Shown: piece by piece, positions 1 through 64,000 of the stretch
How positions within the stretch are numbered: the first letter of the stretch is position 1
Layout of the letters: every line of letters starts with the position of its first letter
Source: Candidatus Poseidoniales archaeon
GTDB taxonomy: Archaea; Thermoplasmatota; Poseidoniia; Poseidoniales; Poseidoniaceae
Length of the DNA stretch: 64,000 bases
Assembly (NCBI GenBank): GCA_038150305.1
Contig: JAYOTG010000007.1
Coordinates: 4,230-68,229, forward strand
Direction of reading: 5' to 3'
Translations under genes and position numbers: made by a program
Notes under the pieces: generated by a model
Seen by the model: only the letters and a program-made list of their open reading frames with translations
Database searches by the model: none
Told to the model about the DNA's origin: nothing

Positions 1-1160
1 CATGTTTCCACGGGATACATCATTTTCAGCGCCAAGGTCGCACCGGACCTCGAGCGGCCGATGATGTACAGGAAACCGAGCACCATCACGGTCACGGCGG
101 TGTTGACCGCGGACAGGATGGCGATGATCTCCAAGTCTTGACGGGTTTGTGGCCCTTCGCCGTCGCCTTCGGCCTCCTCCAACGCGATAGCGAGCAATTC
201 GTCGTCGCTCATGTCGATGAGTTTCCGCGTCTCCCAATCCATGCCAGGGCCGGTGCCGCCTTTGAGCCGGGCCGACACGTTCCGTCCACCCATCACCAAC
301 ACGGTCGCCTGGCTTGCCGTCATGCCGGGTAGCACGCCCATGCAGGCGCCGGCGACGCTGGACCAGAAACAGGGCGAAATCAGCGGCTTGGCGTCCGGGA
401 GCGTCCAATTTTCACGCTGCGGTGGCAGGTGTGACGTGGTCGTGTAGATGTCGAGCAGGTTGGCGATGCCAAACAATCCGGCCAAGCTTGGCAAGAGGAG
501 CGAAGCATCGGGCATACCCACAGGCGAGGTCGCGGGCAATTCGAAGACCGCCCAGCCGTACATGCCGGCGAGCAGGAAGAAGGCGGTGGCGGTCAGGAAG
601 CCGGCGATGCGGCTGCTCTCGCCAAGGTAGCCACGGGTCATACGCTGAATCTGGTCGGGCCAGTCGAGCCGCGTGGTTTCCGTGGCCAGCAGCAGCAGCG
701 AAATCGTCAGCAGCACGAAGGGTAGGATGGAGCGTAGGCCGTCGTAGAGCCCGAGTTCTGGACCAAAGGCGACGCGAGCCACGATGATGAGCGGCAGCGA
801 GAGCAGCATGCCGAGCTGCGAGCCTCGCGCAGACCACGCCACGCCACGGGTGGCGTGCCCGGTCAGGAGCATGCGGTGGCCGGGCAAAAGGGACAGCGCA
901 GTGTCACCGTCCGGCGCCCCGATCAAGGCCGAGGGAATGTAGTTCAGGAAGGTGTGGACCGTTCCGGTCGAGACGATGATGGCCGCCACGGCGTAGAGGG
1001 GAATGCCCAGTTCGAGCAAAGCGGGTGAGAGCGCCAGCAAAATCAGCGCCACGTTGTTCACGTGGAAACCGGGAATGAGGCCGGTGAGCGTACCGAGCAG
1101 GATGCCGATGATGAGGGCCGCAAGCGACCACGACAAGGTGCTCAGGTACAACTCGAGCAT
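1..1160 (-). CDS. TctA/DUF112-like polytopic membrane protein (COG1784-like); 3' end runs off the window
   Basis: Absent from the ORF track because the window edge truncates it. Manual minus-strand translation from ATG (complement of 1158-1160) gives MLELYLSTLSWSLAALIIGILLGTLTGLIPGFHVNNVALI... and I saw no stop down to position 1. It has many hydrophobic helices and a GACMGVLPGMTASQATVL segment resembling the TctA G-x-x-PG motif. The start lies 2 nt after the stop of the upstream gene. Confidence 0.6.
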   Translation of the reverse strand, partial: MLELYLSTLSWSLAALIIGILLGTLTGLIPGFHVNNVALILLALSPALLELGIPLYAVAAIIVSTGTVHTFLNYIPSALIGAPDGDTALSLLPGHRMLLTGHATRGVAWSARGSQLGMLLSLPLIIVARVAFGPELGLYDGLRSILPFVLLTISLLLLATETTRLDWPDQIQRMTRGYLGESSRIAGFLTATAFFLLAGMYGWAVFELPATSPVGMPDASLLLPSLAGLFGIANLLDIYTTTSHLPPQRENWTLPDAKPLISPCFWSSVAGACMGVLPGMTASQATVLVMGGRNVSARLKGGTGPGMDWETRKLIDMSDDELLAIALEEAEGDGEGPQTRQDLEIIAILSAVNTAVTVMVLGFLYIIGRSRSGATLALKMMYPVET

Positions 1161-1162
1161 GC

Positions 1163-2878
1163 TCAAGCCTCCGTGAGTTCCTGACGGTCGTCAACGCCGT
1201 CGTCGTTGCTGTCCTCGTTGTCAGGACTCGTGCCGAGCACGGTCTCAAGGCCGTCTGCAAGCCCGTCCCCATCGCGATCGCTGACGTCGGCCGCCGTGAG
1301 CGCATAGGTCATGGAGAGGCCGTTTTCCGAGGGAATTTGGGACCAACGTCCGATGAAGCGGAGCGTGGTGTTGGCGTGGAATTCGTCAAGGGCGATGCTC
1401 GAGGCCAGCGGCTCGAGGGCAATGGAACGGTCGCCTCCGGCTTCGTGCAAGCGGTAGCCGCCGCTGTCGTCCGGCGTCAGGATGCCGCTGAGGGCCACCT
1501 GCATGTCTCGGCTGTAGCTCCACTGTTGTGCGCCATCGTCCCACAGCAACTGGACGGGGTCTGGCGCGTCACCGTCAAGGGTCATCTCGTGCACCATCAG
1601 GCGTGCTCGCATGGCCGCGCCGTCCCACGCCACGCTAACGTTCGCGACGATGGCTTGGCCGGCTTCGATCCAATCCGAACGCGGTCCGGGCACGGTCGCG
1701 CTGACGGTGCGCCACCCGGGGCGGTAGGACGCAGAATCCGCAAGTGAGGTGCTTGAATCCTCCACGCCGGGAGCGATGGCGTAGCGGGCGTAAATGCGGA
1801 CCGTGAAACGTTCCCCGCTTTCGATGAGGTCGTTTGGAGCCACTTCGAGCATCCCAAGGAGGTCGGCCATCTGGGTGGGGACGATCAGGTCGAGGTCGTC
1901 CGACGTGCTGGCGTCGAGGCACCATGCTCCCTTGGAGGTGGACCAGACCAAGCGACCGGCGGCGGTCGTGGTCGTGTTGACCAAGGCCGTCGCTGCTTCT
2001 TCGTCCCCTTCTCCTGGAATGAAGCAGACCTTGACGCCGTCGTGGGTGAGGTACAGGTCGCCGTCCTCTTGGATGAGGTCACCCGAGAGGCGCACAATGG
2101 ACCCACTGCGGTAGGACCAGGAGCCGGGATCGTCCCAATCGAGGGTATCCACCGCCGGGGTGTGGCTCTCGTCCACGCGGACTTCGGGTCCGGTCACGTG
2201 GAAGGCCCACACCAGGTCCGAAGCGTCGTACTGCAGGAGGCCGTCCACCTGAATGCGCGCGCCGTTCTCAATCCAGCGGCCGGGAGCCGAGGTGATGATG
2301 AGTTTCATGTGATGTTCTGCGTTGCTGTAGGTCGGGTGGTCGTTGAGCATGGCCGACGTCCAACTGGCGTCCGGCGGCACCGCTTCACCGATGTATCCCG
2401 TCAGGCGCAGAACGCGGTCGCTGTGGTTGCTCGGGTCGGCAGCGACTTCGGCCAGCGAGGTCATCACCACCTCCGGCAGATCAGCCTGGTTCCAACTCAC
2501 GGCCCCGGAGCCGAGGGCCTGCATGTAGATCCGGCCGTCCCACTCAATCACGTCGCCCGTGGCAGTGACCTTGGTTCCGATGGGCGGCAGGTCGGTGGCG
2601 CGGTACCAGCGCAGCTCGACGACGCCGGTGTCGTCCTCGATGATAATGTCCACCCGGTTTTCGCCCGTCCCGTACGGGTCCTTCATCCACGTCGTTAGGG
2701 TGCCTTCGACACGAACGACTTCGTTGGTGTGCTCAATCAGGTTGCCGATCTCAACAACATCAGGTTCCCGCATGACGGCATAGGCGTTCATGCCAGCCAC
2801 GAGCAAAATCGCGACGCCGAACATCGCCCACAATCGCTGCCCCATCACGAGGTCGGGGGTCGGGCTGGGTTCCACCAT
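1163..2878 (-). CDS. N-terminally membrane-anchored secreted protein with one C-terminal thrombospondin-type-3-like Ca-binding repeat; function unknown
   Basis: The ORF track gives 1163..2998. I prefer the internal ATG at 2878 (MVEPSPTPDLVMGQRLWAMFGVAILLVAGMNAYAV, one TM helix) because the longer form overlaps the divergent HD gene; ATG 2845 is also possible. The C-terminus is DRDGDGLADGLETVLGTSPDNEDSNDDGVDDRQE. Composition is acidic and T/S-rich, like the other surface proteins here. Confidence 0.65.
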   Translation of the reverse strand: MVEPSPTPDLVMGQRLWAMFGVAILLVAGMNAYAVMREPDVVEIGNLIEHTNEVVRVEGTLTTWMKDPYGTGENRVDIIIEDDTGVVELRWYRATDLPPIGTKVTATGDVIEWDGRIYMQALGSGAVSWNQADLPEVVMTSLAEVAADPSNHSDRVLRLTGYIGEAVPPDASWTSAMLNDHPTYSNAEHHMKLIITSAPGRWIENGARIQVDGLLQYDASDLVWAFHVTGPEVRVDESHTPAVDTLDWDDPGSWSYRSGSIVRLSGDLIQEDGDLYLTHDGVKVCFIPGEGDEEAATALVNTTTTAAGRLVWSTSKGAWCLDASTSDDLDLIVPTQMADLLGMLEVAPNDLIESGERFTVRIYARYAIAPGVEDSSTSLADSASYRPGWRTVSATVPGPRSDWIEAGQAIVANVSVAWDGAAMRARLMVHEMTLDGDAPDPVQLLWDDGAQQWSYSRDMQVALSGILTPDDSGGYRLHEAGGDRSIALEPLASSIALDEFHANTTLRFIGRWSQIPSENGLSMTYALTAADVSDRDGDGLADGLETVLGTSPDNEDSNDDGVDDRQELTEA

Positions 2879-2945
2879 GGTCACCGCTTGAGCGGACGGC
2901 GGAAGAGCGTTCCTCCCGTCTCCATCCTTCGAAGGTGAGGGGTTG

Positions 2946-4277
2946 ATGAAGACTGGCGCGTCCCAACACACGATGACGGGGCCTCCCGACCGGGTCATCC
3001 GAGACGAAGTGCACCGGGACGTCTTGGTACCGGCGGCTCATGCGTCCATTTTGGACACCCGCGAATTCCAGCGCCTGCGCTACGTGAAGCAACTCGCGAC
3101 CTGCGAGTTCGTGTTCCCGAGCGCCACCCACAACCGCTTCGCGCACTCGCTTGGCGCCTACCACCTGGCAGGCCGCCTCCTCGGCGCACTTGAGGAAGCA
3201 CATCCTGGGCGCATTGACCCACAGGACGGAGAATTGGTGCAATTGGCGGCCTTGCTCCATGACGTGGGCCACCCACCCTTCTCGCACCTGCTCGAAACCC
3301 CGGAGGTCTTCGCCACCTTCCGCCACCACGAATCGTGGGGCAGGGAGATGCTCACTTCGGAAACGACAGAGGTTGGGGCTGCGGTCCGCAACGTCCTCGG
3401 GACCGCTCGATTCGAGCGGTTGTTGGCCCTGCTCGACGGCGCTCAGGAGCACGACGGCGTCCCCATTCCCAAGGTGCTCAAAGAAATCGTGTCCAGTCAG
3501 TTGGACGTCGATCGCATGGACTACCTCGTGCGCGATCAAGCGAACACGGGGGCCCAAATCGGCGGTTTTGACATCGACCGCGTGATGCGCGCCCTGCGCA
3601 TTGCGCCCGAGGGCGGGCTTCACGTCAAGCGATGGGGCTTGCCCGCCATCGAAGCCTACCTTGTGACGCGATACCACATGTACCTCCAGGTGTATTTCCA
3701 CAAGGTCAACATGCTCACGCAGACCTATTTGGTGCGGATGCTGTCAAGGGCGCGAAGCCTTGCTCAGGAGGGCAACTTGGCCCTTTCACCTGCGCTGACG
3801 TCGATGTTGCTGGACGAGGCACTCGATGCCTCGACCTACGCTTCGCTGCACGATGCGCACGTCCTGGTCGAATTGCCCGCGTGGGCCGATCATGCCGATT
3901 CCGCGCTTTCTGCGGACGCCACACGGCTGCTTTCTCGTCGTGATTACCACAAGTCCCTACGCATCAGGGACCTGACGGGAGAAAACGTCGAGACGGTCCA
4001 GGAAGACCTTGCAGCCCTCCTGATTGAAGCAGGGGGGAGCCCCGACCACGACCTCATCGTGGCTGCGGTGCGCAAGCGGGGATACCTGCCCTACATGCAG
4101 GGGATTTTGCTTGAAGACGGTCGCGACGTGGCCGAGCATTCACCGATCGTTCGTGCGCTCAGCGAAGCGGCCGACCGCGTGCTTGTCTTCGTCCCGGAAA
4201 GCGTTCGTGACGCGGCTGAGGCGCTGGTGCGTGAACGCGTCAAACCGGAACAGGCCTCGCTGGACCGCTTCATGTGA
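2946..4277 (+). CDS. HD-domain phosphohydrolase, dGTPase/SAMHD1-like (COG1078-type)
   Basis: Motifs FQRLRYVKQL, FAHSLGAYHLAG, LLHDVGHPPFSH and QLDVDRMDYLVRD match the HD-superfamily dNTP-triphosphohydrolase-like pattern. The start is ambiguous among TTG 2943, ATG 2946 and ATG 2973. Confidence 0.85.
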   Translation: MKTGASQHTMTGPPDRVIRDEVHRDVLVPAAHASILDTREFQRLRYVKQLATCEFVFPSATHNRFAHSLGAYHLAGRLLGALEEAHPGRIDPQDGELVQLAALLHDVGHPPFSHLLETPEVFATFRHHESWGREMLTSETTEVGAAVRNVLGTARFERLLALLDGAQEHDGVPIPKVLKEIVSSQLDVDRMDYLVRDQANTGAQIGGFDIDRVMRALRIAPEGGLHVKRWGLPAIEAYLVTRYHMYLQVYFHKVNMLTQTYLVRMLSRARSLAQEGNLALSPALTSMLLDEALDASTYASLHDAHVLVELPAWADHADSALSADATRLLSRRDYHKSLRIRDLTGENVETVQEDLAALLIEAGGSPDHDLIVAAVRKRGYLPYMQGILLEDGRDVAEHSPIVRALSEAADRVLVFVPESVRDAAEALVRERVKPEQASLDRFM

Positions 4278-4314
4278 GCGGCAACCTCATGGTTCTGAGC
4301 CATCAGGAAGGAAT

Positions 4315-4388
4315 GGACCCGTAGCTCAGACGGGTAGAGCACCCGGCTCATAACCGGGAGGTCAGGGGTTCGATGCCCTTCGGGTCCA
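4315..4388 (+). tRNA. tRNA with anticodon CAU (elongator Met, or Ile2 if C34 is agmatidinylated); no encoded CCA
   Basis: A cloverleaf folds by hand. Acceptor GGACCCG/CGGGTCC plus discriminator A. D-arm GCTC-AGACGGGTA-GAGC. Anticodon stem CCCGG/CCGGG with loop CT-CAT-AA. Variable loop AGGTC. T-arm AGGGG-TTCGATG-CCCTT. The G1:C72 pair argues against an archaeal initiator. Confidence 0.9.
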
Positions 4389-4452
4389 TTTCCTCGCAGT
4401 AAGACGACATGGTTATGAGGGTCCGGATGGACGGGGAGGTGTAGGTGTCCGC

Positions 4453-5388
4453 ATGAAGTCATTCCGTCGTGTCGCGTTCCTCGTTGGCCTGTACCTTTGC
4501 TCCGTGCTCATCGTGGCCGTCCCGGCTCAAGCACAGATCCCTGCTGCGGCCGTTTCCATGAATTGTTCTCCCGGTGAAGTTCGCGTTGAAGTGAAGCCTG
4601 GATCCTCTTACTCCGGTTACACCACCTGTACGGTGACCAACCCCACGACCTACATCGAGAAAGTGAACATTCAGGTCACCTCCGACGGCCTTGCCGTCGC
4701 CCACGCCGGTGACGTCTACGTTGGCGCCGGCCAAGACGTCGACTTCCAGGTCGTCGTTCGCGCCGACCCGTACATGGCGATGCAGAGCCGCCAGTTGTCC
4801 GTGACCGGAACGGTCACCGAAATCAACAGCGTTCCTCCTGTGAACGTGGCCAGCTCCCAAACCAACGTGATGGTCAACATCATGCAGTTCTCGCTGGTTC
4901 AGGTTGAGGCCGTCGAGCCGTTCGTCCAGCTCATGCCGAAGACCGACAAGCCATTCGAGTTCAAGGTCACCAACCTTGGCAACCAGATTGACTTCATGCG
5001 CATCGGCATCACCGATGACTCCCGTGAGAAGTTGGAGGAAGACGGCTTCACCATCAACCTCCCTGCCGTCAAGACCCAGATCGAGAACAACCCCGCCGGC
5101 CAGAAGGTCCGCGTCCTCGTCCGCACCCCCAAGGACTGGGGCTGGACCGACCAGTACTACACCATGAACTTCTACGCCGAGTCGGAATTCTCCTGCAAGA
5201 ACGGCGGTTGCGAGCGCGAGTCTCAGATGATCACCATCTACGTGCGCGGTGTGTATCTCCCAGGCTTCGAGGTCGTCCCGACCCTCTCCATGGTCGCCCT
5301 GGCTGCAGCCATGGCAGGCAGGAGCCTGATCCGGACCGAAGAAGAGGAAGGCGTCCCCGTTCTGAGGGAAGCCGCCCCGGGTCTCTGA
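4453..5388 (+). CDS. Secreted cell-surface protein with CARDB/NEW3-like beta-sandwich segments and a PGF-CTERM-like C-terminal anchor
   Basis: N-terminal signal peptide MKSFRRVAFLVGLYLCSVLIVAVPAQAQ. FEFKVTNLGNQIDFMRIG resembles CARDB-like motifs. The C-terminal PGF (nt 5260-5268) is followed by the hydrophobic stretch EVVPTLSMVALAAAMAG, then RS and an acidic tail. Confidence 0.75.
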   Translation: MKSFRRVAFLVGLYLCSVLIVAVPAQAQIPAAAVSMNCSPGEVRVEVKPGSSYSGYTTCTVTNPTTYIEKVNIQVTSDGLAVAHAGDVYVGAGQDVDFQVVVRADPYMAMQSRQLSVTGTVTEINSVPPVNVASSQTNVMVNIMQFSLVQVEAVEPFVQLMPKTDKPFEFKVTNLGNQIDFMRIGITDDSREKLEEDGFTINLPAVKTQIENNPAGQKVRVLVRTPKDWGWTDQYYTMNFYAESEFSCKNGGCERESQMITIYVRGVYLPGFEVVPTLSMVALAAAMAGRSLIRTEEEEGVPVLREAAPGL

Positions 5389-5465
5389 CGCACGTGCAGC
5401 AACCGCGTCCCCGTGACGCACGTTTGCCGTCGCCTTCATATGCCCATGAGCGTGAGGTAATGACC

Positions 5466-5470
5466 GAGGT
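5466..5470 (+). promoter_or_regulatory. Shine-Dalgarno-like GAGGT 6 nt upstream of ATG 5477
   Basis: The sequence reads ccGAGGTcatcccATG. Similar GAGG/GGAGG motifs precede other genes in the window (54878-54883, 26041-26045). Confidence 0.4.
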
Positions 5471-5476
5471 CATCCC

Positions 5477-6745
5477 ATGAGTGGACTGCTTGACAAAGCC
5501 AATACCGCCGCCCAAGCCGCCAGCGAAGAAGAGGCAGCGGCACCCGCTACTCCCGCGCCGGTGAAGGCTGAAGCGCCTGCACCGACTCCTGTTGCTGCAA
5601 AGGCCGCTGTTGCGGGATCGGACGAAGGGCTCCCTCTCCCGGCCATCCTTTCCTCGGTCGGTGGCATCGGCCTTTTTGTCGGTCTTCTCCTCAGCCTGCA
5701 AGGCGGCTTCATTCCCTTCTTCATCACCGGCGCCGTGCTCCTCGTCGCCGTTGGCGCCATCGTCTTGGCCGACCAAGTTCAGGGCAAGGACCTCAACGTC
5801 GTGAAGACCGGCGGGGCGGTCTTCCTCGCGGTGATCATCGCCATCGTCCCGTACACCGCCGGTGTTGTGGCGCCTGACGGCGAGACCCTCGTGATTTCCG
5901 AAGTCTCGCTCGACGAGGCCAACGACCGGTTGGAGTTCAAGGTCCGCGGAAGTTTCGACGCCACCACGGTCACGATTTCCACCTCGCCGGAATGCGACGG
6001 CACGGTTGGTGACACGCCTGAGGTCGTGTGGGAAGACACCCTTCAGTTGGATCGCGACTTCGTTCGCGTCCAGCCCATGCTTTCTGACTTCTACTGCGGG
6101 AACGCCTACGACGAGGTCAACAACGTCATCCGGACCTACACCGTGTTGGCCACCGACGGTGGTGAACTCTCGATGACTTTCGACCTTGATTCCAGCGAGA
6201 TGACCCGGACGCCGCTTGAGAGCGGCGTGCGCATCGCGCCGGTGTTTGACACCTCTACTGGAACCTCCCAAGAGCCCAGCAAGACCACCTTCGAGGGCAT
6301 CACCATCGAAGTCATGGCCGGATTGTTGCCCGACAGCCACCAGCACCTCGACGGCGCGGACCATTCCACCTCGGGTGACTTGCGCACCGTGCAGGGCGAT
6401 TACACCATCACGGTGAACGTCAAGAAGGGCAGCTCCACGGTCTGGACGCATCCTCTGATCACGGTGGACGGACTTGATGCCACCTGGTCCTCCAGCGTCA
6501 GCGGGGCCCGAAGCGGTGACATGAACGGATGGCTCGCGCTGAGCGGCAACACCGAGGAAAACTTCCGTGAATACGTGTCGAAGTCCGCACTCGACTATGA
6601 GAACGGGAAGTATACATTCGAGGTGGTGCTTGACGTGGGTACCAGCAGCGGTACGACGGTCATCACCCACGACGACGTGTGCTGGGACCTCGACTTTGAA
6701 GACGGAGACGAGTACAACTCCAACTGGGACGCAGCGACCTGCTGA
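5477..6745 (+). CDS. Membrane protein: Ala/Pro-rich N-terminus, about 3 TM helices, extracellular acidic domain; function unknown
   Basis: A low-complexity AAPATPAPVKAEAPAPTPVAAKA stretch is followed by LPLPAILSSVGGIGLFVGLLLSL, FIPFFITGAVLLVAVGAIVLA and GGAVFLAVIIAIVPYTAGVV. The antisense ORF 5231..6670 is Arg/Gly-rich and judged spurious. Confidence 0.7.
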   Translation: MSGLLDKANTAAQAASEEEAAAPATPAPVKAEAPAPTPVAAKAAVAGSDEGLPLPAILSSVGGIGLFVGLLLSLQGGFIPFFITGAVLLVAVGAIVLADQVQGKDLNVVKTGGAVFLAVIIAIVPYTAGVVAPDGETLVISEVSLDEANDRLEFKVRGSFDATTVTISTSPECDGTVGDTPEVVWEDTLQLDRDFVRVQPMLSDFYCGNAYDEVNNVIRTYTVLATDGGELSMTFDLDSSEMTRTPLESGVRIAPVFDTSTGTSQEPSKTTFEGITIEVMAGLLPDSHQHLDGADHSTSGDLRTVQGDYTITVNVKKGSSTVWTHPLITVDGLDATWSSSVSGARSGDMNGWLALSGNTEENFREYVSKSALDYENGKYTFEVVLDVGTSSGTTVITHDDVCWDLDFEDGDEYNSNWDAATC

Positions 6746-6751
6746 AACGGG

Positions 6752-8611
6752 TCACACGTCGTCCCACGGGGCCATATCGCTGGCCTCACCGTCTGATTCG
6801 GTTCCTTCTTCCTCGACGTCTGCCTCAGCATCGCCGCCGGAGACCGCTTCCTCAATGTCCGCTTCAGCCCCTTCATCGCTGATGGCCTCGTGGCTTTCCT
6901 CGGGTGATGCGACCTCTTCGAGGTAGGTCTTCTCACCCTCGACGTTCTCGTCCTCATCGTCCTCGTCGGTGCGCGCGGCGGCCACACGGGCGATACCCGC
7001 CACGCCGAGCAGGAACACGAACAGGGCGATGACAATCGTCACCATGGGGGTCTCTTCGACTTCTTCGGCGTAGGTCCAGGACACTTCAGCACCGGTCACG
7101 CCCGTGTCGCTGGTGACCAGGTCTTCGACCGCTTCGAGTGGCGTACCGCTGAGGTCGATGATGCCGCACGAAAGGACGTGTGCACCGTCGCTGCCCATCC
7201 GCCACGTGAGCGGGATGTCCATCTCACTGCCCGCGGCCAGACCACCATAGGTGGAGAGTTGGATGTAACTCGGCGAGGTGTCTGCTGCTTCTCCGTTCAC
7301 GGTGCACTCCAGCACCGGAGAGGCTGCATCCGCAGCGCCACTGTTGCGGACGGTCAGCATCACGCCGAGACTCTCGTTGACCGTGGCGGTGCGCTCTTGG
7401 ACCTCGATGGCCACGACCTCGATCATCGGCAGTTCGAGGTTGACCACGCTGGTGGGGGCCCATTCGGCAGGAACGGTGGTGGTGAAGGTGCCCCAACCGG
7501 TGGTGGCGGTGACGGTCATCGTGCCGTCTTCCTTGCCATAGACGCCGTCCCCGGTGAGCCACTCCACGATCCGGGTCATCTCGCTTGAACCGAGGTCGAC
7601 ACCCACCTCGTCGCCCATGGTTTCGGCAAAGGCGTTGGGCGATTTCATGCCCTTGTAGCCGAGGTCACTGCCGCTGACCAAGGCTCCGGGCATGTTGGTG
7701 GTGACCGTCCTGCCGCTCAGCCGTCGAATCCATGCGTCGGTCCAACCGCCGGTGCCGGTGCTGTCTTCGTAGACCAAGGTTGCATCGTCCACCGCGACGA
7801 CGTCCTCGTCGGTACGGCTTCCAAGGATGATCGAGCTCCGGATGCTGAGGGAGGATCCATCTTCCGCGATGATCGGGGCGCTGCCCTCCATCGTTGAACG
7901 GTCGATGTTGCAGGTGCCTGCGCAACGCAGGTCGGCACCACGCACCATCGAGTCTTCGATGAGCAGGGTGCCTTGCACGTCGATGCTGAAGGCGGCATCG
8001 CCCCATGTCAGCACGAGATCGGTTCCTTCGAGGTTCCAAGCCTCATGACGAAGCATGTTGGCCGAGGCATCGACCACTTCCACGACCTTCGGTCCGAAGG
8101 GGAAGGGATGGTTGTGGGTCACATCAAGGGTCAGGGTGTCCATGCCGTCACCGAGGTCGACCTGGAGGCTGACTTCATCCCCGCTTGGGTCGGTCACGCT
8201 CTCACCGGTTGATGCGGTGACGGTCAACGACTCGCTTCCGTTCAAAGTGGAGGACATCATCAATCGAACCGTCGCTGTCCCGCTCAGGCCAGCCACGGGG
8301 AGATCAACGGTCGAAGCACCACCGGAGAAGGCCATGTAGGCCTCGATCTCCGAACCGGTCAGGTTGGCGTGCTTGAGGTTCAGCGTCGCGCCTTCGTCCA
8401 CGCGAACCATGGCGTCCTCGCCAAGGGAAAGGTTGGCTTCCACCGTGAAGGTCGCTCCGTTGGTGACGGTGAAGCCGTCGTCGTAGGTGGTGTCCTCGGT
8501 CAGCGTTTGTGTGGTGTCGATGACGTCTGCGTCACGAGCATCGACAGCAGCAGCCAGTGGGGCGCCCAAAAGGAGGGCCAGAAGGAGAAACGCGGTCAGC
8601 GTGCGGGACAT
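6752..8611 (-). CDS. Type I membrane-anchored surface protein (signal peptide, large ectodomain, TM, highly acidic cytoplasmic tail)
   Basis: Signal peptide MSRTLTAFLLLALLLGAPLAAAVDA. C-terminal TM PMVTIVIALFVFLLGVAGIARVAAA. The roughly 75-aa D/E-rich tail ends in APWDDV. I recognised no enzymatic motif. Confidence 0.75.
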   Translation of the reverse strand: MSRTLTAFLLLALLLGAPLAAAVDARDADVIDTTQTLTEDTTYDDGFTVTNGATFTVEANLSLGEDAMVRVDEGATLNLKHANLTGSEIEAYMAFSGGASTVDLPVAGLSGTATVRLMMSSTLNGSESLTVTASTGESVTDPSGDEVSLQVDLGDGMDTLTLDVTHNHPFPFGPKVVEVVDASANMLRHEAWNLEGTDLVLTWGDAAFSIDVQGTLLIEDSMVRGADLRCAGTCNIDRSTMEGSAPIIAEDGSSLSIRSSIILGSRTDEDVVAVDDATLVYEDSTGTGGWTDAWIRRLSGRTVTTNMPGALVSGSDLGYKGMKSPNAFAETMGDEVGVDLGSSEMTRIVEWLTGDGVYGKEDGTMTVTATTGWGTFTTTVPAEWAPTSVVNLELPMIEVVAIEVQERTATVNESLGVMLTVRNSGAADAASPVLECTVNGEAADTSPSYIQLSTYGGLAAGSEMDIPLTWRMGSDGAHVLSCGIIDLSGTPLEAVEDLVTSDTGVTGAEVSWTYAEEVEETPMVTIVIALFVFLLGVAGIARVAAARTDEDDEDENVEGEKTYLEEVASPEESHEAISDEGAEADIEEAVSGGDAEADVEEEGTESDGEASDMAPWDDV

Positions 8612-8656
8612 GCTTTGCCGTGCATCGTGAGGAACATCAAGTTCCCGCCGACCCGT

Positions 8657-9310
8657 TCAGTACGGGACGTCCTTCCAACCGATGGCGTACCCGAGCATGT
8701 TGAACGACCGATGGAGGACGGGTGTGGCCACGAGCAACACGAGCATTGGGCCCAGCAGGTCCGCCTCACCGTGCAGCCCTGGCAGCAGCAGCCAACCCAA
8801 CACGAAGACCATCATGGCAAAGGGAAGCGTGTCGAGAAGTGGGGCTTTGGACGACACATCGCCTTCGCGCTTCAGGCCCCGACGCCGCTTGAAGAAGGAG
8901 CCCGTCATGTCGCCAAGGAGCGAAAAGAAGCCGAGCAAACTTCCAACGATGAAGGCCCAAAGACCTCGCGAGACGTCCATGTCGTGGTCGAGAAGTGGGT
9001 CAACGAAGATGCCACACGCCTCGCCGGCGTTCACGGCGCTCGCCATCAGCACCATGAGCAGCCCAGAGGTCAGGCTGCCGCCGACGAGTCCGTTCCAGGT
9101 CTTTCCGTCACCAAGCAGGCGGTTCCCGTCCCATGCGGAGCGCCCTCCGTCGATCGGCCACGGACCGTAGCCCGTCTTTGGCAGCCACTTGCCCCACATC
9201 ATGGCGAAGGTGTTGACCAGAAAGCCAGGGAGGAAAATCCACAGCACGAGGAGGCTCATGCCCGCCAATCCGAGGCTTTCTTCGCACGTTCCCCAAAGGG
9301 CCTCACCCAT
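8657..9310 (-). CDS. carS: CDP-archaeol synthase (CTP:2,3-di-O-geranylgeranylglyceryl-phosphate cytidylyltransferase)
   Basis: PIDGG...LLGDGKTWNGLVGG, GDMTGSFFKRRRG and a C-terminal YAIGWKDVPY match the CarS (DUF46) pattern known from the Archaeoglobus enzyme. The protein is polytopic. Confidence 0.9.
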   Translation of the reverse strand: MGEALWGTCEESLGLAGMSLLVLWIFLPGFLVNTFAMMWGKWLPKTGYGPWPIDGGRSAWDGNRLLGDGKTWNGLVGGSLTSGLLMVLMASAVNAGEACGIFVDPLLDHDMDVSRGLWAFIVGSLLGFFSLLGDMTGSFFKRRRGLKREGDVSSKAPLLDTLPFAMMVFVLGWLLLPGLHGEADLLGPMLVLLVATPVLHRSFNMLGYAIGWKDVPY

Positions 9311-9390
9311 GGCTCCACATCACGGCTTGGCCCATGAACCTGCCCGCGGCCAGCGTTGGGCTTATGGTCCGCAGGTCACGACATCACCGC

Positions 9391-10680
9391 ATGGAAAAGC
9401 GTCGCGTTCTCTTGGTCGGCTCCGGTGGACGTGAGCATGCGCTGGCCATGGCCTTGACGCGTGACGAGCGGGTTGAGCTCCACACCGCTCCCGGTAACCC
9501 GGGAACGGCACGCCTCGGCACGAATCATCCGGTGGGCGCTGCTGACGTCGAGGCTCTCCTCGCGCTGGCGGAGGAACTCGACGTGCATCTCGTGGTGGTC
9601 GGTCCAGAAGCGCCTTTGTGCGACGGCCTAGCGGACGCGCTCGGGGATCGAGCGTGCTTCGGTCCTGTGGCTGCGCACGCGGCGCTTGAAGGCTCCAAAT
9701 CCTTCGCCAAAGAAGCCATGGAGGCCGCAGGTGTGCCGACGGCTGAGCACGTCATCGTCCGCAGGGCAGGAGCCCTCGGCGAGGCCCTCGACCGCTTTTC
9801 TGGTGCGCCGTGGGTCATCAAGCAAGACGGGCTTGCCGGAGGCAAAGGGGTGCTCGTCACCGAGGATCGAGGCCAAGCGGAGGCCTTCGCCCTCAGTGCC
9901 ATTTCCACCGCGGGTTCCGTGGTCATCGAGGCCTTCCTCCCCGGTGAAGAAGCCAGCATGCTGGTGCTCATGGATGCCTCCGGATACCGCTGCTTGCCCG
10001 CGAGCCAAGACCACAAGCGCGTGGGTGAGGGCGATGCCGGTCCAAACACGGGCGGCATGGGCGCGTACTGCCCAGCGCCTGTCGTGACCTCCGAGGTTCA
10101 GGCCAAAGTGGAATCGCAAATCGTCGGGCCGATGCATGCCCACCTCACCGCGCAAGAGGCGCCGTACCGCGGCGTGCTTTACGTCGGCCTGATGATCGAC
10201 CAGAAAGGCGACCCCTACGTGGTGGAGTTCAACGTTCGTTTTGGTGACCCTGAATGCCAGGTGACCATGCCGCTGCTCGGAGATCACGCGCTGGATTGGT
10301 TCATGGCCGTTGCGAACGACGACCTTGCCAGCGTGACCCATGTCCTCGAAGAGAGCGCGCTGCTGACGGTGGTTCTCGCGAGCGAGGGCTACCCGTCAAG
10401 CGCGGTGACCGGACGCAGCATCGAAGGACTGGACGTGTCTGAAGCCATCCAGTCCGGACACGGCCGAGCATGGGTCAACATGGCCGGCGTGAAATTGGAC
10501 GCAGATGGCACGCCCATCTCGAGCGGTGGGCGGGTGCTCAGCGTGACCGGCATGAGCGACAGCCTTCAAGAGGCGGCCAACTTGGCCTACGCACGCCTTT
10601 CAGGCCTCGCGCTGGAGGGCGCCCATCACCGCCGTGACATCGGCGCGCGAGCGGGTGTTCAGCATCCGGAGTTGAATTGA
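9391..10680 (+). CDS. purD: Phosphoribosylamine--glycine ligase
   Basis: MEKRRVLLVGSGGREHALAMAL, GPNTGGMGAY and EFNVRFGDPE are present. The track ORF starts at 9334, but ATG 9391 places the conserved VLVxGxGGREHA at the N-terminus. Confidence 0.95.
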   Translation: MEKRRVLLVGSGGREHALAMALTRDERVELHTAPGNPGTARLGTNHPVGAADVEALLALAEELDVHLVVVGPEAPLCDGLADALGDRACFGPVAAHAALEGSKSFAKEAMEAAGVPTAEHVIVRRAGALGEALDRFSGAPWVIKQDGLAGGKGVLVTEDRGQAEAFALSAISTAGSVVIEAFLPGEEASMLVLMDASGYRCLPASQDHKRVGEGDAGPNTGGMGAYCPAPVVTSEVQAKVESQIVGPMHAHLTAQEAPYRGVLYVGLMIDQKGDPYVVEFNVRFGDPECQVTMPLLGDHALDWFMAVANDDLASVTHVLEESALLTVVLASEGYPSSAVTGRSIEGLDVSEAIQSGHGRAWVNMAGVKLDADGTPISSGGRVLSVTGMSDSLQEAANLAYARLSGLALEGAHHRRDIGARAGVQHPELN

Positions 10681-10723
10681 ACACTCGCTCGGGTGACTGC
10701 GGCCCCGTATCGGGCCGAACCGG

Positions 10724-10729
10724 TTATAA
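10724..10729 (+). promoter_or_regulatory. Candidate archaeal TATA box (TTATAA) upstream of the giant aglB gene
   Basis: This is the only A/T hexamer in the 109-nt intergenic region 10681-10789. It lies about 60 nt upstream of ATG 10790, which would give a short leader containing a purine-rich agagaggga. Confidence 0.3.
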
Positions 10730-10789
10730 CGACACCATAGGTCGCGAAGTTGCTTCAGCCATGCTGTTGCACGTAGAGAGGGATACCCC

Positions 10790-13700
10790 ATGACCACCAC
10801 GAACGAGACGACCGTGTCGTCAAAGACGTCGCTCGGCCTGCTTCTTGCGCCGATTGCCGTCCTTTTGGCGATGCTTACCGACCAAATCGGAGGCTTCGGC
10901 CTCGGATTCGAGAACGACCTGTACCCGCTGCTCTTTGTGGCCGCGGGTGCGATGCTTGGCCGCGTGCCGAGCCTCCTCGCCGAGCGCGAGGTCCTTCCTG
11001 CGTCGACGTCCACCCTCTCTCTCGGGACGATCCTCGCAGGCGCGGCCCTCGGCTTCCTTGCCGTTCCCGCCGTTGGCGGCAGCGCCTTCGTTGGCATGCT
11101 GTTCGCCATCAACCTCATCGGCACCCACGTGCTGGTCAGCGGTGAGCGCTCGGAATGGGCGACCATCCTCACCTTCTCCAGCGTGGGTCTGCTGCTTGGC
11201 ATGGTCGCTGCTGCGACGGCCGGTGACAGCGGGCTCGTGACGAAGGAGTACACCTTCGAAGGCCAAACTGCGCCGACCCTGAACGAATACCGCGAAGCCA
11301 TCGCCTTTGTGTTCTTCAACGTCTGGATCATGTTCAGCGTTCTTGGCGCACTGGTTGCTGTCCTCGCCCGTGGCACGATCGACGAGCCCGGCAAGGGTTG
11401 GTTCGGACACCTGTCGGAATTCGACGGACCTTGGGACCGCAGCAGCCTGCCCCTTCAGGTTGGACTGCTGACGTGGTTCATCGCTCACGCCTTGACCATG
11501 GTCCAGTTCCACCAGGTGGAGCTCCACGACCGACTGGCTTTGACCGGCGTTGAAGGCTACATGGGCCACTTTTCCGTTTGGGCCGCGGTCCTGACCGGGT
11601 TCGTCGCCCTTGCGGTGGCCAGCATGGCCGCCGAGCGATGGTACACCCGTGCCATGACCCTCGGTTCGATGTGGGTCTACTACCTCGTCGCCGCCGCCTA
11701 TGAAATGGGCATGTGGGGCGACGTCGAAAACGAGAGCTCCATGGCTCCTGTGGTGTGGTTTGGTGTGACCTTCTTCATCGGACTGGCCATCTATTCCATC
11801 TCCACGAACAAGTCGTGGGGCGGGTGGAGCAACCGATCTGAGGACGCGCAAAGCGGCGCCCGCGCCTTCTGGTCCGCCCACTGGTCGCAGGTCATGATCG
11901 CCTCGGCGTTCATCATGGCCTTCGTGGTCCGCAGCCAATGGTACGTCATCCCCGCCATGAACGGCTACGGCACCGGCGATTGGGACCTCACCGGAGGTTC
12001 AGACCCGTGGTACATGAAGCGCGTCGTGGACTACATCATAATGCAGAACGCGCACCTCGTCTTTGACGCGGACCGCTTCTATCCGCTGGGCGGCATCAAC
12101 CCGCGTCCGCCCTTGTTCGTGTGGTCCATCGCTCTGCTCGCCATGGTGTTGGAGCCCTTCCTCGCCACCCCCCAGGACGCCGTCTGGTGGGCGATGGTCT
12201 CCATCCCCGCCATCTTTGGCGCGCTGACGGTCTTCCCTGTGGCGGCCATCGCACGCGACCACGTCAGCAAGCCGGCTGCGGTCATCGCGGCATGGCTCAT
12301 CGCCATGATGCCCGGTCACATCTCTCGCTCGACGTGGGCCAACGCGGACCACGACGCCTTTGTGATGTTCTTCATGGCGCTCGGCTTCATGTGGTTCCTT
12401 CGAGCCATGGCCGCGGGCGGTGACGAACGCCTCACGCGGACCACGGACGCCCGCCCCTCCACCGTGCTTCGTGCCTTTGGAGACGTGGCGATGCACCGAC
12501 GCTTCGCCGTGGTCAACGCGGCACTGGCCGGTGTCGCCTTCGGCGTGGTTGCCCTCGGATGGAAGGGTTTCGTGGTTGCGCCGTCGATCCTCTTCGTGGG
12601 GTATGTCTACATCGTCGCGACCAACATGTTCCGTAACAAGGACAGCACCACGCTCAACATGCTGATGCTGACCATGCTGGGAACGACGTTGCTTCTGGCC
12701 ATGCCGTTCTATGCGTATCCAGGCATGGACTTGGTCTTCAGCGGCACGGGCCTGCAGCCCTTGCTGTTCGTGCTCGGCTTCACCATGGCCATCGCTTACG
12801 TGACGACCGGATTCCGTGACAAACCTTGGTTGCTCGTTCTTGGCTCCCTCACCGGCGCAGCCGTGGCCTTCGTGGCCATCATTTGGCTGCTCCAATTCTT
12901 TGAGCAATCCAACGCGTTCAACGTCTTGTTCACCGGTGCAGGCTACTTCACCAAGACCAAGATTTTCGGCACGGTTGCAGAAGCAAACGCGCCTGACCGG
13001 GGGATGCTCTTCGCGTCCTTCGGCCCGATCGTCTTCATCCTCGCGCTCAGCATGGGCATCATCGCCCTGTGGCGAGGCACCCGGCAACGCCGCCACGAGC
13101 ACGTTTTCATGGCCACGTGGATCCTTCTGGCCATCTTCATGTCGTGGACCGCTGCCCGTTTCATCTTCAACGCCACACCGGCCATGGCCGTGCTCGGCGC
13201 TTGGGGTGCAGTGGGCCTTTGGAGCTGGTCTGGCACCAAGGAAATGACGCGCAAGATGCGTCGTATGGGCGTCCGAACCCCGGCCGACCGCATCGCCTCC
13301 GCCCGCAAGGCCGTTTGGCGCACGCCACAATTCAGCGCGATCATGCTCGTCATGATCATGCTCGGTGGCCAGCACATGACCTACGGACTCGACGCCGGCA
13401 TCCCCGGTACGTCTCCCGCTGAGGACGACATCGACGAGACGCTCTACAACGTCGTCCCCGACGTGCTCCGTTGGGACGTGGCTGGTTTCTCCTTCCTGAA
13501 CCCCACCGCCTACGACGACGGCGGCATGCGCTACCTCGGTGCCTTTGGCAGCAGTTTCAACCAGCAAGGATGGAACGATGCGTACGCCTGGCTTGCGGCT
13601 CAGGACGTTGACGAGTCGTACTCCGAAAAGCCGGCCTTCGTCTCATGGTGGGACTACGGCTTCCAAGCCCTCACGTCGGGTGACCACCCCTCCGTCTCGG

Positions 13701-16700
13701 ACAACTTCCAGTCGGGCATTCCGGCCACTGGGAACATGCTGCTGGCCCGCGGCGAAGCCGATTTGGCCGCCATGTGGTTCTGGCAACTTGGTGAAGGTGA
13801 CCGCACGTACGCGGCCGGCCATGGCTACGACTCCACCTTTACCCCGCCATTTGATGCGGTGCTGAAGGACCACCTCAGCGACGCCCAATACGCAGCACTG
13901 ATTGACATCAACGACGGCACAGAATACCGCGACGAGACTCGAGTCATCGACGGTCAGGAGCGAGAATTGAGCCTTCCCGTTGAGGTCTTGGACGCCGCGT
14001 TCCGCGTGACGCAGACCAACCGGGACACCATCATGACCGAAGGTCATAAGCTCAACGACGACGGCACCACCAGCGACGACGTGCGCTGGCGCCTTTGGAA
14101 GGACGGCGAGATCCTCGCCTGTGCCGAGAGCCTCGCCAGTTCGTGTGACGGTACGGATTTCCTGACGCAGGAAGACGCGAACCGCACGTTCAACAACAAC
14201 GTTCGATTGACCTCGGACACCACGTTCGAAGTGACCCACTACGTGTTCGGAAACTACTGGTACACCGCTGACCTCGCTGAAGAGTTCAACTCGGTCTCGA
14301 CGCACATTCACCGTTCGAACGCTCGTCTCGCCATGACCGTCCAACTCTTGGTCAACGGACTCACCGAAGCCCAGGTCATGGACCTCTACACCGACATCAT
14401 CGGTTTGGAAGGCGCCTATTCGGTGCAGGACTACCATGGTGCTCCTGGAGAAATGGTCGACCGTGACCACGAAATCCGCTACTTCGCCGTCGACAACCGC
14501 CTGTACCCACGCGCCGGCCGTTACACGGCCGACGCCCAATACAACGCAGGACAACCCATGGGCATCTTCGCCGCTCCGACCATCCTGTCAGGTCAGGACC
14601 CGACCACCTTCATGACGGAGGTGTACGAGACCCAGCGCGGTGCCTTCACCGATGAAATGACGCGTGAAGAGGTCGACGAAGCCATCCGGCAAGACGTGCT
14701 CAATCAGCAGGCCGGTGCAGAGATTGATCCTGTGCAGATCATCGACGTCCGGGCCGACCACACGGCTCAATTCTTCGACACCATGGTGGCGCGAACCTAC
14801 GTCGGCTACGGTGCGTCCACGCTCGGCGTGGACAGCGACGGCTCCAATCCGCAGCCTGCGCAGCACTTCGGCCAGAGCGGCTCGCCCGGGACCTTCATGG
14901 CGCAAGCCCTGCCGCTCCCTGGCGCGATGATGAACCACTTCGTCCTCGCGAATTACAACGATGACGACAACGCCGAGAACGGCTACGGACAAGCCAACTC
15001 CATGGTCAAGATCCTCAAGTTCTACCCCGGTGCTGAAATGACCGGTCAGGTGACCTTTGCCGACGACGGACAGCCCCTTGAGAACGTGCGTCTCCTCGTC
15101 GAGCGCGACGCCTTCTCTGGCGAATCCGGCGAAGACCTCGACGCAGACACCTATTGGATCCCCATCGGCTTCGTGGACACCGACGAAGAAGGACGCTACT
15201 CCTTCCTTGCTCCAGCGGGCCACATCCGCGTGAGCGCCTTCATCGGCGAGTACGACCCCTCATCCGCCCGCAACGCGATTCAAGACGGCTCTTTCACCGA
15301 GAACCTCGGTGACGTCCTGACCGAATACAACGAGGACCGCACCATCAACGAAATCACCGCCGTCCTTGGCCAGGTCGCCAACATGACGTGGGTGGGTGAA
15401 ACTCACCTCAACGTCAGCGCTGACGAAGCCAACCGTGTGCAGGCGCTTGACCGCACGGCGGACCTTGCCGTGGCCTCGAGCGGTGTGAGCGGTATTGTGA
15501 CGTGGACCGGCGACGAATCCTTCGCCGGTGAACCGCTTGTGGACACGACCTTCATCCTGCGGGACATTTGGTCCTACACCGAGAACCACACCGTGGTGAC
15601 CAACAACGGATCCTTCACCACCGAAGAGACCCGCATCCTCCAGGGGACGGGTGAGGTGACGTTCACCGAGAACGGCACCTTCGAGTCCGACGGCGTTGCG
15701 GTGGCGCGCGAATTCACGGGCACCTACACCCGTCAGCTGAACGGCGATCGCATCCACACCGCCAACGGCACGTGGACCGGTCGAGGCATCATCGAGGGCT
15801 GGGTCAGCGAAGATGACCTTGCCAACGTCTCTGACTGCCTTGACAACAACGCCATGACCCCTGGGAACACCTCGGTCTGCACCATGACCGGTGCCGAAAA
15901 CGCAAGCAAGTACCTGTTCGAGGGAACCGTGACGGCCAGCGGCCGTGTGGAAACCCTCTCGCCGACCGTCGTCGTTCGAGACGTGCAAGGTCAGACCTTC
16001 GAAGGCGCTGGCGTCTTCGAGGGCGTTGGGACCCTCAACGGAACGGGTCTGTTCGCCGGTCAAGGCGACTTCTCTGGACCGATGGTTCAACCCGGTTCCT
16101 TCTACAAGACCGGCTTGCTCCCCGGCGTCTACAACATGTTTGCCGTGCTCCCCAACGGTCGCCAAGTCCTCTTGCCGGACCCGGTGACGGTCGGTGTCGA
16201 AGCCTCGTACGACGTTGAGATGACCATGCCCGGAGCCGTGTTTGCGGACGTCCTCGAGGACATGGAAGGCAATGTCCTGCCTGACACAATCATCGAGCTG
16301 GTGGACACCGTCCTTGGACTGGACGAAGCCGTGACCATCGTCACCGACGAAAACGGCAGCTTCAGCCAAGGTCCGATTCCGTCGGGTGAATACTACTACC
16401 GCGTGGACGTTGATCACGACGGTTGGTACGAAATCAACGCGACGTTCAGCGTTCAAGACGAGCCTGAGAACATCACGCTGGCCTACCCCGTGCCGCCGAT
16501 GACCGACGTCACCATCCAGCTCGAGGCGCCCTTCGGCGGCGACGGCCAGCCCACGGTTGACGTCGTCAACCGTACGGTGACGCTGACCAACAACCTGCCC
16601 GATTCCGGCCTTGAACCGTACGTGGCGGTGAGCGACGAGAACGGCGTTCTGTACGCCGAGGTGCCTATGGGCAGCTACACCATCTCGGACGACGCGGACG

Positions 16701-19700
16701 AAGAGCACCTGCTCCTTGCTCTGCTTGACGTCGAGGAAGACGACATCACGACGACCTTGACCTACGCGGTTTCGACCTGGCTCAACGGCTCCGTTGCCGC
16801 GCCATTCGGCGCTGACAACGGGTACGAAGCTTGGCTTGCGACGGAGGAGCGACCCACAGAGGCCGCCACCCAAGTCGAGGTGGTCGCAAGGGGTGCAGGT
16901 GACCTGACCTTCACCGCGAACACCGGCGACGATGGTGTGTTCGCGATGCGCGTTCCGGTCGACGAGAGTTACTCGCTGACGATGACCAAGGCCACCGTCA
17001 ATTACGGGTACGGAACGGTCGTGAACGTCACCGAGGGCATGGATGACCTCAGCATCGTGCTCGAGCCGATCGAGTTCATCTCTGGCGCACTCTATCACAT
17101 CGACAACAGCACCTTCTGGAACGACGCCATCCCCGGGTGGATGCCCGTTGAGATGACGGCCACCAGCACCGACGGTGTCGTGTGGGAATCCGTCTCGAAC
17201 ACGGACGGCGGCTTCGTCTTCAACCTCCCCGCTGGGACCTACGACATCAGCGTCGTGGACGATGTCCTGTACAACGCGACGTCCGACGATGACGTGGTGG
17301 TGGTTCGCAATCCAGAATTCGTGCTGGAGCCCGCAAGCCTCTACCTCAACCCAGGCGGTCACGCCATGACCTTCCACGTCTTCCAAGATGTGGCTGGAGA
17401 CGGCAACGCCTCCAACGGAAGCACGGTCACGCCAGCGTTCTCGCTCGTGCCGACCACGGAACACGGTGCATTGCTCAACGTGACCGCAGACATGTACGCT
17501 GCAAACGGCACGCTGACGCTGGACATGCCCATCGGCACCTACACCATCGAGTTCGCCGAGCAGGACGTGGCCTCTGAGAACGCAAGCGAGTATGCCTTGG
17601 TGCCTGCCTCACCGCTCTCGGCCATCGTGATTGGCATCCCCGAACCGATCGAGACCATCGACGTCGGGTTGGTGGACGAGTGGCGCATGAACGGCACGGT
17701 CACCGATGCAAACGGTTCCGCCCTTCGCCCGCAAGGCGACAGCGTCTTGCTCGTGTCCACGGACGGCGAGGATTACCGAAACGTCGCTGTGGATGAGAAC
17801 GGTACTTTCGCGGACTATGTGCCAAGCGGCGATTGGATCGCCGTGATTGGCGCGTTCGAAGGTGAGGACGCGACGGAGATCCTCCGGCAGGCCCTGACCG
17901 TGAGCGAGAACAGCGCGCGGACCGACGTGTCCTTGGCCACCGTTGAAGCGGCCGATGTCAACCTCCATCTCCGTGAAGCCCTCAGCGAAGACAACCTGTC
18001 CGGCTTCCGCATGACCTTGGTGTCTGCGGACGGTCTCGGCAACGTGTCTCTGGACTTGACCGACGAAGACGGTCTGGTCGCCGAACCGATGATGCCCGGC
18101 ACGTGGTCGGTGCACATGGAGCGTGACGACGTTCAGGACCGCTGGACGCTCGACACCAGCGCCGCGCCGTTCACCCTCGTAGAAGGCGAGGAGAAGAACA
18201 TCACGGACCTCTACGCCGACCACGAGGTGGAAATCGGTGGTCGACTCTACTGGGACCTTGACGACGACGACACGCCCGATGCCAACGAAGGCGTCGAGGG
18301 CGTGCTCATGAACGTCACGAGTCTCGACGGGACGACCTTTACCTCGAACGTGACCTCGGATGAGAACGGTGTCTGGCAGCTCTTCGTGCCCGTTCGCACG
18401 TCCTACGTGGTGGAAGGCAGCAAGCTGGGCTTTGCCGATGTCGCTTACGACCTCGACGGCAACGGCCTGTACGTGGTCAACGACAGCGCGATGTCCGAGG
18501 ACCTCGAAGTTTCGGTGGGCCTCGTTGACGTCAGCGGAGCCATCACGGATGCTGTCGATGCAACCCGCCTTGACGGCGCCTCCGTCGTACTCCAGCCCGC
18601 TTCAGGCTTGGCACGCGATGCGGTAACCGTGGACAGCACCTCCTTTGACGGGACCACCTTGACGTGGGACGCTCAGGTCGAGCCCGGAGCTTGGGTTGTC
18701 ATCGTTCGAGAAGCCAGCCCCGGTGAGAACAACGGCGCCGTCGCCATCGGTCTGCTTGACGCCAGCGTCGGCTCGGGCGGTCACTTGGACCAGACCATGG
18801 TGCTCGGCGGCTACGTCGACCTGCAAACCTCGTGGACGGCCATCGACTTGGTCCAGCACCACCTTGGCAGCGCCTCGGCCGGTGCTTCGATGATCAGTGA
18901 AGCACCGACCGTCACCGTGGAACTTGACGACGACGTGTCGTGGGACATCACGGTGAACGACGACGGTGCGCTGAGCATGTTGGTCCCCTCGGGCCGTGTC
19001 TCCTTCTCGGCTGACATGGTCACCGTGCAGCACGAACTCGACCTCAACATGAGTTACGAAGGCAGCAACTTCACCACCGTTTCAGCCGATCGGCAGCAGA
19101 TGTTCCTCATCCTCGACCGTCGTGCTGACCGCGACCTCGTGGTCGAAGTGGGCACCGTCGACGCCGACACCGTCGAGTCCTACACGGACGATGCGGGCGG
19201 GGTGGACATCCAGGCCAAGCAGGACGGTGACCACGAGCACACCGCCGTTGAACTCACGGTTGACGTGACCTACGACGGCACGGAGTACGAGGACGTCTAC
19301 ACCGCAAGCGGCAACGCAGGCAACGCTCCTGATGCTTCCGATTGGAGCGTCGAGTTCTGGAACGCCACCGAAGAAGCGTGGCAATCCACGCTTGAGGTCC
19401 GTCTCGGCATCGGTGAAGACGCGTCCACGGACGATGTGCCCATGTCGGCCACGCTGAAGGTGCGCATCACGCTCCCTGACCAGAACACCTCCCTGTCGCT
19501 GCAGAACGGCCACAGCGTGAACGTCATGCTGACGGCTGAGACCGGTGAATTCACCGAGCGTTCGATGACCGTCCGTGTGCCGGTCATTCGCGGCTTCGAC
19601 GTCGAAGCCGTCGACGAACGTGTGGGCATCGGCAGCGATGACGTGCAGACCTTGACGACGACGTTGACGAACAACGGAAACGGCGACGCGACCTTCACCT

Positions 19701-20389
19701 TCGAAGTGGTCGAGAACTACGACGCGACCCTGTGGGAGATCACGCCCGCCTCCAGCACCATCACCGTGGCGGCTGGAGACACGCGTACGCAGGCGTTCAA
19801 CGTCCGTTCTGACGCGAGCTTCACCACCGGTGAACTGGAAGTGACCATTGGCGTCTCCGAGGTCGGCGGAAGCAGCACGAGCCTGCAGATGACCGTGGTG
19901 AACGCGGCCATCGTCCTCAGTGTCGACCAAGACCTGGCGGTGCAGGAATCGGACAACACCGCTGAGCAAGAATCGACGATCGTGGTCATCCCCGTGACCA
20001 ACAGCGGTGAGCGCGATGCGGAGAATTCCGTCATCGTCTACGCCCGTCAACAAGGTGTGGACAAACCATACGAGGCGGTCACGCTGACCGTGCCTGGCGG
20101 TGAAACCGTCAACGCGGAATTCGATGTCGGTTCCATGACCAACGGCAACAAGCGGTTTGAGTTCTACCTCGAGGTGACGGGCGACGATGCTGAGTTTGCC
20201 ACGATTGAGGCCGATTCTGACGGAACTGGAGACGAACCTATCGACTTCCAAATCCGGTTCAACATCGAAACCAACACGGACAACACCGGTGTGGGACAAA
20301 CCGTCCTTGCGCTGCTTGTCATCGCGTTCGTCGGTCTCGTCGTGTGGGGCGGTCTCAGCCTCTCTCGCTCTGGAAGCCGTCGGTTCTGA
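10790..20389 (+). CDS. aglB: Giant (3,199 aa) archaeal oligosaccharyltransferase AglB/STT3 fused to an N-terminal extra TM domain and a ~1,900-aa C-terminal array of beta-sandwich modules ending in a TM anchor
   Basis: One uninterrupted ORF. STT3 motifs: SDPWYMKR (D405, nt 12002-12022), WANADHDAF (aa 516-524, nt 12335-12361) and WWDYG (aa 953-957, nt 13646-13660), the last followed by SDNFQSG. About 370 aa of extra hydrophobic helices lie upstream. At least 10 CarboxypepD_reg-like repeats follow (for example DEEGRYSFLAPAGHIRV, DENGSFSQGPIPSGEYYYRV, TDGGFVFNLPAGTYDISV). CARDB-like segments are TTLTNNGNGDATFTFEVV and VIPVTNSGERDAENSVIVY. The terminal TM is VLALLVIAFVGLVVWGGLSL followed by SRSGSRRF. 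Confidence 0.85.
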   Translation: MTTTNETTVSSKTSLGLLLAPIAVLLAMLTDQIGGFGLGFENDLYPLLFVAAGAMLGRVPSLLAEREVLPASTSTLSLGTILAGAALGFLAVPAVGGSAFVGMLFAINLIGTHVLVSGERSEWATILTFSSVGLLLGMVAAATAGDSGLVTKEYTFEGQTAPTLNEYREAIAFVFFNVWIMFSVLGALVAVLARGTIDEPGKGWFGHLSEFDGPWDRSSLPLQVGLLTWFIAHALTMVQFHQVELHDRLALTGVEGYMGHFSVWAAVLTGFVALAVASMAAERWYTRAMTLGSMWVYYLVAAAYEMGMWGDVENESSMAPVVWFGVTFFIGLAIYSISTNKSWGGWSNRSEDAQSGARAFWSAHWSQVMIASAFIMAFVVRSQWYVIPAMNGYGTGDWDLTGGSDPWYMKRVVDYIIMQNAHLVFDADRFYPLGGINPRPPLFVWSIALLAMVLEPFLATPQDAVWWAMVSIPAIFGALTVFPVAAIARDHVSKPAAVIAAWLIAMMPGHISRSTWANADHDAFVMFFMALGFMWFLRAMAAGGDERLTRTTDARPSTVLRAFGDVAMHRRFAVVNAALAGVAFGVVALGWKGFVVAPSILFVGYVYIVATNMFRNKDSTTLNMLMLTMLGTTLLLAMPFYAYPGMDLVFSGTGLQPLLFVLGFTMAIAYVTTGFRDKPWLLVLGSLTGAAVAFVAIIWLLQFFEQSNAFNVLFTGAGYFTKTKIFGTVAEANAPDRGMLFASFGPIVFILALSMGIIALWRGTRQRRHEHVFMATWILLAIFMSWTAARFIFNATPAMAVLGAWGAVGLWSWSGTKEMTRKMRRMGVRTPADRIASARKAVWRTPQFSAIMLVMIMLGGQHMTYGLDAGIPGTSPAEDDIDETLYNVVPDVLRWDVAGFSFLNPTAYDDGGMRYLGAFGSSFNQQGWNDAYAWLAAQDVDESYSEKPAFVSWWDYGFQALTSGDHPSVSDNFQSGIPATGNMLLARGEADLAAMWFWQLGEGDRTYAAGHGYDSTFTPPFDAVLKDHLSDAQYAALIDINDGTEYRDETRVIDGQERELSLPVEVLDAAFRVTQTNRDTIMTEGHKLNDDGTTSDDVRWRLWKDGEILACAESLASSCDGTDFLTQEDANRTFNNNVRLTSDTTFEVTHYVFGNYWYTADLAEEFNSVSTHIHRSNARLAMTVQLLVNGLTEAQVMDLYTDIIGLEGAYSVQDYHGAPGEMVDRDHEIRYFAVDNRLYPRAGRYTADAQYNAGQPMGIFAAPTILSGQDPTTFMTEVYETQRGAFTDEMTREEVDEAIRQDVLNQQAGAEIDPVQIIDVRADHTAQFFDTMVARTYVGYGASTLGVDSDGSNPQPAQHFGQSGSPGTFMAQALPLPGAMMNHFVLANYNDDDNAENGYGQANSMVKILKFYPGAEMTGQVTFADDGQPLENVRLLVERDAFSGESGEDLDADTYWIPIGFVDTDEEGRYSFLAPAGHIRVSAFIGEYDPSSARNAIQDGSFTENLGDVLTEYNEDRTINEITAVLGQVANMTWVGETHLNVSADEANRVQALDRTADLAVASSGVSGIVTWTGDESFAGEPLVDTTFILRDIWSYTENHTVVTNNGSFTTEETRILQGTGEVTFTENGTFESDGVAVAREFTGTYTRQLNGDRIHTANGTWTGRGIIEGWVSEDDLANVSDCLDNNAMTPGNTSVCTMTGAENASKYLFEGTVTASGRVETLSPTVVVRDVQGQTFEGAGVFEGVGTLNGTGLFAGQGDFSGPMVQPGSFYKTGLLPGVYNMFAVLPNGRQVLLPDPVTVGVEASYDVEMTMPGAVFADVLEDMEGNVLPDTIIELVDTVLGLDEAVTIVTDENGSFSQGPIPSGEYYYRVDVDHDGWYEINATFSVQDEPENITLAYPVPPMTDVTIQLEAPFGGDGQPTVDVVNRTVTLTNNLPDSGLEPYVAVSDENGVLYAEVPMGSYTISDDADEEHLLLALLDVEEDDITTTLTYAVSTWLNGSVAAPFGADNGYEAWLATEERPTEAATQVEVVARGAGDLTFTANTGDDGVFAMRVPVDESYSLTMTKATVNYGYGTVVNVTEGMDDLSIVLEPIEFISGALYHIDNSTFWNDAIPGWMPVEMTATSTDGVVWESVSNTDGGFVFNLPAGTYDISVVDDVLYNATSDDDVVVVRNPEFVLEPASLYLNPGGHAMTFHVFQDVAGDGNASNGSTVTPAFSLVPTTEHGALLNVTADMYAANGTLTLDMPIGTYTIEFAEQDVASENASEYALVPASPLSAIVIGIPEPIETIDVGLVDEWRMNGTVTDANGSALRPQGDSVLLVSTDGEDYRNVAVDENGTFADYVPSGDWIAVIGAFEGEDATEILRQALTVSENSARTDVSLATVEAADVNLHLREALSEDNLSGFRMTLVSADGLGNVSLDLTDEDGLVAEPMMPGTWSVHMERDDVQDRWTLDTSAAPFTLVEGEEKNITDLYADHEVEIGGRLYWDLDDDDTPDANEGVEGVLMNVTSLDGTTFTSNVTSDENGVWQLFVPVRTSYVVEGSKLGFADVAYDLDGNGLYVVNDSAMSEDLEVSVGLVDVSGAITDAVDATRLDGASVVLQPASGLARDAVTVDSTSFDGTTLTWDAQVEPGAWVVIVREASPGENNGAVAIGLLDASVGSGGHLDQTMVLGGYVDLQTSWTAIDLVQHHLGSASAGASMISEAPTVTVELDDDVSWDITVNDDGALSMLVPSGRVSFSADMVTVQHELDLNMSYEGSNFTTVSADRQQMFLILDRRADRDLVVEVGTVDADTVESYTDDAGGVDIQAKQDGDHEHTAVELTVDVTYDGTEYEDVYTASGNAGNAPDASDWSVEFWNATEEAWQSTLEVRLGIGEDASTDDVPMSATLKVRITLPDQNTSLSLQNGHSVNVMLTAETGEFTERSMTVRVPVIRGFDVEAVDERVGIGSDDVQTLTTTLTNNGNGDATFTFEVVENYDATLWEITPASSTITVAAGDTRTQAFNVRSDASFTTGELEVTIGVSEVGGSSTSLQMTVVNAAIVLSVDQDLAVQESDNTAEQESTIVVIPVTNSGERDAENSVIVYARQQGVDKPYEAVTLTVPGGETVNAEFDVGSMTNGNKRFEFYLEVTGDDAEFATIEADSDGTGDEPIDFQIRFNIETNTDNTGVGQTVLALLVIAFVGLVVWGGLSLSRSGSRRF
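15175..19015 (+). repeat. Protein-level tandem array of carboxypeptidase-regulatory-like / Ig-like beta-sandwich modules inside aglB
   Basis: The signature D-[ETD]-[NDE]-G-x-[FWLV]...[VP]-P-x-G-x-[YW] recurs at least 10 times, at about nt 15175, 16340, 16630, 16920, 17200, 17500, 17790, 18060, 18360 and 18960. The copies are divergent at the DNA level and are not a DNA tandem repeat. Confidence 0.6.
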
Positions 20390-20423
20390 CCTCCAACAGG
20401 CCTTCAAATGCGGAGGTCGTGTT

Positions 20424-21608
20424 ATGGGAGCCGTGAGGCCGTCAGCCCTGGATGGCATGGAATTCCTCCCTGAGCCTGGGGAGCCACGCATCCTGACCGC
20501 CGTCGATCCTTCAGCGGTCCAGCACGAAGCCGCATGGCGCTCCGAAGTGATGGGCTGGGCGCCGAGCGTCGTGACCGCTGTCCCTCACCGTCGGCGACGC
20601 GTGGCCCGCTCTTCCCTCGGCCTCGTGGTGCTGCTCATCATGGTCGGTTTGATTGCGAGCCAGGGCTGGTTTCTCGTCGAGATTCCGCTCGGGGATTCCG
20701 AGTGGGCGTTCGACAACACCGGCTTGCGGGACCTCTCGGACGAAGAACTGGACGGCACGGGGGTTCGTGTCTGTGTGGTTGACACCGGGATCGATGCTTC
20801 CCATTCGGCCTTTGAAGGCCAAGAGGTGGAGTTCAGGGATTTCATCGGAAGATCAAGCGAACCGCTGGATCGCGGCGCCACCGCTCACGGCACGATGATG
20901 GTCGGGTTGCTCGTTGCAGACGGCCATCAGCAGGGTGCCGTCCAAGGAATCGCCCTCGGGGTCGCAGCAGCCCTCGCTGGCGACAGCGACGGAGAAAACA
21001 CCGGTGACGACGCCATCGTTGCAGAAGCCATCGATTGGTGCCGCACTGGTTTTGATGCTGACCTCATTTCGCTCTCGTTGGGCGGTGAGCGCGTGGAAGG
21101 TCAGCGCGATGTGGTGGTCTCCTCGGTCCGACGGGCACTGGACGCGGGCATTTTCGTCGTCGCAGCAGCGGGCAACGACGGCGGTGCAGACGACGATGGA
21201 AAGGTGGCTTCTCCTGCCTTCCTGCCGCGTGTCATCGCCGTGGGGGCCACCAATGAAACAGGGGCCGTGTGGGAGAATTCCTCCCGTGGAGACGGGACGG
21301 GCGAGCATCCACATCGCAAGCCAGAGGTCACGGCGCCTGGTGTCAATGTCATCTCAACCGGAGCGAACGACGCATGGTACGCCTCCAGCGGCACCTCTGT
21401 GTCGACGGTCCTGGTCAGCGCTGCGCTCGCCATGATCCTCGAAGCTCATCCTGAACTCAAGGTGGACGACGATCGATGCGTGATTCACCTCAAGCATGCG
21501 CTGAGAGACTCACTCGGAACGTCGCATTCCCCGACGGCCGGGTACGGCGAATTAGACGCCATGGCGTGGTTCAACGCGGTCGATTCGAGCTGTCCAGAAG
21601 CGCTCTGA
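20424..21608 (+). CDS. Membrane-anchored subtilisin-like serine protease (peptidase S8)
   Basis: Catalytic-triad contexts are VCVVDTGIDASHSAF (Asp), HGTMMVGLL (His) and SGTSVSTVLVSAALAMI (Ser). An N-terminal TM SSLGLVVLLIMVGLIASQGWFLV lies about 45 aa before the catalytic Asp. The track ORF start 20187 overlaps aglB in another frame, so I used ATG 20424, 34 nt after the aglB stop. Confidence 0.85.
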   Translation: MGAVRPSALDGMEFLPEPGEPRILTAVDPSAVQHEAAWRSEVMGWAPSVVTAVPHRRRRVARSSLGLVVLLIMVGLIASQGWFLVEIPLGDSEWAFDNTGLRDLSDEELDGTGVRVCVVDTGIDASHSAFEGQEVEFRDFIGRSSEPLDRGATAHGTMMVGLLVADGHQQGAVQGIALGVAAALAGDSDGENTGDDAIVAEAIDWCRTGFDADLISLSLGGERVEGQRDVVVSSVRRALDAGIFVVAAAGNDGGADDDGKVASPAFLPRVIAVGATNETGAVWENSSRGDGTGEHPHRKPEVTAPGVNVISTGANDAWYASSGTSVSTVLVSAALAMILEAHPELKVDDDRCVIHLKHALRDSLGTSHSPTAGYGELDAMAWFNAVDSSCPEAL

Positions 21609-21675
21609 TGGGTAAATTCCGTGATACATAAGGCAAAGATTTGACACAAAAAGCGGCACAAAACGGCCCACAGCG

Positions 21676-21681
21676 TTATAT
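21676..21681 (+). promoter_or_regulatory. Candidate TATA box (TTATAT) in an AT-rich island preceding the beta-helix surface-protein gene
   Basis: The intergenic region 21609-21701 is conspicuously AT-rich for this genome (gtgatacataaggcaaagatttgacacaaaaagc...gcgTTATATgtc). The TATA centre is about 24 nt from ATG 21702 and about 36 nt from ATG 21714, so the mRNA would be leaderless or nearly so. Confidence 0.4.
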
Positions 21682-21701
21682 GTCGTCCGAATCAGCAGAA
21701 C

Positions 21702-24700
21702 ATGGTGGATACCATGTCTGGACGGCGACCCCTGAGCAGCATTTCACTCGTCACCCTCCTTCTCATGTCCCTCATGGTCGGCATGGTGACGGTCCCGACC
21801 GTGTCTGCCAACAACGAGACCAAAAACGGAGTGGTCGTTGGAACGGAAACCTGGTCCGGAACGCACACCTTGACCGGTGACGTCGAGGTCGCGGAAGGTG
21901 CCAAGCTGATCATCAACGCCGGCACGACCGTCAACGTCCCCGCGGGTTACTTCATCAACGTCAAGGGCGCCATCTGCGCGGGTGATGCGGCGTGCGGTGC
22001 GACGCAAGGGAGCCAGAGTTCTCCGGTGCGCTTTTTGTGGGGCACGCCTTCCAACTGGTCTGCGGAAGGCCGCTGTTATTCCCCCAACTCTCAAGTGCCC
22101 TTGTACAACACGGACGCCGCCTGTGGCGGTGGCGTGATTGTCCGGGACACCATCGACGAAGCGATCACCAGCTTCAACTTCGTTCATTTCGAGAAGGCCT
22201 ACGGATTCCCGATCTACTCGGCGAACGCGCAGAAGTACCTCTTCGGAGCGCTCATTTTTGACGGTTCGAACGTGAACGCAAACGGACTCTCGTTCTCCGA
22301 CATCAACACGAGTAACGTCATCGCGGTCAACGCGGCTTCGCCCATCATCACGGATTCCGACTTTGCCTTGGGCGTTGACGAGCAGTCCTACAAGGCTGCG
22401 GCGATTCAAGCCTATGGTGCTGGTCTTGGCATCCTCTCGACCATGGAAGTGCGCGGCTCTTCCTTCACCGGTGATACCGAGGCCCAGTGCGGGAACCAGG
22501 GCGGCGGATTTTCGCTGATTTACACCGAGGATTCCTACATTCGTCTGGACAACTTGGACATCGGCGACAACGCTTACGGCGTGTTCATGCGCGGCACGTC
22601 GGGATGGTTGACGAACTCCACGTTCGACACCCTATGCAACGCCATCGACACCAACTCGTTCAAGCAGACCGGTGACATCGAGCACACCCTGTACATCGAC
22701 AACAACGTCATCACGACCGGCGAGGGGGCCGGAATCACCGCCTATGACGGTGCGCGCGTCTCGGCGACGGGCAACACCATCTCTGGTGCCAGCAGCGGTT
22801 CCGGCTTTGGCATTCGTTCGTCCATCGTTGAAATCTACAACAACGACATCGGCCCGATCGAGGGATACAACGGCCTGTGGATTTACGGTTCCTCGGACGT
22901 CATCGCAGAAAACAACACCATCCACGACACCACCTTCGAGCCCGTGGTGCTTGGCGAATACCACTACAAGGACCAAGGCTGGAGCGTTCCCGCCCCAAGT
23001 GCAAACCGGATGTATTTCGCAAACAACATCATTGAGAACAACTCCGGGACCTGCAATTCGAACTACATGTACGGCGGAGACTTCGCCTGCCCCGCCATCC
23101 ACGTGTTCATGGCCAGCGCCACCATCGAAAACAACCGCGTCGCCAACAACATGGGTGACGCCCTGCGCGTGAACGGTGGCATCGTCAACGTCCAGGACAA
23201 CGACATGGAGACTGGGGACTTTGCTGTCCGCATCTTCCAGTTTGACGACAACTACGGCAACAAGTACGGTTCGATTGGGTACTTCTCAGGCAACACGTGG
23301 AACAACGCGACGCAGGTCTACAACGTCACCGAGTCTCGCATTACGGTGCAGTCTGAATTCATCCCAGACGTGGCTTCAGGCTTCCCGGTCATGCTGGCGT
23401 GGGAGGGTGCAGAGTGCCCCTACGTGACCGACGAGTGCCTGCAACTTCCCGTGTCGGCAGAACTGCCACCACGCGACATGCCGTTGGCCATCGAGCTGGT
23501 GTCCAACTCCACGGTGTTCTCGTACGCCGACCTTCAGAACTTCGACACCTCGAAGATCTTCGTGCAGAACCAGAACTCCGAGTGGGGCACGCAGGTTCGG
23601 CAAGGCGAACTGGTCCGGTATCAGGTCAAGGCAGCAGGTTCGAACGTGGCCGACGCCACCGTTGTCATTCGCGATTCGGTGGGCCTCCCACTCTACGAAC
23701 TCGAAACCGATGCCTTCGGATTCACCGACTTCGTGTCGCTGCCCAGCGACTTCCTCATCGACCGCAACTGGAACCACGTCGTCGGCGACACGGCCGTTGA
23801 CGTTCCTGGAACGCCAGAAGTCGAAGCCATCGACGAGAACTCCTGCGCCGACGGGTACGACAACGACGGCGACACAAAGGTCGACACGGCTGATGAGGAT
23901 TGTGCCAACGGACGTGAGCAGGCCTTCTACACGGTCGAGGCCTACAAGTTTGGCAAGGGCGAGAAGACCTTCTCGTTCACCCTGACCGGTGGAATTGACG
24001 ACATCATCAACCTCGACAATTTGCGGCCGAGCGTCGTGGTCGACCAACTTGACGGAGCGTCCTTTGCCACCACGGTCACCCTGACGGGAACCGCATGGGA
24101 CGGCATCGCTGGAAGCGGCAGCCCCGGCGAATACGCATTGGATCAGATCGCCTATGAGAAGCAATTCGGCGTTGTGAAGCGCGTTGAGGTTCAGCCACCC
24201 GGCAGCCAATCGTGGTATTCCGCAACGGACACCTCCGGTGCGAACGGTGAAATCACCCGCGACAACCACCCCTTCAAGACCTGGTCCTTCGAATGGGACC
24301 TCTCCGGTCACCCTGAGGGTGAGAGCGACGTGACCTTCCGCGTTCGCGCCTTCGACGGGTTGGACACGTCTCCGCAAGAAACCCGCAAGTACAAGCTCAA
24401 CCTCGTTCCTCCGACCCTCATCCTCAACGAACCGCTGGACGGTTCCACCCACAGGAACGGAAAGGTGCTCTTCACTGGCACGGCCACGGACCCATACGTG
24501 GGCGTTCAAGGCTCGGACGTCCAGCAGATCTGGTTCAACATCACCGGTCCCAACGACTACTTCTCGCACCTGTACACCCAGGGCCAGACCGCTTGGGAAT
24601 ACCAGTGGAACTTCGAAGACCTGCCCAGCGGTGAGTACACCTTCGAGGTCTGGGCCGCCGACTCCGACTTCTGCATCGACTGGCCTGACGGCTGCAACGT

Positions 24701-26042
24701 GGAACGTCGCACCCTCATCATCGAGAACGACAACACGCCACCCTTCGTGACCGTTGACGCCTACACGGCCGACGGTGAACTCGTGATCGACGGTGGCATC
24801 CTCCGCGCCAGCGAGGACTCTTACCTCCAGGGTGGCGCGTTGGACAACGACGGCCAAGTGACCCGTGTTGAAGTGCAAGTCCTGGACCTTGCGTCCAGCA
24901 TCTTGATGTCCGACGAGGAACTCATCGTCACGCAATTCCTCTCCAACGGTGCATGGCAGGTGATGTGGGACACCTCCGACTACATCCACGACCAGCAGTA
25001 CGAGATCATCGTGCGCGCCTACGATGGCGAGGATTACTCCGATGAAGTCCGTAAACGCATCCGCATTGACAACCCCGTTGACCGCGAAAACAACGCACCG
25101 ACCTTCAACGGGCTCGAATGGCCGCAGACCTTGACCATCTTCTGCGACAAGAACTCGAACAGCATCGACCGTTGTGGTGCGGGTGAGAGCATTGACCTGG
25201 CGGCGTTCTTCAGCGACGCAGACGTGGATTCGACCTTCCTCATCTATGACGTGTTTGACGATCCGGCGACCTTCGAGGACGACGATTACCCTGCGTACAT
25301 CACCATCAACTCACGTGGCGTGGCCACCTACAACCCGATGGACGGCATGGCCCAGACCACGACCGAAATCAGCGAATGGTCCCTCGAGCAAGTCATGTTT
25401 GAGGCCCAGGACGAATACGGCTCCGTGGCCTATTCCTTCCGCGTGAACTTCCTCGTCCGTGCCGTCGAGTTCGACGTCCAGAAGATCAGCAACGAAGAAT
25501 ACCTCGACACCGACGTGCCCGCGACCTTCTCTGGGACCGGTCTCCCCGGATCAACGGTTTCGGTGCGCACCGAAGCCGGTGGAATCCGCTTGAACTCCAC
25601 GCGCGTGCTCTCCGACGGTACGTGGACCATGGACGTCACGCTGACGCAACTCAACAGCGACCAGGCCACGAAGATCTACTTCGAGATGGACGGTCAAGAC
25701 AGCAGTTCACAGTACACCATCACACCCGCTTCCGCGGCGCAGGGCGGTCTCTCGATGATCTGGATCATTGTCGGTGCCCTGTTGGCCGTGGTGGTCCTTG
25801 CCGGTGTCGTTTTGACCTTCTTCGTGGAATACGAGGAGTTCGAGGAAGAAGCCGACGCGTCAACGGCACAGGTGGAGGAAGACCCCTACGCGTGGGCCAA
25901 GAAGGCGGCGCCTGAAATTCCTGCCCAGCAGGAGACTCAAGCAGCGGCGCCAGCAGCGAGCTCCCAACATCCGGGTTGGCTTTGGGATGCGGCAACGAAC
26001 CAGTGGGTCCCGGACCCCGATTACGTGCCGTCCACCGAGTGA
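21702..26042 (+). CDS. Giant (1,446 aa) surface protein: signal peptide, right-handed parallel beta-helix (PbH1/NosD-like) repeats, Ig-like modules, C-terminal TM and acidic Trp-rich tail
   Basis: Signal/anchor LSSISLVTLLLMSLMVGMVTVPTVSA. Beta-helix style repeats include YIDNNVITTGEGAGITAYDGARVSATGNTISGASSGSGFGIRSSIVEIYNNDI, AENNTIHD, ANNIIENN and IENNRVANNMGDALRVNGGIVNVQDNDM. A Cys-flanked DNDGD motif reads CADGYDNDGDTKVDTADEDC. The TM is LSMIWIIVGALLAVVVLAGVVLTFF. An alternative start is ATG 21714. Confidence 0.85.
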   Translation: MVDTMSGRRPLSSISLVTLLLMSLMVGMVTVPTVSANNETKNGVVVGTETWSGTHTLTGDVEVAEGAKLIINAGTTVNVPAGYFINVKGAICAGDAACGATQGSQSSPVRFLWGTPSNWSAEGRCYSPNSQVPLYNTDAACGGGVIVRDTIDEAITSFNFVHFEKAYGFPIYSANAQKYLFGALIFDGSNVNANGLSFSDINTSNVIAVNAASPIITDSDFALGVDEQSYKAAAIQAYGAGLGILSTMEVRGSSFTGDTEAQCGNQGGGFSLIYTEDSYIRLDNLDIGDNAYGVFMRGTSGWLTNSTFDTLCNAIDTNSFKQTGDIEHTLYIDNNVITTGEGAGITAYDGARVSATGNTISGASSGSGFGIRSSIVEIYNNDIGPIEGYNGLWIYGSSDVIAENNTIHDTTFEPVVLGEYHYKDQGWSVPAPSANRMYFANNIIENNSGTCNSNYMYGGDFACPAIHVFMASATIENNRVANNMGDALRVNGGIVNVQDNDMETGDFAVRIFQFDDNYGNKYGSIGYFSGNTWNNATQVYNVTESRITVQSEFIPDVASGFPVMLAWEGAECPYVTDECLQLPVSAELPPRDMPLAIELVSNSTVFSYADLQNFDTSKIFVQNQNSEWGTQVRQGELVRYQVKAAGSNVADATVVIRDSVGLPLYELETDAFGFTDFVSLPSDFLIDRNWNHVVGDTAVDVPGTPEVEAIDENSCADGYDNDGDTKVDTADEDCANGREQAFYTVEAYKFGKGEKTFSFTLTGGIDDIINLDNLRPSVVVDQLDGASFATTVTLTGTAWDGIAGSGSPGEYALDQIAYEKQFGVVKRVEVQPPGSQSWYSATDTSGANGEITRDNHPFKTWSFEWDLSGHPEGESDVTFRVRAFDGLDTSPQETRKYKLNLVPPTLILNEPLDGSTHRNGKVLFTGTATDPYVGVQGSDVQQIWFNITGPNDYFSHLYTQGQTAWEYQWNFEDLPSGEYTFEVWAADSDFCIDWPDGCNVERRTLIIENDNTPPFVTVDAYTADGELVIDGGILRASEDSYLQGGALDNDGQVTRVEVQVLDLASSILMSDEELIVTQFLSNGAWQVMWDTSDYIHDQQYEIIVRAYDGEDYSDEVRKRIRIDNPVDRENNAPTFNGLEWPQTLTIFCDKNSNSIDRCGAGESIDLAAFFSDADVDSTFLIYDVFDDPATFEDDDYPAYITINSRGVATYNPMDGMAQTTTEISEWSLEQVMFEAQDEYGSVAYSFRVNFLVRAVEFDVQKISNEEYLDTDVPATFSGTGLPGSTVSVRTEAGGIRLNSTRVLSDGTWTMDVTLTQLNSDQATKIYFEMDGQDSSSQYTITPASAAQGGLSMIWIIVGALLAVVVLAGVVLTFFVEYEEFEEEADASTAQVEEDPYAWAKKAAPEIPAQQETQAAAPAASSQHPGWLWDAATNQWVPDPDYVPSTE

Positions 26043-26051
26043 GGGCGAACC

Positions 26052-28580
26052 TTGAGCGGCAATCCGAAGCCAGGGGTGCAGGAACGCATCCTGCTCCATC
26101 TGAGGGACTACGTGGACTACAAGTCCAGCGTCGAGGTGCCCTTCGCGCTTTCGCAAATGGGCATCGCCAACGCCGTGGCCATCGCACGATCAAACGTCCC
26201 GCGTGCCATCGCTTCGCTGAAGGATTCAGGGCTTCTGGTTGAGCGGCAGGCGCACGTGTCCGGCGTCGCCCGAAAGCGCAAGGCGTATTTCCTCACCGAT
26301 GGGGGCATCACCACCGCCGAGGAGACGTGGCAACGCCTGCGTGAGCACCCCGTGCATTGCCTCCTCGAGGACGGCTCATCGAAGCGCAGTGAACTCGGGT
26401 CCGTCCACGAAGTGCTCCCCTTCCCGATGCGGCCGGTGGACGTCATCCGCTACATGGACGACAACGGGGTGTTGGACGTTCGCGGACTCTCGCCTGATCT
26501 GGTGGACCGCGACCTCTCCAAGCACGTGGAAAAGCAGTTGGTCACGTCGTTGGCTGACCTTCCGCGCGTCAGAAAATTCTACGGTCGCGAACGCGAACTG
26601 GATCACATCGTCAGCCTGCTTGATGCACGGGCCACCACCCTCCTCGTTCCCGGGATTGCCGGTATTGGCAAGACCACCGTGGCGGGGAAGTTGGTCGAGC
26701 GCTTCACGCATCGTCGGAACATCCTCTACCACCGTTGCCAGGATTGGGAGAGCGCCCGTGCCTGTTTGGAGTCCGTGGCCGAGTGGTTGGCGAACATGGG
26801 GGATGCCTCCTTTTCGGATTACCTTGCCGCGACCCCGGTGCCGCAGCCTTCCGACGCTGCCCGGCTGATTGCAGATGCCCTCTCAGGCACACCGTCGTTG
26901 CTGATCTTGGACGACTACCACAAGGTCTCCGACGCGGTCCTCCATCAAACCGTCCAAGCGCTGGCGCTCAACCTCATCGAAGCAGAAGATTTGGTCGGTT
27001 TGGTGCTCTTCTCCCGTTCGTTCAAGCCCGTCGTGGCCGCAAAGGACGCGGAAGGGAGGATTTCCAGTTTCGTGTTGCCGCTGGACGGGCTTGATCCCGA
27101 GGCCACGCGTCAGTTGCTCAGCAGCTTCGAGGACCTTTCGGACGAGCAGTGGCTCCACATCCACGGGCTGTCGCGAGGGCATCCATTGGTGCTTGAATTG
27201 ATCAACCGCGGGGCATCCGCGGGGGCATACCACGAGTCCCTTGAGGCCTATGTGTCGGCAGAGATTTTCTCCAAGTTGAGCGCAGAGGAAAAGCGCGTGC
27301 TCTCCGCCTTGTCCGTGTTCAGAGAATCCGTGTCGCTTGACGCGCTCGGTCAGCAGGACATCGACCTCGACGTGCTTGATTCCCTGGTCGATCAGGGCCT
27401 GGCTCGGCAGGCGGACAGCAACACGTTTGACGTGCACGACCTCATCCGTGAATTCCTTCTACGGAGCCTCGACGAGCAGCAGCGCCAGGACCTTCACCGT
27501 CGTTGCATCGCGTGGTACGCCGAGCACCACACCACTGCAGAGCAACTTGTGGAGTACATTCACCACCTCATCGCGTGCGATGAAATCGAGGATGCGGTCA
27601 ACCTGTTGACCAACGAGGGTCGTGGCTTGGTCAGCAAGGGGCACATGGAGGTCCTCACCCTGCTCGAACGCGTTCCCTTCGAGGACCTTGCAGACTCGGA
27701 TGGCGCAAGGTTGCACCAACTCTCTGGGGAAGTCTTGGCGCTCCAAGGACGGCTCGAGGATGCACATCTTGCGCTGGCCTCCGCGCTGGAGGGTGCACTC
27801 AACGCCAAGGACAGGCGTACGGCGTCAGAAGTTCGCTCCACCTTGGCGGACGTCGCCCTGAAACAAGGCCGCCCGGATGAGGCCCTTGAGCTCCACAGCG
27901 AGGCCCTCGAGGGCTTCATTGCCATGGAAGACGAGCAGGGCGCCACCCGGACCTACAACAACATGGGCTACCTTTTGCGCAGGAAAAACGACCAGAAGGG
28001 AGCACTCGAAGCGTATGCACAGGTCGAGATCATCCTCTCAACCACCTCATCTCCCGACGAATTGGTCGGCTCACGCATCAGTCTGGCTCGAGCCTTCCTC
28101 GATCTTGGTGAAGTGGACCGAGCACGTGACCACGCCATCATGGCCTTTGAGCGCACGGACGGCGGCGAGGAGCGCATGCTCCACGCTCGCGCACAGGCTG
28201 TGCTCGGTCGCTACTACGCCAAGATGAAGGACACCGAACTGGCCTTGCACCACTACTCGAGCGCCGTCGAAGCGCTTGCACAAGGCGGCGATGTCCTGGC
28301 GACCGTGGAAATCAGCATCCTTCTCGGAGAAGTGCACGAAGACGGCGGGCGCGTCGAGGAGGCCACCGAACAGTACCGCCAAGCCCTCGTCATCGCCGAA
28401 GCGAACGACCTTCGCATGCAAATCGGTGAATTGTTGTCCAAATTGGGGGGCGTGACGCCGGACAAGCAGCGGCGGATGGAATACCTCCAACGTGCGCTGA
28501 CGGTCTTCCGCGAATTGGGTGCGAAATCACGAATGCGAGACGTGCAAGCACAAGTTCACGCCGCGGTCATGAACCGTTGA
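26052..28580 (+). CDS. wHTH - STAND/AAA P-loop NTPase - TPR protein (signal-transducing ATPase, probable transcriptional regulator)
   Basis: The N-terminal roughly 95 aa look like a winged helix (ERILLHLRDY...SQMGIANAVAIARSNVPRAIASLKDSGLLVER...KRKAYFLTDGG). FYGRERELDHIVSLL is followed by Walker A GIAGIGKTT (nt 26652-26678) and Walker B SLLILDDYHKV. The C-terminal half has TPR-like repeats (TRTYNNMGYLLRRKNDQKGALEAYAQ, ARAQAVLGRYYAKMKDTELALHHYSSA, and others). A TTG start sits 9 nt after the upstream stop and is preceded by GAGGG (26041-26045). Confidence 0.75.
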   Translation: MSGNPKPGVQERILLHLRDYVDYKSSVEVPFALSQMGIANAVAIARSNVPRAIASLKDSGLLVERQAHVSGVARKRKAYFLTDGGITTAEETWQRLREHPVHCLLEDGSSKRSELGSVHEVLPFPMRPVDVIRYMDDNGVLDVRGLSPDLVDRDLSKHVEKQLVTSLADLPRVRKFYGRERELDHIVSLLDARATTLLVPGIAGIGKTTVAGKLVERFTHRRNILYHRCQDWESARACLESVAEWLANMGDASFSDYLAATPVPQPSDAARLIADALSGTPSLLILDDYHKVSDAVLHQTVQALALNLIEAEDLVGLVLFSRSFKPVVAAKDAEGRISSFVLPLDGLDPEATRQLLSSFEDLSDEQWLHIHGLSRGHPLVLELINRGASAGAYHESLEAYVSAEIFSKLSAEEKRVLSALSVFRESVSLDALGQQDIDLDVLDSLVDQGLARQADSNTFDVHDLIREFLLRSLDEQQRQDLHRRCIAWYAEHHTTAEQLVEYIHHLIACDEIEDAVNLLTNEGRGLVSKGHMEVLTLLERVPFEDLADSDGARLHQLSGEVLALQGRLEDAHLALASALEGALNAKDRRTASEVRSTLADVALKQGRPDEALELHSEALEGFIAMEDEQGATRTYNNMGYLLRRKNDQKGALEAYAQVEIILSTTSSPDELVGSRISLARAFLDLGEVDRARDHAIMAFERTDGGEERMLHARAQAVLGRYYAKMKDTELALHHYSSAVEALAQGGDVLATVEISILLGEVHEDGGRVEEATEQYRQALVIAEANDLRMQIGELLSKLGGVTPDKQRRMEYLQRALTVFRELGAKSRMRDVQAQVHAAVMNR

Positions 28581-29049
28581 GCGTGTCCAGCGGTGGGATG
28601 AGCGCGATGCGCGTGACGCCTTGGTCATAGATGACCCAGATGGCTTCGACGCCGGCAAGCACCACCTCACCTTCGTGTGTGGCGGGTCCAAGACCAGAGA
28701 GGTCCACCGCTGAATCCAGGTCACCACCGGTGTGGTCCAGGCGAAGTTCGTCTTGGCTCAGCACGAGGGTCATCGTGGTTTCATCCGCCTCGGAGGGCCG
28801 CCAATCCACCCGTTCGACGTAGCGAAGATCAGCATCCAATCGCGCTGCATCGTCGGCCCGCTCCACCGCCTCGGCGACATCGTCGAGGTTGGCTTGGATG
28901 GCTGTGGCGTTCCAACGCTCCCGTGTGGCGGTTTCAATCCCGTATGCCCAGACGCCGAACATCGAGAGGAGCACCACGCCAAGCAGGAAGGTGAAGACGT
29001 ACCCCAATTCGGTGGCCGCAGCCCCGTCGTCATGTCGGCTCTGCCTCAT
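28567..29049 (-). CDS. Small archaeal type IV pilin-like protein (class III signal peptide)
   Basis: From ATG 29049 the N-terminus is MRQSRHDDGAAATELGYVFTFLLGVVLLSMFGVWAY, a charged stretch followed by a hydrophobic helix. This start forms an ATGA overlap with the upstream stop at 29046-29048. The track start 29127 would overlap the upstream gene by 82 nt. Confidence 0.6.
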   Translation of the reverse strand: MRQSRHDDGAAATELGYVFTFLLGVVLLSMFGVWAYGIETATRERWNATAIQANLDDVAEAVERADDAARLDADLRYVERVDWRPSEADETTMTLVLSQDELRLDHTGGDLDSAVDLSGLGPATHEGEVVLAGVEAIWVIYDQGVTRIALIPPLDTLNGS

Positions 29050-31220
29050 AGGTTCACCTCGCGCATGCTGACGTCCAAATGAGCGATTTGAAGGGAGAAC
29101 TGAATCGCCTCTCCTCCGGTATGCCACACGGATTCGGTGGTGCCCATGGCGGGGTCAGGGACCCATCCGACGTAATCGGTGAGCAAATCCAGCCGACCAG
29201 GGTACACGGTCCAATCTGCGCTGCCTTCGAGCGCGTAGGAGCCGACTTCAGCGACCGCCCCACCGTAGGGGCCCGTCCAGCCACGGCGTACTTCAAAGGC
29301 CTGAGCCGAGGCCATGACGTCCCTTGATTGCAGGGTCATCGTCAGGTCCACGGCACCTGCACCCTGGGGGCTGTTGACGCTTGGGTGCATGGCGGGGATC
29401 GTGGCTGCAAACCTTGGGCCCGGTCCGCCGCGATCGGTCGGCGCCCGCAGCACAAGCGGGTCGAACTCCGGATGGTTGGTCATGACCGCGCCTCCGGCAT
29501 AGGCCACTTCCATGCCAAGGATGGAGGATTGGAAGGCGTATTGAAGGCGGGAAAGATGGACGGCATATACGCTTCCAATGGGATGGAGGTCGTCGCCTTC
29601 GACGAGGCCGTAGACACGCACCTCGAGTCCTGAGGGGTGGGCGCCACTGCGCCAAGCGGCGGATTGGTCCTGCGGTTCGAAGCCAACGGTTTGGCTCCAT
29701 GGCAGGTCAAGCCTGACCCATCCGCTCGCTTCGATTCCGACGGCAAGGCAGCGTGCTTCACCGTCGTGCAGGCCAATGGCTGCACCGTGTTCACCGACGA
29801 CCTCGGTCACGCGGATGCCGTCGCCGGTGGCGTTGATCCTGCTCTCTGCGATCGATGGGAGCGTGTGCGTGGTGTTGGCCTCGACATCGAGTGTGGTGTT
29901 GCTTGTGTCAACCAAAACGATGCTCTGCGCCCCGGACAGCGCGATGTCATGGTGCGTTGATGGGCCGTCGCGCACGTCGAAGGCAAGCCCAGACGGGCCA
30001 CCGGTATCGCTTGCGGGCAACATCCGCACCCCGTCCGCGGTCCCGTTCCCCGCCACCCACGTGGCGGCGATGCGGGCGTTGGCAGAAAGCCAGGCGGGGC
30101 CCTGCGCTCCAATGGGGGGCCAATCGACCTCCACATGACCTCCTGGGGCGACGGTCCGCCCATCGCCACGCCACGTCACGGTGGTCGAGCTTTGCCCGGG
30201 GTTGGTCAGAATCAGGCGCCCCTCAGCGTCCGGGGGAAGGAAACTGGTGCCCATCATCGGTCCACGGTGGGCGTTCAACACCACCCTGCCGTGTCCATCG
30301 AGGTGACCCATGTGGACCAGCATGTCGGCTGGGGCGCTGCTGGTCAGGTGCAGCAAGGCAGCGGAACTGAGGTTCACTTCGATGCTTGCGCCATGCGCCA
30401 CCTGGGCTTGGGCGGTGTCATCCATGATGACGCGACCCTGCTGGTCGGCCACGGTCCAATCGACCATCGCTCGATCAGCCGAGGTCATGTGCACCTGATG
30501 GACGCCGCTGGGGAGGGGCACGGTCCAAGCGCGCCCTGTGCCATCGACCGGGTCCTTATCGCTGGGCGGGACCAACACGGCACCGCCATCGCCACGGAGG
30601 TACACCACGGTCAACGCGGCCTCGGCCGTCAGGCCAGCAGGTGCGGGGTCGAGGCGCACCACGTCTCCTGCGCGCAGGGCGAGGTCTTCGCCACCATCGG
30701 CAGGACTGACCTTCACCGGGCCCAAGGTTTCCGCCACGCCAGGCGTGACGCTGAGCACCATGGATTCGGCCCACGATGGTGTGGTGTAATGGAAGGGCCG
30801 ATCTGCACCAAGCCGCAGGTCATCGAGGCAGACCGCGGTGGTTTCTGATTCAGGATGACGGACGTCAAATTCCGCATCGAAGTCAAGCAAGCCTCGCGAC
30901 CGGAGTGTGTGGGATTCGGCCCACGTGGCGGCATACCACATGCCACTCGCGGTTTCGTCCCATCGCAGTTCTCCGTCAATGGGCCGGATTTCAACGTGCG
31001 CAACATCGCCGGGCATGCCCGTCTCAGACAGGGCATCGGCCCGCTGGGCCAAGAGGCCCATTTGCGAGGCCATGTCGTTGCGTTCAATCGAGCCCTGCAT
31101 CTCCATGATGACCGGCATCATGGAGGCCATCATCATCCCGATGATGGTGACCACACCACCAAAGAGGAGCACGGTGGCCACGGTGGAGGAGACCGCCTCG
31201 TCTTCGCGCTGGAGCTTCAT
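29046..31220 (-). CDS. Large (724 aa) pilin-like protein with class III signal-peptide-like N-terminus
   Basis: N-terminus MKLQREDEAVSSTVATVLLFGGVVTIIGMMMASMMPVIM. The rest is soluble, acidic and probably beta-rich, with no other TM helix. It has ATGA overlaps with both neighbours (31217-31220 and 29046-29049). Confidence 0.65.
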   Translation of the reverse strand: MKLQREDEAVSSTVATVLLFGGVVTIIGMMMASMMPVIMEMQGSIERNDMASQMGLLAQRADALSETGMPGDVAHVEIRPIDGELRWDETASGMWYAATWAESHTLRSRGLLDFDAEFDVRHPESETTAVCLDDLRLGADRPFHYTTPSWAESMVLSVTPGVAETLGPVKVSPADGGEDLALRAGDVVRLDPAPAGLTAEAALTVVYLRGDGGAVLVPPSDKDPVDGTGRAWTVPLPSGVHQVHMTSADRAMVDWTVADQQGRVIMDDTAQAQVAHGASIEVNLSSAALLHLTSSAPADMLVHMGHLDGHGRVVLNAHRGPMMGTSFLPPDAEGRLILTNPGQSSTTVTWRGDGRTVAPGGHVEVDWPPIGAQGPAWLSANARIAATWVAGNGTADGVRMLPASDTGGPSGLAFDVRDGPSTHHDIALSGAQSIVLVDTSNTTLDVEANTTHTLPSIAESRINATGDGIRVTEVVGEHGAAIGLHDGEARCLAVGIEASGWVRLDLPWSQTVGFEPQDQSAAWRSGAHPSGLEVRVYGLVEGDDLHPIGSVYAVHLSRLQYAFQSSILGMEVAYAGGAVMTNHPEFDPLVLRAPTDRGGPGPRFAATIPAMHPSVNSPQGAGAVDLTMTLQSRDVMASAQAFEVRRGWTGPYGGAVAEVGSYALEGSADWTVYPGRLDLLTDYVGWVPDPAMGTTESVWHTGGEAIQFSLQIAHLDVSMREVNL

Positions 31221-32269
31221 CGCCTCACCTCGATTCGGGACACGTCAAGTTCGAATTGGAGTGGCGCACCTGCGGTGTCCACGGTGAATCCGTCGATGCC
31301 GGAGGCACGCTGCCAGGGACTGATGCCCACGTGCTGCTCGAGGGTTCCAGCGGCACGGTTCAGCGTGTAATCGGTCAGCCACGCGTCGTGAATCTGTGGC
31401 GTCACGATTTGATCGACGGCGTTTCGCATGGTGAACCTCAGGTTCCACACTTCCTCGGAAAAGACGGTCATGCCGCCGAGGGACACGAAGTCCAGCGGGA
31501 CACGACCTCCACCGATGCTACCGCTGGTGGTGACGTCACGCAAGGCCATGGTCAAGCGCACTTCGCCGTTCACCAGCGTGTCGAGGTGAACCAGCGGGGT
31601 TTGTTGCAGGTCCCACGTGTCGTCGCCAAACCGTTCGGCCCTGCCGTGGTTGACCATCGCGATGCGGTGATCGCCTTGGCCGAGTTCGGTGCTGACCTCA
31701 AGCCCAGAAAGCACCCACGTCACGGACCGATGAATGGGCTGTTGGTCGGCGTCGTAGACGGTGATGATCGACCAATGCTCAGAGCCCACGCTGTGTTCGA
31801 TCGGTTCCGTGGCGTTGGCCAGCCCAACATCGTGGGTTTCGGTCCCAAGCGGGGTGGTGATCGTGGCAGAGCGGGCGGTTCCGTTCTGCATGGAGACGGT
31901 GAAGGAGGACTCGTCCACACGGTCGATGACGATCGCGTCGATCGCCGTCAAATCCGCTTCAATCTTCCACGTCTCGACAAAATCCAGCGGTTGAATCTCC
32001 GTTGACTGGATGGCGAAGGTGGTACGGACGCCGACCTCTTCCGGCGATGCACCGGCCACCGCCAAACGGTCGTCCAAGCGGTCTGCAATCCCGTTGGCGC
32101 TCTTCCAGTTGACGTTGTCCTCAAAATCGGTCAGGTACGGCTGCAGGAAGGCAATCACGCCCGCCATGATGGTCATCACCATCGCCAGAAGCATGATGAC
32201 GCCGAGGACTTCGCTCACGGCGTCATCGTCTCGGAAGGGACGGTCCGCGCGTTGCCTGCGGCCGTCCAT
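31217..32269 (-). CDS. Archaeal type IV pilin-like protein (DUF1628-type N-terminus)
   Basis: N-terminal RPFRDDDAVSEVLGVIMLLAMVMTIMAGVIAFL (nt about 32147-32233) matches the archaeal pilin/flagellin-like N-terminal pattern (x-A-V-S-x-V-I/L-G-V-I-L-L-hydrophobic). Confidence 0.7.
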   Translation of the reverse strand: MDGRRQRADRPFRDDDAVSEVLGVIMLLAMVMTIMAGVIAFLQPYLTDFEDNVNWKSANGIADRLDDRLAVAGASPEEVGVRTTFAIQSTEIQPLDFVETWKIEADLTAIDAIVIDRVDESSFTVSMQNGTARSATITTPLGTETHDVGLANATEPIEHSVGSEHWSIITVYDADQQPIHRSVTWVLSGLEVSTELGQGDHRIAMVNHGRAERFGDDTWDLQQTPLVHLDTLVNGEVRLTMALRDVTTSGSIGGGRVPLDFVSLGGMTVFSEEVWNLRFTMRNAVDQIVTPQIHDAWLTDYTLNRAAGTLEQHVGISPWQRASGIDGFTVDTAGAPLQFELDVSRIEVRR

Positions 32270-32292
32270 GGGGCGAGGACCGCTGCATCCGT

Positions 32293-33129
32293 CTATGAGC
32301 CTTCACGTTGCACGCGGGCGGCGAGGGGCCCTTCTGTCGCCGAGCCAACCGAAGCCGCTTCGCCGAGGAAGATGCTGAATTCGGGTCCATCTTGCATCGA
32401 CAAGCGGATGTCACCTTGGAAGCGGTCGTCGAGGTAGTACAACACCGTCGATTCCGCCAAATGCGGTTTGTTGTTCATGTCCGACAAGTGGGTGAGGGTG
32501 ATGGACGACGTGGCCTCGGTCACCACCTCGGCGAGGAATTCTCCGGTCTGGTCGTTGGACAGGTGACCGCCTCGTCCGCTGATGCGCTCCTTCAGCGAAC
32601 GTGGGTACGGGCCTTGCTGAAGCAAACGATCGTCGTAGTTTGCTTCCACCGAAATGTGCTCGCATCCCCGGACGTACCGCACCAATTCGTCCGTCCATGA
32701 GCCAAGATCGGTGATGAAGGCGGCGCGTTGACCTTGATGGCTGGCGATGAAGGCCACGTTGTCTGCGCCGCTGTGAGGCACCGGGACCGGCAGCACGGCC
32801 AAATCCGGGCCGAGTTGGATGGTTTCGAGGGAGACGAAGGGGTGCCAGAGGTCTTCGAGGAGCCCCAACTCCTCTGCGGTCCGGGCGTTGGCGTGCACGC
32901 GAAGGCCCCAGCGGCGTTGTGCGATGAGCGCGCCGCCACCATGGTCACCATGATGGTGCGTCACCAAAATCGCGTCCAGGTCCTTTGGGTGCAACTCAAG
33001 CAAGTTCAGTCGCCGTTCCAGTGAGGCGCCGCTGAATCCTTGGTCCACGAGCACACGCACGTGTTCGGTTTCGAGCAAGGTGGCGTTGCCCTTGCTTCCC
33101 GAACCAAGGTGCGTGATGCGCAGGCTCAT
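32293..33129 (-). CDS. Metallo-beta-lactamase-fold hydrolase (YycJ/VicX-like)
   Basis: It has LGSGSKGN, the HxHxDH motif as THHHGDHGGG, and GGHLSN near the C-terminus. It lies 23 nt upstream of the pilin-like operon on the same strand. Confidence 0.8.
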   Translation of the reverse strand: MSLRITHLGSGSKGNATLLETEHVRVLVDQGFSGASLERRLNLLELHPKDLDAILVTHHHGDHGGGALIAQRRWGLRVHANARTAEELGLLEDLWHPFVSLETIQLGPDLAVLPVPVPHSGADNVAFIASHQGQRAAFITDLGSWTDELVRYVRGCEHISVEANYDDRLLQQGPYPRSLKERISGRGGHLSNDQTGEFLAEVVTEATSSITLTHLSDMNNKPHLAESTVLYYLDDRFQGDIRLSMQDGPEFSIFLGEAASVGSATEGPLAARVQREGS

Positions 33130-33259
33130 GCCTTACGTCCGCCGTCGGCGAGCGTCAATGAACCTCGCGGTCCAGCCATCGTCGGAACACCGCTCCACCA
33201 CCCTCTTAAGCGTCGCAGAGGGCAAAGAACACGTCGAGGGGCTCGACGGAGGGTGTTTC

Positions 33260-36200
33260 ATGCGTAGGAGCCAGAGCACCCTCCTCATCACGCTGGCTGT
33301 GGTGGCTGGACTGCTCTTCATGTCGCAGTTCCCCGCCTTGTCGCCGGTGGCGTCAAACAACCCAAACGAAGCCACCGGTGAAGCGCCCCCAGTCACCGAC
33401 AGCGACGGAGACTTGATTCCGGACGTGCACGAGAACTTGTTCGAAGATTGGGTGAACCGCAGTACAGCGGACGGCCGGATGATCGTCATCCCAGGTCTTG
33501 ACCGTGACGACGCCCGTGACGCCAAATACGATCTCGATCGGGACGGCCTCAACGCCACCGAGGAATACTGCTGGCCGTATCCTGCGAACTGCACCGAGCC
33601 TGGCTTCCCTCGTGGATTGACCGGCTTGCTCGATGAAAACGGTGAGCGGAGTTACCTCGACCCTCGCGTGTCCGACACGGACGGCGATGGGTTGCCTGAC
33701 GGCTTTGAGGCATGGATGTGCCTGCAGACCGGCGGTTTCAATGCGGTGGACATGGTCTTCCGGTGCCCACGCTTTGATCCGCTGAACGCCAGCGAGGGTG
33801 CCGAAGACCCGGACGAAGACGGGTTTGACGTGGACCGAAACGGCATCATCGACGACAACGAGATGTACACGTCAGCCGAGGAGTACAGGCACGGCATGCC
33901 CCCCTTCCACGTGGACGAACTCGACGGGTTGTGGTGCTCAGCAAGCCTTCCGGATGGAGGTCCGTTCGACGATTGGCCCTACATCTCAACGGCCGCGAAC
34001 ATGACCTTCGCGAACCTCCTCGCCGCCTGCACCACGAACAGCACCTCGGTGTTTGACGAGGACATTTGGTTGGGCACAAACCCGTTGAACGCGGACAGCG
34101 ACCACAGGTCGTGGAACGGCGTGAGCCTCGGCCGCACCTTCCCTTCTTTCGGCGATGGACTCCCGGACGGATGGGAAGTCCACTTTGGTCTTGATCCGCT
34201 GAACAGGTCCAACGCGCTCCTTGACGTTGACCAGGACGGCTGGGACGAGGACAGGGACGGTTTCGTGACCGGGGATCCTGTGACCACCCAAACCGGCGTC
34301 TCCCTTGGCGAGGCGCTTTCCTCCTACGAGGAATACCTTGTTTACGACGACCAAGGCAACGTGGTCCGCTCCGGCCTCAAGCACGTCGCCTTTGGTGCCA
34401 ACGACACGTGGGTCGAGGTTCCGGTCAGGCTTGCTTCACCAACGGCAAGCGTCGCTACCCTGCACCACGATGTGCGCGATCTCCACGTCAACGATCAAGA
34501 CGTCTACGTCATGACGCGTCATGGCATCACCCACTGGGCGGTGGACGATGGCACCAGCACCGACATGTGGTGGCCTCACGCCATTCGCCTGACGGACCTC
34601 GTGCCTTTGGAGGTCGACGGGGCGCTGGCTGGCTTTGCCGTGACGTCAAACGCGGGGCTGCAGATCATTCCTTTGTTGGACGACGGCGCCTTGGCACCGA
34701 TGGAAACATGGAGCCACATGGACGCACCAGCGCTTGACCAGGCCGTGATTCTCGATTTGGATGGGGCCAGCATGCACGTTTTGGCCCTCGGGGCCAACGG
34801 TGACGGTGGCGTGTGGACCATCGGCAGCGATTTGCAGCCAAACGGAGACGTGATGGGCGCCTTGAGCGCTGATTTGCGTGCCGAACTTGCGTCGACGAAC
34901 GCGACCGTGACGGCCCTCGCCCACGCCCCTGGCGTTGACGGTGTCCCCACGCTCTTCGTTGGAACCGACCGAGGACTCGTGGTCTTCGAAACCGCCTCCG
35001 CTCGGGACGCGAACCTCAACGGCACCTGGTTGTTCCACTTCGCCTTCGAACCCACCGTGGTGGACCGTAACCTCGACGCGTTGCGGCCCATCGGTGCCAA
35101 CGTCGGTGAAGCCCCCGCTGAAGTCCGAGACCTGGTCTTGGACGGCGCAGGACCAGACCAGCTCGACACCCTTTGGATGGCGATGCCCTCCGGCATCCAC
35201 CGTCTTGACCTTCGGACCCTCTCGATTTCCTTCGGAGGAGACCTGGTTCACCCGGGTGAAGACGGGCGGTCCATCGTGGGTGCAGACGACGTTCACAGCC
35301 TCCTCGTCATGGACGACGCCTTGCTCGTGGGCAGCGCGTGGGGCCTTTGGGTGGTTGACGGCGGACGTGAAGCCACCTATGGCGCACGGGAGCAAGCCCT
35401 CCTTCCCGGAGAGTTGGCGGCCTTGGCCACCGTCGAAGTCGACGGCGTGTTGCGCATCCTTGGCGGTGCTGCCCCGGGCCGATTCGCGAACCAAGCCCTG
35501 ATGTCACCGGTCAGCAACGACTCCGACTTCGACGGAATGACCGACGGCTGGGAACTCATCCACGGGCTCGACCCCACCGACCCGTGGGACGCGGTGCTGG
35601 ATCCCGATGGTGACGGTCTTGACAAAGACCTTGACGGCTTTGCCGACGACCGATTGTGGACCAACCTCGACGAGTACCGTTACATCGCCATCACGACGGA
35701 CGGGTACGACAGCACCGATCCATCGAACCCGGACACCGACATGGACGGAGCACCGGACGGCGCAGAAGTGCATGCCTTCCACCTGTCCACCACCACCTTG
35801 TGGTGTTACTATGACTTCCAGATGACCTACCGCTGCGACAGCGCCGTGGGTGCGGCGGCCAACCAGACCTACGTCGAGAACGCACCGACCGACGCGGCCA
35901 CGGACCCGACGAATCCAGATTCTGACGGCGACGGGATGCCAGACGGTTGGGAACTCGAGCACAGGCGCTGGGTCGGCACAGCCTTTGACGGCGGCAACAA
36001 TTGGACCCTTGACCCAATGCGTGCGGACGATGCGCTGTGGGATGCAGACCGCGATGGACTGGCCAACATTTGCGAGTACCAATGGAGCGTCATGCGTGAT
36101 TTGGCGCTTCGGGGCGACATGGTGGATTCCCATGGCGAATCACCAGAAGCAGCCGAAGCATGGTTCGAAACCGATCCAAACAATCCCGACTCCGATGGCG

Positions 36201-39013
36201 ACACCATGACCGACGGCTGGGAAGCGGGCGGTCTGTGCACCTATGATGCGGGGCGTGTGGGCGTGAACCCACTCAACGGCAGCGACGGTCTCGAAAATCC
36301 GGACGGAGACGGTTTCGACGTGAACCTCGACGGTGTGCTCGAGCCAGGGGAGGCCTACGTGAATTGGCTCGAATTCCACATCAAGGACCTCGACGTCGTA
36401 GACGGGGTCATTTCCTTCGGAACGTTCACCGCTCCGGAGGGCCTTGACCTGTCCCTGTTCGAAGGCATGCTGCTGGGCGATGAGCCCGCTCACGGGTTCA
36501 TCAACGATGCCGATTTGGCCACCCTGGCCACCGCGGTGCCCGCTGCGGTTGGGTCGACGGATCCCTTGGACACCGACAGCGATGGAGACGGCATGCCGGA
36601 CGGTTGGGAAATTCACTTCGCTCGGTGGGCGGTTCTCGAGGACCGCTGGACCCTCAACCCAATCGATCGAACCGACCGCTTCCTCGACGCCGACGACGAT
36701 GGCATGACCAATTGGGAGGAGTACAACGCGATCGACCCGGCCTTGAACCAACTCGAATCCATTCAATCAAGCCCACAATTCTACGTGACCACCATCGGTA
36801 CAGCGCCCGCCCTGCAGCAGTGGGCCAGCATTTCGGTCGACGCATCCTTCGGCTCCTTCGCTTCCGCGGCGGTGCTGAACGCCAGTGGGCCAACGGCCGA
36901 CCCGAACAACCCGGACACAGACGGCGACGGCATCATCGACGGCATGGAGGTCTTGTTCACGGCGTGGAACGATTCGGCGCAAACGTGGACCCTCAATCCG
37001 ATGGTTCCCGATGACGGCGACTTCGACGCTGACGGTGACGGTTTGTTGGATCGCCAAGAACTGGCCTTGGCCTTTGAACAGCCCGACAACGGTGAGGTTC
37101 ATCCTGCGGACGCCCCCCTGTTCCACATCGACGGAGACAACCAGCAACCGACCGAGAAATCGCAGCGCATCTTCCGCATCCTCATCGACAAAGACACCCG
37201 CGGGAAGCGGTATTTGGCTGATTTCAACAGCTGGCAGCAAGGTGAGGTTCCCTCGGAGTTCATCTCCTTCTTGATGGGCCTGAGCGACCCGACCAACAGC
37301 GACACGGACGATGACGGGATGCACGACGGCTTCGAGTATTGGTTCACGTCGTGGAACCTTGAGGAAAACCGTTGGGGCATGAACCCGCTCATCGATTCGG
37401 ACGTCAACCTCGATTCAGACGGCGACAGTTGGGATTGCAACGGTGACGGGAACATCGACCTCAACGAAACCTTCAGCAATTTGAGGGAGTGGGAATCCAG
37501 CACCTGGGGCAAATTCCTCGCCAGATTCACGGTACCGACCGAGGTTGGCGTGGTGTCCTTCGGCGATGACGCCATGAGTGCTTACATGAGCGAAGCAGGG
37601 TTGTCACCCTTCTTCGCACGTGCTGCGTTGTACGACGATTTCATCGCAAAGGGCCCTGAGAGCGCGAACCGTATGAGCGCCATCAACGGCCTTGATCCGA
37701 ACAATTTCAACCGAACTTTGCTCGGCGTCGCCGACCCAACGCACCCCGACTCGGACAGTGACGGGCTGCCGGACGGCTGGGAATACTGCTACGCACGCTA
37801 CGACATGCCCGACCCCTCGACCGCGCTTCGCTGGGCCGCAAATCCGCTCAATCCATTCGACGTCGACCACGACGGTGACAGCGACGGTTGGTATGATCGC
37901 ACGTCCTTCGACACCCCAGCCCCCCTTGGTGCGTGGAATGCTCGGAGTTTCACCGCCTCGGGTGAACTCATCCAGCAGGGTGTCGGTGATCTTCCGTTCA
38001 CCAATTGGATGGAGTACGAAAATGGAACTCGGCCTGACCTGAACGACAGCGATGGAGACAGCGTGGCCTACCTGACCACCGTCGAGAACGGTGCCGTTGT
38101 CTCCCACGAGCGCGATTACAACCTCTCCGATGGCCGAGAGGTGTTCAAGTACGGCACCAATCCAATGGACAACGACACCGACGGTGACATGATTCCAGAT
38201 TGGTACGAGCACGCCAAAGGTTGGAACGAAACCAACGACAACTACTCTTCGTGGCTTCAAATTCGCGTGCAGTGGATCGACACGACCACCGGTGGTGCGT
38301 GCACCACGGACACCACCTCGTGCCGTCCATTGTCCATCGATACCGGCTCCCTCGCCCGTCCCAACCTGGCGTTCACCTGGTTCACCATGGACCCACGTGA
38401 TGCCACGGACGCCAACGAGGATCATGACCAAGACGGCAATTGGGATTGTTCAGGAGCAGGATGCGTGTACACGCCTTACACCGCCTTCCAAGAATTCTAT
38501 GCCATCACCGACCCTGTGCTTTCCTCACCGAACGCCGTGCGCTTGGCAGGATTGGTCCATGACGGCGAGGGCATCAGCGAAGGCTGGCAGCTCCGCGCTC
38601 ACCTGTTGGGCCTCGGCTCATGGGACGAAAACGTGCGCAACTACCTGAAGATGGACCAACTTGGCTCCTCCGATCAGCGCTTTGTGTGGATCCTCGATGA
38701 CAACGATCAGGATTTCCTGATCATCGATGAATCCGACGATGAGGTCTTGGCTGCTGGGAACCGCACCGACCCGTGGGACATATTCTACACCGGATCTCCA
38801 CAAACGAGCCCCGTCCGGAGTGTTGGCGAACACGAGTTGGGCTGGTACATGGTCGACCTTGACGACGACCACGTCGCCGAGGGAACGGACCCAATGAATT
38901 GGGACACGGACGGTGATTGGGTGGTCGATTGGTTCGAGGTCAACGACGATGAGCGCGACGGCACAAGGGGCGATTCGTCACCGCTGCGCTACGACTCGCG
39001 TTTGGTCTCGTGA
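33260..39013 (+). CDS. Giant (1,917 aa) secreted protein with at least 24 thrombospondin type-3-like Ca-binding repeats
   Basis: ATG 33260 gives MRRSQSTLLITLAVVAGLLFMSQFPALSPVAS (signal/anchor). The track start 33080 would overlap the divergent MBL gene. Repeats of the D-x-D-x-D-G-x-x-D-x-x-E type include DTDGDGLPDGFE, DSDGDGMPDGWE, DTDMDGAPDGAE, DSDSDGLPDGWE, DTDGDMIPDWYE and DTDGDWVVDWFE. A non-repeat segment covers about aa 440-800. Confidence 0.85.
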   Translation: MRRSQSTLLITLAVVAGLLFMSQFPALSPVASNNPNEATGEAPPVTDSDGDLIPDVHENLFEDWVNRSTADGRMIVIPGLDRDDARDAKYDLDRDGLNATEEYCWPYPANCTEPGFPRGLTGLLDENGERSYLDPRVSDTDGDGLPDGFEAWMCLQTGGFNAVDMVFRCPRFDPLNASEGAEDPDEDGFDVDRNGIIDDNEMYTSAEEYRHGMPPFHVDELDGLWCSASLPDGGPFDDWPYISTAANMTFANLLAACTTNSTSVFDEDIWLGTNPLNADSDHRSWNGVSLGRTFPSFGDGLPDGWEVHFGLDPLNRSNALLDVDQDGWDEDRDGFVTGDPVTTQTGVSLGEALSSYEEYLVYDDQGNVVRSGLKHVAFGANDTWVEVPVRLASPTASVATLHHDVRDLHVNDQDVYVMTRHGITHWAVDDGTSTDMWWPHAIRLTDLVPLEVDGALAGFAVTSNAGLQIIPLLDDGALAPMETWSHMDAPALDQAVILDLDGASMHVLALGANGDGGVWTIGSDLQPNGDVMGALSADLRAELASTNATVTALAHAPGVDGVPTLFVGTDRGLVVFETASARDANLNGTWLFHFAFEPTVVDRNLDALRPIGANVGEAPAEVRDLVLDGAGPDQLDTLWMAMPSGIHRLDLRTLSISFGGDLVHPGEDGRSIVGADDVHSLLVMDDALLVGSAWGLWVVDGGREATYGAREQALLPGELAALATVEVDGVLRILGGAAPGRFANQALMSPVSNDSDFDGMTDGWELIHGLDPTDPWDAVLDPDGDGLDKDLDGFADDRLWTNLDEYRYIAITTDGYDSTDPSNPDTDMDGAPDGAEVHAFHLSTTTLWCYYDFQMTYRCDSAVGAAANQTYVENAPTDAATDPTNPDSDGDGMPDGWELEHRRWVGTAFDGGNNWTLDPMRADDALWDADRDGLANICEYQWSVMRDLALRGDMVDSHGESPEAAEAWFETDPNNPDSDGDTMTDGWEAGGLCTYDAGRVGVNPLNGSDGLENPDGDGFDVNLDGVLEPGEAYVNWLEFHIKDLDVVDGVISFGTFTAPEGLDLSLFEGMLLGDEPAHGFINDADLATLATAVPAAVGSTDPLDTDSDGDGMPDGWEIHFARWAVLEDRWTLNPIDRTDRFLDADDDGMTNWEEYNAIDPALNQLESIQSSPQFYVTTIGTAPALQQWASISVDASFGSFASAAVLNASGPTADPNNPDTDGDGIIDGMEVLFTAWNDSAQTWTLNPMVPDDGDFDADGDGLLDRQELALAFEQPDNGEVHPADAPLFHIDGDNQQPTEKSQRIFRILIDKDTRGKRYLADFNSWQQGEVPSEFISFLMGLSDPTNSDTDDDGMHDGFEYWFTSWNLEENRWGMNPLIDSDVNLDSDGDSWDCNGDGNIDLNETFSNLREWESSTWGKFLARFTVPTEVGVVSFGDDAMSAYMSEAGLSPFFARAALYDDFIAKGPESANRMSAINGLDPNNFNRTLLGVADPTHPDSDSDGLPDGWEYCYARYDMPDPSTALRWAANPLNPFDVDHDGDSDGWYDRTSFDTPAPLGAWNARSFTASGELIQQGVGDLPFTNWMEYENGTRPDLNDSDGDSVAYLTTVENGAVVSHERDYNLSDGREVFKYGTNPMDNDTDGDMIPDWYEHAKGWNETNDNYSSWLQIRVQWIDTTTGGACTTDTTSCRPLSIDTGSLARPNLAFTWFTMDPRDATDANEDHDQDGNWDCSGAGCVYTPYTAFQEFYAITDPVLSSPNAVRLAGLVHDGEGISEGWQLRAHLLGLGSWDENVRNYLKMDQLGSSDQRFVWILDDNDQDFLIIDESDDEVLAAGNRTDPWDIFYTGSPQTSPVRSVGEHELGWYMVDLDDDHVAEGTDPMNWDTDGDWVVDWFEVNDDERDGTRGDSSPLRYDSRLVS
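33398..38938 (+). repeat. Dispersed array of TSP3-type (DxDxDGxxDxxE) calcium-binding motifs at protein level
   Basis: The first motif is DSDGDLIPDVHE at nt 33398. The last is DTDGDWVVDWFE, ending at nt 38938. I counted at least 24 copies by eye. Confidence 0.8.
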
Positions 39014-39062
39014 GGCTCTGTGTAGGGCATCATTCAAATGCTCAGCCAATGCTCTTTGGAAC

Positions 39063-42000
39063 ATGGTGGACGCCCGCTCGCCGTCACGCAAATCCATCGC
39101 GCCCGCCGTGATGCTGACGTTGCTCATGATGCTGATGTCCGCCTCGCCGCTGCTGACGGCACTGGCACCGAATGCGGAGGCTTCAGGCGTGGCGCGCCAC
39201 GCCTACGGATTCAGCGACGGCTCCACCGAATACGTCGCGTTGTACCAAGGCGCAAGTCCAGACACGGGTGCCAAGGTGCAGATCCCCGTGGGTGCCGAGG
39301 TCGTGGACGTCAGCATGACCCTCTCTGGTGCAAGCTCCACCGGTTGGTCGTCGACCTCGAGCTCCACGACCGAGGATTGGCAAGCGGGCGAGGGCTCAGG
39401 TGTTGACGCACGTTCACCCGTGCTGACCTTGCAGCAGGCCACACCGACCACGGAATTCTTCCCCCACGGATTGGACACGGTCATCGATCCTTCATCCACC
39501 GCTTGGCACGACAATGGCTCCTACGCGGTCCGCCAACCGCATACCTCCAACTCAACGGAAACCCGATTTTCGCAACAGGTCCAGCGCACGAGCAGCACGC
39601 TCACCCCACAAGGGCAGGGCGCCGTCCTCAAGCATCACGACTGGATCTTTGTCTCCACATGGAGTTCAAACAACCTCAGCAACGTGGTCAAAGCCCACTA
39701 CCCCAACAACCTCACCCGTGCATGGGGCGTGACCATCGATTCCACGGCCTCTGCCTGCGTGCTTCCGCAAACGCACAGTTCCACCTATTACGGCCAGTAT
39801 GGGTTCCGAGATTGGGCCCTTGCCGACGACGAGCGGCTGCTGGCCATTCTCTCCGGATACAAGTACTTCTACGGGTCCACGGCACCCACCCAATACCACC
39901 GCGTGCTGGAGCTTGACGTGTCCAGCGACGATGAATGGGTGTGCACCGCTTCCTACGATATCTCGCCACAATTCGGTGATTACACGGGCATCGCCTACGA
40001 CCGCGAAGACGGAACCTTCTGGGTGGCCCACAACAGCCAGCGCCGCTTGGTGGAGTACAACATGGCGGACGGGACCTGGAGCAGAAACAGCGAGATGTTC
40101 TCCTACTCTTCATCGGCTTCCTCTGCGTGGGAATGCGGCACGACGGGTCAGATGGTCCGTGGCCTCGAAGTTCAAGGCAACACTTTCTACATGCGCTGCC
40201 AGAAGGACAGCTACTACAACGACCGTGACACGCTTGAAGCATGGTCCGTGAGCGGTACCTCGACCTCTTTGGTGCCCCAGTCAGGTATCCGTGAGATTTC
40301 CTGCCTTGGCTACGGCCTCCAGTGGGACGGAACCCGATTTGTCACGATGGACAGCGGATACTCGACCTGGAGCGGCAAGACCCTCTACTACCGCGAATTC
40401 GGCACGGGCTGGACCTACGAGACCATCGCCGCACCCGGCACCACGACGTGGTATGGTCCCGTGACCACCTCAGTTGAGGACGTGCTTTCGGTCAACACCC
40501 GCGTCGGCTGGTCGGCTGCATCCATTGGCGACCGGGTGGACCATTGGGTCTCCGCCGACAACGGCACCCACTGGTCCTCGGTGACGGCCAACGAAACGAT
40601 CCACTTCGCGCACCCTGGGAACGAGTTGGTTTGGAAGGCTCAGATGATCGGCTCTTCGGCGGTGTCATGGTGGGTCGAACTCGAGCATGACACCGAATAC
40701 GCCTCTGTCGGTTCGTGGACCTCGCCGTCCATTCCAACCGGGACCAAGGTCGGCAAGGTTCGGCCCACCTGGGTGGCCGATGAGCCGGCCGGGACGTCGA
40801 TCACCGTGTACGTGTCAAACAACGACGGGACAGACTGGTACGAAGCGACCAACGGACAAGAAATCGGCTTCCCAACCGAAGCGGCAGGGTCCGCGCTCCG
40901 CTACTCCATTCAGTTGGACACCACCGACGTGACCGTCACGCCCAGCGTGACGTCCTTCACCCTCGAGTATGAGGAAGGCTACCCTGACCGTCCACGCATC
41001 GACGTTGGAAACGACGGCAGCTACGATTGGGAGTCCCTCCTGTTCCTGAACGAATCCTCCGTGGACGCAAGCGACGACAGCATCGTCGGCCAAGACGTGA
41101 AAGACACGCCGACCCTCGTGTCGGCCTTCAACGACGCCATTCCCGACAACGGCGACGGCACCGTCGACATCACGCTGGCCGTCAAGGCCGCCTCTCCGGG
41201 ACGCATCAAGATTTCGAACCTCGACGTGGCCTACGTCATGCAAACGCGCGCGATTGGCGCATCGTTGGAGGGCGGCATGCTGGCACCAGACGGCGCCCAC
41301 CGCGACCTCGTCATTGACGTGGCTCGAGGCGATGACGTGACTCGCGTCAACCGTGTGGACGTGACGCTGCAGAATTCGCATGGCGAAGATCCAACCGTGC
41401 AGTGGTCCCGTGGCGATCAGTGCAGCGTTCTCAGCGACGGCGGCGGTGTGGTCCATTTCGATGCAGGAAACTGCACCTCCACCTCGGTGAGCGACAGCAT
41501 CACACGGATTCGGATTCCGACCCTCGTGGATTGGTCATGGAACGACGAAGCAGCCATGGAAGCAAGCATCACCGTGGTCGATCCGATTGGCGAGAAGGTC
41601 ACCGACTGGACCACCACGGGTCTCGACGTTCGCGTCGAGAACGACATCCAGCTCGACGGCTTGCGCGTCTTTGACGAGACAGGACGAGAACTGTACCCTC
41701 TGGATTGGGTTCGAGGCGGGTACAACCTCAGTTTTGCCGGGAAGATCCACTTCGAGGGCAGTCAACTCAACCCTCTCGGTGGGGAATTCAACCTCCGCGT
41801 CCTCGGTCAGAACGTGACCTACGACGGCGACCCAATCGGTGAGCCGGTGGTGCTCGCCACGACCTCGAACCCCTCGTTTGGCGAGTACAACATCACCTTC
41901 CAATCACCGTTGGAAAGCGCCCCCGGCGGCATGGTCTTCCATGTCGAGGCCGTGGACATGGCCAACGGTTCAGTGTTCACCAACCCAGGCTACAACACCA

Positions 42001-44498
42001 TCCGCTTGACGCTCGACGGAAACTCTCCCCTCGTGCTTTCCGCCGACCCAATGGACGGCGTGGAACTCCACGCGGCCACCGCTCAACCGATCAGCCTGGT
42101 GATTCAAGACTCCGTGGACCCACCGAATCAAATCAGCCTCCACTACTGGCTTGGATGCAAGGCGAGTCAGGCCATTGGATGCACCGACTACAACTTCGAT
42201 GGACTGCCGCAAGCCGAGGAATACGAACTGAAGACGGTGTCCTCTCCCGAGGTTCGGGCGGGTGGCCTCAACATTTTCGAAACCAGCATCGACGACTCGA
42301 TGCTGGTCCACGGCCAACGCGTGTCCTTCTTCATCAGTGGAAAGGACGCACAAGACAACGTTGTGGCGATGGGTGGAGGCCCGGTGTGCCCAGAGGACCT
42401 TGGTTCGTCGCTCTGTGGCACACGACCCGGCGAGGTGCCTCCCGATTGGTCTGCAGACTTGGTGACCTACACGGTCCGCGAAGAGTTCCAACCTGAACTC
42501 GATGCGGCCAACTCCACCATCGTCGGTCACGATGACGAGGCTCCCCTTCACCCCGGCGTGCCGTACACGGCACAAATCAGCCTCTCTGATGGAAACGGAT
42601 GGGATGACATCCAGCAGGTTCAGTTCGCCCTCGGCGGTGATTTTGATGACGATGACACGTCGATCTTCATGACCCTCGCGCCAGGCGAGGACGGTCTGCC
42701 TGTGGCGCAGATGACCACCGGCGGAGAATACCTTGCCGTGAGCAACCTTTACTCCAGCGTGCAACTCGATGCAGATGATCCAAATTCGCTGGTCATCAGT
42801 GCCCTCTTCCAGTTGACGTGGAGTTTTCCTGAATCCTTTGACACGGACGGCGAGACCTTCGTGCGCCCCAAGGTCCGCGTCACGGACCAGCCATGCGGCT
42901 TGGAGCCAGACGTGCCCTGCTTCGAGGTGGAGGCCAGCCTTGGCAACAACTGGTGGAGCCTCGACAACGACTTCCGCTTCGATACAGAGCAAGGACACAT
43001 CCGCGCCGTCGAATTGAGGGACGGGACCAACCACTACAGCGAAGACTTCGATGAAACCATCATCGGAGCGGGTCAAGCCCTCCGCGTCACGGGCCGTGTG
43101 CTGTTTTCTGAAGACGAAACACCTGCACCTGCCGGTGCCTTCGACGTGACCTTTGGTGACTACGATCACGTGTGGGTCACCAGTCCGCGCGCAGACGGTG
43201 AGTTCTCTCTGGACCTCCTCGTGCCAAGCATCCGTTCGGGGTACCTGGACCTCAAGCTGGGTCTTGATGACCTGCCGGGCCTTGCTCAAGACCAAACGGA
43301 GATCGTGCCCCGCGTTCAGTTCATCGTGGACAGTTCCTCGCCGACCCTTGCTGCCGTGACGCTGTCGCGCATCGAGGCGGGTGATCCCCTGCCCATCGGA
43401 CAAGCCAACGATTTGCTCGTGCAGCTCGAGACCCTTGACGACCATGGATTCGACACAGGAGAATCTGCCGTGCTTCACTACCGCGTGCGCGCGGGCGAAG
43501 CCGAAATCTCGCGTGGTGCGCTTGAACTCCCGGACACGACCCCCTTCGGTGAGCAGTTCTTCTGGAGCGGGAACCTCGACTTGACCGATGCTGGAGCGAC
43601 CACGCTGCTTCCCACCTACATGGTGGACGTGTGGGTCTCGGGAAGCGATGCAGCAGGCAATCCCTTTGACACGACGTCCAACACGGTCATGACGCCCTTC
43701 GCCACGTGGCCCTTGGCGTTGATCGGCCCATCGATTGACCTCGAAGCGACTTCAGCGATGTGGGATGACCCAAGTCCTGCTCCAAAGAGCGCGGCCGTGC
43801 TCGACATCCAGACCACCAACGAAGGCGGGAGCGGCGACATCGCGTTCGTGCTTCAACGACGACAGGACGCAGGCTTCTGGGCGGAAATCGCCCGTGAAGA
43901 CCTGACCGCGAGTGCAGCCTCTGACGTCCAGGTCCAACTCTCTGTCATGGCCGACGGTGAGGTCGGTGACCGCCTCGAACATCGCTTGTTGCTGCTGGTG
44001 GACGGCGTTGAAGCCGATCGCGTCCCCCTTGCACCGCTCTTGCTCACCGAGGAGGTTGCACGCGACGGCGATGCGCTGCGGGAAGACATCGGAGAGCAAC
44101 GCTTCAGCCTCTTCCTCTACGTCATCACGATGATGTCCCTTTCCGCTGCTGTGTGGATGCTCGTCGTCTACCGCCGTATGGCGTATGGTGACGAAAGCGT
44201 CGCCTCTGAAGACCAAACAAAGGTCGTGATGGCTGAGATGAGTGAGGCTCCGAAGGCGCTCCCCGAGTTGGCGGACCTCCCACCACCTCCCGGTTTGAAC
44301 CTCGAAACCTCCACACCATTGCCGCCGGGACTGAACATGCCAGCAGCAGCAACTGTGGTTGAAGAAATGCAGCCGGAGCCGACCTACACCACCGATGACC
44401 CTCGAGGTTTGCCGCCAAAGCCGCCAACGGGCTTGCCCGACGGCTGGACCGAGGAACAATGGGCGCACTACGGATGGTCCTACCTCGACGTCCAGTGA
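39063..44498 (+). CDS. Giant (1,811 aa) type I surface protein with Asp-box/BNR-like motifs, C-terminal TM and Pro/Trp-rich cytoplasmic tail
   Basis: ATG 39063 gives MVDARSPSRKSIAPAVMLTLLMMLMSASPLLTALAPNAEASG (signal peptide). Asp-box-like SADNGTHW lies at nt about 40552-40575 and SNNDGTDW at nt about 40815-40838. The TM is FSLFLYVITMMSLSAAVWMLVVY. The tail contains PPPPGL, PPGL and LPDGWTEEQWAHYGWSYLDVQ. Confidence 0.85.
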   Translation: MVDARSPSRKSIAPAVMLTLLMMLMSASPLLTALAPNAEASGVARHAYGFSDGSTEYVALYQGASPDTGAKVQIPVGAEVVDVSMTLSGASSTGWSSTSSSTTEDWQAGEGSGVDARSPVLTLQQATPTTEFFPHGLDTVIDPSSTAWHDNGSYAVRQPHTSNSTETRFSQQVQRTSSTLTPQGQGAVLKHHDWIFVSTWSSNNLSNVVKAHYPNNLTRAWGVTIDSTASACVLPQTHSSTYYGQYGFRDWALADDERLLAILSGYKYFYGSTAPTQYHRVLELDVSSDDEWVCTASYDISPQFGDYTGIAYDREDGTFWVAHNSQRRLVEYNMADGTWSRNSEMFSYSSSASSAWECGTTGQMVRGLEVQGNTFYMRCQKDSYYNDRDTLEAWSVSGTSTSLVPQSGIREISCLGYGLQWDGTRFVTMDSGYSTWSGKTLYYREFGTGWTYETIAAPGTTTWYGPVTTSVEDVLSVNTRVGWSAASIGDRVDHWVSADNGTHWSSVTANETIHFAHPGNELVWKAQMIGSSAVSWWVELEHDTEYASVGSWTSPSIPTGTKVGKVRPTWVADEPAGTSITVYVSNNDGTDWYEATNGQEIGFPTEAAGSALRYSIQLDTTDVTVTPSVTSFTLEYEEGYPDRPRIDVGNDGSYDWESLLFLNESSVDASDDSIVGQDVKDTPTLVSAFNDAIPDNGDGTVDITLAVKAASPGRIKISNLDVAYVMQTRAIGASLEGGMLAPDGAHRDLVIDVARGDDVTRVNRVDVTLQNSHGEDPTVQWSRGDQCSVLSDGGGVVHFDAGNCTSTSVSDSITRIRIPTLVDWSWNDEAAMEASITVVDPIGEKVTDWTTTGLDVRVENDIQLDGLRVFDETGRELYPLDWVRGGYNLSFAGKIHFEGSQLNPLGGEFNLRVLGQNVTYDGDPIGEPVVLATTSNPSFGEYNITFQSPLESAPGGMVFHVEAVDMANGSVFTNPGYNTIRLTLDGNSPLVLSADPMDGVELHAATAQPISLVIQDSVDPPNQISLHYWLGCKASQAIGCTDYNFDGLPQAEEYELKTVSSPEVRAGGLNIFETSIDDSMLVHGQRVSFFISGKDAQDNVVAMGGGPVCPEDLGSSLCGTRPGEVPPDWSADLVTYTVREEFQPELDAANSTIVGHDDEAPLHPGVPYTAQISLSDGNGWDDIQQVQFALGGDFDDDDTSIFMTLAPGEDGLPVAQMTTGGEYLAVSNLYSSVQLDADDPNSLVISALFQLTWSFPESFDTDGETFVRPKVRVTDQPCGLEPDVPCFEVEASLGNNWWSLDNDFRFDTEQGHIRAVELRDGTNHYSEDFDETIIGAGQALRVTGRVLFSEDETPAPAGAFDVTFGDYDHVWVTSPRADGEFSLDLLVPSIRSGYLDLKLGLDDLPGLAQDQTEIVPRVQFIVDSSSPTLAAVTLSRIEAGDPLPIGQANDLLVQLETLDDHGFDTGESAVLHYRVRAGEAEISRGALELPDTTPFGEQFFWSGNLDLTDAGATTLLPTYMVDVWVSGSDAAGNPFDTTSNTVMTPFATWPLALIGPSIDLEATSAMWDDPSPAPKSAAVLDIQTTNEGGSGDIAFVLQRRQDAGFWAEIAREDLTASAASDVQVQLSVMADGEVGDRLEHRLLLLVDGVEADRVPLAPLLLTEEVARDGDALREDIGEQRFSLFLYVITMMSLSAAVWMLVVYRRMAYGDESVASEDQTKVVMAEMSEAPKALPELADLPPPPGLNLETSTPLPPGLNMPAAATVVEEMQPEPTYTTDDPRGLPPKPPTGLPDGWTEEQWAHYGWSYLDVQ

Positions 44499-44507
44499 GG
44501 CTCGCCC

Positions 44508-44951
44508 ATGGTGTCGAACGACGTCGAGGGCATGGTGACGCTGACCGAACGGATGGTGCACCTCATTGGCCAATTGGGCATGCCCATCGTTGAGGTCGCC
44601 ATCGTGCTTCAGCGGCGCATTACCTCCATGCTGGAACCACTTCAGGCATGGGCGGATCAGCAGGGAATCGATCTGGAATCGCGGGTGCGCAACCCGTGGC
44701 CACTCGACGGGGGAAACGAGGACGGGGCCACGTCGGCGTTTACCCTTGATCGGCTGCTCGACCACGTGGATGCCGACAGGATGGACATCCTCGATACCCT
44801 CATCCGCGTGACCCTGCAAGAGGTCGATGCAGACCTCATGCACGGCCTGCTTGCGCTTCGTCCGTGGGAACACCTCGTCCGCTCCCAACTGGCCGCGGCC
44901 GACGGTCCTGGTCGCCTGTTCTCGCCTCTGGACATACCTGACGACTTTTGA
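44508..44951 (+). CDS. Small acidic cytoplasmic protein, function unknown
   Basis: 147-aa ORF 9 nt after the giant gene's stop, with no TM helix or signal peptide and an acidic composition. The competing minus-strand ORF 43752..44963 is Arg/His-rich and overlaps the giant gene's 3' end. Confidence 0.5.
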   Translation: MVSNDVEGMVTLTERMVHLIGQLGMPIVEVAIVLQRRITSMLEPLQAWADQQGIDLESRVRNPWPLDGGNEDGATSAFTLDRLLDHVDADRMDILDTLIRVTLQEVDADLMHGLLALRPWEHLVRSQLAAADGPGRLFSPLDIPDDF

Positions 44952-44987
44952 GCGCGGGTTCAAATCACGCGACGCTAAGGTGTTCCC

Positions 44988-45776
44988 ATGCAGCGGGTCG
45001 TCCTCGCCCTCATGCTAACGAGCCTCATGCTTTTGCAGGGCTGCATCGGTGGGCTCCGAGATGGCCTTGCCGATGCCTTGCCGGAACAACGAGGGCAGCC
45101 TGGCAGCCTGACCTTGGCCTGCCTGTCGTCGAGCCGGTTCACGGAGATGGTGATTGAAATCGATCATGCGCCGGAGTACGCCCCTGAAGCTTCCACGGTT
45201 CAACTTCTGACCGAACGGCTCGGTGACGTGTGCGACAAGCCCGACGGGATTCGTGCGGTCATCACCGAGACGGAATTCAACCACTCTGGCGCGTGGAGCG
45301 CCGACGATGTTCGGGATCAGGCCTTGGAGCACCGTGAGGCACCACCAATGGACGGCACCACGCTCCGTTGGCATCTGCTGTTCCCCGCGGGTGGTTACGA
45401 CGACGACAGCGTCCTTGGCGTCGCCGTCAATGCTGCAGACGTCGCGGTGTTCCGCGACAGCATTGATGATGCGGAGAACATCCTGCGCCGGCCGAGCGCG
45501 GAGGACATCGAAAACAGCGTGACCTTGCACGAAGTGGGTCACCTGCTCGGGCTGGTGAACTTGGTGTACACCTCGCCAAGGGACCATGAGGATCCAGATC
45601 ATCCCGGCCATTCATCGAACGAGGATTCCGTCATGTATTGGGCGGTTGATTCCTCTTCGCTTGGTGCCATCTTTAGCGGGGAATTGCCCAATGATTTCGA
45701 CGACGACGATCGGGCAGACCTGGAGGATCTTGCCTCGGGTGACCTCGAAGCGGAAGATCAGCTCTGGCGGCCCTAA
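44988..45776 (+). CDS. Putative secreted Zn-metalloprotease lipoprotein (HExxH, metzincin-like)
   Basis: The N-terminus MQRVVLALMLTSLMLLQGCIGG has a lipobox-like L-Q-G-C. HEVGHLLGL provides HExxHxxG, and SVMYW downstream is a possible Met-turn. The third zinc ligand is not obvious. Confidence 0.65.
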   Translation: MQRVVLALMLTSLMLLQGCIGGLRDGLADALPEQRGQPGSLTLACLSSSRFTEMVIEIDHAPEYAPEASTVQLLTERLGDVCDKPDGIRAVITETEFNHSGAWSADDVRDQALEHREAPPMDGTTLRWHLLFPAGGYDDDSVLGVAVNAADVAVFRDSIDDAENILRRPSAEDIENSVTLHEVGHLLGLVNLVYTSPRDHEDPDHPGHSSNEDSVMYWAVDSSSLGAIFSGELPNDFDDDDRADLEDLASGDLEAEDQLWRP

Positions 45777-46111
45777 TCGGCGAGTCCACCTCGTGCAACG
45801 ATGGCCGTTGCCGCCCGCCACGCATCGAAAATCGACCACAGGTACAATCCAATCCAAAGCACCACCGTTAACGCAAGTGGGATTTGCAGGAGGCCGAAAT
45901 CAATCCCTTTGCGGTGTTCACGGTTGATGTGCTGTCCAAGGAAGAGAAACGGCACGGCCGCGAGCACCACCGTGAATAACGGTCGGGCAGAGCCCCATAC
46001 GCCGATACCGAAGGTGATTTCCCGCCAGATTTCCTTGAGCAGGGTGAGCGGCCCGACGCGGTGGGGTGCCTCCACAGGGAGGGAGACCGTCAACTCCTCT
46101 CCCATGGTCAA
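45773..46111 (-). CDS. Small membrane protein (2-3 TM), function unknown
   Basis: Hydrophobic helices FGIGVWGSARPLFTVVLAAVPFLFL and LLQIPLALTVVLWIGLYLWSIF. The stop overlaps the convergent metalloprotease stop by 4 nt. Confidence 0.5.
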   Translation of the reverse strand: MTMGEELTVSLPVEAPHRVGPLTLLKEIWREITFGIGVWGSARPLFTVVLAAVPFLFLGQHINREHRKGIDFGLLQIPLALTVVLWIGLYLWSIFDAWRAATAIVARGGLAD

Positions 46112-46187
46112 GTGAACACCCGGTACCTTCTCAACGTGTTGGCGACATGAGCGACGAACTCAAGTTCCCTCCACCTGAGCAGCAGCC

Positions 46188-47180
46188 ATGCGCCGGGTGC
46201 TCATCACGGGCTTCGGTGCGTTTTCCAGCCATGCGACGAACCCAACGGAAGCTTTGGTCCAGGCCTGGCCCAACGTCATGGAGGTTCACGACCCGTGGAG
46301 CGACCAATCCGAGTCGGTTCATGTTGAGGCCCGTGTGCTCACGGTGGATGAAGACGGCTCTTCTGAGACCGCGAAGCGGCTCCAAGCGGGGGAATTATGG
46401 GACGCAGTCATCCACCTCGGGCTCTGCGGATCGTGCTCCAACGCGAGGTTGGAATGGCTTGGCAGGGATGCATTTCAGATGCGTGAGGCAGACAACGCGG
46501 GCCGATGTGTCACCGATGCTCCAATCACGGGATCCGGAGACCTCGCTGCGGGTGTGGATCGGTCGCGCTTCGGACTCGAGGCCTGCGACCCAGACGCCAC
46601 CTGGTCGGACGACGCAGGTGGATATGTGTGCAACGAAACCCTCCACCGGACCCTCGCTGCATGCGTGTCCTTGACGCGCCCCCCTCCGGTGCTGTTTCTG
46701 CACATCCCTTCAGCGTCAGCGTGGTCCTTGGACCGGAGTCGAGCGCTGGCTGAAGCCGTCCTCGCGCGCATGCTCTTCCCGCCGGTGGTCGACGTTGCAG
46801 CAGGCGCGCTGTTCGAGGGGGAGCGACTTCTCGTAGCACGTCGCGGCGCCAACGAAGCGGCAGCAGGCCAATGGGAGTTGCCCGGTGGCAAATTCGAGGA
46901 CGGTGAATCCCTCGAGGAAGCGGTGGTCCGGGAATGGCAGGAGGAACTTGGTCTCGACGTCATCGCCGGCCGTCATCGAGGATCATGGTGGGGCCTGCGG
47001 CCGTGGTTACGGTACCGCATCAACGTCATCGAAGTGAGCACCTCCTCGCCTTTGCCGGTGGTGCTCGAATCGAACGCGCATGACGCCATCACGTGGTTTG
47101 GGCCAGCCGATGACGTTGACGCCTTTTCCTGGCTTGGGCCAGATCGTGATGTCGTGCTGACGCTGGTGCCTCGTCCGTAA
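46188..47180 (+). CDS. Fusion protein: pyroglutamyl-peptidase I (peptidase C15)-like domain + Nudix (MutT-like) hydrolase domain
   Basis: The N-terminal half has RVLITGFGAFSSHATNPTE, HLGL...ARLEWLGRDAF...DNAG, DAGGYVCNETLH and LFLHIP, consistent with the C15 Glu/Cys/His contexts. The C-terminal half has the Nudix box GQWELPGGKFEDGESLEEAVVREWQEELGL. Confidence 0.75.
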   Translation: MRRVLITGFGAFSSHATNPTEALVQAWPNVMEVHDPWSDQSESVHVEARVLTVDEDGSSETAKRLQAGELWDAVIHLGLCGSCSNARLEWLGRDAFQMREADNAGRCVTDAPITGSGDLAAGVDRSRFGLEACDPDATWSDDAGGYVCNETLHRTLAACVSLTRPPPVLFLHIPSASAWSLDRSRALAEAVLARMLFPPVVDVAAGALFEGERLLVARRGANEAAAGQWELPGGKFEDGESLEEAVVREWQEELGLDVIAGRHRGSWWGLRPWLRYRINVIEVSTSSPLPVVLESNAHDAITWFGPADDVDAFSWLGPDRDVVLTLVPRP

Positions 47181-47702
47181 TCAGCGCTCAAACCACGTGA
47201 CGGCTTCCCCGTCCTCGTCCATGGCCCGTTCGTCGCCAAGTTGTCGAGGAACATGGGTGCGGCCGGGATGGTGGGTGGCAGCGAGCAGCCAATCTGCAAG
47301 CCCTTCGCCACGGATGTCGATGTCGAAGACGCCTCCGAGCGGGGCGTGCCCGGGAAGGCCAAACGTGACCTTTCCCGCCATGGCGGCCACGCGCTCAAGC
47401 GTGAAGGTAGTCGTGTCTCCCTCGAGGTTGGCGCCCATGGCGTCGAGTGCCGTATCGAGGATGCGCTGGTCGTGAAGTTTGGTCAACATGGTGTCCAGAG
47501 GCACGCGCTGCACTTCGAGGGTGATGTCCTGCTCGCTGGGATAGGTGGGCTTGGCGGGCCAAGCCACGTCTTGGGCGTCCGGAAACAAGGCGCGGAAGGC
47601 TTCCGCGATACGCTCGCCGTCCTCCGCCCCTCGGATTCGGGTTCGGACGCTGACCTCCAATCCCTCGTCGACACCCGTGAGGCGAACCCTTGGGGCCGTC
47701 AT
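47181..47702 (-). CDS. UPF0201/COG1931-like putative RNA-binding protein
   Basis: The pattern EDGERIAEAFRALFPDA ... QRILDTALDAM ... TTFTLERVAAMAGKVTF ... APLGGVFDIDI ... LADWL resembles the archaeal UPF0201 family consensus as I remember it (PTED..KV...i.niFP / qrIlDtAR / LnKQAA..GkvsF / PLGpI.v.i / idWl). Confidence 0.55.
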   Translation of the reverse strand: MTAPRVRLTGVDEGLEVSVRTRIRGAEDGERIAEAFRALFPDAQDVAWPAKPTYPSEQDITLEVQRVPLDTMLTKLHDQRILDTALDAMGANLEGDTTTFTLERVAAMAGKVTFGLPGHAPLGGVFDIDIRGEGLADWLLAATHHPGRTHVPRQLGDERAMDEDGEAVTWFER

Positions 47703-47811
47703 CGCTTCTCCGATGTGGCCTCGCTTCTCAATCCATTGGGCCTTCAGCGAGGGACATCATCAAGTCCGAAGTGGGCGAGCCACCGACGTGAGTGCTTCGC
47801 CACGTTCGAGG

Positions 47812-48810
47812 ATGGCGGTGGTCATCCCTGTGCTTGACGAGGTGAATCACTTGCCTCTGCTCTTGGCCGACCTTGAGGCGCAAGACTTGCCGCCATCCGA
47901 ATTCGACGTCCTCGTGCTCGACGGAGGCTCGAGCGATGGGACGCGCGCGTTGCTCGACCAACATGTGCCTTCGACTGCCCACGGTTTTGCCGTCCTGGAA
48001 AATCCGGGCAAAACCGTTCCTCACGCCAGGAACCTCGCGATGACGCATCTGAGCGATGACGTGGGTGTCGTGGTTGAATTGATTGGGCACGTTCGGATTT
48101 CGCCCAATCACTTGTCCAACCGAAAGCGGGCTTGGGAGGCTGGCCTTGCACGCCATGGCGATCGATTCGGGGCCTTGGGCGTGCGTGTGCTTGGGCCAGA
48201 CCGACCATCGACCGTGGTCGAGGGCTGGGTCGACGGCGCGCTTCGCTCATCCCTCGGGCGTGGTGGCGGACAGTTCGCCCACTTCACCGACGTAGGACCA
48301 ACCAAAGTTCCCGCCTTTGCCTCACACAACAGGGCGGCCGTCGAGGCCGTCGGCGGTTGGGACGTGGCCTTTTCCACCAGTCAGGACAGTGAACTGGCCA
48401 TGCGGCTCCGGCGTCACGGCTACGTCATGGAGCGGGACCCCTCGGTCAACGTGCGAATGAGTCGACGCACAAGCCTCCGGAGCCATTGGCGCATGGCCGT
48501 CAGGTACGGCTATTGGCGCGGTCGGTTGTTGCGGTCCTACCCAAGCAGGCTTGATCCGAGGGAGTTCGCTCCACTTTTCGGGGCGCTGTTGTGCGCGGTG
48601 CTTCTCATGACCGTCCGAATGTACGTGGCGGTCCCGGTTGGAGCATATGCGTTTGTTTTGCTGGGGGCTGGCCTGTTCTCTTCCTTGAGCAGAGGGCGCT
48701 TGAGTCATGCGTTTGGCGTACCGGTGTGCTTGGTGATGCTGCACACAGGTTTCACCGTCGGGCTTCTTCGCTCGCTGGTCGCAGGTCCCCCAAGGAAGCG
48801 AGACCGGTAA
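47812..48810 (+). CDS. Family 2 glycosyltransferase with C-terminal TM helices (dolichyl-phosphate sugar transferase-like)
   Basis: MAVVIPVLDEVNHLPLLLADL...FDVLVLDGGSSDGT is the GT2 N-terminal signature. The C-terminus has 2-3 hydrophobic helices (FAPLFGALLCAVLLMTV, VPVGAYAFVLLGAGLF, FGVPVCLVMLHTGFTVGLL). The track start 47545 overlaps the divergent gene, so I used ATG 47812; ATG 47713 is also possible. Confidence 0.75.
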   Translation: MAVVIPVLDEVNHLPLLLADLEAQDLPPSEFDVLVLDGGSSDGTRALLDQHVPSTAHGFAVLENPGKTVPHARNLAMTHLSDDVGVVVELIGHVRISPNHLSNRKRAWEAGLARHGDRFGALGVRVLGPDRPSTVVEGWVDGALRSSLGRGGGQFAHFTDVGPTKVPAFASHNRAAVEAVGGWDVAFSTSQDSELAMRLRRHGYVMERDPSVNVRMSRRTSLRSHWRMAVRYGYWRGRLLRSYPSRLDPREFAPLFGALLCAVLLMTVRMYVAVPVGAYAFVLLGAGLFSSLSRGRLSHAFGVPVCLVMLHTGFTVGLLRSLVAGPPRKRDR

Positions 48811-48858
48811 TGCAGCCCGGACGAACCTCTATGCCTGAACGGTGATGGTGGCAGGTTC

Positions 48859-49620
48859 ATGGCGGCCAGAAAGGGCATCTCTCAGGGGCTGCTCGTGACC
48901 CCCGTCATCATCGGGCTCGGGCTCGATGCCACCGTCACACCGCTCAATGCGATGCTGGATGTCTCCGCTTGGCTGCGTTGGGTCTACTATGGCGGGCTGG
49001 GTCTGATCGGCTTCGTGCTCTTTCGTCGTGCACGCATCGAGCGCGACCATGAGCATCGGCGCTCCGCGTCCCTCAAAGGACTGAAAACCGTCTTCAGAGC
49101 AGAGGAGCAAGGCTTGTGGGAGCGCAGCGATGATGCTCCTCCGGGTGGACCCCTCAGCGTTGAATCCGGAGCGAAGGTCGGGGGTCTGACGCGGGAGGGG
49201 AGCGAGGTCAACATCGGGACCGAGGTTGACGTCGAGACGATTCATGGCATGCGCATTCAGGCGAACGATGGCGTTCATCGAACTGTCGGAGCCACCGGGA
49301 AGGCCTCCGGCATGGACACCATGCTTGACGCGCTCGGTCGCGTGTTCCGACGTGGTGACGACCTCGCGGAGGATCGACATCAACGTCGCAAAGCAACCCT
49401 CCAGCAACGGGCCGAGGGAGACCCGTTGATCGCCGCGCGTCCCGTCGCGCCGGTGGCCATGGACGCAGGGGATTTCGATGAAGTCACCACCACCCTCCAA
49501 CCCGTGGCCGCGCCACCACCGCCGCCCGTCCACACGTGCGGTGCGTGTGGAGCCCAGCATGAGCCAGATGACCGCTTCTGCCCGGCCTGTGGACATAACC
49601 TGCCACAGGTCCAAGCGTGA
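48859..49620 (+). CDS. Membrane protein with C-terminal zinc-ribbon
   Basis: N-terminal helices LLVTPVIIGLGL and WVYYGGLGLIGFVLF. The C-terminus reads PPPPPVHTCGACGAQHEPDDRFCPACGHNL (CxxC...CxxC). I preferred it to the fully overlapping minus-strand ORF 48829..49614, which has no motifs and an Arg-rich composition. Confidence 0.6.
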   Translation: MAARKGISQGLLVTPVIIGLGLDATVTPLNAMLDVSAWLRWVYYGGLGLIGFVLFRRARIERDHEHRRSASLKGLKTVFRAEEQGLWERSDDAPPGGPLSVESGAKVGGLTREGSEVNIGTEVDVETIHGMRIQANDGVHRTVGATGKASGMDTMLDALGRVFRRGDDLAEDRHQRRKATLQQRAEGDPLIAARPVAPVAMDAGDFDEVTTTLQPVAAPPPPPVHTCGACGAQHEPDDRFCPACGHNLPQVQA

Positions 49621-49676
49621 TCTTCCACGGGCGTTGGGTTGAAGACGGCCCCCTGAGCCAACGGGACGGGGCCGAC

Positions 49677-50792
49677 ATGAGCGGGAAGCGCGATTACTAC
49701 GAGGTGCTCGGCCTCGATCGCGACGCCGATGAGAAGGCGCTCAAGAACGCCTTCCGTCGTTTGGCACGCAAGTACCATCCCGATCGAAGCGAGGAGCCCG
49801 ACGCTGAAGATCGATTCAAGGAGATTCAAGAGGCCTACGCGGTGCTCTCTGACCCCTCAAAACGCAGCCAATACGACCGCTTCGGACATGACGGTCCAGG
49901 TGGAGGTTTCGGTGGCGGGTTCAACGTCGACCTCAGCGACCTCTTCGGCGGCTCGGACATTTTCTCAGCCTTCTTCGGCGGGGGTGGTGGTGGTGGTCAA
50001 CGCTCGAGGCGTGGCAGCGACATCCTGTACCGTCACACCGTGTCAAGTGAGGACGTGATGAACGGCGCGGATGAGGAGGTTGAACTCGAGTTGCCGACCT
50101 CCTGCGTGCCCTGTTCAGGAACCGGTGCGGAAGGCGGTGCTTTGGACACGTGCCTGGAGTGCTCGGGTCGAGGCGTGCTGTCACGGATGGTGCAAATGGG
50201 GCCCTTCCAAACACGTCAAGACCGAACCTGCCCGAACTGCGAGGGGCGAGGAAAGATCCCGAAAAGCACGTGCAAGGCCTGCAAGGGACGCGGCAGAAAG
50301 GAGCAATCCACCACGCTTAGGTTCAGCATTCCCGCAGGCGCAGAAGACGGCACACGCCTCCGCCTTCGAGGCAAGGGTGAGCCTGGCCGTGACGGGCAAG
50401 CTTCCGGGGACCTCCTGGTGGAACTCGAAGTCTCCCCCCATCCTTACTTCGAACGAAGCAGGAGCGACCTCATCATGTCCCTGCCTCTGGGCTACGCTGA
50501 CCTTGCGCTCGGCACGACCGTCACGCTGGATCACATCGACGGGAAGCCGCTCGAAATCCGTGTCCCGAAAGGCTCCACGGCGGGCGACACCATCGACATC
50601 CCCCGTCGTGGCTTCCCTCGATTAAGGGGTGGCGGTCGAGGCGATGTGGTGGTGCTGCTCAAGCTCCACATGCCCTCCAAGTTCCCACGGCAGGCTCGGG
50701 CCGCGCTCGAAGAACTCCGTGAGGACATGGCGCCGAAGGACCTCGGTGCACGAATCAGAGATGAAGCCGAGGCCCGCAGGCGCGGCGGCTGA
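49677..50792 (+). CDS. dnaJ: Molecular chaperone DnaJ (type I Hsp40)
   Basis: J domain DYYEVLGLDRDADEKALKNAFRRLARKYHPD. A G/F-rich linker follows. Four Zn-finger motifs are present: CVPCSGTG, CLECSGRG, CPNCEGRG and CKACKGRG. ATG 49677 is preferred over the track start 49617. Confidence 0.95.
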   Translation: MSGKRDYYEVLGLDRDADEKALKNAFRRLARKYHPDRSEEPDAEDRFKEIQEAYAVLSDPSKRSQYDRFGHDGPGGGFGGGFNVDLSDLFGGSDIFSAFFGGGGGGGQRSRRGSDILYRHTVSSEDVMNGADEEVELELPTSCVPCSGTGAEGGALDTCLECSGRGVLSRMVQMGPFQTRQDRTCPNCEGRGKIPKSTCKACKGRGRKEQSTTLRFSIPAGAEDGTRLRLRGKGEPGRDGQASGDLLVELEVSPHPYFERSRSDLIMSLPLGYADLALGTTVTLDHIDGKPLEIRVPKGSTAGDTIDIPRRGFPRLRGGGRGDVVVLLKLHMPSKFPRQARAALEELREDMAPKDLGARIRDEAEARRRGG

Positions 50793-52958
50793 TCACGCCT
50801 CTTCATCTGCATCGAGCATCAACGAGGTTGTGGCACGGGCGGCACGAGGCTCTGCCTCGACCAGCCCGTTGATTTCCACATCAACCAAGGAGCCCACACC
50901 GTCCAACTCCACGGTCAGGAAGACCACCGTATTGGCTCGGAGGGTGTCAAGGAAGACGTCCTCGCCGTGGTGCAAGAAGCGTGGCTCCACGGCTTTCACC
51001 TCGCACGCCGCACCAAGCGGTGCATCGAACCTCAGTGCCGTCGCTTCCCACGTTTGCGGGCCTGCGGCGAGGCCGACAAGGAGAACGTGCGTGCCCTCCT
51101 TGGCCAAACGTGGGTCGAGGCGCCACGCTGCAAGGGCAATCTCGTCTGTACGATGTGAGAGGTCTGGTTCACCCCAACTTCGGCATGCTTCTTCGAACTC
51201 CAACGTGGCGACGGCATCCAGAGCAAGGTGAAGATCGCGCCGTTCTTGCTCGACGGGTCGGCCCTCGTCCAGCCGTTTGACGATGCTCTGGAGGCGCTCA
51301 CGTTGGACCCGCATGATGTTCGCGAGGCGAGTCCGGCGACGTTGGATGTGCGCCAAGTACGCCACAGGGATGAGGAAACTGAAACCGAGGATCCAGCGGA
51401 CGCGTGCCCCCCAGATCTGGGAGGCTTCGTCCGGTTCGAACCATGGTTCATCGCCTTCATCCACCACCCCATGGGCCATCTCAAGCGTGTAATTGAGCGT
51501 CACACCATCGCTGCCCCACGTGGTGTTGAGCACGTCATCAGCGTCGATGACGCTGATGCGAACGAGATGTGCGCCTCGTCCGAATTGCGCGCTGAGGCTC
51601 TCACCCTGTCCGTCGAGCGTGTCCACCGCCCGCTCTTCTTCGTCGATGGCACCTGTGTTCGGGTCAATGGGGATGAGTTCAACACGCACTGGTTCCGATG
51701 ACCACACGCTGACTTTGACCAGGTGAATCGATTCCTCCCATGCGTCGATGAAGAAGGGGAGCACGTCGGCCACGTCGTGCGTGGACCGCACGAGGTGTCC
51801 GCTCTCGCTGCCGTTGAGTGGGAGGTGGCCTGTGAGGCCACCGTCGAGCAAGACCACATCGCTGATGTCAACGTACCCTTGTGCATCGCTTCCGCTTCCA
51901 AGGTCGGCCGCGGAGGTACGGGACAATCCTGAGGCACATACAGGGCTGTGACAGGTCAGCCGGAGGGCCTCTGCACCCGGGAGAGGCCAAACCGTGGCGG
52001 CAGAGCGAAGCGGTTCGGAGGAGGTTGCGATCCATGCGCCTTGAACAAGATGATGCACCAAGAGTTCGGTTCCCTCAAGTGGGGTCAGGTGAAGCGCATC
52101 CGTTTCGTTCACGTCTAGTGCCTTGATTTGGCCCCCGTGCCCAATGATCTGCTCGCGGCCTTGGAGGTGGTCCATCGCACCGGTCATCGGGTGAGCTGCC
52201 ATCGTCAGGGCGACAGCCGTGCTCGGGGCCGTACCCTCCACCATCACGAGGACGCGCTCACCCTCATCGAGCGCGAGTCGGTGGGCGTAGGGTAGGGTGC
52301 TGTCGTGAAGGGTGTGCATCAGGTGGTTGGTCTCACCCGTGTCGTTCTGGACCATGAGCCGGAGGTTGATTTCATTCGAGACGTGGTGAACCACAACATC
52401 GACCCACGCTGGGCCGTCTGTTTGCGCGAGCATGTACGCGCTCGCCTCCGCAGACACGTTGAGGATCCCGGTGGATGCACCGCTCCATCCGGTGTTTAAT
52501 CGAACAGGGTCGCTTTCTGACCACCAGACGTCCCCGAATTGGCTCATGGCCAGCATCGTGGTCTCAGCGTCGGTTCCCGGAGGTGGCCGTTCGGCCAGCA
52601 TGGCCACCGTGGAAGCGACGGTCAGGACTTCGGCAATCTCCGCCTCGGCGAAGGTGATGGTCAAGGTCAAGACGTCGCTCATTTCGGCCACGTGGATGAA
52701 CTCCATGCCACCCGTGCCCGCTTCCAATGTGTTTCCCTGGGCATCGCTCACGGTGGCTTCGCATGTGAGGCATGACACGACAAAGAGGCCCTGCTGAGCG
52801 GCATCCAAAACGAGGGTGGTGGTCCATGATGCGCCAGCCTCCCCATGGACGAACACGCGAGCTTCGTCCTCAACCACACTCGTGCTCGCCGAGGCGGACG
52901 TGAACGCGAGGCTGCACATCAGCAGCCCCAGCATCACGGCGGCCCATCGCTTCGTCAT
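50793..52958 (-). CDS. Type I membrane protein: signal peptide, ~520-aa ectodomain, one TM, ~170-aa cytoplasmic domain; function unknown
   Basis: ATG 52958 gives MTKRWAAVMLGLLMCSLAFTSASAS. The TM is VRWILGFSFLIPVAYLAHI, followed by QRRRTR. The track start 53390 adds 144 Arg-rich residues that overlap arcS. Confidence 0.7.
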   Translation of the reverse strand: MTKRWAAVMLGLLMCSLAFTSASASTSVVEDEARVFVHGEAGASWTTTLVLDAAQQGLFVVSCLTCEATVSDAQGNTLEAGTGGMEFIHVAEMSDVLTLTITFAEAEIAEVLTVASTVAMLAERPPPGTDAETTMLAMSQFGDVWWSESDPVRLNTGWSGASTGILNVSAEASAYMLAQTDGPAWVDVVVHHVSNEINLRLMVQNDTGETNHLMHTLHDSTLPYAHRLALDEGERVLVMVEGTAPSTAVALTMAAHPMTGAMDHLQGREQIIGHGGQIKALDVNETDALHLTPLEGTELLVHHLVQGAWIATSSEPLRSAATVWPLPGAEALRLTCHSPVCASGLSRTSAADLGSGSDAQGYVDISDVVLLDGGLTGHLPLNGSESGHLVRSTHDVADVLPFFIDAWEESIHLVKVSVWSSEPVRVELIPIDPNTGAIDEEERAVDTLDGQGESLSAQFGRGAHLVRISVIDADDVLNTTWGSDGVTLNYTLEMAHGVVDEGDEPWFEPDEASQIWGARVRWILGFSFLIPVAYLAHIQRRRTRLANIMRVQRERLQSIVKRLDEGRPVEQERRDLHLALDAVATLEFEEACRSWGEPDLSHRTDEIALAAWRLDPRLAKEGTHVLLVGLAAGPQTWEATALRFDAPLGAACEVKAVEPRFLHHGEDVFLDTLRANTVVFLTVELDGVGSLVDVEINGLVEAEPRAARATTSLMLDADEEA

Positions 52959-53141
52959 GTTTGGTGGGTTTCCCAACAGGGTTTCAAGCCCTCGTCTGGC
53001 CACCGGCTTCAAGTGCAGGTCCTGCTGCCACTTGCCATGGACGGTGTGCTTGGACGTACCGTCGTCTCCCGCGACCGCTTTGCCCGCGTGTGGGGGCTCG
53101 GTGACAGGAACCAACCCACAGGTCGCACCCCGGGTCTGGTC

Positions 53142-54821
53142 ATGCTGGACGGCGATCAACCGATGGAGATCGCCTTGGCTCCGTTCAAGGCTGAAACGAC
53201 GCGAACCTTGCCTGCAACGTTGACGGTCACGGCCCGCGGCGCGTTTGAAGTCCCCTCGTTCGACACACCTGGGCCGAGATGGTCGGTCGGTTTGGGCCAT
53301 GTGCTCCCCCCAGAAATGGAGGAGGCCGATGCAGGAGAGCCTGCTGGCGCTGGCCCTTTGCTCCCGGTGTCGTGGCAGCGCATGATGCACGACGCCGACT
53401 TGATGGATTCAACCTTGGCGCCGCAGGTGGTGGTGTTGACCGATGCGCTGGCGCTCACCAGCAACCCGCGTCGATTCATTGATGCGATCGTGGCCATCAA
53501 GCGTCGCTTTCCGAGTGCGCTGCTCTGGGCGCCAGGCATCGGGGGTCCCGATAACCTCGCGCTGCTTGTTTGGCTTGGCGTCGACCTGTTCGATTTGACG
53601 CGATCCCGTCAGGCAGCAGCCTCTGAGATGGTGCTGGACCGTGGCGGTCCACGAACGCCGTCCGTGGAGCTAGGCGAGTCCGCAAGCCTTGACGTCCAAG
53701 TCGATGCGTGGCGCGCAGCCGTGGCCGAAGTTCGTGAGCACCTGGCAGCGGGTACGCTGCGTCAACTGGTGGACCGCCAAGCGCTGGTTGCACCATCAAC
53801 GGTGGTCCAGCTGCGTCACCATGACGACGTTTGCGCCACGATGGAAGGGTTGCTCGAACGTCACGTTCCGCGAGAGCGCAAGCTGATGTGCATGGCCGAA
53901 ACCAGCCTGTACGAGCCCGCGGTGCTTGACTGGGTCAACTGGATGAGCACTGCATATCGCGCGCCGCAAGGCATGGACCGCGTGTTGGTGCTCTTGCCGT
54001 GCTCGGCGCGAAAACCGTACAGGTTCTCGAAATCCCATCGTCGCTTCATCGAGGCCATTGGCACCAACGCGGTCCACGAAGTCATGGTGACCTCGCCGCT
54101 TGGTCTGGTGCCCAGGGACCTCGAACAAGTGTGGCCGGCTCAGCACTACGATCTGGCGGTCACCGGCCGCTGGAGTGCAGACGAGCTCAACCGAATCGGC
54201 AGCATGCTCTCTGCCCTCATCGAGGCGCATGATTACCAGTGTATCGTGGATCACTCGGGGCTCACGCTTCCTGAATCGTGCTACGGTGGCCTTCCTCGCA
54301 TCGATACGCGCCAAGGAGAGTCAGCAGGATCGCGAACAGCGCTCGAGCGCTTGAGTGAGGCTGTGCGAGAGGCGATCCGCACCCACGGGGCCCGTCGCCG
54401 ATCTCGGGATGCCATGCATCTTGACGAATGGCGAAGCGCTTCACGTCGATTGCTGGGCGGGGACGCATGGTTGGACGGGGCAGAGGTCAGGGGTCGCCCC
54501 CCACGGTTCCGCATCATGTTCGGTTCGGACCAGATCGGTCAGTGGTCGCCCGACCGTGGTGGATTTTCCCTGTCCAAAGCCGCCGTCCTCCGGCTCGAGG
54601 CCGGGGCTGCATTGCCCCAAGTGCATTTGACGCCTGATGTCGTGTGGAAAGGGGACATCCACGTGGGCATCGTTCAGGACGTGGTCGGTGACGTCCGTGT
54701 TGGCTCCGACCTCTTGGTGATGCAGAACGGGCAAGCGATTGGCCTCGCTCGTGCCCTCGCCCCCGGCTGGGAGTGGGCGGGGACACCGGGCCGCCTCGCC
54801 AAAGCGCACCAGCGTCTTTGA
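53142..54821 (+). CDS. arcS: Archaeosine synthase (tRNA-guanine transglycosylase-like ArcS/TgtA2) with C-terminal PUA domain
   Basis: LPCSARKPYRFSKSH (P at nt 53997) is an exact match to the ArcS-specific PC-X3-KPY-X2-S-X2-H motif. The C-terminal VGDVRVGSDLLVMQNGQAIGLARALAPGWE looks like a PUA domain. The start is uncertain (ATG 53142, 53163 or 53382); the track start 52845 is rejected. Confidence 0.85.
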   Translation: MLDGDQPMEIALAPFKAETTRTLPATLTVTARGAFEVPSFDTPGPRWSVGLGHVLPPEMEEADAGEPAGAGPLLPVSWQRMMHDADLMDSTLAPQVVVLTDALALTSNPRRFIDAIVAIKRRFPSALLWAPGIGGPDNLALLVWLGVDLFDLTRSRQAAASEMVLDRGGPRTPSVELGESASLDVQVDAWRAAVAEVREHLAAGTLRQLVDRQALVAPSTVVQLRHHDDVCATMEGLLERHVPRERKLMCMAETSLYEPAVLDWVNWMSTAYRAPQGMDRVLVLLPCSARKPYRFSKSHRRFIEAIGTNAVHEVMVTSPLGLVPRDLEQVWPAQHYDLAVTGRWSADELNRIGSMLSALIEAHDYQCIVDHSGLTLPESCYGGLPRIDTRQGESAGSRTALERLSEAVREAIRTHGARRRSRDAMHLDEWRSASRRLLGGDAWLDGAEVRGRPPRFRIMFGSDQIGQWSPDRGGFSLSKAAVLRLEAGAALPQVHLTPDVVWKGDIHVGIVQDVVGDVRVGSDLLVMQNGQAIGLARALAPGWEWAGTPGRLAKAHQRL

Positions 54822-54877
54822 GACCGAAGGCCCGCGGCGATGCGGTTAAGAGGGGAGAGCAGGTCGCCGGACCGTTC

Positions 54878-54883
54878 GGAGGT
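54878..54883 (+). promoter_or_regulatory. Shine-Dalgarno-like GGAGGT 6 nt upstream of the rps15 ATG
   Basis: The sequence reads cGGAGGTccatgcATGgca. Confidence 0.45.
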
Positions 54884-54889
54884 CCATGC

Positions 54890-55345
54890 ATGGCAAGGAT
54901 GTACTCGTCTCGCAAAGGCAGCAGCGGCTCGTCCAAGCCCTACGTGACCGAAGCCCCGGCATGGTCCAACACGGACAAGGGAGCCCTTGAGGCCCTCATC
55001 CTTGATTACGCCAAGGCCGGCCATTCCAGCGCTCAAATCGGCACGCTCCTGCGCGATCGCCATGCCGTCCCCAACGCTCGTCTCGTGCTCGGCCGTCGCA
55101 TCAGCGCCGTGCTGAACGAAGCCGACCTCGCGGGCAGCTACCCGGAGGACATGATGAACCTCATGCGCCGCGCTGCGGGCTTGATCGACCACATGGGAAG
55201 CAACCACAAGGACCTGCACAACCGTAGAGCGCTCGAACTCACCGAGGCGAAGATTCGCCGCCTGGCCAAGTACTACATCGGTGAAGGCCGACTCGACGCC
55301 GAGTGGCGTTACAAGCGCGACCAGCTCCGCCTCATGGTCGAGTGA
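54890..55345 (+). CDS. rps15: 30S ribosomal protein uS15 (archaeal S15P / eukaryotic S13e type)
   Basis: MARMYSSRKGSSGSSKPY..., the central SSAQIGTLLRD, and the C-terminal NHKDLHNRRALELTEAKIRRLAKYY are typical of archaeal S15P. Confidence 0.95.
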   Translation: MARMYSSRKGSSGSSKPYVTEAPAWSNTDKGALEALILDYAKAGHSSAQIGTLLRDRHAVPNARLVLGRRISAVLNEADLAGSYPEDMMNLMRRAAGLIDHMGSNHKDLHNRRALELTEAKIRRLAKYYIGEGRLDAEWRYKRDQLRLMVE

Positions 55346-55388
55346 CCTCTGGCGCAAGTTGATGTGTCCCCGCATCTGAGGCGGGACG

Positions 55389-56300
55389 ATGTCGCCCCTG
55401 ACCTCCATCGACGGCCTGTCCGAGGCCGCTTCATGGGCCGCAGAGGTTGCGTCGACCTTGTCGTCCGGCCGGACGGTGGTGCTCGATGGCGCGGCCGACG
55501 TCAACGTCATGCTTGCTTTGGTCCAACTTGAGGCGGCTTTGCTTGACCGCGGCCTGCCCTACCGGAGGGCACTGTCACCATCGACGCACGTGCTACCGGC
55601 CGCTGAACGCGCTTCACCCGTCGTCGGGGACAATGAATTGCATTGTTTGGTTGTCGAAGAGGCAGACGCACATCCGTCGTTGCCGGACGTCGATGGGTCC
55701 ATCCATCGCTTTGTGCCGGTTGCGGCCTCGGTCGAGCTCGGACGTGATCAACGGGCACGCACCGGAACGCTCAGTCCTGCCGTCCTTTGTGCGTTGGTGG
55801 CTGAGCATCTGGCTCCGGCGGGTTCACGCGTGCGTCGCGTCCGGCCGTGGGTGCTGCTGGCGCAATGGGGTCGTGGCGCCTTGGATGCCGCGTACGACCC
55901 GTGGTACACGGTGCTTCGAGATCACCTCTGCGAGGAAGGGAGCATACGTGTGGCGAGCCTTGCAGACGTGGAAACGCTTCCAGGCACGCTTCCAGATGGA
56001 TTTTCTCACGCCTTGCTCAAGCGGCTCCGTCGGGCGTGGGCGAAGATGGACCATTCCGCTCGATCACGCGGATTCTCAGAAGCCGTGCTGCCTGCGTTGA
56101 GGCATGCGTCGATGGCTTCAGCGAGGCTTGAGGAGGTCGTGTGGCACCGCCCTGTGCTGCCCGGACAGGCCCTGGACATGTTGGAACAAGCCGCTCTGCT
56201 TGGACGAGCAGCGGGCGAAGATGAGGCCGATGGGCAACTTTCCATGAGCCGAAAAATGGATGCTTTGCTGACCACGGGCGCGCTGGTTGATTCGGCCTGA
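55389..56300 (+). CDS. Hypothetical protein; possibly a degenerate (inactivated) DHH/RecJ-like domain
   Basis: 303-aa ORF 43 nt after rps15. The N-terminal VVLDGAADVNVMLALVQLEAALLDRGLPY resembles DHH motif I with the DxD residues lost. I saw no DHH triad. The call relies mainly on the known rpS15-RecJ-like gene neighbourhood in Euryarchaeota. Confidence 0.35.
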   Translation: MSPLTSIDGLSEAASWAAEVASTLSSGRTVVLDGAADVNVMLALVQLEAALLDRGLPYRRALSPSTHVLPAAERASPVVGDNELHCLVVEEADAHPSLPDVDGSIHRFVPVAASVELGRDQRARTGTLSPAVLCALVAEHLAPAGSRVRRVRPWVLLAQWGRGALDAAYDPWYTVLRDHLCEEGSIRVASLADVETLPGTLPDGFSHALLKRLRRAWAKMDHSARSRGFSEAVLPALRHASMASARLEEVVWHRPVLPGQALDMLEQAALLGRAAGEDEADGQLSMSRKMDALLTTGALVDSA

Positions 56301-56307
56301 AGCACCA

Positions 56308-56691
56308 ATGGCTTCAAGGAACAGCCGCCGATGGCCACCCAGGGCCATCGAGCGATTGTTGACGGGCGGCATCCGTGACCAAATCCAAGACCTGATGGCC
56401 ACGGAGGACCTTGTCCTCGAAACCTTCCGTGACTTGGTCAAGGACGAACTCAAGGCACACATCCGAAACGTCATCGACGACGACCCCGAGCTCAAGGCGG
56501 AAATCAAAGATGCCGTCGGCTACTACTTCCAAGCAAAAGCACGCTCCGTGTACGCTGAGTTGAAGGCAAGCAGGGCTGCAACGCGGCTCGGATTGCGCAT
56601 GCTCCCCGACGAACTGCAGGGTGAAATCGGAACCGCGTTGGTCGGTTTGTTTGAGAAAGAACTTGGAACCCTCCTTGAGCGTGCGCTTTGA
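56308..56691 (+). CDS. Small charged helical protein, function unknown
   Basis: The ORF starts at ATG 56308 (track TTG 56287 overlaps the upstream stop). The sequence is K/E/D-rich and predicted helical (DLVKDELKAHIRNVIDDDPELKAEIKDAVGYYFQAKARSVYAELK). It sits between co-directional genes with 7-9 nt spacers. Confidence 0.5.
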   Translation: MASRNSRRWPPRAIERLLTGGIRDQIQDLMATEDLVLETFRDLVKDELKAHIRNVIDDDPELKAEIKDAVGYYFQAKARSVYAELKASRAATRLGLRMLPDELQGEIGTALVGLFEKELGTLLERAL

Positions 56692-56700
56692 GGTGATCCG

Positions 56701-58740
56701 GTGCGGCAAGTCCTCGTGGCGCTGCTGTTGCTGGCCCCGATGCTCATCCTTCCTTCTGCCGCGGCCGCGGAGGGGCGGTCCTCCTCAGACGTGATTTGCT
56801 GTCCAGCCTCAGAGGTCGAGTTGTTCATGCTCGGCTCTGCAGACAGCGGATCGTTGAACCCATTTTCGGAACGGTTGGGCGACGATCCTGAGAGCGCCGT
56901 CATCGCCAACGCAGTCACCTCCGAAGAAGTCGTGGCGACGTGGAGGTTGCAAGACCTCTACGCGGGCACGGTTCCAGAGAGCACGTGGGCGATCAGCCTC
57001 CCCGTGCTGGTGGAGAACGCCGGAGGGGCCCAAGTCAATTTCACCGTGGAGGTGGCCATCGGTTCGAACGTGTATGTCGGTGAACTTCCCGCTCCGTCGA
57101 CCTTTGTCGGTCAAGGCCAGAGCACGATCAGCTTCAACGTCCCCGTCGAGGAGACCACGGTCAACGACGGGTGGGACCTCGAAGTCGTGCTGTTGGCGCG
57201 TTCGGTGATCTTCTCGGTCCCCCAAAGCGGCTCGCAGCTCTCGGTGCTGTGGGGCGCCGACGATGCCGACGCCTCCATCACGGGCGACCTCGCCGTGGTT
57301 CAGATGCATCTTCTCGATGTGGAAACCCAAGGGTCCGATGCCTACGTCGGCATCGTGGTGGCCTCTCCTTTCGGGACGGACCTGCTCGCGTTCAACAACG
57401 AGATGACCCTCCGTCTCGACGGCAGCGTGGTCTCCGGGGACCCGGTGGAAACCCAATCTGCAGACGGCATTCGGGTCACGTGGACCTACACGGACGATGA
57501 CCCAGGTGAACGGACCATGTCGCTTCAAGTCACCCTTCGTTTGCAGAGCGGCGGAGCGACCATCACAAGCGAAAGCCGTGACGTGACCTTCACCACCGAA
57601 GGTGGGGACGGTGGCGGTGGCAGTTACTACCCCTCAGAGGAGCCGCTTCGCACGACAGGGGCTGGCTCCACACTGACGGTTGTGGGGAGCATGGACTTCT
57701 CACAAGACCGTGGTGATTTGGTCCTTGAACGGGAGACGTCCATCACGCTTGACGGCGAGATGGCGTTCTGGATGCGCTGGTCGCTGGACCACCTTGGAAG
57801 CGAAGACCTCGCGCTCTCGCCGACCATCCGATCCTTCCGTGCAGGTGGCGTGGGAGATGAAGAGCGGGAAAGCCGGATGATCGAATCTGTGGAACGGCAA
57901 GAATTCGAACAACAGATGGGCAAGCTCCACGTCTCCTTCCTCTCCAATGGCCTCGGCTTGAAGCCTGACGAGTTGATCGGTGACTCGGGTGATTTTGACA
58001 CTGTGGGCATTACCCTCGATTTGCACGGCGAGGAGCGTGTCATCAGCCATCCCCTGACCATCACCATACGGTCCCGTGAACGTGTGGACGACGGGACCCT
58101 CATCGATTTGGTGCGTGACTTCATCGTCGTTCAACCGGTTCCGTTCTGGTCCGACTGGTCGATCGAACTCACCCTTCGAAGTTCTGGTCTGACCGCCCTT
58201 GCGGGCCTCGATTTGGGCGATGCAGAGGGCTTGAGCCTCAACCATCGTCGCTTGCCCATGGGTGAGGTGGCCGTGCTCAGCGGAAGCGAGCTTGACCAAG
58301 CGTTGACCTTCGAGTTGATCGCGGCTCCAACAAGCGCTCCGTTGTACGCTCCGTTGTTGGTCTTGGTTGGAACCCTCGCCGTGCTGGCCGGTGGCCTGGC
58401 GCTTGGTTGGCGTGTGTCTCGAAACCGCCGCCGCGGTTTGCTGTTGACCGAGGTGGTGCTCCTTGGCATCATCGTCTTCGCGATGTTCCTCTTCGCTTAC
58501 CCTTCGATCTTCGTGCTAGGCGCAGCTGGTTCATCGGCCTTCATTTGGGGGGTGACTGCTCTGGTGTCACCACGTTCGTCACGACCCGCTCGTTCGCCTT
58601 CTGCTCGGACGATGAAGAACGTCCCACTCCCAACCTTCGCATGCCCCGCGTGCGGGACGGTGAACGATGTACCCTCTCACGAACGCCCGCTCCGCATCGT
58701 CTGCATGGGCTGCCAGCGTGGCATCACCATCCATGGGTGA
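56701..58740 (+). CDS. Membrane protein: signal peptide, ~540-aa ectodomain, ~3 TM helices, cytoplasmic C-terminal zinc-ribbon
   Basis: The GTG-start ORF gives MRQVLVALLLLAPMLILPSAAAAEG. TM helices are LYAPLLVLVGTLAVLAGGLALGW, LLLTEVVLLGIIVFAMFLFAY and IFVLGAAGSSAFIWGVTALV. The C-terminus is FACPACGTVNDVPSHERPLRIVCMGCQRG. Confidence 0.7.
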   Translation: MRQVLVALLLLAPMLILPSAAAAEGRSSSDVICCPASEVELFMLGSADSGSLNPFSERLGDDPESAVIANAVTSEEVVATWRLQDLYAGTVPESTWAISLPVLVENAGGAQVNFTVEVAIGSNVYVGELPAPSTFVGQGQSTISFNVPVEETTVNDGWDLEVVLLARSVIFSVPQSGSQLSVLWGADDADASITGDLAVVQMHLLDVETQGSDAYVGIVVASPFGTDLLAFNNEMTLRLDGSVVSGDPVETQSADGIRVTWTYTDDDPGERTMSLQVTLRLQSGGATITSESRDVTFTTEGGDGGGGSYYPSEEPLRTTGAGSTLTVVGSMDFSQDRGDLVLERETSITLDGEMAFWMRWSLDHLGSEDLALSPTIRSFRAGGVGDEERESRMIESVERQEFEQQMGKLHVSFLSNGLGLKPDELIGDSGDFDTVGITLDLHGEERVISHPLTITIRSRERVDDGTLIDLVRDFIVVQPVPFWSDWSIELTLRSSGLTALAGLDLGDAEGLSLNHRRLPMGEVAVLSGSELDQALTFELIAAPTSAPLYAPLLVLVGTLAVLAGGLALGWRVSRNRRRGLLLTEVVLLGIIVFAMFLFAYPSIFVLGAAGSSAFIWGVTALVSPRSSRPARSPSARTMKNVPLPTFACPACGTVNDVPSHERPLRIVCMGCQRGITIHG

Positions 58741-58744
58741 AACA

Positions 58745-59164
58745 ATGGTAGGTCTTCTCGGTGACCTCGATTTGGAGGATGAACACGTCACCATCGGGCT
58801 TGAGGACAGCCTCGAAGAAGCCGCGCACCGCCTGATTGACGTTCCTGGTGGGGTTCTTGTGGTGTTGGACGATGAGGCGCAGCCGCGTGGTCTCATCCGG
58901 CCTGACCACCTTCTCCGTGAAGTGCTCAAAGGCACGGATTTGCGCGCGAACGTTTGCCGTGATGTGATGCTTTCCGACGTGCTTCGGTTGCCGGTGTCCA
59001 CACCGCTGGACGAAGTGGTTGCGGTCATCGACCGCCGTCAACCCGACGCCGTGGTCGGAGTCGACGACGAGGGTGTCTTTCTCGGTTGGTTTTCTCCGGC
59101 CGACCTCGCCTCTGCACGAGCCAAAGTGAAGGTGCTGCGGTCGTTGGACCGTGCGCGTTCGTGA
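58745..59164 (+). CDS. CBS-domain pair protein
   Basis: About 140 aa with two CBS-like halves (VTIGLEDSLEEAAHRLIDVPGGVLVVLDDEAQPRGLI and LRLPVSTPLDEVVAVIDRRQPDAVVGVDDEGVFLGWFSPADL). ATG 58745 lies 4 nt after the upstream stop. Confidence 0.6.
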   Translation: MVGLLGDLDLEDEHVTIGLEDSLEEAAHRLIDVPGGVLVVLDDEAQPRGLIRPDHLLREVLKGTDLRANVCRDVMLSDVLRLPVSTPLDEVVAVIDRRQPDAVVGVDDEGVFLGWFSPADLASARAKVKVLRSLDRARS

Positions 59165-60904
59165 TCACTCGTGGGCCATCAACAACCGCCCATCCTCCAG
59201 CAGGATGGCATAGCCGATACGCTCCAACTGGACGACGGTCCCGGCGGGGAAGTCATGTGGTTCTAAGCGGCCACCGATCTCGTGCAGTTCGTCGTCCTCT
59301 GCAAGGACGAGCGTGGCCTCTTCCGAGGCATCCACGGTCCAATGAACGATGGGGCGTTGGTCCCGCCGTTCGATGTCTCCGGCGATCAATGTGCCCTCCT
59401 GCTGGTCCACGTCGACCAAGTCCTTGAGCCGGAACGACGCCATGCTTGCATCCTCGACTTCGATCCACACATGGCCCGTGGTCAGGTCATGACGTCGTGG
59501 CTCCTTGTCCGGCTGATCGGGATAACGCACCAGGGTTGCTTCATCCGGTGCGCCGGTGATGGGCATGCGAACCGCATCACGCACGAACGCTAAGCGAGGT
59601 GCAGTGCTGTCGACCGCTTTGGTGTTGTGAGAAAACAGGCTGCTCAACGGCACGGAGATGTCCTTCTGCGTGATGGCCAATTCAAGCCAAAACGCTCGGA
59701 GTGCCGAGGCTTGAATGCCGCGACGCGCGAGGGCGGACAGCGTCGGAAGGCGTGGGTCATTCCAGCCCTCATACCGTCCGCTCTCGATGTCCTTTCGCAT
59801 CGCTGAGGTGGAAAATCCGCCCCATTCATGCACCTTAACGCGTCCCCAATACATCGTGTTCGGGTAGGTCCAACCAAAGTACTCGTAGAGCAAGGTCTGT
59901 TTCCTCGTGGAATCCATGAGGTCCTTTCCTCGGATGATGTGGGTCACGCCTTGGAGGTGATCTTCAATCGCGCTTTGAAAGTCGAGGAGCGGCCATACTT
60001 GGTGCTTAGAACCGACCTCGGGCCGAGGGTGCGGATTGGTCACGGTGTCCTGCAGGCGGAGCGCCGGCCAGTCGCGGAGGGCCGGGTTGCGTTGGTCCAT
60101 CCCCGTCTTCACGCGAACGACCGCTTCTCCCGGCTTGTATGCGCCACCGAGCATGCCTTGCCATCGGGTGGTGTGTTCATCCGTAGATTTCCCCCTGCAA
60201 GGGCATTCGGTTTGCGCGACGCGGAACTCGCGGAAGGCTTCCGCACTGCAGGTGCAGACGTATCCGAAGCCCTGCTCGATCATGGTGGTGGCGTGTTCAT
60301 GGTACACGTCGATACGATCACTGGCGATGATCACGCGGTCGGCCGGTCGGCCGAGCAACCATTCGGTTTCCTGTTGAATGGTGTCGTACGCCTCAGGCAT
60401 GGGAGGCTTCACGACGGTGTCTGTGTCGTCAAACCTCAGGATGAGGGTTCCCTTGTACCGTTCTGCGTAGGCTCCGTTGATGACCAAGCCACGGGCGTGG
60501 CCAAAAGACAGGGGGCCGTTCGGGTTTGGTGCGAACCTGAGGACAACGTTCCCTTCTTCCACATGTTCCAAATCAGGCAGTCCGACGCGCCGTTCCGCTT
60601 TGGGACGTGCTTCAAGCAATTCAGGGGCCATCGCCACCAATTCTTGTTGCGCGGCCTCCAAGCCTTGCTCGGCCACGAAAGCATTCGCTTCCGCGACGGC
60701 GGCAGCCACTGCGGCGGCGAGCTCACGCCCATGAGGTCGAAGGTCGGCGCGCATGCCCATGATGCGACCGACGACGGAACCGGCCACGGCTTCTCCGTTG
60801 TATTCGACGGCGTTTTGCAACGCGACAAGGCGCAGAAACGCGAGGGTGTCCTCGTCCGGTGTCCACGCCATGCTGCTCAGTGCAGGCTGCAGGGAGCCCT
60901 TCAT
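59165..60904 (-). CDS. gltX: Glutamyl-tRNA synthetase, archaeal/eukaryotic type
   Basis: RFAPNPNGPLSFGHARG is the class I HIGH region. GYVCTC..., THIIRGKD and the overall length are typical of archaeal GluRS. The start ATG overlaps the rnhB stop (ATGA at 60901-60904). Confidence 0.9.
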   Translation of the reverse strand: MKGSLQPALSSMAWTPDEDTLAFLRLVALQNAVEYNGEAVAGSVVGRIMGMRADLRPHGRELAAAVAAAVAEANAFVAEQGLEAAQQELVAMAPELLEARPKAERRVGLPDLEHVEEGNVVLRFAPNPNGPLSFGHARGLVINGAYAERYKGTLILRFDDTDTVVKPPMPEAYDTIQQETEWLLGRPADRVIIASDRIDVYHEHATTMIEQGFGYVCTCSAEAFREFRVAQTECPCRGKSTDEHTTRWQGMLGGAYKPGEAVVRVKTGMDQRNPALRDWPALRLQDTVTNPHPRPEVGSKHQVWPLLDFQSAIEDHLQGVTHIIRGKDLMDSTRKQTLLYEYFGWTYPNTMYWGRVKVHEWGGFSTSAMRKDIESGRYEGWNDPRLPTLSALARRGIQASALRAFWLELAITQKDISVPLSSLFSHNTKAVDSTAPRLAFVRDAVRMPITGAPDEATLVRYPDQPDKEPRRHDLTTGHVWIEVEDASMASFRLKDLVDVDQQEGTLIAGDIERRDQRPIVHWTVDASEEATLVLAEDDELHEIGGRLEPHDFPAGTVVQLERIGYAILLEDGRLLMAHE

Positions 60905-61638
60905 GAGGATGGTGGGTCAAACAACCGACGTTGCACTGAGGTGCCTGTGGAGGTCCGGACCGGCATTGGTGTGTCATGCTGCGCAGACCACGCTCGTTTT
61001 GTGGTCGCCCACGACCATCGCAGGGCGGGGTGCGGTCGTCCCTCTAAGAGCAGTTCAGGGAGTGCCCGCTTCAATTTCGGGTCGCTCGGGTAGCCTGATC
61101 CGACCTCAATTCCGCTGCGATCGATGAACGAGCGGACCCACGCATCCCTGGCCACTTTGGCGACGATGCTCGCGGCTCCGACCACTCTGTCTTCCGCATC
61201 GGCTTGATGCTTGGCGTCGATTTCAACGGGTTCAAGGTCGTGCGTCATGAGACCAGACTGCACGTTCTGGCCGAATCGTGCTGCATCAACGTCGCATGCG
61301 TCGAGCACCAAGCGGTGGTCCTCTCCGTCCATCCATAACGCCTGAATGGCTTCCACAAAGCCTTCCACTTCCAACCGATTCAGGCCCCGCTCCTCGACGG
61401 CTGCATCGATGCGCGTGGGTTCGAGTGCCAGCGCCTCAATGCCCCAACCGTTCTGTTCGGCGAGGCTTCGAAGTTCGCCGTCCATGCGCTCCCGTTGTTG
61501 TGGGCTGAGGCGCTTGGAATCCGTGACGCCAAGCTCCTCGAGGAGATGAAGGTCAGATTCGGGGACAGCGCAGGCCCCGATGAACAAGGGCCCGATGCAG
61601 GGCCCACGGCCCGCTTCATCGACGCCAATCACGCGCAT
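60901..61638 (-). CDS. rnhB: Ribonuclease HII
   Basis: From ATG 61638 the protein starts MRVIGVDEAGRGPCIGPLFIGA. It also has DSKRLS and ASIVAKVARD. The track start 61764 would overlap the upstream gene. Confidence 0.9.
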   Translation of the reverse strand: MRVIGVDEAGRGPCIGPLFIGACAVPESDLHLLEELGVTDSKRLSPQQRERMDGELRSLAEQNGWGIEALALEPTRIDAAVEERGLNRLEVEGFVEAIQALWMDGEDHRLVLDACDVDAARFGQNVQSGLMTHDLEPVEIDAKHQADAEDRVVGAASIVAKVARDAWVRSFIDRSGIEVGSGYPSDPKLKRALPELLLEGRPHPALRWSWATTKRAWSAQHDTPMPVRTSTGTSVQRRLFDPPSS

Positions 61639-61642
61639 CGCT

Positions 61643-63931
61643 TCACCCCAAATCGAGATCGTCGAGCAGCGTGTCGATCTCGGTGGCTTCTTGCTTTGGT
61701 GCTGCGAGGTTAGCGGCCAGTGCATCCAAGCGTTCTGATGCGGCTTGACTTGTGCGGGCATCAAGGACGACGGAAGCCGCGTCCGTCAATGCGCTTGGCG
61801 GAGCGGGAGCTGGAGCAGGGCTGGGGTTTGAGCGGTTCCTGAACGCCTCTTGGAACGCGCTTGCGTCCACGCTTTGACTGACCGCGGGCGCGGGTTGCCC
61901 ACGCTTGGCCTGGAATCCAGCCATCCAATCTTCAGCGGTTTCAGGAGCCTTTGCGTCTTGCACCATCTCGGCTCGCTCAGCGCGTTGGTCGGCACGACGG
62001 ACCAAGGCACGGTTGAGCACGATGGTCGCAATCCCAACCGCGAGCACGATGTGCCACGTGACTTGCACCAAGCCCCACACCTGCCCCGCGATCGCTTGGA
62101 GGTCAAAGCCCCCCTCGGTCGGGTTGTCTTGCCACGGGATGCCGAGGTATGGTGCGACAATGGTCTCTTGGAAGGTTTGCTCCGGGACGTAACGGGACCG
62201 AACGCTGAGGTTCACATAGACGGTGCCGTTCACGCTCTCATCCGCTGGTAGGTCGAACCAAGCCCTGAGCGTGATGTTGCTCCCAATGGGCAACCCTTCG
62301 ACTTCGAAGGAACGCACAGGTTCCTCGTCGCCGTCGAGCACCGCTCCCTCAGGTGGAATCAACCCCATGTCCATGCCGTGTGATGCCTTCATGCTGACCA
62401 CCAAGCCATCGACGACGTTTCCGTCGTTGCGGAGGGTGGCCGTGACGGACACGCGCTGGCGCGAGTCCTCCTCTTGGACCACCGATTCAAACACCCATTC
62501 CACACGTGGTGCAATGCGAAGGTCGAGGCTCTGCACCAAATCGAGCGTTGTCCCCTCCGGCCCGATGAAGACGTCGAGGGTCGCCGTCTGGAACGCAAGG
62601 GCGTCAGGATGAGCCCGAAGATGAGCGATCACGATGTCTTCGTTGTCGCCATGAGCGAGCGACAACCGCTCGGTTCCAATGGACATGTTCACGATGCCCT
62701 GAGCTTCCTCGCCAAGGGCGAGTTCGATGGTCGCAGCATCATCGTAGGTCCCTGAATTGCGAACGTTGGCCCGCACTTCGCAGGAGCGTTCAACCTCCAA
62801 GTCAGCGCAACGCGCGGTGATGTCGGTCACCTCGAACGCACGTTGGAGGTCGATTTCGCCGGTGAGGTCCACGGTTGCCGTTGAGGCGCCGATGTTGGCG
62901 CGCAGGCGCACGTCCAGACGGCCCTCGTCAATCCATGGCGCAAGCAGGCCGACTTCGATGGTGCGTGATGCTCCGGGCTGGAGTGGGAGGGTAGGAAGCG
63001 CACCGAACAAAGCAACGGTCCAACCGTCCCGCTGGAAGCGGTCAATCGGCTCGAAACCGTCCACCGCTGTGCCGTCTGCGTTGAGCGCAATCAGGTTCAA
63101 TCCCACGGTGGAAGGGACGTTGCCACGGTTGGTGATCACGACGTCCATCCGCTCATCGGTGCCTGGGGCGACCGGCTGCGTGGATGCTTCGACGGACACC
63201 GCAACCCGCTTGACTTCCTCCATGGCGAGGATGAAGGTCCAAGCGTCCCCTCGACCGTCAAAGGTCGAGGACGCTGTGAGGGTGAAGGAAGGACCAGTGC
63301 CAAACAGAGGAAGACCATCGTCATCGACCACGCCCACCTCAATCCATGCGCCGATGTAGATGAGTTCACCAGGGTCAACGGAAACGTTGGGGTCCTCAAC
63401 CTTCACGCCGTTGAGCGTCCAACCCCACGCCCAACCGCTGGCCGTGTCCATGTGGAAATGGACCTCATCAGGTTCAGAACCGACGTTGGTCAAGTTGACC
63501 GCGACTTGGGTTGTCACTCCCTCGTTGACCGTCAGCGTGGATTGATCCGAGGCACCGAGCACCAACGCAGAAGCTGCACGAATCCACACGTCAACGGTGC
63601 AGGTGGACAGCGTGGTTCCGCCGTCTGAGAGGTTCACCACCAAGTCGAGGTGACCGCTCGGCGCATCGAGGGAGGCGGTGAACGATCCTGTCCAGGTTCG
63701 GTTGTTGCTTTCTGTGGTGTTGGCCACATCCGTGATCTCAACCTCTACCAGGTCACCGAAGCTCAATGTCGCGTCATCGACACCGTGCTGGGTGAAGGAA
63801 ACAGACGTCGCTTGCCCTGGTACCAGTGCTACGGTCTCGGGACAAGTGAGGCTCGGGTTGCTTTCTGCGCCAGCGTGGTGGAGCGGGAGCGTGCTCAGCA
63901 AGAGGAGCAGCACCAGCCATACTGCTCGCAT
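61643..63931 (-). CDS. Type I surface protein with multiple CARDB-like Ig-fold modules, one TM and a cytoplasmic tail
   Basis: Signal peptide MRAVWLVLLLLLSTLPLHHAGAES. CARDB-like segments are AVNLTNVGSEPDEVHF, VVITNRGNVPSTVGLNL, VRANVRNSGTYDDAATIEL and VTATLRNDGNVVDGLVVSM. The TM is WHIVLAVGIATIVLNRAL. The stop lies 4 nt before the rnhB start. Confidence 0.8.
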   Translation of the reverse strand: MRAVWLVLLLLLSTLPLHHAGAESNPSLTCPETVALVPGQATSVSFTQHGVDDATLSFGDLVEVEITDVANTTESNNRTWTGSFTASLDAPSGHLDLVVNLSDGGTTLSTCTVDVWIRAASALVLGASDQSTLTVNEGVTTQVAVNLTNVGSEPDEVHFHMDTASGWAWGWTLNGVKVEDPNVSVDPGELIYIGAWIEVGVVDDDGLPLFGTGPSFTLTASSTFDGRGDAWTFILAMEEVKRVAVSVEASTQPVAPGTDERMDVVITNRGNVPSTVGLNLIALNADGTAVDGFEPIDRFQRDGWTVALFGALPTLPLQPGASRTIEVGLLAPWIDEGRLDVRLRANIGASTATVDLTGEIDLQRAFEVTDITARCADLEVERSCEVRANVRNSGTYDDAATIELALGEEAQGIVNMSIGTERLSLAHGDNEDIVIAHLRAHPDALAFQTATLDVFIGPEGTTLDLVQSLDLRIAPRVEWVFESVVQEEDSRQRVSVTATLRNDGNVVDGLVVSMKASHGMDMGLIPPEGAVLDGDEEPVRSFEVEGLPIGSNITLRAWFDLPADESVNGTVYVNLSVRSRYVPEQTFQETIVAPYLGIPWQDNPTEGGFDLQAIAGQVWGLVQVTWHIVLAVGIATIVLNRALVRRADQRAERAEMVQDAKAPETAEDWMAGFQAKRGQPAPAVSQSVDASAFQEAFRNRSNPSPAPAPAPPSALTDAASVVLDARTSQAASERLDALAANLAAPKQEATEIDTLLDDLDLG

Positions 63932-64000
63932 AGCCCAGTCTCGTCCCTTTCGTCCTTCAAGTCGTCGTTCACCTGTACAATCAAAACAAGGTCGGAATGG

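What the first reader, a model, noticed from the sequence alone, without database searches (positions are those of the whole stretch)
10790..20389. Mega-AglB: a 3,199-aa oligosaccharyltransferase fused to an extra TM domain and a ~1,900-aa doubly anchored extracellular stalk
Seen in sequence: one uninterrupted 9.6-kb ORF.
- The STT3 hallmarks sit at aa 405 (DPWYMKR), aa 520-522 (D-H-D within WANADHDAF) and aa 953-957 (WWDYG, then SDNFQSG). That spacing fits an STT3 core beginning near aa ~360.
- So about 370 aa of additional hydrophobic helices precede the core.
- After the usual C-terminal globular region come at least 10 carboxypeptidase-regulatory-like beta-sandwich repeats, then CARDB-like modules, then a terminal TM helix with a basic stop-transfer (SRSGSRRF).
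- By eye, the extension carries more than 30 N-x-S/T sequons.

Established: characterised archaeal AglBs are far shorter, roughly 600-1,000 aa, with WWDYG around residue 500-600.

Inference: this is an OST tethered to, or forming, a giant glycosylated surface structure. It may be its own substrate, or a spacer that positions the catalytic site relative to an envelope layer. I do not know of a described AglB with this architecture.
Basis: partly seen in the sequence, partly recalled or inferred. Interest (0 to 1): 0.75.

Follow-up and report, generated by a model that had tools for sequence, protein, structure and literature searches.

The report
Giant membrane-looped archaeal oligosaccharyltransferase (AglB)
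This is a real, conserved 3,199-residue version of the archaeal N-glycosylation enzyme AglB from a Marine Group II archaeon, and similar 2,100-2,800-residue AglBs occur across the phylum Thermoplasmatota, an architecture I could not find described in the literature.

Summary
Window 10790-20389 (+) is one 3,199-codon ORF. It encodes an STT3/AglB core (aa 356-~1400) in which every catalytic motif is invariant.

- An orphan 10-helix membrane module (aa 1-355) precedes the core.
- About 1,750 aa of β-sandwich domains (~16-18) follow it, ending in one C-terminal TM helix and a basic tail.

It is not a chimera. More than 120 independent protein clusters, down to 45% identity, are collinear over the full length (3183 ± 14 aa). 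They come from both Marine Group II families, Poseidoniaceae and Thalassarchaeaceae, and share the same gene order.

AglBs of 2,070-2,770 aa, with the same stalk and C-terminal anchor but no N-terminal module, are widespread in Thermoplasmatota. They occur in Methanomassiliicoccales, DHVE2 (including Aciduliprofundum sp. MAR08-339) and Marine Group III. Many sit beside purD, as this one does.

The stalk carries 36 sequons against ~15 expected, and 15 of them are conserved in ≥92% of orthologues.

Best reading: an active oligosaccharyltransferase whose C-terminus forms a fixed-length, N-glycosylated rod or arch anchored at both ends, resembling NOMO or SlaB and acting as envelope scaffold or spacer. 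That function is inferred. Novelty: new variant of a known kind.

The parts
10790..20389 (+). Giant aglB gene, 3,199 codons plus TGA stop. A TATA-like TTATAA lies at ~10723-10728 and a purine-rich GAGAGGGA lies 6-13 nt upstream of the ATG.
   Evidence: Full-length orthologues.
10790..11854 (+). N-terminal orphan membrane module (aa 1-355), ten predicted TM helices, N-terminus inside. Invariant residues: P21, E122, F175, R194-G195, E282, W284, G307, F328. Specific to Poseidoniales.
   Evidence: AF2 helices. Alignment A3. No Pfam, PDB or internal homology. Found only in MGII aglB genes or their fragments.
11855..13399 (+). STT3/AglB GT-C transmembrane domain (aa 356-870), 13 TM helices.
   Evidence: Pfam PF02516; TIGR04154 alignment; AfAglB-L alignment; AF2 and Foldseek.
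12002..12004 (+). D405, first catalytic Asp in external loop 1 (GGSDPWY). It aligns with the Asp of GGNDPWY in A. fulgidus AglB-L.
   Evidence: invariant.
12347..12355 (+). D520-H521-D522, the second DxD-type metal-binding motif. It aligns with NDHH of AfAglB-L.
   Evidence: invariant.
12971..12982 (+). T728-V-A-E731, the TIXE-type motif of external loop 5. It aligns with TIAE of AfAglB-L.
   Evidence: T728 and E731 invariant.
13400..15019 (+). Extracellular catalytic and peripheral region (aa 871-1410), including WWDYG. It also holds a variable insert (aa 1001-1200, nt 13790-14389) and a highly conserved block (aa 1201-1410).
13646..13660 (+). WWDYG motif (aa 953-957).
15020..19579 (+). Stalk (aa 1411-2930): about 14-16 prealbumin/CarboxypepD_reg-like β-sandwich domains. 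Each is individually conserved. The region carries most of the conserved N-x-S/T sequons.
   Evidence: Pfam. jackhmmer. AF2 model of aa 1101-2300, pLDDT 75.5. Foldseek. Sequons.
19580..20284 (+). Two membrane-proximal Ig-like modules of CARDB / PLipase_C_C / FixG_C type (aa 2931-3165), with NxGNG motifs.
20285..20386 (+). C-terminal TM helix (aa 3171-3189) and basic cytoplasmic tail ending in RRF-COOH. No PGF motif.
20424..21608 (+). Downstream, probably co-transcribed, membrane-anchored S8 subtilase (394 aa). GGAGG lies 8 nt upstream of its ATG, and it starts 35 nt after the aglB stop. Conserved partner in Poseidoniales only.
9334..10680 (+). purD directly upstream. This adjacency is conserved with the giant aglB in 23 of 80 other Thermoplasmatota loci and marks the locus as orthologous.

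Best explanation
The gene encodes a catalytically competent AglB, the archaeal STT3-type oligosaccharyltransferase, of a Poseidoniaceae (Marine Group II) archaeon.

Predicted topology (24 TM helices):
- N-terminus in the cytoplasm.
- Ten helices of a lineage-specific accessory module.
- Thirteen STT3 helices.
- The extracellular WWDYG domain.
- About 1,750 residues forming roughly 16-18 β-sandwich domains outside the cell.
- One final helix that returns the chain to the membrane, leaving a short basic tail inside.

The extracellular part is therefore a loop or arch fixed to the membrane at both ends. I propose that it is N-glycosylated, in cis or by neighbouring copies, at about 15 conserved sites.

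I propose that it works as a fixed-length, glycan-coated rod, arch or spacer in the cell envelope. The closest analogies are a NOMO-type 'beads on a string' ruler or an S-layer stalk such as SlaB. It would be physically coupled to the enzyme that glycosylates surface proteins.

Shown: identity as AglB, intact catalytic motifs, topology elements, conservation, sequon enrichment and conservation, and distribution.

Inferred: actual glycosylation, the arch geometry, the envelope or spacer role, and any role of the N-terminal module.
For: STT3 identity and fold
- D405, D520-H-D522, T728/E731 and WWDYG are invariant in 57- and 15-sequence alignments that reach 31% identity.

Conservation of the architecture
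- More than 120 clusters are full-length, with length 3183 ± 14 aa.
- Gene order is the same in loci only 46-48% identical.
- Both Poseidoniaceae and Thalassarchaeaceae carry it.
- aa 1201-1900 are as conserved as the catalytic core (0.53-0.74 identity). The distal stalk diverges (0.31-0.49) yet has almost no indels.
- Stalk domains do not resemble each other, so the architecture is fixed.

Glycosylation of the stalk
- 36 sequons against ~15 expected; 15 are ≥92% conserved.
- Mean sequon conservation is 0.54, against 0.25 for reversed [ST]xN and 0.22 for DxS/T.

Stalk fold and anchoring
- The stalk fold matches tandem Ig/prealbumin rods: BaTIE 6fwv at E=1.5e-13, pilins, SdrD, SlaB and the Haloferax S-layer protein.
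- NOMO1-like_9th Pfam hits occur in 8 of 15 members.
- BaTIE is also the published best structural match of NOMO1, a ~27 nm spacer rod with a C-terminal TM (PMC8327139).
- A C-terminal TM plus basic tail is present in 87 of 95 long representatives. Some relatives have a PGF-CTERM motif instead, so anchoring of the far end is the conserved theme.

Expression
- An MGII aglB was among the more highly transcribed genes in coastal metatranscriptomes (PMC9723583).
- STT3 is a core MGII function, present in 95-96% of MAGs (PMC6336850 supplement).
Against: - No experimental data exist for any member: no activity assay, no glycoproteomics, no imaging.
- The two AlphaFold models are of moderate confidence (pLDDT 70 and 75.5; pTM 0.66 and 0.43). 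They say nothing reliable about inter-domain geometry. aa 2301-3199 were not modelled.
- Topology rests on hydropathy and model helices, not on a dedicated predictor.
- I could not test whether these genomes also hold an ordinary-size AglB, so I cannot say this is the sole OST.
- A canonical DK or MI motif after WWDYG was not identified.
- Sequon conservation could partly reflect structural conservation of Asn/Ser/Thr-rich β-turns.
- The spacer or envelope role is by analogy only.
Confidence: 0.55

Rival explanations
1. Polyprotein. The precursor is cut after membrane insertion, for example by the membrane-anchored S8 subtilase encoded 35 nt downstream. The products would be an ordinary-size AglB and a separate, C-terminally anchored surface glycoprotein that acts as an S-layer-like or glycocalyx protein.
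For: - The S8 protease has a cytoplasmic N-tail, one TM helix and an external catalytic domain. It is tightly linked and syntenic in all MGII loci examined.
- A poorly conserved, indel-rich segment (aa 1001-1100: 28% identity, 14% gaps) could serve as a linker.
Against: - The S8 gene is absent next to the 80 non-MGII giant aglB loci, which have the same stalk.
- The variable segment lies inside the catalytic extracellular domain. It sits between WWDYG and the highly conserved aa 1201-1410 block, which also aligns with relatives. A cut there would split the enzyme.
- The proximal stalk (aa 1411-1900) is as conserved as the core, which suggests functional integration.
Confidence: 0.15
2. Substrate-handling scaffold. 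The rod does not build the envelope. Instead it recruits or holds nascent secreted proteins, or the Sec/YidC machinery or S-layer subunits, next to the active site. This would resemble the way NOMO/BOS and OST sit at the eukaryotic translocon.
For: - The stalk resembles NOMO, with NOMO1-like Pfam hits.
- The proximal stalk is highly conserved.
- The window is rich in very large secreted proteins that would need glycosylation.
Against: - No binding domain or partner has been identified.
- The similarity to NOMO is at the level of a common fold (transthyretin/prealbumin-like), not specific homology.
- The strict length constraint and double anchoring are not obviously required for this role.
Confidence: 0.15
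3. Adhesin. The stalk mediates attachment to particles, algae or other cells, and the fusion to AglB is incidental.
For: - The best fold matches are Gram-positive pilins and adhesins.
- MGII archaea are often described as particle-associated heterotrophs (background knowledge; abstracts listed).
Against: - Both ends are membrane-anchored and no distal binding domain is evident.
- The architecture is fixed in length and domain order, unlike variable adhesins.
- The same stalk occurs in methanogenic, acidophilic, halophilic and hydrothermal Thermoplasmatota with quite different lifestyles.
Confidence: 0.08
4. Artefact. The ORF is a chimeric assembly, or a run of separate genes joined by a sequencing error.
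For: A few database entries show the gene split into 2-3 pieces: 408+804+1999 aa in L085, and fragments in L086.
Against: - In those contigs the neighbouring genes (HD, purD, S8) are split too, so the contigs are error-prone long-read assemblies.
- More than 120 independent clusters from ENA, NCBI, JGI, Tara and Logan are full-length, including on contigs of 0.35-2.2 Mb.
- GC content is uniform across the ORF.
Confidence: 0.01

Closest known systems
AglB / STT3 oligosaccharyltransferases with solved structures (A. fulgidus AglB-L, 3WAJ/3WAK/5GMY/7E9S; yeast and human STT3)
   Same: - 13-TM GT-C domain.
- EL1 Asp, DxD-type motif, TIXE-type EL5 motif, WWDYG.
- Best sequence and fold matches.
   Different: - The structurally characterised enzyme is 875 aa; this one is 3,199 aa.
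- Ten extra N-terminal helices.
- A ~200-aa insert after WWDYG.
- No recognisable DK/MI motif.
- A ~1,750-aa β-sandwich extension and a 24th TM helix.
- Scores below the TIGR04154 cut-off (162.7 against 450).
Unnamed 2,070-2,770 aa AglBs of other Thermoplasmatota (e.g. Aciduliprofundum sp. MAR08-339 protein P0294, 2,081 aa; Methanomassiliicoccales; Marine Group III; MFA5772382.1)
   Same: - Orthologous locus, often next to purD.
- STT3 core 30-38% identical.
- Shared peripheral block.
- CarboxypepD_reg-type stalk, two CARDB-like modules, C-terminal TM plus basic tail.
   Different: - They lack the 355-aa N-terminal module (STT3 starts at aa ~20-60).
- They are 400-1,100 aa shorter.
- They lack the linked S8 and β-helix genes.
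- Some carry a PGF-CTERM motif instead of a plain TM anchor.
- They exist only as database annotations such as 'GT39 family', 'carboxypeptidase regulatory-like domain-containing' or 'required for N-linked glycosylation'. I found no description in the literature.
NOMO1 (BOS complex subunit of the eukaryotic ER)
   Same: - A string of prealbumin/Ig-like β-sandwich domains ending in one TM helix and a short cytosolic tail.
- The rod length sets a membrane-to-membrane spacing (PMC8327139).
- Same best structural neighbour, BaTIE 6fwv.
- PF22902 hits in 8 of 15 members.
   Different: - NOMO is a separate protein with a signal peptide, not fused to STT3.
- It has about 12 domains and a free distal end.
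- The similarity is probably at fold level only. Homology was not demonstrated.
S-layer stalks and anchors (Sulfolobus SlaB, Haloferax S-layer glycoprotein) and Gram-positive pilins / TIE proteins
   Same: Heavily glycosylated (in the archaeal cases) tandem β-sandwich surface rods with a C-terminal membrane or lipid anchor. They appear among the fold hits.
   Different: None of these is part of an enzyme. They are anchored at one end only. No lattice-forming domain was identified here.

Membership tests
AglB / STT3 oligosaccharyltransferase (GT-C, Pfam PF02516) | Match to the STT3 family model above the curated threshold | tested here: met
   PF02516: 54.6 bits against a cut-off of 24.5, aa 404-647. 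15 of 15 family members hit.
AglB / STT3 oligosaccharyltransferase (GT-C, Pfam PF02516) | 13-helix GT-C transmembrane fold followed by an external globular domain | tested here: met
   In the AF2 model, aa 356-868 give 13 TM helices. Foldseek best hits are AfAglB-L at E=1.6e-10 and STT3 of yeast and human OST. Model confidence is moderate (pLDDT 70).
AglB / STT3 oligosaccharyltransferase (GT-C, Pfam PF02516) | Catalytic acidic residues: EL1 Asp and the DxD/DxH/DxE motif | tested here: met
   D405 and D520-H521-D522 align with GGNDPWY and NDHH of AfAglB-L. They are invariant.
AglB / STT3 oligosaccharyltransferase (GT-C, Pfam PF02516) | TIXE/SVSE motif in external loop 5 | tested here: met
   T728-V-A-E731 aligns with TIAE of AfAglB-L. 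T728 and E731 are invariant.
AglB / STT3 oligosaccharyltransferase (GT-C, Pfam PF02516) | WWDxG motif | tested here: met
   WWDYG at aa 953-957, invariant.
AglB / STT3 oligosaccharyltransferase (GT-C, Pfam PF02516) | DK or MI motif forming the Ser/Thr pocket | tested here: inconclusive
   No DxxK or MxxI was found at the expected place. A conserved helix with D991...M995...L1000 follows WWDYG. The sequence alignment to AfAglB-L stops before this region.
AglB / STT3 oligosaccharyltransferase (GT-C, Pfam PF02516) | Transfer of a lipid-linked glycan to Asn in N-x-S/T | not testable with these tools
   Needs an enzyme assay or genetics.
NCBIfam TIGR04154 (archaeo_STT3, archaeosortase A system-associated) | Score above the curated subfamily cut-off | tested here: not met
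   162.7 bits against a cut-off of 450. It is the closest NCBIfam model, but the protein is not a member.
PGF-CTERM / archaeosortase A substrates | PGF tripeptide, then a TM helix, then a basic cluster at the extreme C-terminus | tested here: not met
   The C-terminus reads ...NTGVGQTVLALLVIAFVGLVVWGGLSLSRSGSRRF, with no PGF. Some non-MGII relatives do have PGF (P0142, P0149, P0153, P0161, P0177, P0198, P0254).
CarboxypepD_reg (PF13620) prealbumin-like repeat proteins | Family model above threshold; tandem β-sandwich domains | tested here: met
   49.8 bits against 32.3. 15 of 15 members hit. There are 6 jackhmmer-linked units. The AF2 β-domains and Foldseek hits agree. Most stalk domains are too divergent to score individually.
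CARDB (PF07705) | Family model match in the C-terminal modules | tested here: inconclusive
   The window protein has no CARDB hit. It hits PLipase_C_C (28.5 against 24.4) and FixG_C (23.9 against 25.6) at aa 2952-3023. CARDB is hit in 4 of 15 orthologues.
NOMO / BOS complex subunit | Specific homology to NOMO domains and association with a translocon complex | tested here: inconclusive
   PF22902 NOMO1-like_9th scores E=0.0055 here, below its cut-off. The best family member scores 3.2e-6, and 8 of 15 members hit. The fold is shared with many Ig-like rods. Complex membership is not testable here.

The most novel reading that the evidence does not exclude
In Thermoplasmatota, a phylum whose cultured members mostly lack a classical S-layer and whose marine members have never been imaged in culture, the oligosaccharyltransferase itself is the main envelope-organising protein. 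It would be a self-glycosylating, doubly anchored molecular ruler that sets the thickness of a glycoprotein coat. The Marine Group II-specific 10-TM module fused in front of it would supply a missing membrane step of the pathway, such as translocation or recycling of the lipid-linked glycan. It would do so through its invariant cytoplasm-facing E122 / R194 / E282-x-W284 site.
Probability: 0.12. Interest if true: 0.85.

Novelty: new variant of a known kind. Interest (0 to 1): 0.6.

Why it matters
- AglB is the signature enzyme of archaeal N-glycosylation. The forms studied so far are stand-alone enzymes of well under 1,100 residues (background knowledge; the solved A. fulgidus AglB-L is 875 aa).
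- Here a whole phylum, including the most abundant planktonic archaea of the surface ocean, carries a version fused to a 1,500-2,200-residue surface rod of fixed length that is anchored at both ends and sequon-rich.
- If the rod is an envelope spacer or scaffold, it links protein glycosylation physically to cell-surface architecture. It would also give a first molecular handle on the uncharacterised envelope of Marine Group II archaea.
- That envelope bears on virus attachment, particle association and cell shape.
- The orphan 10-TM module is a candidate for an unknown membrane function coupled to the oligosaccharyltransferase.
- Cultured relatives (Aciduliprofundum, Methanomassiliicoccus) carry the shorter form, so the hypothesis can be tested by experiment.

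Tried and rejected
1. **Chimera or frameshift.** Rejected. Full-length orthologues are numerous. The few split versions lie in contigs where neighbouring genes are split too.
2. **N-terminal module as a duplicated STT3 TM domain or an internal 5+5 repeat.** hhalign gave probability <1%.
3. **N-terminal module as a known family.**
   - No Pfam hit in any of 13 divergent members, even at E≤10.
   - No PDB sequence hit with a profile.
   - Foldseek of the aa 1-1200 model returned only STT3 matches.
4. **N-terminal module as a separate neighbouring gene in relatives that lack the fusion (Rosetta-stone test).** The HMM found nothing in ±10 kb of 80 loci. A database-wide profile search returned only 15 MGII aglB fragments. 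That tool scores only word-sharing candidates, so absence elsewhere is not proven.
5. **Stalk as a recent tandem-repeat expansion.** Rejected. Sliding-seed jackhmmer shows almost no cross-matches between domains.
6. **PGF-CTERM sorting of this protein.** The motif is absent.
7. **An agl gene cluster around the gene.** Not found. Only one GT2 gene lies at 47545-48810.
8. **Literature.** Seven full-text searches on AglB or STT3 in Marine Group II and Thermoplasmatota found no description of a giant AglB.
9. **Copy number of STT3 in MGII genomes.** Could not be determined with these tools.
10. **Link between the [R/P]-F C-terminus and the N-module.** Dropped. Similar P-[FIV] endings occur in 2,500-2,770 aa relatives without the module.
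Full report
**Observation**

Window 10790-20389 (+) is a single ORF of 3,199 codons. GC content is even across it (0.61-0.63). The many long antisense ORFs inside it, such as 15260-17464 (−), are what 62% GC DNA produces.

- Pfam places STT3 at aa 404-647 (54.6 bits against a cut-off of 24.5). It also finds CarboxypepD_reg, SpaA/prealbumin, AglB_core-like (weak) and an Ig-like PLipase_C_C module near the end.
- NCBIfam's archaeo_STT3 model aligns to aa 369-990 but well below its cut-off (162.7 against 450).
- The A. fulgidus AglB-L sequence aligns to aa 372-802 and again at WWDYG.

**Not an artefact, and its organism**

A search of 5.8 billion proteins returned more than 120 clusters at 45-97% identity that cover 97-100% of the query and are 3,134-3,227 aa long.
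- Named members are 'Candidatus Poseidoniaceae', 'Poseidoniales', 'Thalassarchaeaceae', 'Euryarchaeota' or 'Thermoplasmatota' MAGs. The window therefore comes from a Marine Group II (Poseidoniales) archaeon, most likely Poseidoniaceae.
- Some copies lie on contigs of 0.35-2.2 Mb.
- Length over 119 sequences is 3183 ± 14 aa.
- Loci whose protein is only 46-48% identical have the same gene order: TctA, hypothetical, HD, two hypotheticals, CARDB protein (−), CDP-archaeol synthase (−), purD, aglB, S8 subtilase, ~1,450-aa β-helix protein, STAND-TPR, pilin-like DUF7289.
- The few split versions in databases (408+804+1999 aa) occur in long-read contigs where HD, purD and S8 are split as well. They are sequencing errors.

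**Anatomy**

1. *aa 1-355, the N-terminal module.* The AlphaFold model of aa 1-1200 (57-sequence alignment, pLDDT 70, pTM 0.66) shows ten helices before STT3 TM1.
   - An even number keeps the STT3 N-terminus cytoplasmic, and the loop charges are compatible with this (my reading).
   - The module has no Pfam match in any of 13 divergent members, no PDB sequence match, no similarity to the STT3 TM domain and no internal repeat.
   - Across members down to 18% identity the invariant residues are P21, E122, F175, R194-G195, E282, W284, G307 and F328. The charged ones all fall at predicted cytoplasmic helix ends.
2. *aa 356-868, the STT3 transmembrane domain.* It has thirteen helices. Foldseek's best hits are AfAglB-L (E=1.6e-10) and the STT3 subunits of yeast and human OST. 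D405, D520-H-D522, T728/E731 and R790 are invariant.
3. *aa 869-~1410, the external catalytic and peripheral region.* It contains WWDYG (953-957).
   - A variable, indel-rich insert follows: the poorest stretch, aa 1001-1100, shows 28% identity and 14% gaps.
   - Then comes a very conserved block (aa 1201-1410) that also aligns with distant relatives.
   - A canonical DK or MI motif was not recognised.
4. *aa ~1411-2930, the stalk.* The second model (aa 1101-2300, pLDDT 75.5) shows nine successive β-domains with two unusually long-stranded units.
   - Foldseek matches tandem prealbumin/CnaB-type rods: BaTIE 6fwv (E=1.5e-13), pilins, SdrD, SlaB and the Haloferax S-layer protein.
   - Sequence methods link only six units to each other. 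Sliding-seed searches show that each ~100-aa segment is well conserved among orthologues but almost never matches another segment of the same protein. It is a fixed series of individual domains, not an expandable repeat array.
5. *aa 2931-3165.* Two Ig-like modules with NxGNG motifs (PLipase_C_C/FixG_C here; CARDB in 4 of 15 orthologues).
6. *aa 3171-3189.* One strongly hydrophobic helix, then SRSGSRRF.

The total is 24 predicted TM helices, with both ends of the ~2,300-aa external part fixed in the membrane.

**Selection pattern**

Identity to the query by region (118 orthologues):

| Region | Identity |
|---|---|
| N-module | 0.34-0.49 |
| STT3 core | 0.61-0.73 |
| aa 1201-1900 | 0.53-0.74 |
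| aa 1901-3199 | 0.31-0.49, with almost no gaps |

The proximal extension is as constrained as the enzyme. The distal part is constrained mainly in length.

The stalk (aa 1251-3165) carries 36 N-x-S/T sequons where shuffles give about 15. Fifteen of them are present in ≥92% of orthologues. Mean sequon conservation is 0.54, against 0.25 for the reversed motif and 0.22 for D-x-S/T (Mann-Whitney p=0.003 and 0.002). This is good indirect evidence that the stalk is N-glycosylated at defined sites.

An exhaustive HMMER search with the STT3 core against 1.84 billion representatives gave 683 hits.
- The first tier contains the 3,146-3,228 aa proteins, in which STT3 starts at aa ~333-397.
- Behind it is a large tier of 2,000-2,770 aa proteins at 27-39% identity, in which STT3 starts at aa ~20-60. 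These have no N-terminal module.
- Of 95 such representatives of ≥1,900 aa, 87 end in a hydrophobic helix and a polybasic tail. Several have a PGF motif in front of it, which is an archaeosortase signal.
- They share the peripheral block and the same stalk plus two CARDB-like modules.

A scan of one genome per GTDB species found at least 474 loci. The 80 kept come from Methanomassiliicoccales, DHVE2, Marine Group III, 'Poseidoniia', Halarchaeoplasma, Natronoplasma, Saliniplasma, Lutacidiplasma and Thermoplasmatales MAGs. Where complete, their ORFs are 2,070-2,536 aa.
- purD lies next to aglB in 23 of these 80 loci, as it does in the window, so the loci are orthologous.
- The S8 and β-helix neighbours are specific to Marine Group II.
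- Aciduliprofundum sp. MAR08-339 has a 2,081-aa member annotated 'putative membrane protein, required for N-linked glycosylation'.
- The N-module HMM finds nothing in the flanks of these loci. A profile search of the large database returned only Poseidoniales aglB fragments.

**Mechanism**

*Shown.* This is an AglB with all recognisable catalytic residues under strict conservation. It has a large acidic region (pI ~4) between TM13 and a terminal TM helix. That region consists of β-sandwich domains, is rich in conserved sequons and has a tightly conserved total length.

*Inferred.* The region is extracellular, as follows from STT3 topology. It is glycosylated by the enzyme it is attached to or by neighbouring copies. 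It forms a rod or arch whose dimensions matter.

The nearest functional analogue I can name is NOMO1. It is a string of Ig-like folds ending in a TM helix that behaves as a ~27 nm ruler for ER lumen width. Its best reported structural neighbour, BaTIE, is also the top hit here (PMC8327139). S-layer stalks such as SlaB are a second analogue.

I estimate about 17 domains. At roughly 4-5 nm each (BaTIE: four domains, 19 nm), the contour would be about 70-80 nm. A doubly anchored arch could therefore reach 35-40 nm at most. This is an estimate, not a result.

The N-terminal module is an orphan. Its invariant cytoplasm-facing E/R/E-x-W residues suggest a binding site, but I can only speculate. It might serve as a docking site for cytoplasmic glycosyltransferases, or handle or recycle the lipid-linked glycan.

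**Rivals**

The membrane-anchored S8 subtilase starts 35 nt downstream behind a GGAGG. It makes post-translational cleavage into enzyme plus surface protein a reasonable alternative for Marine Group II. However, it is absent from the loci of relatives with the same stalk.

A substrate-handling scaffold and an adhesin are less well supported. An artefact is excluded.

**Expression and literature**

- A Marine Group II aglB was among the genes with higher transcript abundance in coastal metatranscriptomes (PMC9723583). I cannot prove it is this gene.
- STT3 is listed as a core function in 95-96% of MGII MAGs (PMC6336850 supplement).
- Seven full-text searches found no paper describing an AglB of this size or architecture. 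A 2024 review of archaeal N-glycosylation does not mention one in the passages retrieved (PMC11407970).
- The library lacks many subscription papers, for example the 2020 AglB phylogeny by Nikolayev et al. Prior mention cannot be excluded.

**Verdict**

The finding is real and the anatomy is essentially as described.

The real novelty is broader than claimed, because it is a phylum-wide, undescribed AglB architecture. It is also narrower than claimed, because only the 10-TM module and the extra length are special to this lineage. I rate it a new variant of a known kind, with interest 0.6.

Noticed in passing
window 20424-21608 (+): S8 subtilase of 394 aa with a cytoplasmic N-tail, one TM helix (aa 64-84) and an external protease domain. 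It starts 35 nt after the aglB stop, behind a GGAGG. It is syntenic in all MGII loci seen and absent beside the aglB of other Thermoplasmatota.
   Followed up: partly
window 21702-26042 (+) and 26052-28580 (+): A 1,446-aa secreted β-helix/Big_7 protein, then an HTH + STAND (AAA_16) + TPR protein. Both keep their place downstream of aglB in distant MGII loci.
   Followed up: partly
window 33080-39013 (+) and ~39060-44498 (+): Two further ~1,900-aa proteins with N-terminal hydrophobic signal-like segments and no convincing Pfam match. These are more giant surface proteins of unknown function.
   Followed up: no
window 6752-8611 (-), 21702-26042 (+), 38913-44498 (+): Several large secreted proteins end in acidic, tryptophan-rich tails (...MAPWDDV; ...HPGWLWDAATNQWVPDPDYVPSTE; ...GLPDGWTEEQWAHYGWSYLDVQ). 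This may be a shared C-terminal sorting or attachment signal.
   Followed up: no
window 4453-5388 (+): A 311-aa secreted protein with LPGF + hydrophobic helix + Arg near its C-terminus. It resembles PGF-CTERM but is followed by ~25 more acidic residues.
   Followed up: no
window 29046-32269 (-): Two adjacent proteins with archaeal type IV pilin-like N-termini (DUF7289 / Pilin_N), 724 and 350 aa.
   Followed up: no
window 9334-10680 (+); loci L005-L083: purD sits directly upstream of the giant aglB in Marine Group II and in 23 of 80 loci from other Thermoplasmatota. This is an old and unexplained adjacency of a purine-biosynthesis gene and the oligosaccharyltransferase.
   Followed up: partly
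representatives P0142, P0149, P0153, P0161, P0177, P0198, P0254: Some non-MGII giant AglBs carry a true PGF motif before the terminal helix. In those organisms the far end of the oligosaccharyltransferase may be processed and lipid-anchored by archaeosortase A.
   Followed up: no
C-termini of MGII-type proteins (P0121-P0131; window aa 3197-3199): All MGII-type proteins end in [R/P]-F-COOH. The 2,500-2,770 aa subclass of relatives ends in P-[F/I/V]. The meaning of this conserved terminal residue is unknown.
   Followed up: partly
window 46188-47177 (+): An apparent fusion of a pyroglutamyl peptidase (Peptidase_C15) domain with a NUDIX hydrolase domain in one 330-aa ORF.
   Followed up: no
loci L085 and L086: Long-read MGII contigs (886 kb; a 99 kb pilon-polished contig) in which aglB and most neighbouring genes are broken into pieces by frameshifts. 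They are a source of spurious 'stand-alone' N-module and stalk proteins in databases.
   Followed up: yes
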